Below, in pieces: positions 1 through 64,000 of a DNA stretch of 64,000 nt (the first letter of the stretch is position 1; each line of letters begins with the position of its first letter). The stretch is from the NCBI GenBank assembly GCA_963850905.1, contig CAWKMU010000003.1:224001-288000 (forward strand), given 5' to 3'. A program made the position numbers and the translations under genes. The notes under the pieces were generated by a model. It had not been told where the DNA came from, did not search any database, and saw nothing but the letters and a program-made list of their open reading frames with translations. Origin of the DNA: an uncultured Gemmatimonadales bacterium. GTDB taxonomy: Bacteria > Gemmatimonadota > Gemmatimonadetes > Gemmatimonadales > Gemmatimonadaceae.

Positions 1-339
1 CTCATCATCTCGAGCGCGTTCGTGCACCGACCCGAGGTCATCGTTGTGGATGAGCCCATGGTCGGGTTGGACCCCAAGGCCGCCCGCATTCTGAAGGACC
101 TCTTCCGCGAGTACACCCGACGCGGGCACACGATCATGATGTCGACGCACACGCTCGAAGTGGCCGAGTCACTCTGCGACCGCATCGCCATTATTCAGAG
201 CGGCCGGATCCGCGCCTCCGGAACGATGGCCGAGTTGCGCGCTCACGCCACGGCCGGCACCACTGGGTTGGAGGAGATCTTTCTGCACCTGACCGGCGAG
301 CGCGCCGCGCGTGAATTGGTCGCCGTCTTGGACGCCTAG
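1..339 (+). CDS. ABC transporter ATP-binding protein, C-terminal part (truncated by window start)
   Basis: Walker B/D-loop VIVVDEPMVGLDP and H-loop MSTH; next to a permease. Confidence 0.9.
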   Translation, partial: LIISSAFVHRPEVIVVDEPMVGLDPKAARILKDLFREYTRRGHTIMMSTHTLEVAESLCDRIAIIQSGRIRASGTMAELRAHATAGTTGLEEIFLHLTGERAARELVAVLDA

Positions 340-382
340 GTCCGCGGTCCCGCTTCGTAGACCTCAGAGCTCGTCAGTCGAT

Positions 383-2194
383 ATGAAACCCAATTCCGAG
401 CATGGCCCCAAAGGCCGGGCGCCGGCACACGACGTCGGTCCCACGATTGGTTCCGCAGACCCCCAACCCCACACCCCAGACCCCGTTCTTCCCGTCACCG
501 CCCGACTCCTGCTCCGCCCCAAGTGGCTCACGGTCCGCAACCGCACGACCACGACCGAACGTGGCCGCCTCGGTCGCTGGTCGGTCATCGCGCTCCTGGG
601 TGCGGGCTTCTGGTGGGGTGTGTATGCGATCGTCGCACGAATCCTTCGCTACCTGCGCGACGTGCCGGATCTCGGGCCCCTGCTCGCCGGCAAGCTCCTC
701 GGCATGATCCTGATCGGCTTCTTCGGCATCCTCCTGTTGTCCAACGTCATCGCGGCGCTGTCGACGTTTTTTCTCGCCCGTGACCTCGATCTCCTCGTGG
801 CCAGTCCGGTCCCGTGGCGGCCCCTCTACACGGCAAAGTTGTTCGAGACACTCGTCAACTCGAGCTGGATGGTGGCGCTCATGGCGGTGCCGGTCGTGGC
901 TGCATTCGGGATCGTCTACCAGGGCGGCCCGTGGTTTCCGCTCATCGCCATCGGGGCGTTCGCCCCCTTCTTCCTCTTGCCGACTCTCGCGGGCAGCGCC
1001 GTGACGCTGATCCTCGTGAACGTGTTCCCCGCCCGGCGAACGCGCGACATCCTCGGCGTCGTCGCGGTGCTGAGTGCTGCAGGGCTCGTCACGCTGTTGC
1101 GCTTGATGCGTCCTGAACGCCTCGCGCGCCCGGAAGGATTCCAGACATTCACCGCGTATCTCGATGCGTTGCAAGCGCCGTCCGCGCCGTGGCTGCCGAG
1201 TGAGTGGACGACGCGGTCGATCATGGGCTGGTTGACCCATGAGTGGTCGCCGTGGCCCGTCGCTGCGCTGTGGGGCGCGACCATCGTTGCGATAGTGTGC
1301 GGCGCGGCGCTCCATCGATGGCTGTTCGCCCAGGGCTTCTCCAAGGCGCAGGAGGGCGCGAGCCACGGCGGCAGCACGTCAGCGGCCGGCGTGGGTGGCG
1401 TGCAGCGATTCATCTACGCCGCGCTGCGTCCCATTGGGATCCAGCGGCGAGAGCTCGTATGTAAGGAAGTGCGCGTGTTCTTCCGCGACACGACACAGTG
1501 GTCGCAGCTCTTGCTGCTCGGCGTCCTCATCGTGCTGTACGTGTTCAACGTGAAGTTCCTCCCGCTCACCGGCGCCGGCGTGACGTTCTTCCTGCGCAAC
1601 GTCATTCCGTTCTTCAATATGATCCTCGCCGGATTCGTGCTGGCTTCGATCGCCGCGCGGTTCGTGCTGCCTGGGGTCAGCCTCGAGGGGCGCACACTGT
1701 GGCTCTTGCGATCCTCGCCGCTCGAAGTGCGCGACCTGCTCTGGGCGAAGTACTGGGTCGGCACGCTGCCACTCGTTGTGCTCGCCGTCGGCATTGTGAC
1801 GGTCACCAACACGCTCCTCCAGGTCAGTGATTTCATCTTCGCCGTCACGGTGCTGTCGATCGCCCTGCTGACCTTCGCGGTGTCAGCGTTGGCGCTGTGC
1901 TTCGGCACCCTGTTCCCGCAGTTCGAGACGGAGAACGCCGCCCAGATACCCACATCCTTCGGCGGCCTGGTCTACATGGTGACGTCCGTCGGCCTTCTCT
2001 GCGCAGTGAGCGTGCTCGAGGCCCGACCGCTCTACATCTACCTGGCCCAGCACTTCACCCACACCGTGAACACCTCGCGGGACTGGTGGGAGGTCGCCGT
2101 CGGCTTCGGACTCGCCGCTGCCCTCTGCGGCGCCGCCACACTCCTCCCGATTCGCGTCGCACTGCAACGCCTGGAAAGGATCGAGCGCGCGTAA
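383..2194 (+). CDS. Putative ABC-2 type exporter permease
   Basis: ~12 hydrophobic segments; DLDLLVASP and SLEGRTLWLLRSSPL...LLWAK motifs; follows ABC ATPase; start uncertain. Confidence 0.8.
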   Translation: MKPNSEHGPKGRAPAHDVGPTIGSADPQPHTPDPVLPVTARLLLRPKWLTVRNRTTTTERGRLGRWSVIALLGAGFWWGVYAIVARILRYLRDVPDLGPLLAGKLLGMILIGFFGILLLSNVIAALSTFFLARDLDLLVASPVPWRPLYTAKLFETLVNSSWMVALMAVPVVAAFGIVYQGGPWFPLIAIGAFAPFFLLPTLAGSAVTLILVNVFPARRTRDILGVVAVLSAAGLVTLLRLMRPERLARPEGFQTFTAYLDALQAPSAPWLPSEWTTRSIMGWLTHEWSPWPVAALWGATIVAIVCGAALHRWLFAQGFSKAQEGASHGGSTSAAGVGGVQRFIYAALRPIGIQRRELVCKEVRVFFRDTTQWSQLLLLGVLIVLYVFNVKFLPLTGAGVTFFLRNVIPFFNMILAGFVLASIAARFVLPGVSLEGRTLWLLRSSPLEVRDLLWAKYWVGTLPLVVLAVGIVTVTNTLLQVSDFIFAVTVLSIALLTFAVSALALCFGTLFPQFETENAAQIPTSFGGLVYMVTSVGLLCAVSVLEARPLYIYLAQHFTHTVNTSRDWWEVAVGFGLAAALCGAATLLPIRVALQRLERIERA

Positions 2195-2210
2195 TTAGGG
2201 ATTTAATAGG

Positions 2211-2263
2211 GATTTGTCTTTCCAACGTCCAACGTCTGGCGTCTAGCGTCTAGCGTCTGACGC
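2211..2263. repeat. Heptamer tandem tract (CAACGTC/TAGCGTC); right-half remnant of the heptamer-hairpin element
   Basis: tgtctttccaacgtccaacgtctggcgtctagcgtctagcgtctgacgc between convergent genes. Confidence 0.8.
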
Positions 2264-2264
2264 T

Positions 2265-2783
2265 TTACGTTGCCACCGCGCCCAGCGCACCGCCACACGT
2301 GCTGCAATACCGGGCCGCCGCCATCGTGATCGCCGTACCGCACTCAGGACAGCGCGCGCTCAGATACTGCCCGCAATTGATGCAATACGCCGCATCGGCC
2401 ACCGTCCGATGCTGGCACGCGGGACACGCGGACGGCGTCGACGACCGCGACCCACTCGAATCGGTCGCCGGCGTCGCACCGCCCGCGGGCGTTTCCGGCG
2501 CACGCAGCTCCGCCAGCGCGCGCGCGGTGTATGTGGACTTGAGGCTGCCGTAATCGGCTTCCGAAAGCTTCCCTGTCGCGCGATCGAACTCGATTTCCCT
2601 CAACACGTCGACGGCAGTGACCTCGCCACTCGCGCCGTCGCCAGAGCCCGCGCCGCGCTGCGACCCGGTGTCTCCCCGCGCGACGAACCGCGAGCCCGGT
2701 GTGGGGCCGAACAGGAGCGGGATGAGCACGAATCCAAGGCCGCACGCGGCCAGCACCGCGCCGATGAGAAGCGAGGCGATCAC
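2265..2783 (-). CDS. Membrane-anchored double zinc-ribbon protein (CcmI-N-like, ccm operon associated)
   Basis: N-terminal TM, LREIEFDRATGKLSEADY segment, four CxxC pairs (CPAC, CINC, CPEC, CSTC); GTG start inferred. Confidence 0.75.
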   Translation of the reverse strand: MIASLLIGAVLAACGLGFVLIPLLFGPTPGSRFVARGDTGSQRGAGSGDGASGEVTAVDVLREIEFDRATGKLSEADYGSLKSTYTARALAELRAPETPAGGATPATDSSGSRSSTPSACPACQHRTVADAAYCINCGQYLSARCPECGTAITMAAARYCSTCGGALGAVAT

Positions 2784-2796
2784 GGCCCGCCCGGCG

Positions 2797-3474
2797 TCAT
2801 GGCGTGTCCTTTCGGATCGCCGCTTCGAGCCGCGCCATCTCTTCTGGCGTCGCCTGGACGTCCAAGGACGCCAGTCGAGCCGTGTGGTACTCCTGCGTGC
2901 GATCGTCCGCCGCATGACGCCACCGCTGGGTCAGGATTGCGACGAGCGTCGCCCCACCACCGATCGCCACAAACGGCGCAATGTAGGCCGCCCAGTTGAA
3001 TCCCTCACGCACTGGCGCCATCAGCACACGCTCGCCATACGCGGCACGGAAAGCGGCGATGATCTCGGGGTCAGTGTATCCCCCTTCGACGAGGTGCATC
3101 ACGTCTTGATGCATCGCCGGCGAGATCGGACAGGTGAAGTCGGTCGTCCGACAGGTATACACGTCGAGTGTACACCCGCACTGGCAATGCAGATGATGCT
3201 CGAGCTCATCGCGCGCGGCAGCGGACATCGACGGAGCCGCCCCCGCCTTCGCCGGCAGTTGAACGGGTTTGTACGCATCGTCGTTCATGGGCCCGCTCAT
3301 CGTCGTGCGGACCCCGCCCGCCTCCTGCCCCCCGCCCTGCGACTGGCGGTCCGCGCTTTGTCCCCCGACCCCTGAGCCCTGATCCCTGAACCCGCCGTTC
3401 ATGGAGACCCGCGCCGCTCCAACGGCACCGGCTCCAGCGGTGAGCGACATCAGAAATTGACGGCGCGACAGCAT
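2797..3474 (-). CDS. ccmH: Cytochrome c biogenesis protein CcmH-like with Tat-like signal
   Basis: LHCQCGC...EIIAAFRAAYGERVLMAP followed by TM; SRRQFL at N-terminus; downstream of ccmF. Confidence 0.8.
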   Translation of the reverse strand: MLSRRQFLMSLTAGAGAVGAARVSMNGGFRDQGSGVGGQSADRQSQGGGQEAGGVRTTMSGPMNDDAYKPVQLPAKAGAAPSMSAAARDELEHHLHCQCGCTLDVYTCRTTDFTCPISPAMHQDVMHLVEGGYTDPEIIAAFRAAYGERVLMAPVREGFNWAAYIAPFVAIGGGATLVAILTQRWRHAADDRTQEYHTARLASLDVQATPEEMARLEAAIRKDTP

Positions 3475-3481
3475 GGGAGAG

Positions 3482-5515
3482 CTACGGCGCCACGCGCGCG
3501 TGGGACGGCGTCGACGGGGCCAGGCGAGCCGCATAACCGCCCTGCGACCGCGCGCGGTCGGCCTGCGGCCACATGACGATGAGCCCTCCCAACGCCATGA
3601 TCATCCCGCCGTACCAGACCCACCACACGAGCGGATTGAAAGTGATGCGGATTTCCGCTGTCTCGCTCGGCAACACGCCCGTGAGGACGACGTAGACATC
3701 CTGGCTCGGTTGCGAGTAGATCCCGACAGCGGTCGACGGCTCGAATGTCGGATCCCCGCGGCTGTCCACATGCTGCCGTTTCTCGCTTTCGATGATCGGC
3801 ATCGGCTTCCCGTCTCGCGTCGGCTTGAGCGACACCGCGGTCACCTGGCGATTCAACGCGTCGAACCGGGACACGCCCTGACTCACGAATTGCCAGCGGT
3901 GACCGTATGGGTCCGTAGCGCTGAACGTCTCTCCCGCTCGCAGGGTCACATCGAACTCGCGCTTGAAGACCAGACCCGCGAATGCACAGAACAGCACCAC
4001 GACCCCCGCGTGGACGATGTAGCCGCCATAGCGCCGCCGATTCCGCGCGACGAGACGCAGGAAGGCAACCAGCGGGTTCTCGCCATGCATCCGCATGCGC
4101 GCCCCAACACCCTTATAGAACTCCTGCAGGATCGTGGTGGCGACGAAGCCCGCGAGCGTATAGGCGATGAGCGCGTGCCCTTCGCGGAGTCCCAACGCGA
4201 ACAGCAGAGAGAGGACCGCCACGCCTCCGAAGGCCGGGGCGGCGAACTGCCGGCGCACGTTGGCGATGGACGCTCGACGCCACGCGACGAGCGGGCCGAT
4301 GCCGGTGAGCGCCAGCAGCATCAGGCCGAGCGGAACATTGACGGCGTTGAAGAACGGCGGACCCACCGTGATCTTGGTCCCCCGAACGGCCTCGCTGAGA
4401 ATGGGGAACAGCGTTCCCCAAAGGACGGAGAACGCGATGCCCACCAGGAGCACGTTGTTGTAAAGGAAGGCGGCCTCACGGCTGACCATGCTCTCGAGCT
4501 CGGCCTTGGCTTCCAGATCCTTGAGCCTCGTTGCCACGAGGTAGATGGTCACGGCCGTCGCGGTGACGAGGAGCCCGGCGAACCAGACGCCGACCGGAGA
4601 TTGGGCAAAGGAGTGGACGCTCGAGATCACGCCGCTGCGCGTGATGAACGTCCCCAGAATCGCAAGCAGGAAGGTCGAGACCACGAGCACGACATTCCAC
4701 TTGCGCAGCATCCCCCGCTTCTCCTGCACCATGATCGAATGCAGGAATGCCGTGCCGGTGAGCCACGGCAGGAGTGACGCATTCTCGACCGGGTCCCAGG
4801 CCCAGTAGCCACCCCATCCGAGCTCGACGTAGGCCCACCACATGCCGAGGGTGATCCCGACGGTCAGGAAGAACCAGGAGACGAGCGACCAGCGTCGGAC
4901 GGCCGCCAACCACTCGCCGTCGAGTCGCCGTGTGATGAGCGCCGCGATCGCGAACGCAAAGGGCACCGTCGTGGCGGTGTAGCCGAGGTAGAGGTTCGGC
5001 GGGTGGAACGCCATGCCGGGATTCTGCAGCTGAGGATTCAGCCCGTTCCCGTCGAACACCTCATAGGACAAGCGACTGAAGGGGCTCGCGCCGAAACACA
5101 GCGTCGCGAGAAAGAAGAGCAGCACGGCCGAAAGCGTCCCGACGACGTACGGCATGAGCGCCCGGTTCCGCCGGCGATTCGCCCACACGGCGATCGCGCT
5201 ATACGTGGACAGGATGAGCGCCCAGAAGAGCATCGACCCCTCCTGCCCCGCCCAGAAGGCCGTGAGCGTATAGAGGGTCGGCAGATTGGCGCTCGTGTAG
5301 GACGCCACGTATCGCAGCGTGAAGTCGTGACGGATGAGCGCCGTCCAGAGACCGAGTGAGGCCAGCACGACGAAGCCCCACGTCATGTAGAGAGCACGCT
5401 CCGCCGTCTCCGTCAGGTCGGCTCGGCGGAGCACGCCGCCGCTGAACGACACGATGCAGGCCCACGCCGCGAACAGCAGGGCGACCCACATCGACAGTTC
5501 GCCGATCACGACCAT
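3482..5515 (-). CDS. ccmF: Cytochrome c heme lyase CcmF
   Basis: WAYVELGWGGYWAWDPVENASLLPW (WWD domain), HPP, SVHSF motifs. Confidence 0.97.
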   Translation of the reverse strand: MVVIGELSMWVALLFAAWACIVSFSGGVLRRADLTETAERALYMTWGFVVLASLGLWTALIRHDFTLRYVASYTSANLPTLYTLTAFWAGQEGSMLFWALILSTYSAIAVWANRRRNRALMPYVVGTLSAVLLFFLATLCFGASPFSRLSYEVFDGNGLNPQLQNPGMAFHPPNLYLGYTATTVPFAFAIAALITRRLDGEWLAAVRRWSLVSWFFLTVGITLGMWWAYVELGWGGYWAWDPVENASLLPWLTGTAFLHSIMVQEKRGMLRKWNVVLVVSTFLLAILGTFITRSGVISSVHSFAQSPVGVWFAGLLVTATAVTIYLVATRLKDLEAKAELESMVSREAAFLYNNVLLVGIAFSVLWGTLFPILSEAVRGTKITVGPPFFNAVNVPLGLMLLALTGIGPLVAWRRASIANVRRQFAAPAFGGVAVLSLLFALGLREGHALIAYTLAGFVATTILQEFYKGVGARMRMHGENPLVAFLRLVARNRRRYGGYIVHAGVVVLFCAFAGLVFKREFDVTLRAGETFSATDPYGHRWQFVSQGVSRFDALNRQVTAVSLKPTRDGKPMPIIESEKRQHVDSRGDPTFEPSTAVGIYSQPSQDVYVVLTGVLPSETAEIRITFNPLVWWVWYGGMIMALGGLIVMWPQADRARSQGGYAARLAPSTPSHARVAP

Positions 5516-5524
5516 GGGCGCCGT

Positions 5525-6004
5525 CTATTCTCTACTTTCTGCAGTTCTGCTGTCTTGGGTGCGAACCACCCGCGCCTGTCGGTAGCCCGCCGTGTTCCGG
5601 TACTTGTCGGGCGCATTCTCGTAGCGAGACGCGCACTTGGCCAACAACGTGGTCGCGCGAAAGGTCCCGTCCGAGCCCAACCGGCCGTCGACGACGACAT
5701 CGGCGCTGTCGGTGAACGTATCCGGAATGATCCCGCGATAGACGATCGGGTAGCTCTGGTCGCCATCGGATACACGGAAGGCGACCTCGCGGCCGCCCGG
5801 ATCACGCCGAATAGAGCCTGGGGTGACTCGCGCACCCATTTTGATCCCGGACCCGATCAGCGATGGATCGGCCGCGACCTTTTGTGCGAGCTCCTGCGGC
5901 GTGACGTAGTAGACGCCGGTCGTCTTGATCGACGACGCCATGAGATACGCGGCGACCCCGAGGATCACCGCTCCGCCGACCAGGAATTTGATGCGCGGCT
6001 TCAT
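5525..6004 (-). CDS. ccmE: Heme chaperone CcmE (CxxxY variant)
   Basis: N-terminal TM, YYVTPQEL, YRGIIPDTF, LLAKCASRY. Confidence 0.92.
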   Translation of the reverse strand: MKPRIKFLVGGAVILGVAAYLMASSIKTTGVYYVTPQELAQKVAADPSLIGSGIKMGARVTPGSIRRDPGGREVAFRVSDGDQSYPIVYRGIIPDTFTDSADVVVDGRLGSDGTFRATTLLAKCASRYENAPDKYRNTAGYRQARVVRTQDSRTAESRE

Positions 6005-6129
6005 TGCCCTACTCTCTCCATCGCATCATCCGCACGACACCCGCCATTCTCGCGCCAGATTCCAAGGGCCGTCTCGAGGCGCGACCTGGAACCCGAGCGT
6101 CGCGCGGACTGATGTGTCCGACGAGCCGG

Positions 6130-6330
6130 CTACTCCGGACGCGTCGCGGTCTGGCGTATCCGGGCCATGATCATCTCCAGCTCGCGCTCCGCCTGCGCTC
6201 GCTCCTCAGGCGTCCACGCACCAATGAGCCGTCGATAATCCCGAATACGCTCCAACATCTCATCGATTGCGGCACGCAATTCGAGGTTCGACCGCCGCTC
6301 AGTCGAGGTCGGTCCTGCCCGAGTTGGCAT
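6130..6330 (-). CDS. Small hypothetical helical protein
   Basis: 66-aa ORF MPTRAGPTSTERRSNLELRAAIDEMLERIR..., amphipathic helical pattern. Confidence 0.55.
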   Translation of the reverse strand: MPTRAGPTSTERRSNLELRAAIDEMLERIRDYRRLIGAWTPEERAQAERELEMIMARIRQTATRPE

Positions 6331-6378
6331 GCTGCGGATAATAGCGGTGGACGCCTGCCCGCGCGAGGTATAAACCCG

Positions 6379-6402
6379 GTGGGGGCGACGCATGCGTCCC
6401 CC
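6379..6402 (+). repeat. REP-like palindrome (GTGG variant)
   Basis: gtgggggcgacgcatgcgtccccc. Confidence 0.75.
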
Positions 6403-6472
6403 GACGTTCTCCGCTCGGGTTTCGGGATCATGACTGCCCCTCACTGCCCGCATGCAATTACCTGATCGGCGG

Positions 6473-6497
6473 GTAGGGGCGACGCCGTGCGTCGCCC
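6473..6497 (+). repeat. GTAG REP palindrome
   Basis: gtaggggcgacgccgtgcgtcgccc. Confidence 0.9.
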
Positions 6498-6501
6498 GAC
6501 G

Positions 6502-8002
6502 TTAGCCCGCGCGGGCCCAGAAAAGGGCGGTATCGACCGCGCGCGCCCAAGCCGCGGCGCCAATTCGCGCCGCCTCGCGGCCAGCCCCTGGCTCGAACGT
6601 CGTCAATTGCGCGGTGGCCGATGAACGCCGCCGCATCGGGCCAGATCCCCGTCGCCAGGCCGGCGAGACCGGCGGCGCCGAGCGCCGTCGTCTCCACGAC
6701 CTCGGGCCGCTCGACGCGGACGCCGAGCACGTCGGCCTGAAACTGCATCAACCAGTCGTTTTGCGAGGCACCGCCATCGACGCGCAGCGTCGTGAAATGA
6801 TCTGGTGATTCCTCTGCCGCCTGGCGCATGGATGCGAGGACTTCGTCCGTTGCGTAGGCCATCGCCTCGAGTGAGGCCCGCACGAGATGTGCTCGCGTCG
6901 TCCCTCGGGTGAGACCGACGATGGTGCCGCGCGCTGCTGGCTCCCAGTGCGGCGCGCCCAGCCCGGTCAACGCCGGCACGAACACAACGCCGTCGGTGGA
7001 CGGGACACTCCGCGCCAGCGCCTCCGTCTCGCGCGCGTGTGCGATGAGGCCCAGTCCATCGCGCAGCCACTGGACGGCGGCCCCTGCGATGAAGATCGAG
7101 GCCTCGAGGGCGTACGCCGTACCGCCGCGCGTATCGCACGCCACCGTCGTCAGGATGCCCGTGCTTGCGTCAGGGCTGGGGCGGCGCGAGCCCGTGTGCA
7201 GCAGAAGAAAGGCACCGGTGCCGTAGGTGTTCTTCCCCAACCCGGCGCGGTCGCACCCCTGTCCAAACAACGCGGCTTGCTGATCGCCGGCCACGCCCGC
7301 GATTGGCACAGTTCCGCCGGTCTGGATGCCCAGGAGTCGTCCGTCCACCACGCCGAAGTCACCAGCGGACGGCCGCACCTGGGGCAACGCCTCTCGCGGT
7401 ACCCCAAACAATGCACAGAGCGATTCGCTCCACTCGTGGCGGTTGATGTCGTAGAGGGATGTGCGCGACGCGTTGGTGGGATCCGTCGCGTGGACCTGCC
7501 CACCCGTGAGGTTCCAGATGAGCCACGTATCAATTGTGCCGACGAGGACGTCGCCGCGCTTCGCGCGCTCGTCCCACGCGCGCTGCCGCAGCAGCCACGC
7601 CAGCTTGGCGGCCGAGAAATACGGATCGAGCGTGAGGCCTGTGGCAGCGCGGACCATGGCCGCGTTGGGAGCGAGCGCGGCACACTCCGCTGCCGTTCGG
7701 CGATCCTGCCACACGATCGCATGCGGGGCGGCGCGGGGGCGCGCACGCTCCCACGCAACGATCGTCTCGCGCTGATTGGTAATGCCGACCGCATCCGGTC
7801 GGACCCCGGCCATCGCCACCGCTTCGCGCGCCGCCTCGAGCGTGCGATCCAGGATCTCGACCGGATCGTGCTCGACCCATCCCGGCTGCGGGTAGTACTG
7901 CGTGATCTCCCGATATCCCCGCCCGACCACTCGCCCGTCGGCGCTCACGACGAGGCACGTGGTCCCTGTGGTCCCCTCATCAATTGCGAGAACGTGTTTC
8001 AC
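6502..8002 (-). CDS. glpK: Glycerol kinase (apparent frameshift near 6610)
   Basis: AIDEGTTGT, GITNQRET, WQDRRT, GDQQAALFG, KNTYGTG, LRVDGGAS, ETTALGAA; plausible C-terminus in shifted frame ends at TAA 6502. Confidence 0.95.
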
Positions 8003-8007
8003 TGGAG

Positions 8008-8148
8008 CTAGACGTTGGACGTTGGACATTGGACGTTAGACGCTGGACGTTGGACGTTAGAAAAAACCTCGGAGGCCAGCTAGATGCGCGGCGGCTGATC
8101 TTCGAGGTTGTCTCCAACGTCTAACGTCCAACGTCTAACGTCTAGCCT
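8008..8148. repeat. Heptamer-array-flanked hairpin element, copy 1
   Basis: (GACGTTG/GACGTTA)n - aacctcggaggccagc...gctgatcttcgaggtt - (CAACGTC/TAACGTC)n. Confidence 0.9.
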
Positions 8149-10090
<1,942 letters not shown>

Positions 10091-10221
10091 CGTCTTGAAC
10101 TGGGGACACGATAGGGCGAACGGAAGCCGAAAGCCCCCGCCCGACATTCATTAGAAGTTAATGCACCCGGCTGCGGCAAGCAACCGGTGCTGGCGACCGT
10201 ATGGCGTTGTGGCCAATAGAG

Positions 10222-10548
10222 TTACCGCTTTGCCTGCCAGCGGATTCTCTTCACGGGCGGCCGACTGGCATCCCGGTTGATCGCAGCCAGGAGCTGCGGC
10301 TCGAGCAACGACAACTCGGCCATCCACGGATTGCTCGATGACCGCCACGAACAGAGTCCCGTTCGCTGTCACACGCAGCGGCTCGGTCACGCGCAGCGAC
10401 CTGCGGGCCGACGAGACTCGGCCAGTCCGGCAATCACCGCCGCCTGCGTGACTCGCGGCGCCAGGCCACTCGTCCGCAGGAAGTTCTCGATCACCGCACC
10501 CACGCGCTCGGGCTTGGTCCGGCCCGCATTGGCTGGTCGGCGCGCCAT
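10222..10548 (-). CDS. DciA/DUF721 family protein (frameshifted)
   Basis: Between recF and gyrB with TGATG coupling; fragments WPSLVGPQVAA, EPLRVTANGTLFV, WMAELSLLEPQLLAAIN. Confidence 0.8.
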
Positions 10549-11882
10549 CAATCGATCATCCGCGACAGAACGCCGTCCTGGATCCGGACACGATGCAGCC
10601 GCGTGAGCCCCACCGGGATGTCCGCTGCCTTTGGCACTGCGAGGATGACCTGACCAGCGATCGACCCGGCGCGCGGGACGCCGGCTGCGCGGCTGCCGGC
10701 GAGCACGTCCAGGATGGCGCGCGAGCGCCGCTCGTCCAATTCCGCGAATGGATCATCGAACAACAATACTGGCGCGGACCCTCGGCGGCTACGGATCGTC
10801 GCCGCTTCGAGAATGCGCAATCCAATCGCCGCCGTTCGCTGCTGGCCCGCTGAGCCGTACACCCGCAACTCGCGATCACCGATCGAGAGGGTCAAGTCGT
10901 CCCGGTGCGGGCCGACCCGCGTCGCCCCGTGGCGGAGATCCCCTTCGCGGCTGGCCGCGAGGGCAGCAGCGAGCGCCTCACGCAACTCGCCCACATCGCG
11001 GACTTCCGCATCCCCTTTCTCCTTTCTCCTCTCCCCCTTCTCGCGCGCGATGGCGCGCGAGTACGTCACCTGGACACGATCGCGTTCACCAATGGCCGCA
11101 CACACGTCGGCAAGCTCCCCCGCCCACTCGTGTGCCCACTGCGCACGTTCGGCCCAGAGCGTGGCGCCAGCGTCCGCCAGGAGCGGTTCCCACGCGACGA
11201 GCGCTGCTTCCAGCGCGGCCTGCGTGACGGCGTGACGGCGAGCCAACCCCCGGAGCGCCGCGTTGCGGCGGATGAGCGCGCCGCGATAGCTCTGCAACGC
11301 GGTTAGGTACCGCTTCGAAGTCGTGGCCAGAACGACATCGAGGTACCGACGGCGCCCGATGGGCGCGCCGCGAACGAGATCCACGTCGACCGGCGAAAAG
11401 GTCACCGATGGCATCGACCCCAGAGCATCGCTCAGCCGCTCCGGTACCACGCCGTCGACGGCGGCTCGTTTGCGACGGGAGGCTCGCTCGAAGCCGACCG
11501 TGATCGCGTGTTCGCTCGAGGACGGGCGCAGGACGCTCGGCGCCACTGACACCTCAGGCTCGGCGTTCCCGGGCGTTCCCTCGGTCGTCCCCGCGACCCC
11601 GCGCACGTTGAAACCCGCAGCACCGAACCGCACGACGTCCACGTCGCGCGCCCCGCGCACCGATCGGAGCAGATGCAGGTACGCGATGGCTTCCAGCAGA
11701 TTCGTCTTGCCCTGACCGTTGTCGCCGATGATGACGATCCCGTCCGGCGGCAGCGTCAGCGCGACGTGCGTCAGGTTCCGAAAGTCGCGCGCCTCCAGCG
11801 CGCGAAGCCAGTGCGGCGGGTTCTGCGTCAGGTCAACAGTCGTGCCGGCCTGCCGAAGTGCCAGCGCGGCGAGACGCGGCAC
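10548..11882 (-). CDS. recF: DNA replication/repair protein RecF
   Basis: DFRNL, GDNGQGKTNLLEAI, GPHRDDL, GSAGQQR, LLFDDPFAELD; start uncertain. Confidence 0.95.
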   Translation of the reverse strand: MPRLAALALRQAGTTVDLTQNPPHWLRALEARDFRNLTHVALTLPPDGIVIIGDNGQGKTNLLEAIAYLHLLRSVRGARDVDVVRFGAAGFNVRGVAGTTEGTPGNAEPEVSVAPSVLRPSSSEHAITVGFERASRRKRAAVDGVVPERLSDALGSMPSVTFSPVDVDLVRGAPIGRRRYLDVVLATTSKRYLTALQSYRGALIRRNAALRGLARRHAVTQAALEAALVAWEPLLADAGATLWAERAQWAHEWAGELADVCAAIGERDRVQVTYSRAIAREKGERRKEKGDAEVRDVGELREALAAALAASREGDLRHGATRVGPHRDDLTLSIGDRELRVYGSAGQQRTAAIGLRILEAATIRSRRGSAPVLLFDDPFAELDERRSRAILDVLAGSRAAGVPRAGSIAGQVILAVPKAADIPVGLTRLHRVRIQDGVLSRMID

Positions 11883-11910
11883 CGACCGCACAGAACGCAA
11901 GGACCGGCGG

Positions 11911-11934
11911 GTAGGGGCGACGCATGCGTCGCCC
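11911..11934 (+). repeat. GTAG REP palindrome
   Basis: gtaggggcgacgcatgcgtcgccc. Confidence 0.9.
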
Positions 11935-11961
11935 GCGGTTGCGGACGCGGCGAGACGCCCG

Positions 11962-12741
11962 TCATTGCCCTCGAAATTGCGGGGCGCGCTTCTCCAGAAA
12001 CGCGCGCGTGCCTTCGGCCATATCCGCGGTCGCCGCGAGCAAACCGAAATGTCCCGCCTCCAGGACAAGCGCGTCGGCAAGTGGGAGATCGAGCCCCCGG
12101 TTGACCGCGTCGATGCACATCGCGACGGCCAACGGGCCGTTTGCCAGGATCGCAGTCACCAGAGCCGTCGCGACCGGCAACAGCTCGTTGGCGGGCACGA
12201 CGCGATTCACCAGACCGATCCGCCACGCTTCCGCCGCATCAATCGTCTCGCCACTCAGCAACAGCTGCAGTGCACGGCCGCGCCCCACGAGGCGCGGGAG
12301 CCGCTGGGTCCCGCCGTACCCCGGCGTGATACCAAGCTTGACCTCCGGCTGTCCGAACTTCGCCGTCTCGCTCGCAATGCGCATGTGACACGCCATCGCG
12401 AGCTCGCAACCACCGCCGAGCGCAAAACCGTTGACCGCGGCGACGACGGGCTTCGGTGAGCTCTCGAATTGCTGAAACACCATTTGCCCGCGCAGCGCGC
12501 GTCGCCGAGCGTCCAACGGCTTTTGCGCTGCCAACTCGGAGATGTCGGCGCCAGCAACGAACGCACGTCCCGCACCCGTAAGGATCACCCCTCCAACGTC
12601 CGCGCGCGTACGCACCTCTTCGGCGGCAGCGCCCAGCTCGCCCATCGTCACGTCGTTCAAGGCGTTGAGCTTCTCAGGCCGATTCACCGTGATCGTGGCG
12701 ATCCGGTCGGCGACGGTGAGAGTCAGGGTCTGGTAGGTCAT
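11962..12741 (-). CDS. Enoyl-CoA hydratase / crotonase
   Basis: NRPEKLNALN, AFVAGADI, VNGFALGGGCELA, FGQPEVKLG, GGTQRLPRL. Confidence 0.95.
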   Translation of the reverse strand: MTYQTLTLTVADRIATITVNRPEKLNALNDVTMGELGAAAEEVRTRADVGGVILTGAGRAFVAGADISELAAQKPLDARRRALRGQMVFQQFESSPKPVVAAVNGFALGGGCELAMACHMRIASETAKFGQPEVKLGITPGYGGTQRLPRLVGRGRALQLLLSGETIDAAEAWRIGLVNRVVPANELLPVATALVTAILANGPLAVAMCIDAVNRGLDLPLADALVLEAGHFGLLAATADMAEGTRAFLEKRAPQFRGQ

Positions 12742-12829
12742 GGCTCGGAAAATAGAACGGCTCTAACTGCGGGGTCAGGGGTCGGGGGACGGCAATGCAA
12801 CCCTGAGATCGCGCCGTCCGCAGCGACAT

Positions 12830-12853
12830 GTAGGGGCGGCCTTCAGGCCGCCC
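12830..12853 (+). repeat. GTAG REP palindrome, second class
   Basis: gtaggggcggccttcaggccgccc. Confidence 0.85.
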
Positions 12854-12906
12854 ATCGTCGGCGTCGTCGTCGGCAATTGCGGATCCCCGGCTCCGGCCCT
12901 TCGGCG

Positions 12907-13149
12907 TTACCGCCGTTTCGCCGCTTCAAACAGTTGCCCAGTCATCGCGATATGCGCCGCCGAGACCACGACCACCACGACGCCCACGGCAATCCACGTG
13001 AGCGCAGCCATGCCCCAGTTCATGCCACCCGTGGGAACGGGCCGCGTCAGCCAGACAACGAACGCGAAGACGGCAAGCAGTCCCACGCAGACCGCGTACG
13101 CTCCGTATGCGGCCAGCCGAGCAGTCTGGCCCCGTAGCTTCATGTCCAT
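12907..13149 (-). CDS. Small two-TM membrane protein
   Basis: Two hydrophobic helices separated by TRPVPTGGMN. Confidence 0.6.
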   Translation of the reverse strand: MDMKLRGQTARLAAYGAYAVCVGLLAVFAFVVWLTRPVPTGGMNWGMAALTWIAVGVVVVVVSAAHIAMTGQLFEAAKRR

Positions 13150-13383
13150 GTTTGCATGACCTCCCGTGACAGTGTCCACCGTGCCGACGGTGCGCAGCGC
13201 GGCCCCCGCACTGATAACAATATTGTCACCAATAATGCGTGTCATCTCCCTTCTCCCGTCACCTCTCTCCCCTCTCAGGCACGAGCGCCACTAGCGCTCG
13301 GGTCCGTGGTGGGCGAGCATTAGCCGCGCGCGAGACCCTGCGCGCCGGACGGTCGGTCCGTCGTCGGAGCGGACGGAGGATGC

Positions 13384-14298
13384 ATGCAGGAGCGTCGGGC
13401 GCGATGGTCCTGGATCGTTGTCGGCTGCGTCGCGGCGCACGTCGCGCTCGGCAGTGCGCTTGCTCAGGACACGTCTCATAAGGCCGTGCCGTCGGCGACC
13501 GGCGCTGAGAGCGCCGCTGTGCGGACCCAGCCGACGGTATTGCCGGCCGGTGCCGCCGAGACTGTCGGCGCGCGAGCGACAGGCACGCCGCAGACCGCCG
13601 CGGACTACGTCGCCTCGGGCGACCGCGAGCGTGAGTCAATGCAGGCACGCGGCGCCCTCGACGACTTCGAGCGCGCAATCGCGCTCGACTCGAACAGCTA
13701 CGAGGCCCTGTACAAGGCATCACGCGAATCCGTCGATCTCGGCGAGTTCGAGCCCAATCCCGCCGCGAAGCAGCAGGACTTCGACACAGGCCTCCGGTTC
13801 GCGCAACGCGCCACCGTGGTCAATCCCACCGGGCCGGATGGGCATTTCGCCGTGGCGCGGGCGCTGGGCCGCCAGGCCCTGGCGGTCGGGGGCAAGAAAC
13901 GGATCCAGTTCGCGAAAGAGGTGCGGGCCGAGGCGCTGGCTGCCCTGTCCTACGACCCGAACCACGCAGGCGCCCTGCACGTGATGGGCGTCTGGAACGC
14001 CGAGGTCATGCGACTGAGCGGTATCGAACGCTTTATCGCGCGCAATCTCCTCGGGGGTGGCGTCCTGGGGACGGCCAGCTGGAAAGAGGCGGTGCGCTAT
14101 CTCCAGGAGGCAGTTGCGATAGAGCCGAAGCGCATCGTGCACCACCTGGATCTGGGAAAGGTGTACGCGGATCTCGGGGAGAAGAGCAAAGCGCGCCAGC
14201 AGTTCCAGCTCGTGTTGTCGACTCCGCCCGCCGAGTACAATGACCCCCATTACAAGGACGATGCGCAGCACCAACTGGCCCGTTTGGGGACCGGGTGA
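13384..14298 (+). CDS. Exported TPR-repeat protein
   Basis: Signal peptide (ALA-Q); TPR-like repeats (AIALDSNSYEAL, YDPNHAGALH, AVAIEPKRIVHHLDLGKVY). Confidence 0.85.
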   Translation: MQERRARWSWIVVGCVAAHVALGSALAQDTSHKAVPSATGAESAAVRTQPTVLPAGAAETVGARATGTPQTAADYVASGDRERESMQARGALDDFERAIALDSNSYEALYKASRESVDLGEFEPNPAAKQQDFDTGLRFAQRATVVNPTGPDGHFAVARALGRQALAVGGKKRIQFAKEVRAEALAALSYDPNHAGALHVMGVWNAEVMRLSGIERFIARNLLGGGVLGTASWKEAVRYLQEAVAIEPKRIVHHLDLGKVYADLGEKSKARQQFQLVLSTPPAEYNDPHYKDDAQHQLARLGTG

Positions 14299-14513
14299 CT
14301 TCCGATCAGCGCCAACCGTCAGGCGGTTGGGAGCCCCTGTGCGAGGACTTTGCCCCCGCAGCGCCGCCAGCAACCCCCCCCGCCTTGCCGTTGGTAAGAA
14401 ACTTGCTTCCTACCCCGCGTTAGGATCGTCGTACGGCCCTGCCAAAGACTCCGGTGGGCGCCTGCGTCGTTGTGCGCCTTCCGGGTCGCGGTCGACCTCG
14501 AACCCCTGCCGTC

Positions 14514-15080
14514 ATGCCGTCAGCGCCAAAGACAGTCCTGCTCGTTGAGGACAACGAGGACAATCGAATCGTCTACTCGACCATCCTTCGCCATTTCGGG
14601 TATCGGGTGATGGAGGCCCTGAATGGTGAGGAGGGCATCGCGACCGCCCGCAGCGAGAAGCCCGACCTCATCCTGATGGACATCTCGATTCCCATCATTG
14701 ATGGGTGGGAAGCGACGCAAGTTCTCAAGCACGATCCAGAAACCCGCCACATTCCCATCATCGCCCTGACAGCGCACGCCTTGGCATCAGATCGTGAGCG
14801 CGCGATGCAAGTCGGGTGTGATGGGTACTTGGCCAAGCCCTGTGAGCCGCGAGCAGTCGTGGCCGAGGTTCAGCGGTTCCTGGGCCAACCGTCGGGACTG
14901 GACGGCACCAGTTCGCCTGCAGCGGCGGACCCGTCGACGACTGGTGATCCATCGACCGCCGCGAAGAACACCACGAGAAATCCAGGTGGGTCAGACCGAG
15001 GACGCGCCAACGGCGTCGCCACCGCGGGCGCCGGCGGCGGACTTGAAGGTTCGACGGGAAAGGTCGCGCGCGGCAACTAG
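14514..15080 (+). CDS. Single-domain response regulator, DivK-like, with low-complexity tail
   Basis: VLLVEDNEDN, PDLILMDISIP, IPIIALTAHA, GCDGYLAKP. Confidence 0.9.
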   Translation: MPSAPKTVLLVEDNEDNRIVYSTILRHFGYRVMEALNGEEGIATARSEKPDLILMDISIPIIDGWEATQVLKHDPETRHIPIIALTAHALASDRERAMQVGCDGYLAKPCEPRAVVAEVQRFLGQPSGLDGTSSPAAADPSTTGDPSTAAKNTTRNPGGSDRGRANGVATAGAGGGLEGSTGKVARGN

Positions 15081-15229
15081 CACGGAACGAAACACCCGCT
15101 TGGCACTGAAGGTCCGAATGTCCCCGATCGCGCTGAAGCCGTTTGGGGCCTGCGGCGCCAAGCGAGCGGCAGACACAGGGCTGGCTATGGATCATTTGAC
15201 ACCGCTCAGCTGGGAGCAGCAGACCTCCG

Positions 15230-16417
15230 ATGCATGAACGACCGACACGGCGGAACGCGCGCATCTTGATCGTCGACGATCACGCCGACAACGTCGTCAT
15301 CCTCCGCGATCGGTTGAGGTCGCGCGGGTATACGACGCTCGAAGCTCACGACGGTGAGGAGGCGCTGCGAGCGGTCGGTATGTTCGACGACCCACTGCCC
15401 CCTGGCACGCCACTGCCGGACCTCATTCTGCTCGACGTCATGCTCCCGCGACTGGATGGCTTCGAGGTCGCGCGTCGCGTCAAGGCGAATCCGGAGCTGC
15501 CGTTCATTCCGATCATCATCCAGACAGCGCTCGACACGACCGAAGACATGGTCGTCGGCCTCGACGCCGGCGCGGACGACTACATCACGAAGCCAATCAA
15601 CTTTGCCGAGCTGGAAGCGCGCATGCGGTCGCTGCTGCGCATCAAGTCGCTCCAGGAGCAGGTTGAGCGGCAGAAGGCCGATTTGTCGGCGATCAATGAT
15701 CAGTTGGTTCGGATCGCCCGCACGGACGGGTTGACGGGAATCGACAACCGCCGGCGTCTGGAAGAGCGGCTCGATGAGGCATTCGAGCATTCGCGCCGTT
15801 TCGAGGAGCCATTTGCCTGCGTGATGTGCGATCTGGATCGCTTCAAGAGCGTCAACGATACGTACGGTCACCAGGCGGGTGACGCCATCCTGCGCCAGCT
15901 CGCGCAGCTGCTGCGCGAGCAAGCCCGGGAGATCGATCGTGTCGGCCGGTATGGCGGGGAGGAGTTCATGCTGGTGCTTCCCGGGGCGTCGACGGACGCC
16001 GCAGTCGCTTTCGCCGAAAGGGTGCGCAAAGCGGTCGAGGGGCGTACATTCTCCTTCGCCGGAACGGTCATCCGCCGCACGATTAGTTGCGGTGTGGCGG
16101 CGTGGCCGCATCCAGCGATCGCCGACGTCGCCGCGTTGGTGCGGGCGGCGGATGACGCGCTGTACACCGCCAAGGCTCGGGGCCGCAATCGGGTCGTTCG
16201 GTTCGAGACGGGCGTCGGCGCATCAACGGCGGTGGACGACCCGATCGCAGAGCAAGAGCCGGACAACCCTCCTTACGACCTACAGGCGAGTGATGGAGAG
16301 CAGCGAGCCAGCGTCGGCACCACCACCCATACACCCCAGCACGCCGTCGGAGGTGGACCCCGCGGCGGAGCTGTCCGAGCTCCGGACGAAGATCGAGGAG
16401 CTGCGCCGCGAGCGTGA
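15230..16417 (+). CDS. Response-regulator diguanylate cyclase (REC-GGDEF, PleD/WspR-like)
   Basis: ILIVDD, DLILLDVMLP, DGLTG, DLDRFKSVND, I-site REID, GRYGGEEF. Confidence 0.95.
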   Translation: MHERPTRRNARILIVDDHADNVVILRDRLRSRGYTTLEAHDGEEALRAVGMFDDPLPPGTPLPDLILLDVMLPRLDGFEVARRVKANPELPFIPIIIQTALDTTEDMVVGLDAGADDYITKPINFAELEARMRSLLRIKSLQEQVERQKADLSAINDQLVRIARTDGLTGIDNRRRLEERLDEAFEHSRRFEEPFACVMCDLDRFKSVNDTYGHQAGDAILRQLAQLLREQAREIDRVGRYGGEEFMLVLPGASTDAAVAFAERVRKAVEGRTFSFAGTVIRRTISCGVAAWPHPAIADVAALVRAADDALYTAKARGRNRVVRFETGVGASTAVDDPIAEQEPDNPPYDLQASDGEQRASVGTTTHTPQHAVGGGPRGGAVRAPDEDRGAAPRA

Positions 16418-17120
16418 TCACCTGGTCACCCTCGTCGACATCCTGCAAGAGATCTCAGGCTCGCTCCACTTCAGCGACATCCTGCAGACGATCGCCCGCA
16501 AGCTCGGCGAGACGTTTGGACTGGATCGCAGCTCGATCTTCCTGACGGGCGAGCCGGCCGACGTTCGACTCGTCGCGAGCTACGAGGACCCGACGATCCG
16601 CAACGTCGTGGTCGACCTCACCCGCTATCCTGAGCTCCAGCGCGCCTTCGAGTCCGGCGAGACCGTCTTCATCCCCGACGCGAGCACCGAGCCGATGCTT
16701 CGCGACGTCCGTGCGCAACTCGATATGCGCAACGTGCGCGCGATCGTCGTCGCGCCCATCCGGTGGCGCGGATCGGTCATCGGCGCGATTTTCCTTCGCA
16801 TCGGGCGCGACGCGGCGCCGTTCTCGGACAGCGATGTCCGCTTCTGCCAGGTCGTCGCCTCGCTCACTGCCAAGGCGCTCCGCAATGCGCACCGCTTCGA
16901 CGCGATGGTGCGCGCGACGCAGGATTCGACCCAGGCACAACGTCGCTCCGAGCTCCAGCGCATCGCACTCATTGCGTTCGTGCGGCGGTTGCTGGACCGC
17001 TACGCGAAGACCGAAGACCACATGTGGGCCGAGACATTGTTGGCGAAGGAGTCCGATGAGGAGCTCGAGCGCCTAGTCTCCGTCACCATGCAGGTGATGT
17101 CGGAAGAAGCCAAGGGGTAG
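16293..17120 (+). CDS. GAF domain protein
   Basis: Coiled coil then ISGSLHFSDILQTI...IVVAPIRWRGSVIGAIFL...FSDSDVRFCQVVA. Confidence 0.85.
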   Translation: MESSEPASAPPPIHPSTPSEVDPAAELSELRTKIEELRRERDHLVTLVDILQEISGSLHFSDILQTIARKLGETFGLDRSSIFLTGEPADVRLVASYEDPTIRNVVVDLTRYPELQRAFESGETVFIPDASTEPMLRDVRAQLDMRNVRAIVVAPIRWRGSVIGAIFLRIGRDAAPFSDSDVRFCQVVASLTAKALRNAHRFDAMVRATQDSTQAQRRSELQRIALIAFVRRLLDRYAKTEDHMWAETLLAKESDEELERLVSVTMQVMSEEAKG

Positions 17121-19213
<2,093 letters not shown>

Positions 19214-19218
<5 letters not shown>

Positions 19219-19657
19219 GAAAATGGGACAAGCACCAACTCACACCGTTCGCACCACTTCGTGAATGGGCTGGTAGGGGCGACGCAATGCGTCGCCCTCC
19301 GTCACCGCCCCTAACGGGGTTAGCTCTAGGAAAATGGGACCGGCACCAACTCACACCGTTCGCACCACTTCGTGAATGGGCTGGTAGGGGCGACGCAATG
19401 CGTCGCCCTCCGTCACCGCCCCTAACGGGGTTAGCTCTAGGAAAATGGGACCGGCACCAACTCACACCGTTCGCACCACTTCGTGAATGGGCTGGTAGGG
19501 GCGACGCAATGCGTCGCCCTCCGTCACCGCCCCTAACGGGGTTAGCTCTAGGAAAATGGGACCGGCACCAACTCACACCGTCCGCACCGCATTGTGAATG
19601 GGCTGGTAGGGGCGACGCAATGCGTCGCCCTGCGTCACCGCCCCTAACGGGTTTAGG
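19214..19657 (+). repeat. Tandem array of 4 x 111-bp units, each containing a GTAG REP
   Basis: tctaggaaaatggga recurs at 19214, 19325, 19436, 19547; REP at 19273, 19384, 19495, 19606. Confidence 0.97.
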
Positions 19658-19660
19658 AAC

Positions 19661-20212
19661 ATGGCACATTCAATCGACCTCGCGAACCACCAGATGGTGG
19701 CGCTCACCCGGGCCTCGTTGGCGACGCTCCGGGCAGCCCTCGTTCGAGACGCCGGCCCGGCTGCCGCGACGTATCTGCAGGAGGCGGGATACGCCGGCGG
19801 GGAGACGCTGTTCGCCTCGTTCGCCGCATGGCTGCTGGACCGGGGAATCGACGAACCGGAGGCTTTGGATGTGGCGACGTTCGAGCAGCGAGCCTCGGAA
19901 TACTTCCGGGAAGCCGGCTGGGGCTCACTGACGATCGGCACTCTGCACGACGCCGTGGCCACGCTCGACTCCGAGGACTGGGGCGAGGCTGACCCCTCCA
20001 GCGCCCTGGATCACCCCGGCTGCCACCTCACGACCGGCATGTTCGCCGACTTCTTCGGCCGGATCGCCGACCATCCAGTCGCCGTGCTCGAAGTCGAATG
20101 CCGGTCCGCCGGCGATGCGCGCTGCCGCTTTCTCGTCGGTAGCGCCGAGGTCATGACGCACGTCTACGAGGCTATGGGCCATGGCGTGGCGTACGACGCG
20201 GCTGTGGGGTAA
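19661..20212 (+). CDS. Stand-alone V4R domain protein
   Basis: AGWG, PGCHLTTGMF, EVECRSAGDARCRF. Confidence 0.85.
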   Translation: MAHSIDLANHQMVALTRASLATLRAALVRDAGPAAATYLQEAGYAGGETLFASFAAWLLDRGIDEPEALDVATFEQRASEYFREAGWGSLTIGTLHDAVATLDSEDWGEADPSSALDHPGCHLTTGMFADFFGRIADHPVAVLEVECRSAGDARCRFLVGSAEVMTHVYEAMGHGVAYDAAVG

Positions 20213-20299
20213 GCCTGAACTGCGGGGCGGGGATCAGGGGTCAGGTCGGGGAACAAATCGAAAGGCCGGTCGCGGTACACAGCAACTGGCCTTGGACCG

Positions 20300-20324
20300 G
20301 TAGGGGCGACGCATTGCGTCGCCC
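20300..20324 (+). repeat. GTAG REP palindrome
   Basis: gtaggggcgacgcattgcgtcgccc, flanked by GGGGTCA and CCCCAAA heptamer tracts. Confidence 0.9.
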
Positions 20325-20378
20325 GTTGTTTTCGTGCCGGTTGTCGTTACCCCAAACCCCAGACCCCAAACCCGCCCT

Positions 20379-20915
20379 TCAGCCCTCACCCGGACTGTCG
20401 AGCCCCTCGTACATCGGGTTAGCCACCAGCTCCCCCTCGACCAGCACCTCCCGGTCCCACGGAAGCACGATCGTGCTTTCCGTCGCGAGGGCGTAGAAAT
20501 CCGGTTCGAAGGCGCCGGTCTTGAAGCACACCGCGGTCCGCACCTGCGCGGCGCCCGCATTGACGATCGCGGCGACCGCCAGCCGCATGGTCGCGCCTGA
20601 GTCGCAAGTTTCGTCGACGATGAGCACGCGCCGCTCGCGCACGTCGGAGGGCGCCTCGCCAAGCACCGCCGGCGTCTCCCGTACGCGATCTGCTCGAAGC
20701 CGGCGACTCACCATGATCGAGTGGAATTCGCGGTCGAGAATGGCCGACACGACCGCCGCGGGGACCACCCCGGCAGTCGCGATCCCGACCACGAGCTCGG
20801 GGTCATAGGCTCGGGCGACCCTGAGCGCCAGCGCACGCGATAGCTCGCCGAAGAGCGGCCATTCGATGTGCATGACACCCTTTGTGTGGTCGACGACATA
20901 GCGGCGCGGTGACAT
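20379..20915 (-). CDS. Type I phosphoribosyltransferase (purine PRT-like)
   Basis: PRPP motif VLIVDETCDSGAT, VVGIATAG, IVLPWD. Confidence 0.9.
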   Translation of the reverse strand: MSPRRYVVDHTKGVMHIEWPLFGELSRALALRVARAYDPELVVGIATAGVVPAAVVSAILDREFHSIMVSRRLRADRVRETPAVLGEAPSDVRERRVLIVDETCDSGATMRLAVAAIVNAGAAQVRTAVCFKTGAFEPDFYALATESTIVLPWDREVLVEGELVANPMYEGLDSPGEG

Positions 20916-20977
20916 GGGCCAAAGCTATGCCCCACGTCGGTTGCTCGGGAGTGGCCAGACGCCTACCTTATCGCCGT

Positions 20978-21490
20978 ATGTCGTGGCTCCGCCGCCTCCT
21001 AGGCGGCCCGTCCGATCACGAGGTGAAGCCGCAGCGGCTCGATTACCTCAGTGAAGCGCTGACGCTGGAGCGCCAGGGCGACTACGACGCCGCTCTTACC
21101 TCCTACAAACTGGCCTTGCGGGACCAACCAAACGATCACCGTGTACTGCAAAACATGGCGATCGCCTACTCGAAGACCGGGCGCCACGAAGAGGCCGTGC
21201 GCTGTTATCGGCGTGCGCTCGACCTCCAGCCGCAGCTCTCGGGCGCCCACTATGGTCTCGCCTTTCTCCTGCTGAAACGCGGCGACCCGCGCGGGGCGCA
21301 GCTGCACCTGGAGCAGTTCCTGGCCGCACCCCCAAAGAGTGCGGAGGCGGACCGATGGGTTCGGCACGCCCGACAGGCACTCGACCAACTACGAGCCGGC
21401 GGCGAGGTAAGCGACCCCGACAACCGGCGCACCATTCTCGATGACCGCGACCTCAGCGACGGCAACGCCGCCTTCGACGCCAGTCTCTAG
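20978..21490 (+). CDS. TPR repeat protein
   Basis: Three TPR-like repeats (GDYDAALTSY, GRHEEAVRCYRRAL, AHYGLAFLL). Confidence 0.85.
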   Translation: MSWLRRLLGGPSDHEVKPQRLDYLSEALTLERQGDYDAALTSYKLALRDQPNDHRVLQNMAIAYSKTGRHEEAVRCYRRALDLQPQLSGAHYGLAFLLLKRGDPRGAQLHLEQFLAAPPKSAEADRWVRHARQALDQLRAGGEVSDPDNRRTILDDRDLSDGNAAFDASL

Positions 21491-22277
21491 CCCCCCGGCG
21501 CCGCGGCGGCTCGGCCAGGTCGTCTCGGTCGTCAGCCAGAAGGGGGGCGTCGGGAAAACCACGACCGCCGTCAATCTCGCGGCCGCGTTCGCGCTACGCG
21601 GGCTGCGGACGCTGTTGGTCGATGTGGACCCGCAAGGCTCCGTCAGGTACGGCGCGGGCCTCCGCCGCGGCCACGCCACGCGCGGCTTCTTCGACTACCT
21701 CGTCGGACAGACCGGCCTCCGCGAAATCATCTTGCCGACGCAGATCCCGTGGCTCCGCGTGTTGCTCGTCGGCACCGTGACCGAGGAGGCGAGCCACACC
21801 GGCTACCAGGCCCTCGTGTCCGACACCGACATCCTGCACGAGTTGTTGGACGAGGCCCGCGCACGCTGCGATGTGGTCATCGTCGACACACCGCCGGGGC
21901 TGGGGTCCGTCGTGCGCCGCACGCTCGAGGCGAGCCAACACGTGCTCATCCCGCTGCAATGCGAGCCATTGGCGCTGCACACGACGCCGCAGATTCTGCG
22001 TGCGATTCAGGCCATCGTCGCGACCAACTCCGAGCTCACCCTCGACGGAATCCTCTTGACGATGTACGAGCCGTCGAATCCGGCGTGCATCCGCGTCGCG
22101 CAATACGTCCGCACGCACCTGCCGTCGGACATGGTCCTCGAGATCGTCGTGCCGCGCAGCTCGGCAACAGCTGACGCCTTCGCCGCCGGGCAGCCAGTCG
22201 TGATTCGCGATCCCGCAGATCCGGCCGCACAGGCGTACGTCAAGCTCGCGACGCTGCTGGCGGAGCGCTTTCAGTGA
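21441..22277 (+). CDS. ParA/Soj family ATPase
   Basis: Deviant Walker A QKGGVGKTT, DVDPQG, VIVDTPPG, PLQCE. Confidence 0.92.
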   Translation: MTATSATATPPSTPVSSPPAPRRLGQVVSVVSQKGGVGKTTTAVNLAAAFALRGLRTLLVDVDPQGSVRYGAGLRRGHATRGFFDYLVGQTGLREIILPTQIPWLRVLLVGTVTEEASHTGYQALVSDTDILHELLDEARARCDVVIVDTPPGLGSVVRRTLEASQHVLIPLQCEPLALHTTPQILRAIQAIVATNSELTLDGILLTMYEPSNPACIRVAQYVRTHLPSDMVLEIVVPRSSATADAFAAGQPVVIRDPADPAAQAYVKLATLLAERFQ

Positions 22278-23170
22278 GGGCGCCGGCCCTCTGCGGCCGG
22301 CGTCTCGCCCTGGCGGCAACCCTCGCTGTCTCGGCGACGCTCGCCGCAGCGTGCGCCGACGTCCCCACCGATCCGACACTCGTGTTTTCCATGTCGATCG
22401 ATTCGGCGCCGAGCCCATCGGTCGTGGCGGGCGACACGCTGCGCGACACCAACGGCGTCGTGAAACCGCTGACGGGAGAGGCCTTCAACCTCCAGGGAAA
22501 ACTCCTCCCCAACGTCCCGGTCCGCTTTACCACGCTCACCCCCAGCCAGCTCACGATCAACACGTCCAACTTCGCGATCGGGGTGCGCGGCGCAGACAGC
22601 GTCGCACGGCTCGTCGCCACTGCACAGAGTCTGCAGTCCCTGCCGTTCCTGCTTCCCGTCGTGCTCCGGCCTGATAGCATTTTGTATGCGGACAGCGACT
22701 CCATCACGACCATGGCGCTCTCGCTGACGAGCCCCGATACCACGTCGGCGGGCCTCGACATCGTGCTCAGACACATTCCCGATTCGCTCAACGGGGATTC
22801 CGTCACGCGCACCTATATCGTCCACTACCGGATCATCTATCCCGCGAGCGCCGCGAAGGGCACCGGCACGCCCAGCGACACCACGCTGTTCGCGTACCTG
22901 GTCGATGGCAGCGGCAACCCGTCGCGCACTGACACGACGGACGTCAATGGCCTCGGGACGAGAAGCATCGTGTTCGCCGTCGGCAGGATCAAACCCAACA
23001 CCAAGGATTCGGTGGTCGCTGTCGCGACCGCGATGTACCGGACCACACCGGTTGGCAACAGTCCGCTGCGATTCGTCATACACTACACTGCCCCCAGTCT
23101 CTCCAGCGACGTGAATCGATCGTCGGCCATCTCTCCCTGCTCCGGGCGTCTCTGCAATGGCCACCACTAG
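22274..23170 (+). CDS. Putative lipoprotein, beta-rich
   Basis: Lipobox LAAAC; Thr/Ser-rich beta-strand pattern; C-terminus uncertain. Confidence 0.7.
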   Translation: MRAPALCGRRLALAATLAVSATLAAACADVPTDPTLVFSMSIDSAPSPSVVAGDTLRDTNGVVKPLTGEAFNLQGKLLPNVPVRFTTLTPSQLTINTSNFAIGVRGADSVARLVATAQSLQSLPFLLPVVLRPDSILYADSDSITTMALSLTSPDTTSAGLDIVLRHIPDSLNGDSVTRTYIVHYRIIYPASAAKGTGTPSDTTLFAYLVDGSGNPSRTDTTDVNGLGTRSIVFAVGRIKPNTKDSVVAVATAMYRTTPVGNSPLRFVIHYTAPSLSSDVNRSSAISPCSGRLCNGHH

Positions 23171-25019
23171 CGCCGCCGCGTCGGCCCCGCTCGCGGCCAC
23201 TGTCACACGCGACGCATCCGGGCCAAAGCCGCGCCCGGCGCCGGGGACGCTCACGCAGCTGTTTTACGAGGCGGTCGAGCGCTACGACAAACCCGACGCA
23301 CTGCAATACAAGCGCGACGGGAAGTACCGGCCAGTCTCCCACCGCGACCTCCTGACCCGCGTCCGCCACGCCGGGCAGGGCCTCCTGCAGCAAGGCATCA
23401 GCCCCGGCGACCGCGTCGCCATCCTGTCCGAGAATCGTCCGGAATGGGCAGTCGCGGACTATGCGTGTCTCACGGTCGGCATAACCGACGTGCCGTTGTA
23501 TCCCACTCTGCCGGCACAGCAATTGGTCTTCATGCTGCGCGACTCCGGTGCGACGGCCGTTTTCGTCTCGACGAGTGTGCAGGCGGCCAAGATCGGGGAG
23601 GTCCGCTCGCAGCTCCCGGCGCTGCGCCTCGTGATCTCGTTCGACGAGGAACCGCTCCCCGGCGTCGACCTGACGATGAGTGAGCTCGAGTCCGTTGGCG
23701 CAGGAGACGACGGCATGGGTGCTGCGCAGCGGTATCGCGATCGCGCACTGGCCGTTCGACCGGACGACCTCGCGACCATCATCTACACCTCCGGCACGAC
23801 GGGCGAGCCTAAAGGGGTCATGCTGACCCACGACAACATCTACTCCAACGTCGCCGCCGCGCGCACGGTGCTGCCATTTGTCGGCAATGATGTGTCGCTC
23901 TGCTTCCTGCCCTTGTCGCACATCTTCGGCCGCATGGCGGACCATTATCTCATGTTCGCCGTCGGGGCATCGATCGCCTATGTCGAATCGATCGATTCGC
24001 TGATCGTGAATCTGGGCGAAGTGCGCCCGACCTTCGTGCTGGCCGTGCCCCGTGTGTACGAGAAGGTCTACGCCGGCGTGCTCGAGCAAGCGCATCGCTC
24101 GCCCACGAAATGGCGCTTGTTCAATTGGGCCGTGGCCACCGGCGGCGCATGGGCCGACGCGCGACTCGCCGGCCGGCCGGTCGACGGCTGGCTCGCATTG
24201 CGCTACGCCGTCGCCCAACGCCTCGTGTTCGGACGACTCCGCTCGCGCTTCGGCGGCCGGCTCCGTTTCTTTGTATCCGGCGGTGCGCCACTCGCGCCCG
24301 ACATCAACCGTTTCTTCTACGCGGCGGGGCTGACAGTCCTCGAGGGATACGGCCTGACCGAGACGAGTCCCGTCATCGCGGTCAATACGCCCGAGCACTT
24401 CCGGATCGGCACCGTGGGCCGCCCCATCGCCGGGGTCGAGGTACACATCGCCGACGATGGCGAGATCCTCACGCGTGGGCCCAACGTAATGCGCGGGTAC
24501 TTCAACAAGCCCGACGAGACTCGTGCCGCGATCGACGCCGAAGGTTGGTTCCACACCGGTGACATCGGCGAGATCCACGATGGATTCTTGGCGATCACCG
24601 ATCGCAAGAAGGATCTCATCAAGACCGCCGGCGGCAAGTTCATCGCGCCCGCACCGCTCGAGAACCGCGTCCAGGCGAGCCCGTTCGTCGCGCAGGTCGT
24701 CCTGATCGGCGACCGCCGCAAGTACAGCGTGCTCCTCGTGGTGCCGAACTTCACGCATCTCGAGCGCTGGGCCAAGACCAGTAACCTCATGTGGACCACG
24801 CGAGCCGACCTCATCGCACTCCCCGCCGTCCAGCAGAAAATGGAACAAGAGACGCTGGGCCGACTGACCGGTCTGGCCAGCTTCGAGACGCCGAAGCGCG
24901 TCGGACTCCTGGAGCACGAGCTGTCGATCGACGCCGGCGAGCTGACGCCCACCCTCAAGGTGAAACGCCGCGTCATCGACGAGAAATACCGCGCGCTGAT
25001 CGATTCGCTTTTCGTCTAA
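23157..25019 (+). CDS. Long-chain fatty acid-CoA ligase (AMP-dependent)
   Basis: IIYTSGTTGEPKG, EGYGLTET, GWFHTGDIG, ELTPTLKVKR. Confidence 0.95.
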   Translation: MATTSAAASAPLAATVTRDASGPKPRPAPGTLTQLFYEAVERYDKPDALQYKRDGKYRPVSHRDLLTRVRHAGQGLLQQGISPGDRVAILSENRPEWAVADYACLTVGITDVPLYPTLPAQQLVFMLRDSGATAVFVSTSVQAAKIGEVRSQLPALRLVISFDEEPLPGVDLTMSELESVGAGDDGMGAAQRYRDRALAVRPDDLATIIYTSGTTGEPKGVMLTHDNIYSNVAAARTVLPFVGNDVSLCFLPLSHIFGRMADHYLMFAVGASIAYVESIDSLIVNLGEVRPTFVLAVPRVYEKVYAGVLEQAHRSPTKWRLFNWAVATGGAWADARLAGRPVDGWLALRYAVAQRLVFGRLRSRFGGRLRFFVSGGAPLAPDINRFFYAAGLTVLEGYGLTETSPVIAVNTPEHFRIGTVGRPIAGVEVHIADDGEILTRGPNVMRGYFNKPDETRAAIDAEGWFHTGDIGEIHDGFLAITDRKKDLIKTAGGKFIAPAPLENRVQASPFVAQVVLIGDRRKYSVLLVVPNFTHLERWAKTSNLMWTTRADLIALPAVQQKMEQETLGRLTGLASFETPKRVGLLEHELSIDAGELTPTLKVKRRVIDEKYRALIDSLFV

Positions 25020-25102
25020 CGTCCAACGTCTTGCGCTTAGCATCTAGCGTCTAGCATCTAGCGTCCAGCGTCCAGCGTCCAGCGTCCAGCGTCTAGCCTC
25101 TA
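25014..25102. repeat. Heptamer tandem tract (TAGCGTC/CAGCGTC)
   Basis: About 11 imperfect heptamers between convergent stop codons. Confidence 0.9.
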
Positions 25103-25736
25103 AGCCCTCCGCAACATCACCGGCGCCTGGTCGAACTCCGCCACTCGTTCCGCCACCCACACCTCCGTGTCACGCGCCAGCTCTCGCATGCCCTGTGGCA
25201 CAGCAGCCGACACGGGCGCGATGAGACGTCCGCCAACGCGGAGTGCACCGGCGATACCGCCGGCGGCCGATCCCGTCTCCGCATCGAGCATCACACCACG
25301 GAGGACACCAGCCGCGAATGGCGAAGCCTCGGCATACATCGGCGTTACGTCATTCCACCCCGCGATCGCGCCCGGCGGGTTCAACAGCACGACCGAGACA
25401 TCGGCCTGCTCGGAGAGCGCCTGAGCCAGCGCACCCTCGACCCCGCCGAGGACGACGATGCCTCCGGGATCGACGAGACCCAGGAGTGCCGCCGCGCGAA
25501 GCACCGCCTCCGCTGACCGCGATTGAGCAGGCGGCCGCGCGCGACAATGGTCTCGCTGCTCCGGCTCGAAGACGATGCCGCCCTGGTCGATCTCAAATCG
25601 CGCGTCGCAGATCGGGCAGGCGAGTATGCCGTACTCGACCGAGCCCCCCGTAGCAGTCCGATCGACCGTGGCGACCAACGCGCTCGACTCGTGCGAGCGC
25701 GGACACCGCAGCACATCTGACCAGGGCGAGGTGCAC
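25100..25736 (-). CDS. Hypothetical protein with Trm112-like N-terminus (frameshift near start)
   Basis: DVLRCPRSHE...GILACPICDARFEIDQG, then degenerate methyltransferase-like ALRVGGRL. Confidence 0.6.
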
Positions 25737-25746
25737 TGCGTGAGAC

Positions 25747-26514
25747 TCAGCTCGGAGACAGGCGGATCTCGTCGACACTCACGCGCGGCGGCCGCGTGAC
25801 GACGAAAAGGACCGCGTCGGCGACGTCGGCGGGGCTGAGCATCGCGTCGGCGGTCGGGAACGACGCCCGCGTTTCCGGTGCGAGCTCGTCCCACAACGTC
25901 GTGTCGACCGCACCGGGCGAAAGGAGGGTCGTCCGCACGCCTGTGGCGGCGAGCTCTGCGCGTAAGACTTCGTGCAACCCCCGCAGTCCGAACTTGCTGG
26001 CGGCGTATGCCCCGTTGCCGGGAAAAGCGACGTGATCGGCGATGGAGCCGAGTGTCACGACGTGCCCCCGACCGCGCTGACGCATGCCGGGAAGGAATGC
26101 GTGCACCAGCCGAAAGGGCACGGAGAGGTTGAGCGCGAGGAGACGATCGAATTGCTCCGGCGACGTGTCGGCGACTGGCGCGATCAGAAACGCACCGGCG
26201 TTGTTCACCAGCACGTCGGGCGCCCGACCGAATGCCTGCTGGGCCGCGTGCACGACGGCTTCGATGCTGCCGGGCGCGAGGAGATCCAGCGTGAGATCGA
26301 TGAGTCCGGGATCGGGACTCGTGACACCGCCGCGGGAGACCGCAAGCACACGAGCGCCCGCCGCGACGAGTGCACGCGCGACTGCGCGGCCGATACCTCG
26401 GGATGCGCCGGTAACAACGGCGGCGAGATCACGCAATGGAGCAACGGCTTCGAGCGGCGAGGCACGCCTCGCCCGTTCGCCGCCCGGTTTATCGGCCGCC
26501 AGGCCAGGGTCCAT
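25747..26514 (-). CDS. Short-chain dehydrogenase/reductase
   Basis: [18 protein letters not shown]. Confidence 0.93.
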
Positions 26515-27253
26515 ACGCGAGACGGAAGAATTCATCGCGTGTCTTGGCGTCCGAGCGGAACGTCCCACGCACGGCACTCGTGATCGTCTTCGAGTTCTGC
26601 TTCTCGACGCCGCGCATCATCATGCACAGATGCTGCGCCTCGATGACTACCCCGACGCCGTAAGGCTCGAGCACACTCTCGACCGCGCCGGCAATCTGCT
26701 CGGTCAATCGCTCCTGCACCTGCAGGCGACGCGCGAATACCTCGACCACACGCGGCAGTTTCGACAGCCCGACGATGCGCCCGCGTGGGAGATACGCGAT
26801 GTGCGCGCGGCCGAAGAAGGGAAGCATGTGATGCTCGCACAGGGAGTACAACTCAATGTCGCGCACCATGATCATGCTCTCGTGCTTCTCCTCGAAGACC
26901 GCATCGCCAATCACCTGCGCCGCATCGAGTCCATACCCGCGCGTCAGCCAGGTCAGCGACTTTGCGACCCGCGCCGGTGTCTTGAGAAGCGCCTCGCGAT
27001 CCGGATCCTCGCCCAAGAGCTCGATCTCGCGACGAACGACCGCCTCGAGCTCAGCCGCTCGGGTGCGATCAGCCGCCAGAAGCGTCTCCTCGTCCCGCGC
27101 CTCCACTTCCACGCGACCGGAAGCGACCTCGGCGGCCCGCACTCGCGCAGCGGTCGCTTTATCGACACTGCGGTTGGCGGTGCGAGTGCGACCGGTCCCG
27201 ACTGGAGCAGCCGGTCGACGGCCTGCCCCGTTGTCATCTCGCGAATTCGACAT
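26489..27253 (-). CDS. folE: GTP cyclohydrolase I
   Basis: [42 protein letters not shown]. Confidence 0.97.
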
Positions 27254-27268
27254 GGTGACGTTCCATTG

Positions 27269-27300
27269 CAAAAGAGAAGGCCCCGCTACGCGGGGCCTTC
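27269..27300 (-). terminator. Intrinsic terminator-like hairpin immediately upstream of folE
   Basis: Minus strand gaaggccccgc-gta-gcggggccttc followed by tcttttg. Confidence 0.75.
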
Positions 27301-27638
27301 GAAATTTGGGGGTGCGAAGAGGGGTTTTTGAAGCCCAGTCGAATGTATGAGGCCCTCACCATGTCTTCCGCCGTCCCCGCACTGGGGCATGACGTCAACA
27401 CAGATTGTCGAACCCACTCGGTGGACTTATCGGCTCAAAAATTAAACCTCTTCGCCCCTACCAACTACCAAAGCAATATGTGTTCGCAGACCTCGATGCA
27501 ACCAAACGCGGCTGTCGTCGGTTTCATTCGCGCGTGCACTGCGTTGCAACGCAATGTAGGTGCCGCCCCATATACCGTCAATCACGACGCAGCCACCCAC
27601 TTCGTCACAGAGTCGACGCAATCGTCACGATGTAAGAG

Positions 27639-27761
27639 GTTAGACGTTGGACGTTAGAGTTTGGACGTTAGAGAGAAACCTCGGGCCGAGCGAAGTGCAC
27701 CGCTGCTGGCCCCGAAGTTTGTTCTCCAACGTCTAACGTCCACCGTCCACCGTCTTACGTC
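27639..27761. repeat. Heptamer-array-flanked hairpin element, copy 2
   Basis: ggacgttagagagaaacctcggg...cccgaagtttgttctccaacgtctaacgtcc; homologous to 8008-8148. Confidence 0.9.
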
Positions 27762-27881
27762 GTGCGCGGTTCGCTGCACTCCGCGGCACGCATGCGGCCA
27801 CACTGCGCGCGGCCTGGCGCACCACGGGGTGGAGCGACACGTTTCTTCGCTCACGTCTTTACCCGCCGCTAGCTTCACACT

Positions 27882-28067
27882 ATGGACATCGGCCTCGTCG
27901 CAGCGATCATCATGCTTATCGTGTGGGCAGTCGGCGCGTTCGCACTCGACGCGCCTGGCTGGATCCACCTGCTGCTCACCGTGGGAATGTTTCTCCTGAT
28001 CTGGCGCATTGCCGTGGTTACAGCGGGTCGATCCCGCGCGAATGCCGCGGACCGCGATAAGGGGTAA
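27882..28067 (+). CDS. Small membrane protein (lmo0937/DUF5670-like)
   Basis: Two TM helices, PGWIHLLL motif. Confidence 0.7.
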   Translation: MDIGLVAAIIMLIVWAVGAFALDAPGWIHLLLTVGMFLLIWRIAVVTAGRSRANAADRDKG

Positions 28068-28109
28068 GCGACGCGACAGCGTCCGCGGCCAGCCCAGCCA
28101 AGTCCACCG

Positions 28110-28138
28110 TTGAGTTCGCCACAGTCGCGCCATATGTT
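28110..28138 (+). promoter_or_regulatory. Sigma70-type promoter
   Basis: TTGAGT-N17-TATGTT; same architecture upstream of the paralog. Confidence 0.65.
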
Positions 28139-28168
28139 TGAGCGCCTTCTCACCAGGGGTGCCTGCTT

Positions 28169-28969
28169 ATGCGCAAGACTCCTGTACGTGCAGCACTCGT
28201 CATCCTCTGCGCAGCGATCGGCTTGGATGCCAATGCGCAAGCGACGACGGACTCGACGCACCAGGACCCGACGAGTCAGGTGACCGCGGCTGCTGCCGCA
28301 CCAATGCCCGCCGGCACTGCGGCCGCCGCGGCCGGCGTCGGGTTCGCGATGCCATTGGACGTTCGTGGCTATCACATGACTGACTCCCTGCGTCTGCCCG
28401 GTGCCGGCCAAGCCACGCAGTACACGTACACGCACCCGCCGCATGATCGCATCACGGTCTTGGTGTCGCCGTACGAGTCAGGAACCCCGCTGCGCACGCA
28501 GGATGACACGACGGGGATGCTGCAAAGCACCGTCGACATGTTGCGCATGTCGCTGGACAACACCTACCACCAAGGCGATCTCACCGCCTTCAATGTGCTG
28601 TCGGAGCGGAGCGACGACATGAAAGCGGCGGGGCGCAAGATACGCGGCTACTCGTTGGTCGTCGGCCTGACACACCGTGGCGCGGTCACTCTCCCCACGT
28701 TGTCGACGTCAGCGTGCAACGCCGGCAACAACACGGTCGTGGCGAGAGACACCAGCCGGCAGTTTGGGTCTGGGTCGAGCACCGAAATGCTGCGAGGCTG
28801 TTCCACCTCTTCGGGTCGCGCCTTCGAGGGGTATGTGTACTACGCTGCCTGGGCCTTCGGCGACCGGATAATCCGCGTTCGCGCGGACCTGCCGCAGCAA
28901 GTAGCCGCAAATGAGCAGGCTCCCGATTTCGCTAAGAAACTGTTGGCCGCGCTGGCGGGGTCGCATTGA
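28169..28969 (+). CDS. Exported hypothetical protein (paralog A)
   Basis: Signal peptide ANA-QATTDSTH; shares blocks with 29155-29808. Confidence 0.8.
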   Translation: MRKTPVRAALVILCAAIGLDANAQATTDSTHQDPTSQVTAAAAAPMPAGTAAAAAGVGFAMPLDVRGYHMTDSLRLPGAGQATQYTYTHPPHDRITVLVSPYESGTPLRTQDDTTGMLQSTVDMLRMSLDNTYHQGDLTAFNVLSERSDDMKAAGRKIRGYSLVVGLTHRGAVTLPTLSTSACNAGNNTVVARDTSRQFGSGSSTEMLRGCSTSSGRAFEGYVYYAAWAFGDRIIRVRADLPQQVAANEQAPDFAKKLLAALAGSH

Positions 28970-29032
28970 GGCGGAGGGCCGAACGCCAGGGTCAGTTTGA
29001 CCCTCAATAGCGGTGGCTAACGCACTTTACTG

Positions 29033-29061
29033 TTGAGCTTGGCGCCCGGGCGCCATATGTT
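29033..29061 (+). promoter_or_regulatory. Sigma70-type promoter
   Basis: TTGAGC-N17-TATGTT. Confidence 0.65.
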
Positions 29062-29154
29062 TGGGCGCCCTCGAGAGCAGTCTTCCCACCGTGGAACGCG
29101 GGCTGGACGGGCTCGGCCTGCTGCCGACTGCTCGACTCTCACTGGAGAGCCTCT

Positions 29155-29808
29155 ATGCGACTGGCCCTCGCACGTGCAGCACTGCTCGTGGTTTCGGTAG
29201 GGATCGGCTTTGACGCGGCCGCCCAGGCAACGACGGATTCCACCCACCGCGACACCACGGCGAACACCGCGGCGCCCAACGCCGTCGCCGTAGTCAACAC
29301 CACGGCCGGCACCAAACCATCGATGCCTACGGAGGTGCGCGGGTACCGCCGGACCGACTCCGTGAGTCTAGGCGATGCCGCTAATGGCGTGCAGTACATG
29401 TACACCCGCAACAAGAACGATCAGATCAACGTCTTCGTCGCGCCGTATCAGCCGGGAGATAAGCTCAACACGGCCGAGGACTCCACGAACTTCGCGCTGG
29501 ACGACGTCGATCGATTTTATCAGACGATTGAGTTAGCGGCCCAGCGAGGGACCGTGATTCACGCGTTCCGCCTGCTGCATCGCGGACCCGATGACTTCAA
29601 GGCCCACGGTCACACCGTGCGCGGCGCGGCCGTGTGGGCGATTTTCCAGCGGCGTGGCACCGCGGGCACGCTGTTCACGTACTACGCGGTGTTTCCTGTG
29701 CCGGGAGCGGTAGTTCGCGTACGCGCCGAGCTCCCCGCGATCACCGTCGGCAACGATGAAGTGCCGCTGTTCGCGAGGATGCTCGTCGGCGAGATGAGCC
29801 AGCAGTAG
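29155..29808 (+). CDS. Exported hypothetical protein (paralog B)
   Basis: Signal peptide AAA-QATTDSTH; MPxxVRGY, QYxYT, RVRAxLP shared with paralog A. Confidence 0.8.
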   Translation: MRLALARAALLVVSVGIGFDAAAQATTDSTHRDTTANTAAPNAVAVVNTTAGTKPSMPTEVRGYRRTDSVSLGDAANGVQYMYTRNKNDQINVFVAPYQPGDKLNTAEDSTNFALDDVDRFYQTIELAAQRGTVIHAFRLLHRGPDDFKAHGHTVRGAAVWAIFQRRGTAGTLFTYYAVFPVPGAVVRVRAELPAITVGNDEVPLFARMLVGEMSQQ

Positions 29809-29857
29809 GAGGGCGCCTCGCCGGTTGGGCGCGCTGGGGTCGCAATGCATCCAACAT

Positions 29858-29881
29858 GGAGGGGCGGCCTTCAGGCCGCCC
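29858..29881 (+). repeat. REP palindrome, second class (GGAG variant)
   Basis: ggaggggcggccttcaggccgccc. Confidence 0.8.
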
Positions 29882-29901
29882 ACCCAGTCCCCATCTCAAT
29901 A

Positions 29902-30219
29902 CTAGGTGTGTGCCGCGTCCGCTGGTCCGGTGTCCGGTGAGCGCTCGATGACCGGTACCGGCCCAGCGGGCGGCGTCCGTCGCTCGACAACCAGCGTGTA
30001 GTGTCCAGCGAGCGCGCCAATCGCCGCGAGCGCCGCGAGCGCTGGCGCCAACAACACGCCGACCACACCCGCGGTCAGCGGTAGCTCCATCACGGTGTGG
30101 CCCTGATCGTTCTTCACGATGATGCGGCGCACGTTGCCCTCGTGAATGATCTCCTTGGCCTTCGCCACGAGATTGGCGCCCGGTACGTGATGCTCTTCAG
30201 TCTGAGTCGGCAATGTCAT
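29902..30219 (-). CDS. DUF4342 domain protein
   Basis: LVAKAKEIIHEGNVRRIIVK...ELPLTAGVVG. Confidence 0.85.
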   Translation of the reverse strand: MTLPTQTEEHHVPGANLVAKAKEIIHEGNVRRIIVKNDQGHTVMELPLTAGVVGVLLAPALAALAAIGALAGHYTLVVERRTPPAGPVPVIERSPDTGPADAAHT

Positions 30220-30529
30220 GGATGCTCTCTGGAGAAAGTGAGTCCCACTCATCTTACGCGTCGCGCACGCCTCGAGTTTCGGCCGCACATTTGCTTCCCC
30301 GTAGTCGACTTTCCACGCCCAACCGGCAACCACACAACGTCTTAGCGGTGTCTATCCCTTCGGCAGGACCATTTCAGTGTAACACCCGGCGAGCCTCGCC
30401 AACCACGGGCAGTCGTCGCAGCGCCAGCTGATCCACTGAAGGTCGTTACGCGCAACCTGGACCAAACGAATCGGGGACGAGCCATCGCCTCGCTCACCCC
30501 CGTCCTTCTTGACCCCAAGCCCTCGTCCC

Positions 30530-31444
30530 ATGCGTGCACTGATCGCGCTTCTCGCAATCACGACGGCGCTCCCCGCGCAGGACAGCGGGACGCCTCGCGA
30601 TCGACTCGTCGTCAGCACGGCGTGGCTCGCGAACCATCTCCACGACAAAGACCTTGTCCTGCTGCAGGTCGGCGACTCGAGCACGTACCTGCAGGCGCAC
30701 ATCCCTGGCGCCAGACTCGTGACCCTCGAAGAGGTTTCGGCCGGCATGAGCGGACCCATGGACATGGATCACAAACTGATGCTCGAAATGCTCCCGCCCG
30801 ACGTGCTGCAAGCCCGCCTCGAGGCATTGGGCGTCTCGGACCGGTCGCACGTCATCGTGTATGTCGCGAAGGACCGCATCAGCGCAACGACCCGCGTTCT
30901 GTACACACTGGCCTACGCGGGAATCGGCGCGTCATCGGCACTGCTCGACGGTGGATTGCCTGCATGGCAAGCCGAGGGGAGGCCGGTCGAACACGGACCG
31001 CCAACGCCGGTCGCGGTCGCTACCATGACGGCCCACGCCGAGCCCTGGCTCATCGTCACGGCGGATTGGGTACAGACACACGGCACCGCGCCGGGCATCG
31101 CATTGCTGGATGCTCGCGAAGCTTCGTTCTACAATGGAACGGAGAAAGACGATGGCCCGCGCCGCGGCCATATCCCCGGCGCGAAGAGCCTCCCCTTCGA
31201 GGAGCTCTTCGATGCGACGCAACGCCTGCTCAGCCCCGACGCGCTGCGCGCACGATTCGCGCAGGCAGGCGTCCAGCCCGGCGACACGGTCGTCGCCTAT
31301 TGCCACATCGGCCAGCGCGCGACCGCCGTGCTCTTCGCCGCTCGCACGCTCGGCTACCCGGTTCGCCTCTACGATGGATCGTTCCAGGAATGGGGTCGCC
31401 GCACCGATCTGCCGGTCGATAATCCCGCCGCATCCGCCCGATAA
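30530..31444 (+). CDS. Exported tandem-rhodanese sulfurtransferase
   Basis: Signal peptide; HIPGA twice, LDGGLPAW, active-site YCHIGQRA, YDGSFQEW. Confidence 0.92.
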   Translation: MRALIALLAITTALPAQDSGTPRDRLVVSTAWLANHLHDKDLVLLQVGDSSTYLQAHIPGARLVTLEEVSAGMSGPMDMDHKLMLEMLPPDVLQARLEALGVSDRSHVIVYVAKDRISATTRVLYTLAYAGIGASSALLDGGLPAWQAEGRPVEHGPPTPVAVATMTAHAEPWLIVTADWVQTHGTAPGIALLDAREASFYNGTEKDDGPRRGHIPGAKSLPFEELFDATQRLLSPDALRARFAQAGVQPGDTVVAYCHIGQRATAVLFAARTLGYPVRLYDGSFQEWGRRTDLPVDNPAASAR

Positions 31445-31516
31445 CGCGGCCGCGCCTTGCGGTGACCGGGAGCGACACCCGCGTGTGCCGCGCCTGATGA
31501 CGCCGTAAATCGGCGG

Positions 31517-31541
31517 GTAGGGGCGACGCCATGCGTCGCCC
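31517..31541 (+). repeat. GTAG REP palindrome
   Basis: gtaggggcgacgccatgcgtcgccc; atcggcgg flank identical to the 6473 copy. Confidence 0.9.
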
Positions 31542-31582
31542 GTCATCGCCGTCCACACGAACCGTCACCGGGGCCGCCCGTT

Positions 31583-31611
31583 TTGACAATGTGGTACCAC
31601 GGTACCATCAT
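31583..31611 (+). promoter_or_regulatory. Promoter with GGTACC operator pair in the spacer
   Basis: TTGACA-N17-CATCAT; TGGTACCACGGTACCA between the hexamers; ATG 6 nt downstream. Confidence 0.65.
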
Positions 31612-31617
31612 TGCTCC

Positions 31618-31917
31618 ATGCCCGTTCGCGTGCAACGCGTGCAAACCGGTGTGCGCCTCGAGAAGCACCTGCTGCAGGTCCTCAAAGGACTCGGCGCATA
31701 CCTCGACTTGTCGCTGGGCGATCTCCTCGAGGGCATCGTGCTCCATGCGTTCGAGGGACGCGCACCTTTCTCCGAGGACACGCTGACCCGGATCGCCACA
31801 CTGCGCGATGTGTATCGGCTGCGCCTCACCGCGGCCGATAGCCATCAGCTGCTAGAGGACCCGGACACCGTTCCCGCTCGCCCGCCACGTCGCGCGCGCG
31901 TCGCGCGCCGGCGATGA
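31618..31917 (+). CDS. Small putative ribbon-helix-helix DNA-binding protein
   Basis: RVQTGVRLEKHLLQVLKGLGAYLDLSLGDLLEGIV fits strand-helix-helix pattern. Confidence 0.7.
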   Translation: MPVRVQRVQTGVRLEKHLLQVLKGLGAYLDLSLGDLLEGIVLHAFEGRAPFSEDTLTRIATLRDVYRLRLTAADSHQLLEDPDTVPARPPRRARVARRR

Positions 31918-31927
31918 GCGCACATCA

Positions 31928-32302
31928 ATGACGTCAAACGATCACGGGTTGTCCTCCGCAGTCCCGCGTCCCGGACCACAGCCCTTTGCAGGCGGATGGT
32001 TCCGCCTGCTGTACGTCGCGTGCATCGTCGCCTTGAGCGTGCAGACGATGGCCGGCGCGAAAGGCCTGCAAGACCATCACTTCTGGCTCGCGGCTCTCGA
32101 GATCGTCGGCGCGCTGCTGCTCCTGGTAGCCACGCTGCAGCGCATCGGCCTCGTGATCCTGTTGACGGTCTACACCGTGGCCGCGCTGATCACGATCCAC
32201 GCCGGGCACCTGCCCATCTATCTCGTGCTGTACGCCGGGACGGCCGTGTTTCTCGTGCAACGGGGTGCGCCACCCCAGGGCGCTTCGCGCCCCAGAGGGT
32301 AG
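31928..32302 (+). CDS. Small 4-TM membrane protein
   Basis: Four hydrophobic segments; co-oriented with the preceding gene. Confidence 0.7.
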   Translation: MTSNDHGLSSAVPRPGPQPFAGGWFRLLYVACIVALSVQTMAGAKGLQDHHFWLAALEIVGALLLLVATLQRIGLVILLTVYTVAALITIHAGHLPIYLVLYAGTAVFLVQRGAPPQGASRPRG

Positions 32303-32382
32303 AACTACAGAGCGTGGAAAGTAGACTACGTGCCGACGCGGGTGTTTAGCATTCGTCCACTTTCTACTTTCTGTGGCTCTAC
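32299..32382. repeat. Inverted repeat built of GTAGAAA/TTTCTAC heptamers
   Basis: gtagaactacagagcgtggaaagtagac ... gtccactttctactttctgtggctctac. Confidence 0.75.
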
Positions 32383-32424
32383 CTTCTCGGCCGCGCGAGC
32401 GGCCGCGGCGCATGCGTCGCCCTT

Positions 32425-33420
32425 TTACGCAGGCGCGGTCACCGGGCCTTGCGGCGTCGTAGCCTCGACGCGTTGACGCGCCGGGAACCAGAAGTGGATG
32501 ATGAGAGCCCACACCACGAGCACGCCGAAGACCAGTACGCTGCCTTCGGGTCCTACTGTGCCACCGGTGAGCAGCGTCGGGCCATGAAACGATGAGTTCA
32601 AGATGTGACCCTGCGCGACGGTGCCGCTGTCCGGCGTACCGAAGAAGCAGGTCTCACCCCAGTCCCACGACGCGTGCATCCCGATACTCAACCAGATATT
32701 GCCGGTCCGCCACACGGCAAACGCTGACAGGAGCCCGAAGCTGCCGGCCATCACCGCCCCGATGATCGCCTCGCCCTGGTTGCCGAGATGCAACCCGCCA
32801 AACACGATCGAGAGCACGATGGCAGCAGGCCAGAAGCCGACGGCTGAGCCCAACGTCGACTGCAGGTAGCCGCGGAAGGAGAACTCCTCGAAGACGCCGA
32901 CACAGATGAAGCCGAAGCCGTACAGCGCCGCATCTTTCCACGCGTCGAAGCCGGTCAGCGCCTGGCCGTCCATCGAGTACGCACCGACAGCGGCCATCAG
33001 CAGGAGCAGCAGGCAGAGCATCGCGAACCCGAGCGGCACCCCTTGCCAGAACCGTTTCCCGAAGGCTTGCGAGACTGGGAGGCCATAATCCGCGAACGAG
33101 CGCTTCTCGATCCGCGTCATGATCGCGGCGGACACGATCACGAGGAACGGCGTGAAGATGCCCAGGAGCTGCCCGCCGGGTGTCATCTGTTGGTCGTTCC
33201 GTGCGATGAAGAACTCGCGCACCCCCGGAGTGTGGAGCGCGATGAACGACACGGTGTACCCAATGGCGAAGACCAGCGTCACGAAGATCAGGATCCGCCA
33301 ACCAGGGCGAATTCCCGTGGGTCCCATGAAAACCTTGTGAATCACCGACCGTGGGTGGCCGGATCCTGGCGGCACACCGGGGCTGGAGTTCGAATCGTCT
33401 GGACCTGCGCCTGGGTTCAT
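32425..33420 (-). CDS. CPBP (CAAX/Abi) family intramembrane metalloprotease
   Basis: EEFSFRG, FGGLH, HASWD, GPEGS motifs; multi-TM. Confidence 0.92.
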   Translation of the reverse strand: MNPGAGPDDSNSSPGVPPGSGHPRSVIHKVFMGPTGIRPGWRILIFVTLVFAIGYTVSFIALHTPGVREFFIARNDQQMTPGGQLLGIFTPFLVIVSAAIMTRIEKRSFADYGLPVSQAFGKRFWQGVPLGFAMLCLLLLLMAAVGAYSMDGQALTGFDAWKDAALYGFGFICVGVFEEFSFRGYLQSTLGSAVGFWPAAIVLSIVFGGLHLGNQGEAIIGAVMAGSFGLLSAFAVWRTGNIWLSIGMHASWDWGETCFFGTPDSGTVAQGHILNSSFHGPTLLTGGTVGPEGSVLVFGVLVVWALIIHFWFPARQRVEATTPQGPVTAPA

Positions 33421-33663
33421 GGTTCCTCCGTTAGCTGCACTACGGTAGGCGCCATCTGACGGTTTCCCCCGGCCCAAGCCCCTGACGGTGAAGTAGCGAC
33501 GTAATTGCAACATTGGCGCCGTGAAGATGACCATGCACCGACGGAGCGCGAGCCAGATGTAGCGTCGGATCGGTAATGGGTCTAGCCCGATCCTTGCCTT
33601 GTTGACGGTCGGCTGTCTCCAACCCACCAACGGCCCACGGCCGCACCTTCACAGGGAACAACC

Positions 33664-34212
33664 ATGAGCATGTCGTCGCGGGTTTACTGCACTGTCATCG
33701 CCGTCGCCCTTCTTCCATGTTGGGCGATCGCTCAGTCCAATGTGACCACGAACTCGGAGACGGGTGCGCCGGCCGCCGGCTCGCAACTGGCCGTCGCGTC
33801 GATCGCTGTCGCCGCGGACATGCCCCAGCAGCAGTCGAACACCGCCGCGAGTGGAGACGCGGTCCCGGCCCCGCAACCAAATCTCGACGCGGACCCGATA
33901 CCGGCGAACGCTCCTCCCCCGTCGGCGACCCCTGCGCAGTCAGATCAGGCCGCGGGTGCCACTGGACCCACGTCATCGGCCGCCACGGTCGGCATCCGAT
34001 CCCACGCAGCCACGGAAAACCTCACACGCCAGCAGTTGGCCGACCGCGCAGCCAGCGCGGACCACAACGGGCTGGGCAGAAATGCGGTGCTCATGATTGT
34101 CGGAGGCGCAGCCATCGTGGCGGGAGCGCTCATCGGTGGCGGCGCCGGCACCGCGCTCATCGTCGTCGGAGCGGTGATCGGCATTACTGGCCTTGTGTTG
34201 ATTCTGGCGTAA
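33664..34212 (+). CDS. Exported low-complexity protein with C-terminal Gly-rich hydrophobic hairpin
   Basis: Signal peptide, Ala/Pro/Thr-rich middle, LMIVGGAAIVAGALIGGGAGTALIVVG tail. Confidence 0.75.
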   Translation: MSMSSRVYCTVIAVALLPCWAIAQSNVTTNSETGAPAAGSQLAVASIAVAADMPQQQSNTAASGDAVPAPQPNLDADPIPANAPPPSATPAQSDQAAGATGPTSSAATVGIRSHAATENLTRQQLADRAASADHNGLGRNAVLMIVGGAAIVAGALIGGGAGTALIVVGAVIGITGLVLILA

Positions 34213-34399
34213 CGATTCATCAGCGCGCCGGCCCCTTCGCGCGGACACATTGCACGAAGTGACGATTCGGTCATGACGGGCGGTGAGGAGTTGGCTGAGC
34301 GGTAGATTGGCCTCGCGTTTCCCCGACTGCGGGGCCACTCCGACTCGCCATGCCGCACCCTCTGGCAACGTCCAAGTACTCGGACCCAAACCACACCGG

Positions 34400-34424
34400 G
34401 TAGGGGCGACGCAATGCGTCGCCC
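34400..34424 (+). repeat. GTAG REP palindrome
   Basis: gtaggggcgacgcaatgcgtcgccc. Confidence 0.9.
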
Positions 34425-34597
34425 GCCGTTCGCCGGCCACGTCGCGCACCACACGAACACCGCGTCGCCACCCGCGACCAAAACTCCGATCGGTCTGGAC
34501 AATCTGCGGCGTTAGGCGAAGTTCTTGACGCCCGCCGCCGAGCCGCAGGACGCGTCGGGGCACCCCGTTGCCAGGCGCCTGAGGAGAAACTCGGATC

Positions 34598-36623
34598 ATG
34601 ACCAACGCGACTTCGGCAGCGGGCCCGCAGGCCACGACGACGACGCCAGCACAGGCACTGAAAGAACTGACTGTCCGCGGCGTGATCCTCGGTGTGGTCA
34701 TCACACTGATCTTCACCGCGGCCAACGTCTTCTTCGGCCTCAAGGCGGGACTGACCTTCTCGACCTCCATCCCCGCAGCCGTCATATCGATGGCCATCCT
34801 GCGCGGCTTCAAGGGCGTGACGATCCAGGAAAACAACATCGTCCAGACGGTCGCCTCGGCCGCCGGCACGCTGTCGTCAATCATCTTCGTGCTTCCCGGT
34901 CTGGTCATGATCGGCTGGTGGACCGGTTTCCCGTACTGGACGTCCGTGTTGATCTGCGCGCTGGGTGGCGTGCTGGGCGTGATGTACTCCATTCCGCTCC
35001 GACGCGCGCTCGTCACGGACTCCGACCTGCCGTATCCGGAGGGCGTCGCGTGCGCCGAGGTCCTGAGGGTCGGCAGCGGAGGCAGCGCGGAGGGCTCGGG
35101 CGTGGACGAGACCCGCGCTGGCCTGCTGGCCGTGGTAGGCGGTTCGATCGTATCAGCGGTGTTCGCGGTCGTGGTGGCCACGCGCATGCTCGCCGGTGAC
35201 CTCGTGCGGTATTTCCGCCTCGGCACGAGCGGCGCCGTGACCGGCTTCGATCTCTTCTTCTCCATTGCGCTCTTCGGCGTCGGCCATTTGATAGGACTGT
35301 GGGTTGGCGTCGCGATCGGGCTCGGCGCCGTCATCGCCTGGCTGTGGGGCGTCCCACACTACTCGGCGTTGAATGGCAGTGGCAGTCACGCGGCCGCCGC
35401 CGTACTCGCCCAACAGACGTGGAGCCACCAGGTCCGCTTCGTCGGCGCGGGCACCATTCTCGTCGCTGCCATCTGGACGCTGGCCACACTGGTGAAGCCC
35501 GTCTACGGCGGGCTCCGCTCCGCACTCGCCGCGTCGCGCGCGCGGCGCGCTGGCGCTCAGGCGCTCTTGCCACGCACCGAGCGCGACATTCCAATCGGTC
35601 TGGTCGCCCTCTTCACACTTGTCTGCCTGGTGCCGATCGGCGTGCTGCTCGCGAATTTCGATTCCCACGGCGCGCTCACCTCCCACATGACGGTGCTCGT
35701 GATCGGCGGAATCGTGTACATCGCCCTCATGAGCTTCTTCGTCTCCGCCGTCTGCGGCTACATGGCCGGGCTCATCGGCTCCTCGAACAGCCCGCTCTCG
35801 GGGATCGGCATCCTGGCCGTCATCGGTGCTGCGCTACTCCTGGTCGTCGGCGTACGCTCCGAGCTGCCGACCTCCGCGCAGCCTGCCCTGGTCGCCTTCG
35901 CCCTGTTCGTCACCGCGGTCGTGTTCTGCGGTCGCCACGATCGCGAACAACAACCTGCAGGATCTCAAGACAGGGCAGCTGGTGGATGCGACGCCGTGGA
36001 AGCAGCAGGTCGCGCTGGTCATCGGCGTCATCGCCGGGGCGGTGATCATTCCGCCGATTATGGACCTGTTGAACCACGCATATGGGTTCGCCGGTGCGAT
36101 CGGCCCGCTGCGAGAGCATCCGCTGCCGGCCCCGCAAGCGGGGCTCATCTCCGCGCTCGCGCAGGGCGTCCTGTTGAACAATGTGGATTGGAGCCTGATC
36201 GGCGTCGGCGTCGGCATCGGCGTCGCGCTGATTGTCATCGACGCGGTGCTGCGTCAAGCGACGGCCGGGCGCGCCCATCTCTCGCCGCTCGCCGTCGGCC
36301 TGGGGATCTACCTGCCCACGCAAAGCACGCTGATGGTTGTCCTGGGCGCGCTCGCGGGGTGGTACTTCGACCGGCGCGCCGACCGGCGCACCAACCCGGC
36401 AGCGGTCAAGCAGCTCGGCGTCCTGCTGGCGTCAGGCCTGATCGTGGGCGAAGGCCTCGTGGGCGTTCTGATCGCCGCACTCGTCGCGTTCTCGGGCAAG
36501 GATTTCCCGCTCTCTCTCGTCGGCGACAGTTTTGCGGGGAGCTGGGCCGTCGTCTTGTCGACCATCACCTTCGCCATCACCATGGTGATCTTGTACCGCT
36601 GGGTCGCCCGCCTGCGTCAGTAA
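34598..36623 (+). CDS. OPT family oligopeptide transporter (frameshift near 35930)
   Basis: ELTVRGVILG, GLKAGLT, ENNIVQT, LPYPEG, NLQDLKTG...ATPWKQQ, LPAPQA. Confidence 0.93.
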
Positions 36624-36719
36624 ACGCCCTGTCAAGCGCTAGCGACCCTCGACGCGCCTCGCGGGTACGGGGCTGATCAAGGGCGGTGACGCAGAGTCGG
36701 CTCGGACGGCCAGGGCCAG

Positions 36720-37025
36720 TTACGCGCTCCGTCGCTTCCGCGGCGCCGCTGCCACCAGCGCCTCGAGCGTAAACACCAGACCCACGACGTCAGCGACGCA
36801 CTTCGCACACCGGTGCCCGCGCTGGTAGCTGTCGAGCGTCGTCTGGACGCGCCGCAGGTCATAGACCCAGCCGCGCCGCTGGCACGCGTCACACCGTCGC
36901 GTCGCGCTCGCCGGTAACAAGGCGAGCGCCGCGTCAATCGCCGCGCGCCACTGTTCGACTGACCCGTACGCTCGCAGCGTCTCGGCACGTCGTTCATCCG
37001 CCAACTGATAAGGTTCGTCGCTCAC
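36720..37025 (-). CDS. Hypothetical protein with two CxxC pairs
   Basis: CDAC...CAKC; no recognised family. Confidence 0.4.
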   Translation of the reverse strand: MSDEPYQLADERRAETLRAYGSVEQWRAAIDAALALLPASATRRCDACQRRGWVYDLRRVQTTLDSYQRGHRCAKCVADVVGLVFTLEALVAAAPRKRRSA

Positions 37026-37227
37026 TGGTCATTGCTCCGACGAAGGGAAGACGCCTGCGACTGACCCAACCGACGCCCCACCGCCGTGGACGTCACACGG
37101 ACCCCGTTGGTCGTGGGAGCGCCGCTGGCCGCCGACGGTGGACTCCTGCGGGTCGCGGTGCTACCCTCTAGTCCGCGCTGGCCCGCCTGCCCGCCCTTCG
37201 TTCTTCTCGTCTTCACTCGCCTCGTCA

Positions 37228-38931
37228 ATGCGTGTGTTCGCGTTTGTCCTCGGGGGACTGCACGAGCGTCCCTACGTTCGCTACATCGGCTACTCGAGTC
37301 TGGCGGCGTTGACAGCGCTCCTGACATCGGCCGCATCGCCCAGTCCGGCGGCTCGCTTTGATCTCCTGATTCGCCACGCCCGCATTGTCGATGGCACCGG
37401 GAACCCGTGGTATCGAGGCGACGTCGGAGTGAGCGGCGATCGCATTGTGGCGATCGGCTCGTTCGATCCCGCCGATGCGACGCGGGTCATCGACGCCGCC
37501 GACCGCGTCGTCGCACCCGGCTTCATCGATATGATGGCCGAAACCGCCGTCCCCCTCATCGTCGATTCGATCAGCGCCGAAAGCAAGCTGCGCCAGGGAG
37601 TGACGACGATCTTTGTGGGGGAGGGCGATTCCGACGCTCCGACGGGTGGGTCGGTGCCACCAGATACGGCGACGGCCGGCGGGGAACATCTCACCTGGCA
37701 GACCTTCGGCGACTACGCGCGTATCCTCCAGCGGAAGAGAATCGCCGTCAACGTCGCCTACAACATCGGGGCCACGCAGGTCCGACGCATCGTACTCGGT
37801 GATCAGGACCGCCGCCCGTCTCCAGTGCAGCTCGCGGAGATGCAGGCATTGGTGAGCGCGGCCATGCGCGAGGGCTCCGTGGGGTTCTCGAGCGCGCTCA
37901 TCTACGCGCCCGGCACCTATGCGACAAGTGAGGAGCTCACGGCCCTGGCCCGCGCCGCCGCGCCCTACCATGGTGTGTACTTCACACACATGCGCAATGA
38001 GAGCAATCAACTCCTCGACGCCATCCGCGAGACGATTCGCATCGGCGTCGATGGCGGGGTGCCGGTCCACATCTACCACCTCAAGGCCGCAGGCCAGGAG
38101 AATTGGTCCCTCATGCCTCGTGCCCTCGCGCTCATCGACAGCGCGCGCGCCGCAGGCATCGAGGTGACGGCGGACGTGTATCCGTACATTCGGAATGGCA
38201 TCGGCCTCAGAGCGTTCCTCGATCCGCGTCATTACGTCCAGGGAAGCGACCCCTTTCTCAAGACCGTGTCCGACTCCGCCGTGCGACGCCAGCTGCGGCA
38301 CGAAGTCGAGACGGGCACCGACTGGGAGAACTGGTATCGTCATGTCGGGATGAATTGGGACAAGGTCCTCATCACCGGAGTGCCCCGGGGCGTCGACACG
38401 AACTTCGTCGGTCTCTCGGTCGCCGGCGTGGCCAAGCGGCGGGGCGTCGATGCCTGGTCCGCGTTTTTCGACCTGCTCGAGTCGCAGGGCGACGTGGATG
38501 TCGCCCCGGAAAGCATGGACGAGGAGCAGAAGCGGCTTGCCCTGCGCGCACCCTATGTCGCGATCGACAACGACCAGCGACCGACGGACCCCGCCACGGT
38601 TCGGAGCGCGCATCCGCGGGCCTTCGGGACGTTTCCACGAATCCTCGCGAAGTACGTGCGCGAGGAGCACGTCATCTCGCTGGAGGAAGCGGTGCGGAAG
38701 ATGTCGTCGCTGCCCGCGAATATCCTTGGGCTTCACGAGCGGGGACGTATCGCTCCGGGGATGATCGCTGACCTCGTCCTTTTTGATCCGGCCAAAGTGC
38801 AGGACCACGCGACCTTCACCAAACCGCTCGTGTACTCGACCGGCATCGACGACGTGATCATCAATGGCCGCCTCGTACTCGACGCCGGCCACATGGTCGA
38901 CTATGGAGCTGGCGAGGTGTTGCGACATTGA
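37228..38931 (+). CDS. N-acyl-D-amino-acid deacylase (D-aminoacylase) family amidohydrolase
   Basis: IVDGTGNPW, APGFID, YAPG, HMRNE, HIYHLK, HPRAFGTFPR, ADLVLFDP; start uncertain. Confidence 0.9.
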   Translation: MRVFAFVLGGLHERPYVRYIGYSSLAALTALLTSAASPSPAARFDLLIRHARIVDGTGNPWYRGDVGVSGDRIVAIGSFDPADATRVIDAADRVVAPGFIDMMAETAVPLIVDSISAESKLRQGVTTIFVGEGDSDAPTGGSVPPDTATAGGEHLTWQTFGDYARILQRKRIAVNVAYNIGATQVRRIVLGDQDRRPSPVQLAEMQALVSAAMREGSVGFSSALIYAPGTYATSEELTALARAAAPYHGVYFTHMRNESNQLLDAIRETIRIGVDGGVPVHIYHLKAAGQENWSLMPRALALIDSARAAGIEVTADVYPYIRNGIGLRAFLDPRHYVQGSDPFLKTVSDSAVRRQLRHEVETGTDWENWYRHVGMNWDKVLITGVPRGVDTNFVGLSVAGVAKRRGVDAWSAFFDLLESQGDVDVAPESMDEEQKRLALRAPYVAIDNDQRPTDPATVRSAHPRAFGTFPRILAKYVREEHVISLEEAVRKMSSLPANILGLHERGRIAPGMIADLVLFDPAKVQDHATFTKPLVYSTGIDDVIINGRLVLDAGHMVDYGAGEVLRH

Positions 38932-39098
38932 CATTTCGCGACATCTTCATCGGCCCGACCGTGGCTAACGGGCGGAACGGTCGGGCCGGAATGCAGTGCG
39001 ATCGGTTTCGTGTTGTTCGCGATCGCGTCCGTGGCGTTCAATCACCTGTACCCACCGAAGTAAGAACATGCCGGGCGGATATTCCCCAGGGAGCTTCG

Positions 39099-40526
39099 AT
39101 GAAGAGAGCCGCTTTTCTCACTGCCGTTTTGGTGCTGCTCGGCGCTGCGTTCACGGTGGCACGATCGCAGTCCAACGAATCCAGCCCCTCACCGAACGCG
39201 GCGCCGATTGTGCTGCGAGCGACGCGGCTCTTCGAGGTCGCGACGGGTAAGATCGTGAGCCCAGGCCAGGTGCTTGTGGAGGGCGGCCGCATCCAGGCGG
39301 TTGGAACAACGGTGCCGCACCCGGTTGGCGCGAAGGTGATCGACCTGGGCGACAGGACGCTGATGCCGGGACTGATCGACGCACACGTCCACCTGTTCCT
39401 GCACCCGGAGCCGCCATCGGAGGGGATGCAGACCGTGGAGGAATCGGTGCCAGAGCGGACCGTCGAGGCGACGCTGGCGGCGAAGGCCGATCTGATGGCC
39501 GGATTCACCGCCGAGCGCGACATGGGGACGGAGGGTGCGGGCCCGGCAGATGCGGCCATCCGCGACGCGATCGACAAGGGGCTCATTCCCGGGCCGCGCT
39601 TGCGCATCAGCGGCATGGCGATCTCGATTCTTGGCGGCCACGAGGACGCGGTCGGCTTCAACCCGGCGCAGCACGTACTGGGGAATGCCGACTACGCGAA
39701 CGACGCCCAGCAGCTGATCGAAACGATCCGCGAGCAGCACAAGGACGGGGCGAGCTTCGTGAAGATCTACGAGACGGGATCCGACCGGATGGTCCCCGAC
39801 GGGTCGGCGCCCTGCCTGGGCGACCCGATCTGCACCCAACTCAAGATCGGCGACCAGTCGGACGATCCGCAGTTCTGGGATTTCCATTCGCCGTACCAGT
39901 ACAGTGAGGCGGAGCTGCAAGCGGCCGTGGCCGAGGCGACTCGACTGGGCAGCAACGTGGGCGTGCATTGCCAGGGTGAGCCGGGGGCGCGGTTCGCGGT
40001 GGAGGCGGGCGTGGCGTCAGTCGATCACGCGACGCAGCTCAGCGATGGGACCATGGAGATGATGAAGTCGAAGGGTATCCCTGCCGTGCCGACGTTTACC
40101 GTCTTCCTGTTCTTCGCGGACCATGCACCGAGTCCAGCGGCCGCGGCGCGCGAGCACGTGATGCTCGACTACAAGGTCCGCGAGTTCAAACGACAGGTGG
40201 CCGCGGGGGTTCCGATGGCCGTGGGATCGGATGTGGGGCCGTTCGCGCACGGAACCCAGGCAGAGGAATTCGCGCTGATGGTGAAGTACGGGATGACGCC
40301 GCTCGCTGTGCTTCAAGCCGATTATCTGAACGGTCCGCGCATTCTGATGTGGCAGAACGACGTGGGACAACTCAAGCCCGGGTACTTCGCGGACGTGATT
40401 GCGGTGCCAGGGAATCCGCTGGCGGACATCACGGTGCTACAGCACGTGCAGTTCGTGATGAAAGGTGGCGTCGTGTATAGGAGCGAGGGGTCGGGCAACG
40501 GGGGACTGGAGGCGCCCGCGAGTTAG
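39099..40526 (+). CDS. Exported metal-dependent amidohydrolase (dipeptidase/prolidase-like)
   Basis: Signal peptide; PGLIDAHVH, VGVH, VDHA, GSDVG, ADVIAVPGNPL. Confidence 0.9.
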   Translation: MKRAAFLTAVLVLLGAAFTVARSQSNESSPSPNAAPIVLRATRLFEVATGKIVSPGQVLVEGGRIQAVGTTVPHPVGAKVIDLGDRTLMPGLIDAHVHLFLHPEPPSEGMQTVEESVPERTVEATLAAKADLMAGFTAERDMGTEGAGPADAAIRDAIDKGLIPGPRLRISGMAISILGGHEDAVGFNPAQHVLGNADYANDAQQLIETIREQHKDGASFVKIYETGSDRMVPDGSAPCLGDPICTQLKIGDQSDDPQFWDFHSPYQYSEAELQAAVAEATRLGSNVGVHCQGEPGARFAVEAGVASVDHATQLSDGTMEMMKSKGIPAVPTFTVFLFFADHAPSPAAAAREHVMLDYKVREFKRQVAAGVPMAVGSDVGPFAHGTQAEEFALMVKYGMTPLAVLQADYLNGPRILMWQNDVGQLKPGYFADVIAVPGNPLADITVLQHVQFVMKGGVVYRSEGSGNGGLEAPAS

Positions 40527-40675
40527 CAATTGGGGCGGCGGGGTGACGAACGAAGGCTGCGTTCCCGCCGCCAGCGCGGCTGGACACGGGTCGGCAAGCG
40601 CCGGAGATTAGCGAGAGTCCGCGCCCGCACGACGGGCACCTCGCCCTCCATACGATCCGTCGGAGCATCTCTTCC

Positions 40676-41569
40676 ATGTCACGAATTCGCAGCTGGCTCG
40701 CTGGGTCAGCCACGGTCCTGTTTGCCGTCCTGCACGCCAACGCGGCTGCGCAGCGGCCGCTCAAGGTCTTCCTCTCGGCCGATATGGAGGGCGTAGCAGG
40801 GGTCGTGGCCATGGACCAACTCGGACCCCCGGGACCGGATTACGACTGGGCTCGACATTTGATGACGGCCGAGGTCAACTCCGCCATTACCGCGGCGTTC
40901 GACGCTGGCGCGACGGAAGTGCTCATAAACGATGGCCACGGATCGCACACCAACCTCCGCGCCGATGAGATGGATCAGCGCGCGAGTCTCGTCACGGGGA
41001 CTCCAGCGCCGCTCGGCATGGCGGAAGGGATCGACTCGTCGTTTGGCGCCGTGATCTGCATCGGGTTCCATGCCCGGGCATCGACAGCAGGCGCCGTGAT
41101 CGATCATACCTACACGGGCACCATCACCGACATGACGCTCAATGGCGTGCCGGTTGGAGAGTACGGAATGTCCGCCGCCGTGGCTGGCTACTACGGCGTC
41201 CCCGTCGTGTTCATCTCCGGCGATAGTGCGGTAGCTGAGCAAGCTCGAACATTCATTCCCGGGATCGAAACCGTCACAACGAAGGAGGCGTTCACGCGCT
41301 ACGCCGCGCGGACGATCAGTCCCCAAGCATCGCGTACGGCGATCGCAGCCGGAGTGAAGAAGGCACTTGCACGGCGAACCGAGATCCGCCCGGTCCATGT
41401 GACGACCCCGATCACGCTCGCCGTTGAGTTCACGAATACCGGATACGCCGACAACGTGGCCATGATCCCCGGCGCGCGCCGAACCGGTCCCCGCACGGTG
41501 ACGTACGTCGCTCGGGATATGCCCGAGGCCTACCGCGTGTCACGCTTGATGATGATGCTCGCGCGGTAA
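40676..41569 (+). CDS. M55 family D-aminopeptidase (DppA-like)
   Basis: FLSADMEGVAG, INDGH, GFHA, DHT, ISGD. Confidence 0.93.
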   Translation: MSRIRSWLAGSATVLFAVLHANAAAQRPLKVFLSADMEGVAGVVAMDQLGPPGPDYDWARHLMTAEVNSAITAAFDAGATEVLINDGHGSHTNLRADEMDQRASLVTGTPAPLGMAEGIDSSFGAVICIGFHARASTAGAVIDHTYTGTITDMTLNGVPVGEYGMSAAVAGYYGVPVVFISGDSAVAEQARTFIPGIETVTTKEAFTRYAARTISPQASRTAIAAGVKKALARRTEIRPVHVTTPITLAVEFTNTGYADNVAMIPGARRTGPRTVTYVARDMPEAYRVSRLMMMLAR

Positions 41570-41580
41570 TTTCGCCGCCC

Positions 41581-41652
41581 GCACGGATCGATCCCAACTT
41601 TGCGCCGCTGCACGGCAATCCGCGTTTCGAGCGATTGATCGCGCAGCCGTAA
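41581..41652 (+). pseudogene. 3' remnant of a kinase-TPR gene paralog
   Basis: Translates RIDPNFAPLHGNPRFERLIAQP*, matching RIDPNFASLNGNPRFERLIS at the end of 47242-49920; no start or upstream coding part. Confidence 0.8.
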
Positions 41653-41797
41653 GCGTCACACGCCTGGTCGGATGCGCCGGCGGTTGGCGCTGCCAGCGAG
41701 CGACATTGTCAGCGCGGTCACGGCCGTCTTCGCCGTCACCGCCATCGCGACCGCGGCCGGAAATGGCCGTTTGCGCCCGGCCGATCCTCGGGCGTGG

Positions 41798-43522
41798 TCA
41801 CTGCTTACAGACGCCGTGCGGGTCGGGCTTGGGTTTGTCCACGACCAGCCGGTGGTCGAGATTGGCCTCTTGCATGGCGACGTCGAACACCAGTCGATCC
41901 ACTCGCGCCAGGTGCGCGAAATCGATGTATTGGACCTCATCGGTCACCTGGTGATAGTCCTCGTGAAGACCGGTGGTGAAGAACACGATCGGTATGCCGT
42001 AGCGAGCGTACTCGTAGTGGTCGCTCCGGCAATAGACATTCTCCGGATGGCCGTTTGCGTCCAGCGTGTAGTCGAAGACAAAGGGCTCGGGCTCGGTCTT
42101 GTTGATGCGCTCGACCATGTCCCCGAGCTCGGTCGACAGCCGACGCGACCCGACGAGCATCAGATACCGTGGGCCCCCTCCCTTCCACTCATCGGCCGCA
42201 CCTCGGCCCACCATGTCGAGGTTGAGCTGGCCCACGATGGAGTCGCGTGAGACCGTCGGGTGGTCCGTGTAGTACGTCGATCCGAGCAGACCCTTTTCCT
42301 CAGCGGTGTGCCAAACGAAGAGGATCGACCGCTTCGGCTTGACCGGCGAGTGCGTAAAAGCCTGCGCGATCTCGAGCAGCGACACCGTCCCCGAGCCGTC
42401 GTCGTCGGCCCCGTTGAAGGTCGAGTCGCGGTGCGCAGGCCTGATGCGGTGCAGAGAATCCGTGTTGATATGGATGGTCGCCATCTCCTCCGGCGTCGGT
42501 GCGGGCCCGCTTCCGAGATCCATCATTTTCCAGCGCGCCATGTTCCAGGCTCGAAGCGAATCGGCATCGACGGCGTGTGCAGCCACGCCAAGGTGATCGC
42601 TGTGCGCACCTAACGCCACGTACTCGCCGCGGAGCGACGGATCGGCACCTGGATACACGGCAATGACATTGCGAGCCGGCGCTGTCGGCTGAGCCTCAGT
42701 CACGCGAACGGTCAGGTCGACGGCCACCTGATTCACCACGCCGGGTCGCAGCCCGGCCAGTGGTGCGCCCATGAGTCGCGCCGCTTCGGCCTGGGTCACG
42801 CTGACTCCCACGGGCCGCGGGTCTGGTCCCGTCTCCGCCTGCGGCAGCACCAGCAGCGGACGCCTGGCGGCCTGCAACGCCGGCGCCGTCATCAGATCAA
42901 GCGTGGCGAGAGCGATGGCCGCCGCCCCCGGGTAGTGATCGAGCGCGCCTCGGAATGTCGCGACCGGCCTGCCTCCAGCGCCGAGTGACGCATCGAGCAC
43001 GACGATCCGACCGCTGCTCTGCTCCGGCGTCAGCATCACCGTCGAGTCGCCAAGACGTCCGCCGTACACCGCCGCCGAGACATTCACCGACCCGCTCGGA
43101 CGAACAGGGGATTGGCCGCCCCGCGAGGCGAGCGGCAACCAGTCACGGCCGAAGGCAGCAGCATTCCCACCGACGATCATCGTCGACGTGGTGTCGATCG
43201 AGCGATTGAGCATCACGACGGTCTGGAAATACGTCCCGTTCTCGCCGGCGGGTTTGAGACCGAGTCGTTGAGCGGCACGGGCGATGTAGTCGGTTGCCTT
43301 GACGTTGCCAACGGTCGCCGCCTCGCGACCCAACATCGAATCGTCGGAAAACTGGGAGAGGCGTCGACGAAGGTCGGCGACGCTGATGTCCGGCGTGCTG
43401 GCGGACTGTTGGGTCGGCGTCGACGCGCGTGCTTGGGCGCTTGCCTGAGCACCCGCTTGAGGGACGTAGACGGCGAGAATGACGGCCGCGCCCAGAAGAG
43501 CAGAAGACGATGATCGAGTCAT
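41798..43522 (-). CDS. Exported M28 family metallopeptidase
   Basis: GAHSDH, NGADDDGSG, AEEKGLLGS, LNLDMVG, RSDHY, DYHQVTD. Confidence 0.93.
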   Translation of the reverse strand: MTRSSSSALLGAAVILAVYVPQAGAQASAQARASTPTQQSASTPDISVADLRRRLSQFSDDSMLGREAATVGNVKATDYIARAAQRLGLKPAGENGTYFQTVVMLNRSIDTTSTMIVGGNAAAFGRDWLPLASRGGQSPVRPSGSVNVSAAVYGGRLGDSTVMLTPEQSSGRIVVLDASLGAGGRPVATFRGALDHYPGAAAIALATLDLMTAPALQAARRPLLVLPQAETGPDPRPVGVSVTQAEAARLMGAPLAGLRPGVVNQVAVDLTVRVTEAQPTAPARNVIAVYPGADPSLRGEYVALGAHSDHLGVAAHAVDADSLRAWNMARWKMMDLGSGPAPTPEEMATIHINTDSLHRIRPAHRDSTFNGADDDGSGTVSLLEIAQAFTHSPVKPKRSILFVWHTAEEKGLLGSTYYTDHPTVSRDSIVGQLNLDMVGRGAADEWKGGGPRYLMLVGSRRLSTELGDMVERINKTEPEPFVFDYTLDANGHPENVYCRSDHYEYARYGIPIVFFTTGLHEDYHQVTDEVQYIDFAHLARVDRLVFDVAMQEANLDHRLVVDKPKPDPHGVCKQ

Positions 43523-43604
43523 ATGGGGGAAGGAGTAAGACCGCCGCCGAACATGCCCCCCGGCCTCCCCAACGGCAAGCACAAAGGCTACGGACGGACG
43601 AAGA

Positions 43605-43741
43605 ACCGCCCAGCTCGAGGATTCGCCGCCGCCCAAAGTCGGTTAACTTCGCCGCTTGAGAGTGAGCGGCCGTTGAGAGTCGCGACTGCGCGGCGGAGAA
43701 TCGCCGACCGTCGCCGGCCGCGGGGACACACCTTGGACACC
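43605..43741 (+). repeat. ~140-bp dispersed element, diverged copy
   Basis: cccagctcga..aaagtcgg..ttcgccgctt..agtgagc..gaatcgccgac..tcgccg..gggacacaccttggacacc aligns with the 55339 and 57430 copies. Confidence 0.75.
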
Positions 43742-45208
43742 GTCGAGTTGCGCACCCTGTTGTCATCGGACGCGAATCTCCCCCCCGCCCCGCCAGCGTC
43801 GCGCATCGCCAGCAAGAGCGTGCTGCCATGGCTGATTGCGGTAGCGTTTTTCATGGAATCGCTGGACACGACGATTCTCAATACCGGGGTGCCGACCATC
43901 GCAGCGGCGCTCCATGTCGCTCCGCTCAGCATGAAGTCGGTGCTGGCGAGCTACACCCTGAGCCTCGCAGTCTTCATCCCGATCAGTGGATGGATGGCCG
44001 ATCGGTTCGGAACTCGTCGCGTATTTGCCTCCGCGATCGGCATCTTCACCCTGGGATCATTCCTCTGCGGCATGTCGAGCGACATTCACGCTCTCGTGGC
44101 ATGCCGCATTCTGCAGGGCTGTGGCGGAGCCATGATGGTGCCCGTCGGCCGGCTCACGATCGTGCGGACGTTCGCCAAATCCGAACTGGTTCGCGCCATG
44201 AGCTTCGTCGCCATCCCCGGTTTGGTCGGTCCGATGTTGGGTCCGATCGTCGGCGGTGTGATCGTCGCATACCTGCACTGGCGGCTGCTGTTCTTCGTGA
44301 ACGTTCCGATTGGCCTCTTCGGTCTGTACATGGTCTATCGGCACCTGCCCGACTATCGCGAAGAGCACACCCATCCCCTCGATGTGACCGGGTTGCTGCT
44401 CTTTGGATCCGGTGTCGCACTGCTTTCCTACGTGCTGGAGGTGTTCGGCGAACATACGCTGAGCGCGCCCGAAATTGTGGCAGCCCTGGCCGTGTCCATC
44501 CTCCTTCTGGCCGGCTACGGATTTCACACGATGCGGACGGCATTTCCACTGCTTGATCTCACCCTCTTTCGGATTCGCACCTTTCGCGTGGCCGTGAGTG
44601 GCAGCTTCCTGACCCGCCTCGGCATCGGCGGCATTCCATTTCTCTTTCCCCTGCTGTATCAGGTGGGCCTTGGGTTCACCCCGGTGCAGTCTGGCCTCCT
44701 CATCATGCCGCAGGCCTTCGCGGCCATGAGTCTCAAAACGACAATGCCGCGCATTTTGGCGCGCTTTGGTTACCGTGCCGTCCTGGTCTCGAACACGCTC
44801 CTCATCGGCCTGCAGATCATGCTGTTCGCGACCATTGGGATTGACACGCCAGTATGGTTGATCCTGGCGGAAGTGTTCAGCTATGGATTCTTCACATCGC
44901 TCCAGTATACGAGCATGAACACGCTCGTCTTCGCGGACGTGGACGAAGAACAGGCGAGCCATGCGAGCTCGATCGCCAGTACGATGCAGCAAATGGCCAT
45001 CAGTTTCGGCGTGGCCTCGGCTTCGTTGGTGACAGCGTTCTTCATTCCGGATCGCCACACGTCGAACCCCGCTCAATTCATTCACGGCGTCCAGCGAGCA
45101 TTTCTTGTGCTTGGCGGAATGACCCTGGTCTCCACGATCGTTTTCCGCGAACTGAGGCGAGGCGATGGCGACACGGTCAGCGGGGGCACGGCACTGCACG
45201 CCGGGTAA
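43733..45208 (+). CDS. MFS efflux transporter, DHA2 family
   Basis: FFMESLDTTILN, GWMADRFGTRR, RILQGCGGA, FFVNVPIG; ~14 TM; start uncertain. Confidence 0.93.
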   Translation: MDTVELRTLLSSDANLPPAPPASRIASKSVLPWLIAVAFFMESLDTTILNTGVPTIAAALHVAPLSMKSVLASYTLSLAVFIPISGWMADRFGTRRVFASAIGIFTLGSFLCGMSSDIHALVACRILQGCGGAMMVPVGRLTIVRTFAKSELVRAMSFVAIPGLVGPMLGPIVGGVIVAYLHWRLLFFVNVPIGLFGLYMVYRHLPDYREEHTHPLDVTGLLLFGSGVALLSYVLEVFGEHTLSAPEIVAALAVSILLLAGYGFHTMRTAFPLLDLTLFRIRTFRVAVSGSFLTRLGIGGIPFLFPLLYQVGLGFTPVQSGLLIMPQAFAAMSLKTTMPRILARFGYRAVLVSNTLLIGLQIMLFATIGIDTPVWLILAEVFSYGFFTSLQYTSMNTLVFADVDEEQASHASSIASTMQQMAISFGVASASLVTAFFIPDRHTSNPAQFIHGVQRAFLVLGGMTLVSTIVFRELRRGDGDTVSGGTALHAG

Positions 45209-45267
45209 TGGGTGCGAGCAAAGCAGTCGAGATTCGCAGGCGCGACCATGTAACCACCGAGGTGGAA

Positions 45268-47194
45268 ATGAACGGAACCGTGAAGACGTGGCTCCGCGGA
45301 TTGGGGCTCACCACCGTGGCCATCGTTGTCCTTGGCGCCATCGTGGTGGCCGTCTTGACTGCTCGTGTGCAGCTGCCCGGCGAAGAGCGGGTGCCCGCCG
45401 GCCTCCGTCGCAATCAGGCCGTCTACGTGCAGATGCGCGACGGCGTCCAGATCGCGGTGGACATCTCGGCTGCCGCCGGATCTTCGTGCGAGTGAGCGCG
45501 TGCCGGTGCTGATGCGGACCACGCGCTACTGGCGTGCCAACCAGATCGGCTGGGGCCTTCGCGCGCTGATTGCGCTGCATCGATCTTCTGCAGAAGTGCT
45601 CGATCGGCAAACGGACTACTTCAATATCCGGCGATTCGCGGTGCTCGTGGTGGATGCGCGCGGCAGCGGAGCGAGCGAAGGACTGCGCGTGTCGGAATAT
45701 TCTCCCGATGAAATTGCCGACCTGGGCGAAGTAGCCGGCTGGGCCGCGCGACAGCCCTGGTCGAACGGGCGAGTGGGAGCCTTCGGTGTGTCGTATGACG
45801 GGAACACGGCCGAGCTATCAGCCGTACCGAACAATCCCGTCATCCGTGCGGTGGCGCCGCTCTACGATGACTTCGACACGATGCTGGGTCTCGAACGGCC
45901 CGGTGGCGTCTACGACGTAGGCATGATCCAGAATTGGAGTGACATTGTGGGCGCGATGGACCGCGACAATGTGTGCGGCATCGACAAGCTCACCGGTTGG
46001 GCGTGCTGGTACACACGCCAGCTGGTGCCCGGAGTCAAACCGGTGGACTCTGACAGAGACGGCAAGCACCTCAGAGAAATCGTCTCGCAGCGTCACAATC
46101 CTGCCCTGACGACCAGTCTGGCCGCGACGGAATTCAGCGACGACGCGTTCGAGACCTCGAAAGGGCCCCTGACCCTGGCCCAAATTACGCCGTACGGTTT
46201 GCGGCGGCAGATCGAATCGTCCGGAGTATCGATGCTGGTCTGGTGCGGCTGGCTCGACGCGGGCACGTGTGACGGTTCGCTGAGCCGCTATCGCAATTTC
46301 AAGAACCCGCAGCAAGTGGTAATCGGCGCGTTTTCGCACGGCGGCGGCTACGATGTGGACCCGTTTCTGCCGCTCGACAAGCACCGCCCGCCCAACCCGC
46401 CGCTGGCGGAGCAAATGCGAATGCACGCAGAATTCTTCGACCGGTTGTTGCGCAGCGATCCCCCCGAACCGATCACGCCCGGCGTGCATTACTACACGCT
46501 CGGCGAAGGCCAGTGGCACGACACGGCGGTGTGGCCACCCGTGGGGTTGGAGAATCGCCGGTATTTCTTCGCGGCCGATCATGCGCTTGTTGAGCAGATG
46601 CCGTCACAGGCGCGCGCGACCGATTCGTATACGGTTGATTTTTCAACGACCACAGGTGCGCATAACCGCTGGCAAACGCAGTTGGGCGGGGGCGATGTGA
46701 TCTACCCAGACCGTGCCGAAGAAGACACCAAACTGCTGACGTACACGAGCGCGCCGCTCGAGACGGACGTGGAAATCACCGGTTCGCCGGTCGTGACAAT
46801 CGAGATGGCTTCGACCACAAGCGACGGCGCCGTGTTCGCGTATCTCGAAGACGTCGCCGCAGACGGCCGTGTCACGTACGTTGACGAAGGGATTTTCCGC
46901 GCAATCAACCGCAAGATCGCACCGAAGCCCCTGCCTTACGTGCCGCTCGGCCCCGCGCACAGCTATCTGCGCTCCGACGCGGAACCCATGGTTGCAGGCC
47001 AATCTGCGGAAATTGCGTTCTCGATGTTCCCAACTTCAGTGTTGCTCCACAAGGGACACCGCATCCGCCTGGCGCTCGCCGGCGCCGACGTATCGATGTT
47101 CGAACGGATTCCGGCCAACGCAACGCCAACCTGGACCGTGTATCGCGAAAAAAGCCGGGCGTCTTCTCTTGCAGTCCCTGCGAGAACACGGTGA
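45268..47194 (+). CDS. CocE/NonD (peptidase S15) family hydrolase (frameshift near 45466)
   Basis: MRDGVQIAVD, VDARGSGAS, WSNGRVG, GVSYDG nucleophile, GHRIRLAL. Confidence 0.9.
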
Positions 47195-47210
47195 GCGCTG
47201 ATTCCGTGCG

Positions 47211-47229
47211 AGGTGCATCCTCTGGACAC
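47211..47229 (+). repeat. 19-bp site related to the 140-bp element end
   Basis: aggtgcatcctctggacac; 16/19 identical to 55275-55293. Confidence 0.55.
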
Positions 47230-47241
47230 AGCCAAACGGCG

Positions 47242-49920
47242 TTAAGACGTCGGCGCGGCCGCGCTGACCCTTTTCGAGATCAGTCGCTCGAAGCGCGGGT
47301 TGCCGTTGAGCGACGCGAAGTTGGGATCGATCCGGATCCAGTCCGGAGTGAGGAGGTACGGCTCCTTGAGCAGCACCTCCAACTGGTCGAGTGCTTTCTC
47401 CGGCTCGCCCACCAGCAGGTAGATCCGCACCAATACGTGCTCGTAGTAGCGACGCACGATCGCTCCACCGGGCACCGGCGCCATCGCCACTGCCCGTTGC
47501 CCCTCGGCCACCGCTTCGCCGCGGCGGCCCGCGTAGGCGAACGCGAGGCCGTATTGCGCGTGCACATTTGCGTCGTCGGGACTGGCGCGCAGCGGGGCCG
47601 CGAACGCCAGTCGCGCTGAGTCGCCGTAGGCGTGTGCCCGGAGCCGGTCCCCCCGAAGCGCGAACAGTTGGGCCATGACCAGCGGGAAGTCGTACGGACT
47701 ATTGCCGAAGGCACTTGGGGGCAACGTCTGGACGAGTCTCGTTTGGGCGCTGTCAAGGACCCAGACCAGATCGTCGTACACTGCCAGGTATGCCGCCAGT
47801 GTGGCGGGGTCGATAGTCGGCGACGCCGCCCGAATGATCGCTCGGGCGCCGGGAAGATCCCCGACGGCCAGCTCGACCTCGGCACGAAATTCGACCGCTT
47901 CGAGATCCGTCGGTTGCAGAGCGATCGCATGGTCTAGCGCAGTGCGAGCCTCAGCGAATCGCCGGAGATATAGGTAGGTATTTCCCAGATCGACCGCGAT
48001 TCCAACATCGCGCGGGTCGAGCCGGGCCGACCGCTCGTTGAGCGCGAGGCCCTCGGCCCAACGGCCGGACAGTTTCTCGTAGCTCGCAGCATAGTCGAGG
48101 AGAAGCGCGTTATTGGGTGAGGCTCGGAGCCCAGCATGGACCTCTCCCAGAGCCTGGGGCCAATCACTGCGGACAAGCGCGTAATAGCTCGCCCGCGCAG
48201 CGTGCGCCTCCGGGAGATCTGGCGCCAAGGCGAGCGCCCGCGCCGAAGCCACCCGCGCCGACTCGGCATCGGCCGGGCTGTGTGTACCCGGATCGAAGTC
48301 GTACACGGCCGTGTAGGCCCTGGCGAGCGCAGCCCATGCCTCGGCGAATCCCGAGTCGCGGTGCACCGCCTCTTGGTACCAGTCCAGGGCGCGACGGCTC
48401 GTGCCCGGCGCAAATCCCTTGGCAGTCTCCTGCCCGCGCAAGTATGCGTCGTACGCCTTCAGGTTCGTCGTCGGTTGCTGAACCAGTGCCTGTCGGGCGG
48501 GCGCATTCAACGTGACTTGGAGCTGCTGCGCCACCTTACTCGCGATGTCGGCCTGCACCTGGAACACGTCCGTGAGCGATGCGTCGAACGGCTGCTCCCA
48601 TTTGTCGGCCGCCGTCGAAGCCTCGACCAAGGCCGGGCTGACCTCCACACGCCCCGGTGTCCCAGGTGCTTTGGCCCAACGGACCTTCCCCATCAGGATA
48701 TAACGCACGCTCAATTCTTGGCCGATCTGCTGCGGCGTCTTCGTAGTTTTGCGGTACTGAGCGGAGCTGCCCGGTGCGATCACTTCGAGGCCGGGAACGG
48801 ATGTGAGCTTGCCGCGAATGGCATCGGTCACACCGTCCGCGAAGTAGGCGTCCGTCGTATCGCCCAGATTGTCGAACGGCAGGACGGCCAGTCGCACTGA
48901 CCCGGTGGCCGTGGCCGCGACGCGGTCGGCGAGGGCACGCTGATGCCAGCGCCAGGCGAAGAGGGCGCCAACACCGACGAGGACGCCGAGCGCGAGCACG
49001 GCGACACCCGCTGGGATGCGGTGACGTGAGGCTGGAGCGCTCGGTAAGACAGTCGCCCTCGCTCCAGCAAGCGATGTGCTCGCCCCGCGTTCCGCCGTAT
49101 CGAGCGCGTTGGCGAATGCGGCCGCTGTGGGGAACCGATCGGCCGGCACTGGGGATAGGGCCTTGCGCACGGCGTTGTCCACCGCGTCTGGTACGGACGG
49201 TCGCGTTCGGCGTAGCGAGGGTGGATCGCCGGTCAGCATCTTCGCGGCAACGGCCTGCGCCGTCGGCCCCGTGTACGGAGGTTCCCCGGCCAGCGTCTCG
49301 TACAACACGACACCGAGCGAGTAGACGTCAGTGGCCGCATCGATCTCGCGCTCGCCCGCCGCTTGCTCGGGACTCATGTAGACTGGCGTGCCCAGCGTCA
49401 TCCCGGTGGCCGTCAGCGTGTCGCCGGGTCCGCCAGACATGGTCGGTCGTGCGATGCCGAAGTCGGCCACCATCGCTTGCCCATCGACCAACAGGATGTT
49501 CTCTGGCTTGATGTCGCGATGGATCACCCCGTGGCGGTGCGCGTAGTCGAGCGCCAGAGCAACCTCGCGTGTAATGCGCAGCGCTTCATCGATCGCGAGT
49601 TGGCGCTGCCGGCGCAGCCGGTCTCGGAGCGATTCACCTTCGATGAGCGGCATTGTGAACCACAACGCACCCGACGCCGTCTCACCCGAGTCGTAGACGG
49701 AGACGATGTGCGGGTGTTGCAAGCTGGCAGCGAGCGTGATCTCGCGTCGGAAGCGTTCGGCACCTACGCTGCTCGCGAGCTCGCTCCGCAAGACCTTCAG
49801 CGCGACCCGTCGTCCGTGCTTGGTGTCGCGCGCCACGTAGACCGTCGCCATGCCGCCGCGGCCCAACTCCCCCTCGACCGTATACCCGTCTGGCCCAAAC
49901 CCCTCAGGCACGACCGCCAC
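47242..49920 (-). CDS. Ser/Thr protein kinase with TM, TolB-N-like and TPR domains
   Basis: GRGGMATV, VALK, HRDIKPEN, DFG, YMSPE; LAVLPFDNLG; TPR repeats. Confidence 0.95.
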   Translation of the reverse strand: MAVVPEGFGPDGYTVEGELGRGGMATVYVARDTKHGRRVALKVLRSELASSVGAERFRREITLAASLQHPHIVSVYDSGETASGALWFTMPLIEGESLRDRLRRQRQLAIDEALRITREVALALDYAHRHGVIHRDIKPENILLVDGQAMVADFGIARPTMSGGPGDTLTATGMTLGTPVYMSPEQAAGEREIDAATDVYSLGVVLYETLAGEPPYTGPTAQAVAAKMLTGDPPSLRRTRPSVPDAVDNAVRKALSPVPADRFPTAAAFANALDTAERGASTSLAGARATVLPSAPASRHRIPAGVAVLALGVLVGVGALFAWRWHQRALADRVAATATGSVRLAVLPFDNLGDTTDAYFADGVTDAIRGKLTSVPGLEVIAPGSSAQYRKTTKTPQQIGQELSVRYILMGKVRWAKAPGTPGRVEVSPALVEASTAADKWEQPFDASLTDVFQVQADIASKVAQQLQVTLNAPARQALVQQPTTNLKAYDAYLRGQETAKGFAPGTSRRALDWYQEAVHRDSGFAEAWAALARAYTAVYDFDPGTHSPADAESARVASARALALAPDLPEAHAARASYYALVRSDWPQALGEVHAGLRASPNNALLLDYAASYEKLSGRWAEGLALNERSARLDPRDVGIAVDLGNTYLYLRRFAEARTALDHAIALQPTDLEAVEFRAEVELAVGDLPGARAIIRAASPTIDPATLAAYLAVYDDLVWVLDSAQTRLVQTLPPSAFGNSPYDFPLVMAQLFALRGDRLRAHAYGDSARLAFAAPLRASPDDANVHAQYGLAFAYAGRRGEAVAEGQRAVAMAPVPGGAIVRRYYEHVLVRIYLLVGEPEKALDQLEVLLKEPYLLTPDWIRIDPNFASLNGNPRFERLISKRVSAAAPTS

Positions 49921-50160
49921 GCGAGCCCGCCACGTTGGAGAATGGCTCGAAGCTATTAGGCCGGGGCGTCCCGCAGTAGCACCATTTCAGCCCTTCCTCG
50001 TCCCTCATAGCCGCGGCCTATCGGCCCACCACAAAGAACGTATTGGAATTCCGATGGCGCCCCCCTGAGTATTCACCCATGGCCGTTCCGTGGTTGCGAC
50101 GAGGCACGATCCGCCCTGACACTCGTCCGCAACGCCGTGCCATCCCTTCGGAGCTGCACC

Positions 50161-50610
50161 ATGGCCGACCCAATGCTGTCGCGTCGAATCTTCCTCGTGA
50201 ATGGCCTTGTAGCGGGCGTTGGCGCGCTCCTGGGCGCGGCCCCCGTTCGCGGCCATCGTGGCTGCGCGCTGCATCACACGCAGGACGTTGATCACGGGCC
50301 GCATCCCACACCTCGGCCTGGGATTGACGCCTCGCACGTGCTCAAGCCCGAGCAGTTGAAAGACGCCCCTAACGCGGTCACAGCCTTCAACGAGGTACGC
50401 CAGATCCCCCAAGTAGTCGACGGGATTCGGTGTCATTGTGGCTGCGCCCGGGAGAAGGGCTTCTATTCGCTCTTGAGTTGCTACGAGAGCGACGGCATGG
50501 CACGAGACTGCCACATCTGCCAGGGCCAAGGTCGTATGGCGTTTCGACTGCACAGTGCCGGCAAGTCATTGACGGAAATCAGGGACGCGATCGACGCCAA
50601 GTACGACTGA
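50161..50610 (+). CDS. PCYCGC-motif-like protein with Tat signal
   Basis: SRRIFL; CHCGC...SLLSCY...CHIC...IRDAIDAKY. Confidence 0.8.
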   Translation: MADPMLSRRIFLVNGLVAGVGALLGAAPVRGHRGCALHHTQDVDHGPHPTPRPGIDASHVLKPEQLKDAPNAVTAFNEVRQIPQVVDGIRCHCGCAREKGFYSLLSCYESDGMARDCHICQGQGRMAFRLHSAGKSLTEIRDAIDAKYD

Positions 50611-50653
50611 GATCTACGTCACGTAAGTCATCGATCTTCATTCGAGGCCCAAC

Positions 50654-51598
50654 ATGCAAGTCACCATCCCCGGCGTGGTGGTGGTCATCGCGATGGTCGG
50701 AATCGTGCCACGCGCCCACGCACAGACCTCACAAGGGCTCAACGCAAGCGAGCCGGCAAGCATCTCGCAGATCGTCGATGGTACGAAGATCACGATCGAG
50801 TACTCACGGCCCCGCGCGCGCGGGCGAACGGGTTTGTTCGGCACCGAGGTGAAGTTCGGCCAGACCTGGACGCCGGGTGCGAATCAGTCGACGACGCTTG
50901 CCGTTACCAAGGATGTGTCAATCGACGGACATCCGGTTGCCAAAGGAAAGTATTCCGTCTGGATGGTTGTCGCGCCTGGAGACTGGGAGTTGGTGCTCGA
51001 CCACGACACAACGCTATTCCACATGGCGCACCCAAAGTCTCGGCCCGGTCAGATTCGCTTCGTGGTACCGAAAGAGCACCATGACTTCGTGGAAGTACTC
51101 ACCTGGTCGTTCCCAAAGGTCACAACGACCGGGATGACGCTCACGATGCAGTGGGACACGGTGTCCGTTCCCCTCGACATTAGGGTCATGCCCACCTTCA
51201 CCACTGCTGTCCCGCCGGACGCTGCTGAGTGTGTGGCGGGCGCCTACCACTGGCACTGGTCGCCCCGCATGGCGGACCCGTATGTCCCGAAGGACACCAC
51301 GCTTCCGCGCTACCCGGGGATGAAGAGCGCCGAGGCGACGTTCACTGTCCGCTACGTCGGAGGCGAGCTACGCGCGACCGTCGATCCGCCGATGTTCAGC
51401 GATCCCGCCTTGCGCGAATTCGTGCTGATCCAGAAGAAAGGCGATTTGTACGACTTTGGGCGCGTCGATCGCGGGGAGTTGGTCGAAGTCTGGGACTACG
51501 TCGCCCTGCAGTTCGCGGTCGCGAACGGGCACGCAGACAGCCTCGAGGCTCGCGGCACGGACGACGAACTATGGGCGACTGGGAAGAGGAAGCCCTGA
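50654..51598 (+). CDS. DUF2911 domain exported protein
   Basis: ITIEYSRP..RGR, WTPGAN, GKYS. Confidence 0.85.
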   Translation: MQVTIPGVVVVIAMVGIVPRAHAQTSQGLNASEPASISQIVDGTKITIEYSRPRARGRTGLFGTEVKFGQTWTPGANQSTTLAVTKDVSIDGHPVAKGKYSVWMVVAPGDWELVLDHDTTLFHMAHPKSRPGQIRFVVPKEHHDFVEVLTWSFPKVTTTGMTLTMQWDTVSVPLDIRVMPTFTTAVPPDAAECVAGAYHWHWSPRMADPYVPKDTTLPRYPGMKSAEATFTVRYVGGELRATVDPPMFSDPALREFVLIQKKGDLYDFGRVDRGELVEVWDYVALQFAVANGHADSLEARGTDDELWATGKRKP

Positions 51599-51651
51599 CC
51601 ACCGCGACTGGCCCTGACGTCGCGGCAATGACTCGACCAGGAGGATGTGCG

Positions 51652-52456
51652 ATGACTGAGGATCCATTCCTGGAGTTCAAGCGAAAGCAGCGTGAGGCGT
51701 GGGCGACGTTCGCGCCGGCAGCGACGTTCACAACACGCGTGGCGGCCCACCTCGTCGGTTTTGCCGGAGTCAAGATCGGCGAGTCGGTGCTCGATGTGGC
51801 CACCGGCACCGGCGTCGTCGCGGTGACAGCGGCGCGAGCGGGGGCTCGCGTCAGCGCACTCGACCTGACGCCCGAGCTCCTCGCCGAAGCTCGTGAAAAC
51901 GGCAGGATCGCCGAACACCCGGAGATCGCGTGGCAAGAAGCCGATGCGGAGAAACTGCCCTACCCCGATGCATCCTTCGACGTCGTGGTCAGTCAGTTTG
52001 GCCACATGTTCGCGCCGCGTCCGGAGGTCGTCGTTGCCGAGATGCGTCGCGTGCTGAAGCCCACCGGACGAGTCGCCTTTGCGACTTGGCCACCTGAGCA
52101 TTCTTGTCGGTCGGATGTTCATGCTCGTGGGCCGCAACTCACCCCCTCCGCCTCCGGGGGTTATCCCGCCCCCACTCTGGGGAAGCCCCACGATCATCGC
52201 TGAGCGCCTCGCCGTTGGGTTCCGCGAGCCATTCTTCGAGCGCGGCGCGATGATGGCCCCAGCGTTGAGCATCCCTCACTACAGGCGCTTCATGGAGGCA
52301 ACCATCGGCCCCGTGCAAAAGCTGGTCGACAATCTTTCGACCGCGCCTGACCGGCTCGCAGCTTTCCGCGGCGAGTTTGACGCCCTCGTCACGCCCTACT
52401 ACGGGGAGAACCAGGTCCAGCAGAGCTACCTGCTAACGCGTGCCCACGCGCGCTGA
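51652..52456 (+). CDS. Class I SAM-dependent methyltransferase (frameshift near 52100)
   Basis: VLDVATGTG, DAEKLPY, FDVVVSQFGHMF, RVLKPTG. Confidence 0.9.
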
Positions 52457-52549
52457 GGTCGGAGCGGACAGCGGCGACGGGGTCGAAACGCACGGAGCGC
52501 TTGGAGTTGGCATGGCGCGCCGTTCTCTCGTGTGGATGGCGGACACCGG

Positions 52550-54988
52550 CTAGTCCTGCCGTAACGCTCTAACCGGATCGATGCGACTCGCCCACCGCGC
52601 TGGTAGGAAGCTCGCCGCCAGCGCCGCGGCGACGAGTAACGCGACCACCGGGACCACGGTTGCCAGCTCCATTGACTGCATGCCGACGACGACCTTGAGC
52701 AGCACGCGACCGGCAAGGAGGGCCGCGGCGAGGCCTAGTGCGGTGCCCATTGCAATCAGCCGCATGCTGTCCCGAAGAATGAAGCGGACCACACCGCCTG
52801 TCGTGGCGCCCAGCGCGAGCCGCACGCCGATCTCCTGAACGCGTTGCGTCGTGAGGTAGGAGAGGACACCGTAGATCCCCACGCAGGCGAGGAGCATCGC
52901 GACTGCAGCAAAGGTGCCGAACAACAGCATTAGGAAACGCTGTTGATCGAGCGAAGCGCGCACGACGTCATCCATCGTCTGGATGTCGTACATCGCCTGA
53001 TAGGATCCGGGACCGCCGAACGCCGACTGTAACGGACGGATAGCGGCCGCCGGTGCGGTTGTCGTGCGCACGGCGATCGATAGGAACGTGGAGTAGAGGT
53101 GCACGAGCGACGCCGGCACCTGGGCGAACGGATAATAGAGCTGATCGTGTACGGGCGACGCATTGTCGTTCGCCAGGCCCCAATGGCGCACATGCCCGAC
53201 GACGCCGACTACACGCGATGGGTCGCGACCCATTGCCGGCAGCCAGAGGCGCTGACCTACGGGATCCGTGTCCCCAAAGGCATGGCGCGCGAGATTGGCA
53301 TTGATGACCACCACCGGTTCGGTGCCGAGGCTGTCGGCATCCGTGAAGAACCGGCCCTTCAACAGCGGGATTCCCATGACCGCCCGATAGTCCGGCGTCA
53401 CACTCGACGCGAGCGCGTCTGGCTCCTGGTCCGGCGGCGGGGCCGTCGGCGTCGTCCAATACGACACCGTGTTCTCGCCTTCCCGCATGGGAATGATGTC
53501 CGCCAGAGCGACGCCGCGAACACCGGCCACGGCGCGCGCCCGCCCGACGACCTGACGCCACGCCGCGCGTATCTCTTGGGGATCGCCCAAGGCACTCGGC
53601 GCGAGCGCGAAGCGCGCGACCAGCACGTGGTGGGGATCGATCCCGGGATCGCGCGCCGATTGCGCGATCAACGTTCGGCCGAGCATGCCGGCCGACACCA
53701 GCAACACGATCGCCAGCGCCAACTCGGCCACCACGAACGCCCCGTGCATCCGCCGCGTGTTGGCCGTTGTCCCGCGCCCCGATGCGCGCAGCGTACGCCC
53801 GAGATCGCGGACGCTGGCGCGGAGCGCCGGCGCCAGCCCCGCCAAAATGCCCGTGGCCAGCGACACTGCGAGCGCGAACACTAGCGCGCGCCAGTCGAGT
53901 CGAATCTCTTGAGCTCGCGGCAGCCCGCCCGGCCACAGCGCGACGAAAGGCCGGACACCGGCCGCGGCCAGGATCGCGCCCATTGCGCCGCCAGCCACGC
54001 CGAGGACGGCGCTCTCGGTCATGCATTGTCGCGCGATGCGACCGCGGTTGGCGCCCAAAGCGGTGCGGAGCGCTAGCTCATGACCGCGGGCAACGGCGCG
54101 AGCCAAGAGCAGACTGGCGATGTTCACGCACGCGATGAGCAAGACGAGCGACACCGCGGCGAGCAGCAGCCACAGCGTCGAACCGATCTTTCCGACGACC
54201 TCGTCGCGCAGCGGGTGTGCAACTATACCAGCCCCTGCGTTCGTCGCGGGGTACTGCGCCGCCAACTGGCGACCGGTGAGCGCCAGCTCGGCTCTCGCCT
54301 GGGCCAGCGTGATGCCCGGTCGCAGTCGGCCGAGCGCGTGAATAAAGCGCGCGCCACGAATGTGCAGACGCGGATCGGTGGTCTGGCCGAGTGGCGTGAA
54401 GACGTCCGCTTGTCCCGTAAGCTCGAACGCAGCGGGCAGCACGCCGATCACGACATAGGTGACACCGTCATAGCTGAGGGAGCCGCCGATTGCCGAACGA
54501 CTCCCGCCGAAATGCCGGTGCCACAGCACATCGCTGATAATGGCGACGGGTGTTGCGCCGGGGCGATCGTCGTCGCCGCGGAATGCGCGTCCCTGCTCGG
54601 GCTGAAGGCCAAGGACCGGGAGGAGGTTCGCCGACAGCAGGCGGCCCGATACGTATTCGGCCGGCCCGCTGCCGGTGATCGTACCGCCGCCGTAGGTCCA
54701 CGCAGCTATATCGAGCGTGCGACTCATTCGGGTCAGGTCCTGGATGTCGGGATACGAATATCCCCACACCTCGCCGACGTCCTGTGTAGAGGTCCGGAGC
54801 GCCACGAGGCGATCTGACGCCGGGAACGGCAGCCGTCGCAAAAGAACGCCGTCGACGATAGTGAACATGACGGTGGCGGCGCTGATGCCGAGCGCCAAAA
54901 TGAGCAGCGCCACCGCCGCGAATCCCGGCCGCTGCCTCAGGGCGCGGAGCGCGTGCCGGATGTCTTGCGCGATGTCATCGAGTAGCAT
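52550..54988 (-). CDS. ADOP-type duplicated ABC permease (MacB/FtsX-like)
   Basis: LALGISA, LLIACVNIASLL, EIGVRLALGA, IDPVRALR; no adjacent ATPase. Confidence 0.92.
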   Translation of the reverse strand: MLLDDIAQDIRHALRALRQRPGFAAVALLILALGISAATVMFTIVDGVLLRRLPFPASDRLVALRTSTQDVGEVWGYSYPDIQDLTRMSRTLDIAAWTYGGGTITGSGPAEYVSGRLLSANLLPVLGLQPEQGRAFRGDDDRPGATPVAIISDVLWHRHFGGSRSAIGGSLSYDGVTYVVIGVLPAAFELTGQADVFTPLGQTTDPRLHIRGARFIHALGRLRPGITLAQARAELALTGRQLAAQYPATNAGAGIVAHPLRDEVVGKIGSTLWLLLAAVSLVLLIACVNIASLLLARAVARGHELALRTALGANRGRIARQCMTESAVLGVAGGAMGAILAAAGVRPFVALWPGGLPRAQEIRLDWRALVFALAVSLATGILAGLAPALRASVRDLGRTLRASGRGTTANTRRMHGAFVVAELALAIVLLVSAGMLGRTLIAQSARDPGIDPHHVLVARFALAPSALGDPQEIRAAWRQVVGRARAVAGVRGVALADIIPMREGENTVSYWTTPTAPPPDQEPDALASSVTPDYRAVMGIPLLKGRFFTDADSLGTEPVVVINANLARHAFGDTDPVGQRLWLPAMGRDPSRVVGVVGHVRHWGLANDNASPVHDQLYYPFAQVPASLVHLYSTFLSIAVRTTTAPAAAIRPLQSAFGGPGSYQAMYDIQTMDDVVRASLDQQRFLMLLFGTFAAVAMLLACVGIYGVLSYLTTQRVQEIGVRLALGATTGGVVRFILRDSMRLIAMGTALGLAAALLAGRVLLKVVVGMQSMELATVVPVVALLVAAALAASFLPARWASRIDPVRALRQD

Positions 54989-55274
54989 GATGAGCCCCCG
55001 TTTGCCAAAACCGGGCCAACCTTGCTCACCAGGTAACGCGTTGATCGGCCAGGTGTTGCGCGTGGGACCCCTCGGACCGCGTGTCCGTTTGCGGTCGGCG
55101 GCGTCCCGGAACCGCGCATCGGGCGCGCACCGTCTGCCGCCCGAGGGCGCTCGTGTCGTGTATCAAAGGGACACCGGCCTTTCAGAGCACCTCATCCAGA
55201 CGATCGGCGTCATGAAGCAGAGCAATCAGTTTGCAATACCCAAGGGGTGCTCAAAGCGGTCGAAAACGCCGCCT

Positions 55275-55293
55275 AGGCGCACACTCTGGACAC
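55275..55293 (+). repeat. 19-bp site related to the 140-bp element end
   Basis: aggcgcacactctggacac. Confidence 0.6.
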
Positions 55294-55338
55294 GCCCCAA
55301 TCGCAAGCGGCCGGCGAAGCAACAACTCAGGCCGATGC

Positions 55339-55480
55339 TCAGACTTCCTAGTTCGACGTCAGGCCAGCACCCGAAGTCGGCGAAGTTCGCCGCTTCATAG
55401 TGAGCAATCGCCGACTCCAGCCGACTTTTGTCGCGAAATCACCGACTACCGCCGGTCTTGGGACACACTTTGGACACACC
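55339..55480 (+). repeat. ~140-bp dispersed element
   Basis: Direct repeat of 57430-57573, long identical blocks. Confidence 0.93.
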
Positions 55481-55585
55481 CTAACCTGGGCGGTTGTGAC
55501 TGCTCCTGTCCTGCGGATTGCGCACCGCCCGATGCCGCCCGATGTCGCGTCAGATTGTCCCCCGAATGGTGACCGGACGGCGTTG

Positions 55586-57103
55586 CTACACCCCTGCGGG
55601 CATCAGCTTTTCAACGACCTCGTCGATGCTGAAGCTGGCCGGCCGTTGTCGGATCGGGAACTCCTTCAGAGATTCCAGCCACTTGCTGACAAGGACTTGG
55701 GCCGGAACCATGAGGAAGCTGCGGTCGGCGAACCACTTGTCATAGAATAGCGTGCTGTCCTCGCCGGCTTCGAACGGATCGGACCGCAGATTGAAGATCT
55801 TGGGGATTCGCATCTGTGAGAACGGCTCACGCCAGACCGAAAGTCCTCGGGCGCGCTGCTCAGAGAAAACGACCTTCCAATCCCGCGCACGCACTGCGAG
55901 CAAGTCCCCGTCGTCGCTCCAGTAGAGGAATCCCTCGCGGGGCGATGTCTTCTCGTCGCCTTTGAGGAACGGCACGAGGTTGTAGCCATCGAGGTGCACT
56001 TTGAACGTCCTGCCGTCGGCGGCGTAGCCTTTCTTGACCTTCTCCACGAGCTCGGGCTCGCCGGCCGCCGCTGCGAAGGTCGGGATCATATCCTGCAGCG
56101 AACAGATATCGTTGATCACCCGTCCTGGCTCGATCATGCCCGGCCAGCGCATCACGCAGGGGATGCGCCAGCCACCGTCCCCCTGAGTGTCCTTTTCGCC
56201 GCGGAAGGGCGACGCGCCCCCGTCAGGCCAGGACATCTTTTCCGCGCCGTTGTCAGTGGTGAACACGACGATCGTATTGTCGGCGACGCCAAGATCATCG
56301 AGCGTCTTGAGCAACTGTCCGACGTAACCGTCCAGCTCCACCATGCCGTCGGGGTACAGGCCTAGGCCGGTCTTTCCCACCGACGCCGGCTTGAGATGAG
56401 TAAACACGTGCATGCGGGTCGGATTGAAATAACAGAACCAGGGCCTGCCCTCCTTGGTCTTGCGACCCATGAAGTCCACAGCAGCCGCGAGGAATTCCTC
56501 GTCGACGGTTTCCATCCGCTTTGTGTTCAGCGGTCCGGTGTTCTCGATTACTTGCTTGCCTACTTTACCGAACTGCGGATCGACGGTGGGGTCATCCCTG
56601 TCTGTCGCCTTACACCGCAATACTCCACGAGGGCCAAATCGCTTCCGGAAGGCAGGATCCTTGGGATAGTCTGGATTCTCGGGTTCTTGTTCGGCGTTCA
56701 AGTGATACAGGTTGCCGAAGAACTCATCGAAGCCATGCACGGTCGGCAGGAACTCGTTGCGGTCACCCAAGTGGTTCTTGCCGAACTGACCTGTCGCGTA
56801 GCCGAGCTGCCTCATGAACTGGGCGACGGTGGGATCGTCCGCGCTCAACCCGACAGTCGCTCCGGGAAGACCCACTTTCGTGAGTCCCGTGCGGATTGGC
56901 GATTGTCCGGTGATGAACGCGGCGCGGCCCGCTGTGCAGCTCTGCTGGCCGTAGAAGTCCGTGAACAGCGCCCCTTCCTTCGCGATCCGATCGATGTTCG
57001 GCGTTCGATACCCCATGATCCCGAGATTGTAGGCGCTGACGTTGAACCAGCCAATGTCGTCAGCCATGATGAACAGGACGTTCGGCTTTTTCTGGGCCGC
57101 CAC
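55586..57103 (-). CDS. Arylsulfatase (Cys-type formylglycine sulfatase)
   Basis: PNVLFIMADD, CTAGRAAFITG (CxAxR), GKNHLG, TTDNG, GEK. Confidence 0.95.
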   Translation of the reverse strand: MAAQKKPNVLFIMADDIGWFNVSAYNLGIMGYRTPNIDRIAKEGALFTDFYGQQSCTAGRAAFITGQSPIRTGLTKVGLPGATVGLSADDPTVAQFMRQLGYATGQFGKNHLGDRNEFLPTVHGFDEFFGNLYHLNAEQEPENPDYPKDPAFRKRFGPRGVLRCKATDRDDPTVDPQFGKVGKQVIENTGPLNTKRMETVDEEFLAAAVDFMGRKTKEGRPWFCYFNPTRMHVFTHLKPASVGKTGLGLYPDGMVELDGYVGQLLKTLDDLGVADNTIVVFTTDNGAEKMSWPDGGASPFRGEKDTQGDGGWRIPCVMRWPGMIEPGRVINDICSLQDMIPTFAAAAGEPELVEKVKKGYAADGRTFKVHLDGYNLVPFLKGDEKTSPREGFLYWSDDGDLLAVRARDWKVVFSEQRARGLSVWREPFSQMRIPKIFNLRSDPFEAGEDSTLFYDKWFADRSFLMVPAQVLVSKWLESLKEFPIRQRPASFSIDEVVEKLMPAGV

Positions 57104-57429
57104 GGTATCCCCCTGAGTGAATTAGACCGCACTCAGACGATACGGCGACCGTGCGCGTACTCAATTGGACCAATGTCTACATATGGCAGACCCCTGCTTG
57201 GGAACCGCAGGCGCGGCCCTTGGTGGCCGCCGCGCGCACCGAGCGTCGAGCGCACCACGCGCGCGTTCATCAGCGATGGCAAGGGGCTAATGGCTGAACA
57301 TCTTAGCCTTAGTCCTATGCGTCGACGACCACAGGACCAGCATCGGCCAATCGCCCGCGCCACCAGCGTCGTTGGTTATGTGGTCCACGTCATCGCTGCC
57401 AACGGCCGAGACTGAGCCGAGCTCGTTTT

Positions 57430-57573
57430 TCAAACTTCCCAGTTCGACGTGTCGCCGGATTGCAAAGTCGGCGATGTTCGCCGCTTTCATAGTGAGCAAT
57501 CGCCGACACCAGCCGACTATTTTCGCGAAATCGCCGACTATCGCCGATGTCCGGGACACACTTTGGACACACC
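57430..57573 (+). repeat. ~140-bp dispersed element
   Basis: tcaaacttcccagttcgacgt...catagtgagcaatcgccgac...gggacacactttggacacacc. Confidence 0.93.
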
Positions 57574-57736
57574 ACGATGTAGCGAGCTACCCGTGGTGAC
57601 GAATCGTGGTGTCGCTCGCGAGGCAAGAGCGCTTCCAGCGGGCCGCATCGATGGCGGGTGAGCTCGCGCCACAACTCGCCCGATTTCGCCACCGCGACGG
57701 ACGGCCAGCATTATGCGCGGATGGCGCAGGCGGCAG

Positions 57737-58180
57737 CTATGGTCGGGCCGTTACTTCCGGGCGGTCCGATTGAGCAGTGACCCGTTGCCGCAAGCGCCCT
57801 GCATTGGCCATTGCCGGTCCCACGATGGGCTTCCCGGCACGGTATAGGCCGATGCGCGCAACCCAGAATAGCACGGTGCCAACGACAATCAGCGCGGCTG
57901 CGATGAGGCCGAGGGGACCTAATCCTGTGAGCTCCTGCTGCAGCGTGCCCTCGCGTGGACCGTTTACGGCTGCGATGGCGAGCTGAATCGCGAGGATGGT
58001 CCCGAAAACCCACTCCCGCCACCACTTCGCAACGTGGTGTGAAAAACGCGGATGCCGATCGGCCCAGGCGTCAAATGTAAAACCTACTCTACGGAGCCCG
58101 ATACCTAGGACGCCCAGCCCAACGATCCCAAGCCAAGCCAGGAAGATGACTGATCCAAGCCACAGGACGAGATGAGTCAT
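57737..58180 (-). CDS. Hypothetical membrane protein
   Basis: Three hydrophobic segments; GAGGA upstream of ATG. Confidence 0.6.
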   Translation of the reverse strand: MTHLVLWLGSVIFLAWLGIVGLGVLGIGLRRVGFTFDAWADRHPRFSHHVAKWWREWVFGTILAIQLAIAAVNGPREGTLQQELTGLGPLGLIAAALIVVGTVLFWVARIGLYRAGKPIVGPAMANAGRLRQRVTAQSDRPEVTARP

Positions 58181-58285
58181 GCGATCCTCGAGTAGTGCTG
58201 CTTACGCGGTGCGGGCGCGTCGACATCCGCCCAAGTCACACCCCGTTGAGACGTAATCGCCACACTTTGCTTGTCGGCTTGGACA

Positions 58286-58996
58286 TCACGCCTGCCCGGA
58301 TTTCGGGTACGAGACCACGGACCGTCGCGAACGCGTGCCCATGATCAGGTCCCAGAGTGGTGACGTCACGCCATAGTCACGATCGGGATCGGTAAAGTGG
58401 TGTCGGTAATGGCGCCACTTGGTGTATCGGCCGAGCGCCGTGCGCATGCGTCGATGATGCACCGCATAGTGCACAGTGTCGTACACGAGATAGCCACCAA
58501 CGAATCCGGCAAACACCGACCCCCACAGATGCGTGCCGACGACGGCGCGAAACAGCAGGGCGAATAGGAACGCGAGTGGGACGCTCGCCCCGGGCGGTAT
58601 GACTAACCGCGATGAATCGCTCGGATACTCGTGATGCACACCATGCATGATGAAATACACGATGTGGCGCCACCCTGGCAGGTTGGGAATGGCAGCCTCG
58701 CCAGGCATGAGTCGGCCGACAACATCATGCGTTTCGCTCATGATGGCGTCAGGGGCGTGGAACAGATGCCTGTGCAGCACATATTCGACGGCGGTCCACA
58801 AGAGCAGTCCCGCCCCCACCAGCCCCGCGTCCAAGAGGGGCGGCGTCGGTGACCACCACAGCAGACCGGCAATCACAGGCACATAAATGAGATGCGGAAT
58901 CGCGGGGTGCACCCGGGTCATCCGTTCCAGCCAGTCCTGACGAAACATCCGAACCGACTCGTCCCGCGCAGAGACGAAATGTGGATTCACAGTCAT
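58286..58996 (-). CDS. Fatty acid hydroxylase / sterol desaturase family (FA2H-like)
   Basis: His boxes EYVLHRHLFH, HGVHH, HYAVHH, HYRHH; YGVTSPLWD. Confidence 0.93.
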   Translation of the reverse strand: MTVNPHFVSARDESVRMFRQDWLERMTRVHPAIPHLIYVPVIAGLLWWSPTPPLLDAGLVGAGLLLWTAVEYVLHRHLFHAPDAIMSETHDVVGRLMPGEAAIPNLPGWRHIVYFIMHGVHHEYPSDSSRLVIPPGASVPLAFLFALLFRAVVGTHLWGSVFAGFVGGYLVYDTVHYAVHHRRMRTALGRYTKWRHYRHHFTDPDRDYGVTSPLWDLIMGTRSRRSVVSYPKSGQA

Positions 58997-59029
58997 GCGC
59001 CTCACCTCACGCGAACGGGTTGTCCCATA

Positions 59030-59164
59030 TCAGCCTTCCCCCGGCATTGCGGTTGCGACGAGCACCGCGGTCACAATTAAGACGGTAGTTGCGAGCACGA
59101 GTTCCAGCGCAGCACTCCGATACGTCAACAGGGTGCGTGCCAACGGGTGCCTCCCCGAACGCAT
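59030..59164 (-). pseudogene. Probable CopD C-terminal remnant
   Basis: 44 aa ending RSAALELVLATTVLIVTAVLVATAMPGEG, directly after copC. Confidence 0.6.
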
Positions 59165-59173
59165 GACGAGCTG

Positions 59174-59611
59174 TTACCGGCCGCCTGCAACGACAAAGGC
59201 GATGGCGCCCGACGCAGGGTGACCATCCGTCGCGGCCGTTTTCCATGCGATCGTGTAGGTGCCGGGCACCACGTGTCCTGTAACGTCCGCCACGATGGGC
59301 GAGTGTGGCGCGCCGTCGCGGTGCACGGCGGACACCGTTATCGGCATTGTGCTGGCCCCCATGGACATGCTCAGCCCAACGGAGGTGATCGCGAGCTCCG
59401 GGTCTTCACTAAACCACAGCTTGATCGCCGCGGGCGGCGCACGCAGCGTGTCATTGTTAGCCGGTTCGGACTTGACGAGGTGCACGTGCCACAGGCCAGC
59501 GGGCGGAACCCCGGCCGTCGCTTGGTGACGGGTAGTGGCGGCGGCGAACACCGTGACAAGCGCCAGGATACCGGCAGCGCGCACAGTCGACGGAATCGGA
59601 TGAGCGAACAT
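59174..59611 (-). CDS. copC: Copper resistance protein CopC
   Basis: Signal peptide; HVHLVKSEP, LWFSE, YTIAWK...DGH. Confidence 0.9.
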   Translation of the reverse strand: MFAHPIPSTVRAAGILALVTVFAAATTRHQATAGVPPAGLWHVHLVKSEPANNDTLRAPPAAIKLWFSEDPELAITSVGLSMSMGASTMPITVSAVHRDGAPHSPIVADVTGHVVPGTYTIAWKTAATDGHPASGAIAFVVAGGR

Positions 59612-59825
59612 GAAAATTCCCGGCCAGATGATGGCCAACGAGGCGTTGATTACGAGCGCACGCGCCGACAGCTTGCCATGGGACGCGACAACGCGTCACG
59701 CGCAAAGCGCGTACGGATAGGTGGACGACGAGAACCCGAGACTTGCCGGTTTGAACCGCGCCCCGGTACTTCGGCCCGGCGGGCGCGTTTGCGCACCTCG
59801 CCGGAGAACCCCTATTGGTCGGGGG

Positions 59826-60248
59826 TTAGGCCCAAAGCACAGGAGGGCCGACGGGCGGCGGAAGGACGACCTGTGGCGCGGCAGGTCGAGCAGCATCTCG
59901 CACCGGTGTCGCCACGCTCGTGACGACGCGGGCCGGCACGACAGGAATGGCGACAAGCCTGCCGGCGGCCAGCGTGACCGTCGCCGGCGTGCAGCAGGTG
60001 CCATCACATCCGCTGTGCTGGCGGTGCCTCGTGGGTGCCGACCCGTCGGGCGCAACTGGTGACGGATGCCCCGCAACCGCTTGGCATTGCGCCGACCCGT
60101 CGTGCCCCATCGGCGCCATGCCCGGCATCCCAGCCATCGTCGCGCCGCCGCCTTCGGCCATTGGCATCGACGCGACGCCTGGAAGGGCGACGGCGAACCA
60201 CAGCCAGATCACGCCAGCAAATAGGCGCTGCGGCCAGGAGCGGCGCAT
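59826..60248 (-). CDS. DUF2946-like Met/His/Cys-rich leader protein
   Basis: Signal/TM, MAGMPGMAPMGH, CDGTCC, Pro-rich end LPPPVGPP; upstream of copC. Confidence 0.65.
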   Translation of the reverse strand: MRRSWPQRLFAGVIWLWFAVALPGVASMPMAEGGGATMAGMPGMAPMGHDGSAQCQAVAGHPSPVAPDGSAPTRHRQHSGCDGTCCTPATVTLAAGRLVAIPVVPARVVTSVATPVRDAARPAAPQVVLPPPVGPPVLWA

Positions 60249-60359
60249 ACGCGCAATATACACAAGTCCGAGGCGCGGGCCACAGGGCCGACGCGTGCGA
60301 CCTTGTAGCACTCCCTGGGCCTCGCGCGCTGACATCCACTCAACGACCTATTCTGCTTT

Positions 60360-61338
60360 CTACACTTCCCAGTTCGACCACACAATCCCGTGGTCCGCGC
60401 GGCGCTCCGGTGCGGTCGCGAGCGTCATGCGGAGATCGCTCCACCGCACGCGCGCTCCAAGGGCGATGAGCCGCGTCATAGGCCGTCGTGTACTCGCTCT
60501 GCACACGAAGCGCGACGCGGCGGGCTCCGCATCGGCGCGCATAGTCGGCCAGCGCACGGACCATGGGGTCCAGATCGACCTCGCGCGCGAGCGCGAGCTT
60601 GAGCACACGCAGCTCCTCACGGGCGCGTCCTTCGACGAGCGGCGCCGTGTGGCACAGCGCAAAGCCCGTGAGCTCGTCGCCGGAGTATTGTAAGACGGTA
60701 TCGCCCAGCGCCAGCTCGTCGGTCAACACGATCTCGCGCGTGAAGTCGTACCCGGGCATGAGCCGATGCACCAGCACGCGACTCGCCGCCACCACGTCGT
60801 CCCGATCGCTCTGCGGCAACCGCCCCAATAGCGGCGCCGCACGTTCGCCCGGCGCAGCATCGAAGGTCAGTGTCAACGTCAACCGGCCGGGCACGAGCCC
60901 GAGCGCCGAGTAGAACCCGATGTTGTCCATCGTCCTCGGCATCGTCTCGAGGCCGATCACCTGCGCCTCTCCTCGTCGCAACCACTCGATACCGGCGCGC
61001 ACGACCTCCTTGCCGATCCCGCCACCCTGCGCGTCAGGGCGGACCGCGAGGGGACCCATCCAGCCCTCGGTGCCCGATCGATGCGTCATGTTGAACGCGG
61101 CGATCTCGTCGCGCTCGCCCCGCCAGCACATCGCGCCCTCACCAGCGTCGTCGAGCGCGTAGCGCCAGATCGCCGGATTGAGGAACGGCACGCGCACGCC
61201 CATCATGCCATCGCGGCGATACCGCTCGGTAAACGCGTCGCTGAAGACCTGGTTGAGCGCCGGGATGTCATCGCGCCCGGCCTGATACGGCCCGTCGAGA
61301 TGTCGCACGGTCTTCCAGCTTCGCGCAATCGCCATCAC
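60360..61338 (-). CDS. GNAT family N-acetyltransferase (frameshift near 60480)
   Basis: GPLAVRPDAQGGGIG, NIGFYSALG; C-terminus continues in another frame to WSNWEV. Confidence 0.85.
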
Positions 61339-61445
61339 CGACTCCCTAGCCGCACGCGTGGACCGTCGCCGTACGCGCGGTCAGTCGTTGCCGTCGTCGT
61401 TCCGAGACCCCTAAACCCCAGACCCCAAACCCGCAGTTACGTCCC

Positions 61446-63938
61446 TCACGCTGCCGAGCTCGTCATCGCCGCCTCCGACCCGCCACCCATCGGCGCCGCG
61501 TCCGGTGGCAAGCCCACCGGTAGCTGTTCCCGATCGGTCTGCTCGACAACCGAACATCCGCGATCCTCATCGTAGCGCACCGTGACCACGCGGTCGAGCC
61601 CCTCGCGCACGTAGTCGATGTGCGTGATCAGAATCACTTGCTCGAATCGGTCGCGCAGCCGATGCAAGAGCTCTATCACATTGTGCCGTCGCACGTCGTC
61701 CAGCGACCCGAACACCTCGTCCAGGATGAGCAGCGAGAACGACTGTCCCGCTCGCTCCGCGATCATTTGCGAGATCGCCAGCCGCAGCACGAGGTGTGCC
61801 AGATCCTCCTCGCCCCCCGAAATCACGGGCTTCGGCACGCCGTCCTCGAGCACGATGACGTTGTACTGATCGTCCAGCTCCAACTCCGCATATCGGCCCT
61901 CGGTGAGGTCGCTGAGGAAGCCGCTGGCCAGCTCGGAGACCTCCGGGCGCAGTGCGAAGTTGAGATCCGTGCGCAGGTCGGAGAACGCGCGGTCCAGCTC
62001 ATCGTGCAACCGCTTGTCTCGCTGCAGCGCGTCCAGCTTGGTCTGCAACTTGTCCAGCGCGCGCCGACTGGCTTCGGCACTTTCGACCGCGGTACGCGCC
62101 GCCGCCACCTCGGAGCGCGCCGTCGCCGCCGCGATCTCCGCACCGCGCGCTTCCGCCGACGCCCGTTCGTGCTGCGTACGCGCACGTCCTGATAGGCCGT
62201 CTCCGAGAACCGGATGCTGTCCCGCCGCGTGCGCATTTCTTTCAATCGCGTCGAAGACGCCGGCCGCCGCCGCCTCGACCCGCGCCCGCTCACGCGCCAG
62301 TTGCGGCTCGCGCTCGACCAGCGCACCGAGTCGGGCAGCGCGCGCGTCCAGCGGCGAGAGTCGCTCGACCTCGCTCTTGAGATACGTATGCCGGGTCGCG
62401 TCGTACCCCGCCGGGATCGCCGCAATGTCTCGCGCCAACACCGCCTTGCGCTGCTCCTTGCTCGCCACATCCCGCCCCACCTGCTGCAGCTCCTGCACGG
62501 CGAGCTGCGTCTTCGCCAGCTTGCGCTCCAGCACCCCCACCTCTTGCGTCATCCCTTTGCGCCGCTCGTCGAGCGCGCGAACCTCCGTCGGCATCTGCTC
62601 GAGTTGCTCGAGACGCGCCCTGAAGTACGCGCCGTCCACCTGCACGGTCTCGGCCTGCTCTTCGAGCAGGTCGAGCACGCGTGCGCAAGTGGCCGCCGAG
62701 CGGTCGCGCACACGTCGGGCACTGACCTTCCTCACCCGCGCGACACGAGCCGCTCGCGCTGCTGGCGCATGTCGACGTACTGGACACGCAACGCCTGGAG
62801 CTTCGTTTCGGCCTCCTGACGGTCCCGTACCCACTCGGTGCGCCGCGCCTCCAGCTGCCCTTGTGTCTCCTCGAGCTCGCCGCGCCGCGCCTCGAGTGCG
62901 AGCGTCACTTCCTCCTCGAGCGCCGGCGCTGGCTCGAGGGTGCCGCGCCGCTCGCGCAGCCGCGCCAGCTCTTCATCGACCGACCGCTCGGTCTCGATCA
63001 GCGTCTGACGCCGTCCTTCCTCTCGATAGGACTCGTCCGCGCGCTGCAGCTCCCCCACGAGTCCCGCGTACCCAGCCAGCTCGCGGCGCAACGGCTCGAG
63101 CTCGGCCCGCGCGGTCGCGACGTCCGCCAGCTCGTCGCGTGATCCGCTCCCCGTCACGCACCAGCGACTTCTTCGTCCCGCTCCGCAATCTTGAGATCGG
63201 TCAACAACTCCTGCAGCCGGTCGCGCTCACGCTGCACGTGCTCCCACTCGGGCGTCACCGCCGACAGCGCGAGTTCGGCCGCACGCTCCCGCTCGTCCGC
63301 GTCGGCGCAGCCGCCGCTTGGCCGCCGTCCAGCCGAGCCGCGGCCTCCGCCTCGATCCGCTCGATCGTCTCGCGGTCCGGCATGCCGGCGCGCAGTCCGG
63401 CCGTCTCCGCGGTGATCAGCTTGCGCCGGTCCCGGACCAGGTCCTGCGCCGTACGCAGTTTCTCGTACCCGAGCACCCGCGACAGAAACTTGGCCCGATC
63501 CGACGGGCCCATCGCCGCCATGACGTTCAGTTCTTTCTGGGCCGTGAAGTACGTGTTGAAGAACTCGGCGCGCGTCATCCCGAGCCGCCGCTGCAGCAGA
63601 TCCGTCACGCCGGTGATCGAGTTCGCGATCGGCTGCCCGGCGCCGTCCAGATACAGCTCCGCGTTCGTCAGGCCGCGTATGACCCGATACCGGTGCCCCG
63701 CCAGGTCGAAGTCCAGCTCGACACGCACCGTGGCCCGCGACGCCGCCCGATTGTAGCGCAACGACTCTCGTGTGCCCCGGGCGGCACTGTTCCCGTAGAG
63801 CGCCCACGCGACCGCCTCGAGGATCGTCGTCTTCCCGGACCCGTTGGGACCGATGATGCCCGTCAGTCCCGAATCGAAGCTGATCCGGCTGTCCGCGTGC
63901 TGGCGGAAGTTGATGAGGTGCAGGCTGTTGAGCCTCAC
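61446..63938 (-). CDS. SMC family ATPase (SbcC/Rad50-like; several frameshifts)
   Basis: NFRQH, GPNGSGKTT, zinc hook CPTC, ISGGE, LILDEVFGSLD, ILITH. Confidence 0.92.
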
Positions 63939-64000
63939 GCCTCCCCCTCCCCCGCATCGGACGCCACCGCGGCGACACTCACCGCCTCGGCTTCGGCGAG
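63935..64000 (-). CDS. C-terminus of upstream gene (possibly SbcD-like nuclease, by context)
   Basis: LAEAEAVSVAAVASDAGEGEA*; stop overlaps the SMC GTG start (GTGA). Confidence 0.45.
   Translation of the reverse strand, partial: LAEAEAVSVAAVASDAGEGEA

Follow-up and report, generated by a model that had tools for sequence, protein, structure and literature searches.

The window, that is, the whole 64,000-nucleotide stretch analyzed, contains three co-oriented repeats of ∼142 bp, all within 14 kb, and they border cargo genes of diverse predicted function (Table 1). The three copies and the sequence motifs named in the original prediction were confirmed, and the ends of the copies were slightly refined to the coordinates of Table 1. 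Copies 2 and 3 are identical at 122 of 144 positions (84.7%, against the ∼85% estimated by eye; BLASTN E 2e-38 when scored against the whole genome), and copy 1 is diverged, as had been stated (92/144 identical positions with copy 2 and 94/145 with copy 3). A search of the 4.49-Mb genome for further copies, by BLASTN and with a profile built with the three window copies themselves, returned only these three full repeats, and the next match had an E value of 0.47. A fourth, core-only copy (60364–60378), which coincides with the 3′-end of a GNAT acetyltransferase gene, and a second arm-type repeat to the left of copy 2 had been overlooked. Wherever a copy keeps both parts, core and arm are spaced by 118–120 nt. 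Contigs from public sequencing runs, which may derive from the source sample, span the repeat copies and revealed no differences in the pieces listed.

Table 1. Features of the GNAT-end locus (window coordinates).
Feature	Position	Strand	Description
Junction 1, outermost recognisable attR	43602–43743	+	Degenerate core 43606–43620, P arm, tandem arm-type repeat 43724–43740
Module A cargo	43744–55211		MFS transporter, S15 (CocE-like) peptidase, Ser/Thr kinase-TPR, PCYCGC, DUF2911, methyltransferase, ABC permease (Pfam)
Integrase 3′ tail, decayed	55212–55330	+	Carries one frameshift and one internal stop, and has lost its stop codon
P′-side arm-type tandem repeat	55277–55293	+	Within the integrase tail, reads HTLDT
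Junction 2, attP-like	55339–55480	+	Displaced stop 55339–55341, core 55343–55357, P arm, repeat 55461–55477
Module B cargo	55586–57103	-	Arylsulfatase (Pfam)
Junction 3	57430–57573	+	Displaced stop 57430–57432, perfect core 57434–57448, P arm, repeat 57554–57570
Module C cargo	57737–59923		147-aa ORF, fatty-acid hydroxylase, 258-aa ORF
attL	60360–60378	-	Core + stop codon (60360–60362) of the regenerated GNAT end (…WSNWEV-stop)
Target gene, GNAT acetyltransferase	60360–61338	-	Conserved, single-copy, downstream of an SbcC/Rad50-like gene

Copy 1 had been noted to precede a pair of MFS and CocE genes. Both genes are present, but copy 1 actually borders an 11.7-kb module of seven genes (module A), in which a profile search detected no integrase. 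The kinase of this module is shared (89.5%) with a module of a relative, G001. For the arylsulfatase of module B, a search of 9 genus genomes returned paralogues of 68–73% and nothing closer. In G002, MFS, M28 and S15 genes are located outside the only att site found in that genome.

On the minus strand, the last codons and the stop codon of the GNAT gene (…SNWEV-stop) form the end of both copy 2 and copy 3. The identity to the GNAT gene stops at the edge of the core, and element-specific arm DNA starts there. The target in its regenerated form and the fragment displaced from it are co-oriented and lie at the island ends, a signature that is known from tDNA islands (PMC4383910). Of 151 family genomes, 146 yielded the GNAT gene (a count that includes the unpublished G016, G066, G067 and G165), with a single match in all but one. 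Its C-terminus reads SNWE(V/I)-stop in 33 of the 34 loci read in relatives, and the remaining locus (G007) is frameshifted, like the gene of the window. The apparent frameshift of the latter, near 60477, probably arose in the assembly, as the extra base is missing from one run contig.

Synteny with G004 (∼91% identity) covers window positions 41797–43610 and 60360–64000, with other DNA between them in G004. The left break is copy 1 (43610) and the right break is the end of the GNAT gene (60360), which places the repeats at breakpoints of gene presence or absence, as had been proposed. In many family members the folE, SDR and acyl-CoA ligase genes, which here are located at 23–27 kb of the window, closely follow the GNAT gene, so that ∼33 kb were added at this hotspot here. 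The older half of the ∼33-kb insertion has no recognisable sites, and the hotspot extends beyond the att scars.

In the relative G179, an HTH gene precedes a 428-aa ORF (P0003) that is convergent with the GNAT end. The G179 element is split over two contigs, with attR near the start of the second, and its arm repeat is divergent. P0003 matched a PHROG integrase (E 1.9e-20), and its score against PF00589 was 16.3 bits, under the cut-off of 27.1. Residues R238, K287, H360, R363, W384 and Y394 do not vary among the 95 aligned homologues, which were chosen from the 119 found; we take them to be the catalytic set of a tyrosine recombinase, with Trp presumably occupying the second His/Trp position, unlike in lambda Int. 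The structure model of P0003 (pLDDT 91.6) has a beta-sheet plus helix at N-terminal residues 10–72, and its best Foldseek match was lambda Int (1z1b, E 8.7e-9), aligned over full-length lambda Int. The N-terminal domain gave a weak match to Pfam Arm-DNA-bind_3 (E 0.41), and a sequence search of the PDB gave no match.

A search for this integrase clade in 401 genomes gave matches in 115, a count that takes in the unpublished G066, G165 and G323; we inspected the 30 best loci and a few more. The integrase adjoins the GNAT end in four relatives: complete in G179, cut by the contig end in G263, N-truncated within a complete 3.2-kb attR–attL element in G348, and reduced to a C-terminal piece in G014. 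In G179, G263 and G014 its stop codon is 8 nt from that of the GNAT gene. Across relatives the decay is graded, from a full integrase to a truncated one, to the tail only, to none. The GGACAC tandem repeat lies within the last codons of many clade members (an HxxDT-like tail, by a loose pattern, in 32 of 119 proteins), which puts the P′ arm inside the coding tail. A tree of 24 rows groups the integrases at protein-coding targets into one supported clade of 15 (100/99), together with three others; the four GNAT-adjacent integrases, three of which are short fragments, form no resolved clade of their own. We found no published description of this integrase clade. The link between integrase and GNAT gene is one of adjacency, in four genomes. 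An integrase fragment beside an att site of the metagenomic stretch L056 was considered and rejected as cognate: its clade occurs at a tRNA fragment, presumably of tRNA-Gln.

Screens with PF00589 detected no integrase in or near the window or the GNAT gene, but they cannot exclude a member of this clade, since P0003 itself scores below the cut-off. The segment 55212–55330 is in register with the intact integrase tails: a conserved MK…YQ region is followed by the arm-type repeat and an 8-nt spacer, so that 8 nt separate the end of the segment from the displaced stop codon, the same distance as for intact integrases. Compared with those tails it shows a gap of one base, is interrupted by an internal stop and has lost the stop codon. 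It is the top match of the tail profile (E 1.8e-4 in the window and 0.013 in the genome). Its pairwise score exceeded all 300 random segments for just 1 of 11 tails and tblastn did not detect it, hence much of the weight is carried by its position. One run contig covers the remnant, with no differences. Judged from sequence, arm-type repeats flank the junction 2 core on both sides, as expected between tandem islands. Junction 2 is the only place within the window where the P′ side is recognisable, and a tail-profile search found no integrase tail to the left of junction 3. Among left flanks 2 of 34 matched the tail profile, and the P′ side is mostly unrecognisable. Profile and clade-specific searches detected no integrase of this clade in the genome (the assembly is 82% complete). 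A recombinase encoded elsewhere, as originally proposed, is not supported by these results: the integrase was carried on the islands, as seen in the four relatives and in the tail of the window, and the genome yielded no clade member.

Of 34 GNAT loci of up to 20 kb, 5 carry full or partial copies of the repeat downstream of the gene (G001, G002, G004, G026 and G105), as do G120 and G348. A metagenome scan gave 8 stretches with copies, of which L056 and L059 are the same sequence and L058 repeats L012. The GNAT gene is located 1.9 kb from the copy of L055; L056 and L061 have two sites each, and L062 has three. Arrays of 2–3 sites recur in the window, G001, L012, L056, L061 and L062. When modules were mapped from att to att, an approach that favours short ones, 17 of 18 had no integrase fragment by profile, with a median size of 2.4 kb (range 0.5–11.7). 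A sequence-only model run on 151 genomes matched, at E ≤ 1.4e-5, 17 places distributed over 12 genomes, some of them by construction; at E ≤ 0.01 it matched in 65 of 151 genomes, mostly noise, and the 17 strong places and six weaker ones were examined. Places with a GNAT-type core are located close to a GNAT gene or on contigs that are short or broken (G009, G179 and G069). Places lacking that core have the same arm beside other gene ends, including a tRNA-Ser fragment and one unidentified end; the others we take to be the 3′-end of ychF, the 5′-end of panD and the 3′-end of a reductase gene. In pneumococcal work ychF is reportedly mentioned together with attB. Viral contigs had no att pattern and no GNAT match.

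From the observed identity of the target, the breakpoints, the position of the integrase in relatives and the remnant in the window, with no intact copy in the assembly, we conclude that the repeats are very probably attR-type junctions of small tyrosine-integrase islands accreted in tandem in the end of the GNAT gene. This supports the original prediction in so far as it took the copies for att sites, with tandem arm-type repeats of a tyrosine integrase, that repeated integration left behind. A lambda-type integrase would recombine the element circle (attP, consisting of P arm, core and P′ arm) with attB, the last six codons of the conserved GNAT gene. The element would bring a replacement gene end, and the original end would be displaced to the far junction, beside the ∼120-bp P arm. 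Later elements would insert at the regenerated gene end and push older ones outward, and the resulting order would be GNAT end, module C, junction 3, module B, junction 2, module A and junction 1. Deletions would then strip the integrase and regulators, with the cargo staying between att scars. The integrase is predicted to bind the GGACAC repeats, and the crossover overlap would be 6 bp (TTCCCA) between imperfect inverted repeats. This presumed overlap appears altered in junctions 1 and 2 (one change in the junction 2 core), which may have fixed modules A and B in place, and both would be immobile at present.

An alternative that we consider unlikely is that integrase-less units of 0.5–4 kb with intact P arms are moved in trans by a visiting integrase, much as integron cassettes are. 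This is compatible with the same origin and adds ongoing mobility. The small size of the mapped modules (17 of 18 fully mapped without integrase, median 2.4 kb), the good preservation of P arms and the recurrence of arrays of 2–3 sites would agree with it, but the mapping is biased to short modules and the P′ arms are mostly lost. Against it, the cores of junctions 1 and 2 are changed in the presumed overlap; in its favour, the presumed overlaps at both ends of module C are identical. A second copy of module C (82–87% identity; contig C4, 28428–32406), with no integrase and no arm, is located near an integrase at tRNA-Ser, and its homology stops at the gene-side edge of a degenerate core. That it ends exactly at the core is a hint of mobility, but it is a single case, lacks an arm and lies beside IS3 genes. 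The neighbours of this copy we assume to be IS3-like genes and a relaxase-like ORF. No cargo was seen to recur in another order between att sites. Contigs of four out of 11 public runs yielded no recombination joint at any att site, although at their shallow depth (∼2–6) they cannot show absence. The copy of the hydroxylase block in G004 lacks a core and is therefore uninformative on mobility. A dedicated integrase-less cassette system, as first envisaged, was not demonstrated, and the integrase came on the islands themselves. It is unlikely, though suggested by the copy of module C that ends exactly at the core, that the Gemmatimonadaceae have integron-like arrays at the GNAT end whose integrase-less units of 0.5–4 kb, each with an intact P arm, are excised and relocated in trans by a visiting integrase of the undescribed clade, with its protein-coding gene ends as targets and P′ in its own tail.

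Local duplications, or attC-like sites unrelated to an integrase, would account for the lack of an integrase in the window and for the single genes between some repeats; this is very improbable, since the repeats contain element-specific arm DNA that the GNAT gene lacks, the integrase remnant lies in register, there is no conserved hairpin, and integrase-bearing elements occur in relatives. The conclusion of the original prediction that the repeats are not integron attC sites is borne out, with 0 compensatory pairs, only short stems, and no PF00589 match in or near the window. Also very improbable is the structured ncRNA or MITE that had been offered as an alternative: a short invariant inverted repeat exists and the fold of copy 3 is better than that of its shuffles (z -3.65 and -3.26), but this does not hold for copies 1 and 2 (z -0.2 to -1.1), the consensus fold of 16 copies has 10 predicted pairs with 0 compensatory changes, no Rfam match reached the gathering score in the window, only three copies exist, all in 14 kb, no terminal inverted repeat is among the 25 longest listed, and the left end is a gene end. 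Neither the covariation nor the Rfam check proposed at the outset supports an RNA family.

Accretion of decayed tyrosine-integrase islands, the reading we favour, is a known process, and a three-step scheme with CIMEs has been published (PMC5704250). The CIMEs related to ICESt1/ICESt3 of Streptococcus thermophilus likewise integrate site-specifically at a gene 3′-end, lose their integration genes, keep their att sites and receive later elements in tandem (PMC5704250); phylum, target gene and integrase clade differ here, and the units are very small. Moreover, by Pfam the cargo of the window modules has no conjugation genes, cores and P arms are kept while the P′ side is usually gone, and cis-mobilisation is putative. 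Islander tyrosine-integrase islands share the regenerated target, the direct displaced fragment at the ends and the tandem arrays (PMC4383910). In contrast to them, the target here is protein-coding, modules lack an integrase, and the G179 integrase scores 16.3 bits against a PF00589 cut-off of 27.1. With a non-tRNA target and integrase-less modules, such arrays would fail the tDNA and integrase filters of Islander.

In lambda, a short core lies between the two arms of a large attP, and attR carries the P arm (PMC4111918); the GNAT-end system is similar in its two-armed attP and, by the structure model, in its three-domain integrase fold. Sequence identity to lambda Int is 15%, the P′ repeat lies inside the integrase coding tail, and, unlike in lambda, there are no phage genes here and no match in viral contigs. 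Integron cassette arrays consist of one- or two-gene units parted by co-oriented recombination sites, and small units between co-oriented sites are found here as well. In contrast to integrons, the junctions are double-stranded core and arm DNA rather than folded attC hairpins, each opens with a displaced gene end, and the cargo is in either orientation; for IntI/attI, no PF00589 match was found in or near the window. Xer/dif (pdif) modules have a 28-bp XerC/XerD site consensus; the core of the repeats described here is the end of a coding gene.

We found no published description of the GNAT gene end as an integration target, although island databases or supplements may list it, and a literature search gave nothing on integrase, attB and genomic island in Gemmatimonadota. 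These data map an integration hotspot and its integrase to the base in a poorly studied soil phylum. Standard island finders would miss such loci: the integrase can miss the Pfam cut-off, the target is not a tRNA gene, and most units are enzyme-less. Since attB is a conserved gene end that is restored by integration, it is a candidate neutral landing site for genetics in the family. If integrase-less units do move in trans, they would represent a second route to cassette-like gene arrays.

To the left of junction 1, the first att copy in the window, ∼16 kb more genes lie between the junction and the genes that adjoin the GNAT gene at the family level. No recognisable att sites were detected in this segment, which probably represents older accretions (stacked island insertions). 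The extra bases found in the window are likely assembly indel errors.

Integrases of the clade that converges on the GNAT end, or the att arm, were also observed at other protein-coding targets (L164, L165, L168, L169, L172, L215, L218 and L219), which we take to be the panD start, the ychF end and the end of a reductase gene; the locus in G028 is a minimal element of 2.6 kb. In L056, three DUF3466-like genes lie in tandem, the first between two att copies; the trio is preceded on its left by an HTH gene, together with an integrase that is truncated and falls in a different clade from the GNAT-end integrases. Additional cores and a gene-end duplication were observed, and other repeats are present in the window.

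Coordinates of the features
Feature	Location	Remarks
Extra bases	window 45467, 59803, 60477	one each, compared with run contigs
Genes beyond junction 1	window 27300-43600	peptidases, amidohydrolases, OPT transporter
Minimal element	L165 (G028:C62) 896-3569	excisionase-like HTH, integrase with one stop
Locus of the DUF3466-like genes	L056 8244-13689	
GNAT 3′ end duplicate	L042 (G008) 2869	longer length, without arm
Second core	L035 (G002) near 18300	∼50 bp from GNAT gene end
Core	G000 C2:3134	one mismatch, without arm
Module C, second copy, with its neighbours	G000 C4:28428-42678	
REP-like palindrome	window 19103-19767	111-bp repeat period
Scattered palindrome copies	window 6460, 20287, 31504, 34387	
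7-bp-unit arrays	window 2221-2258, 7997-8151, 25010-25103, 27615-27764	intergenic; some are inverted pairs flanking a short spacer

Outside the window, on contig C4 of the same genome, module C (the cargo between junction 3 and the GNAT end) is present again and ends at an att core. An integrase at tRNA-Ser lies near this copy, and its neighbours are presumably IS3-like genes and a relaxase-like ORF. It is possible that the copy on C4 reflects capture of module C by a mobilisable element.
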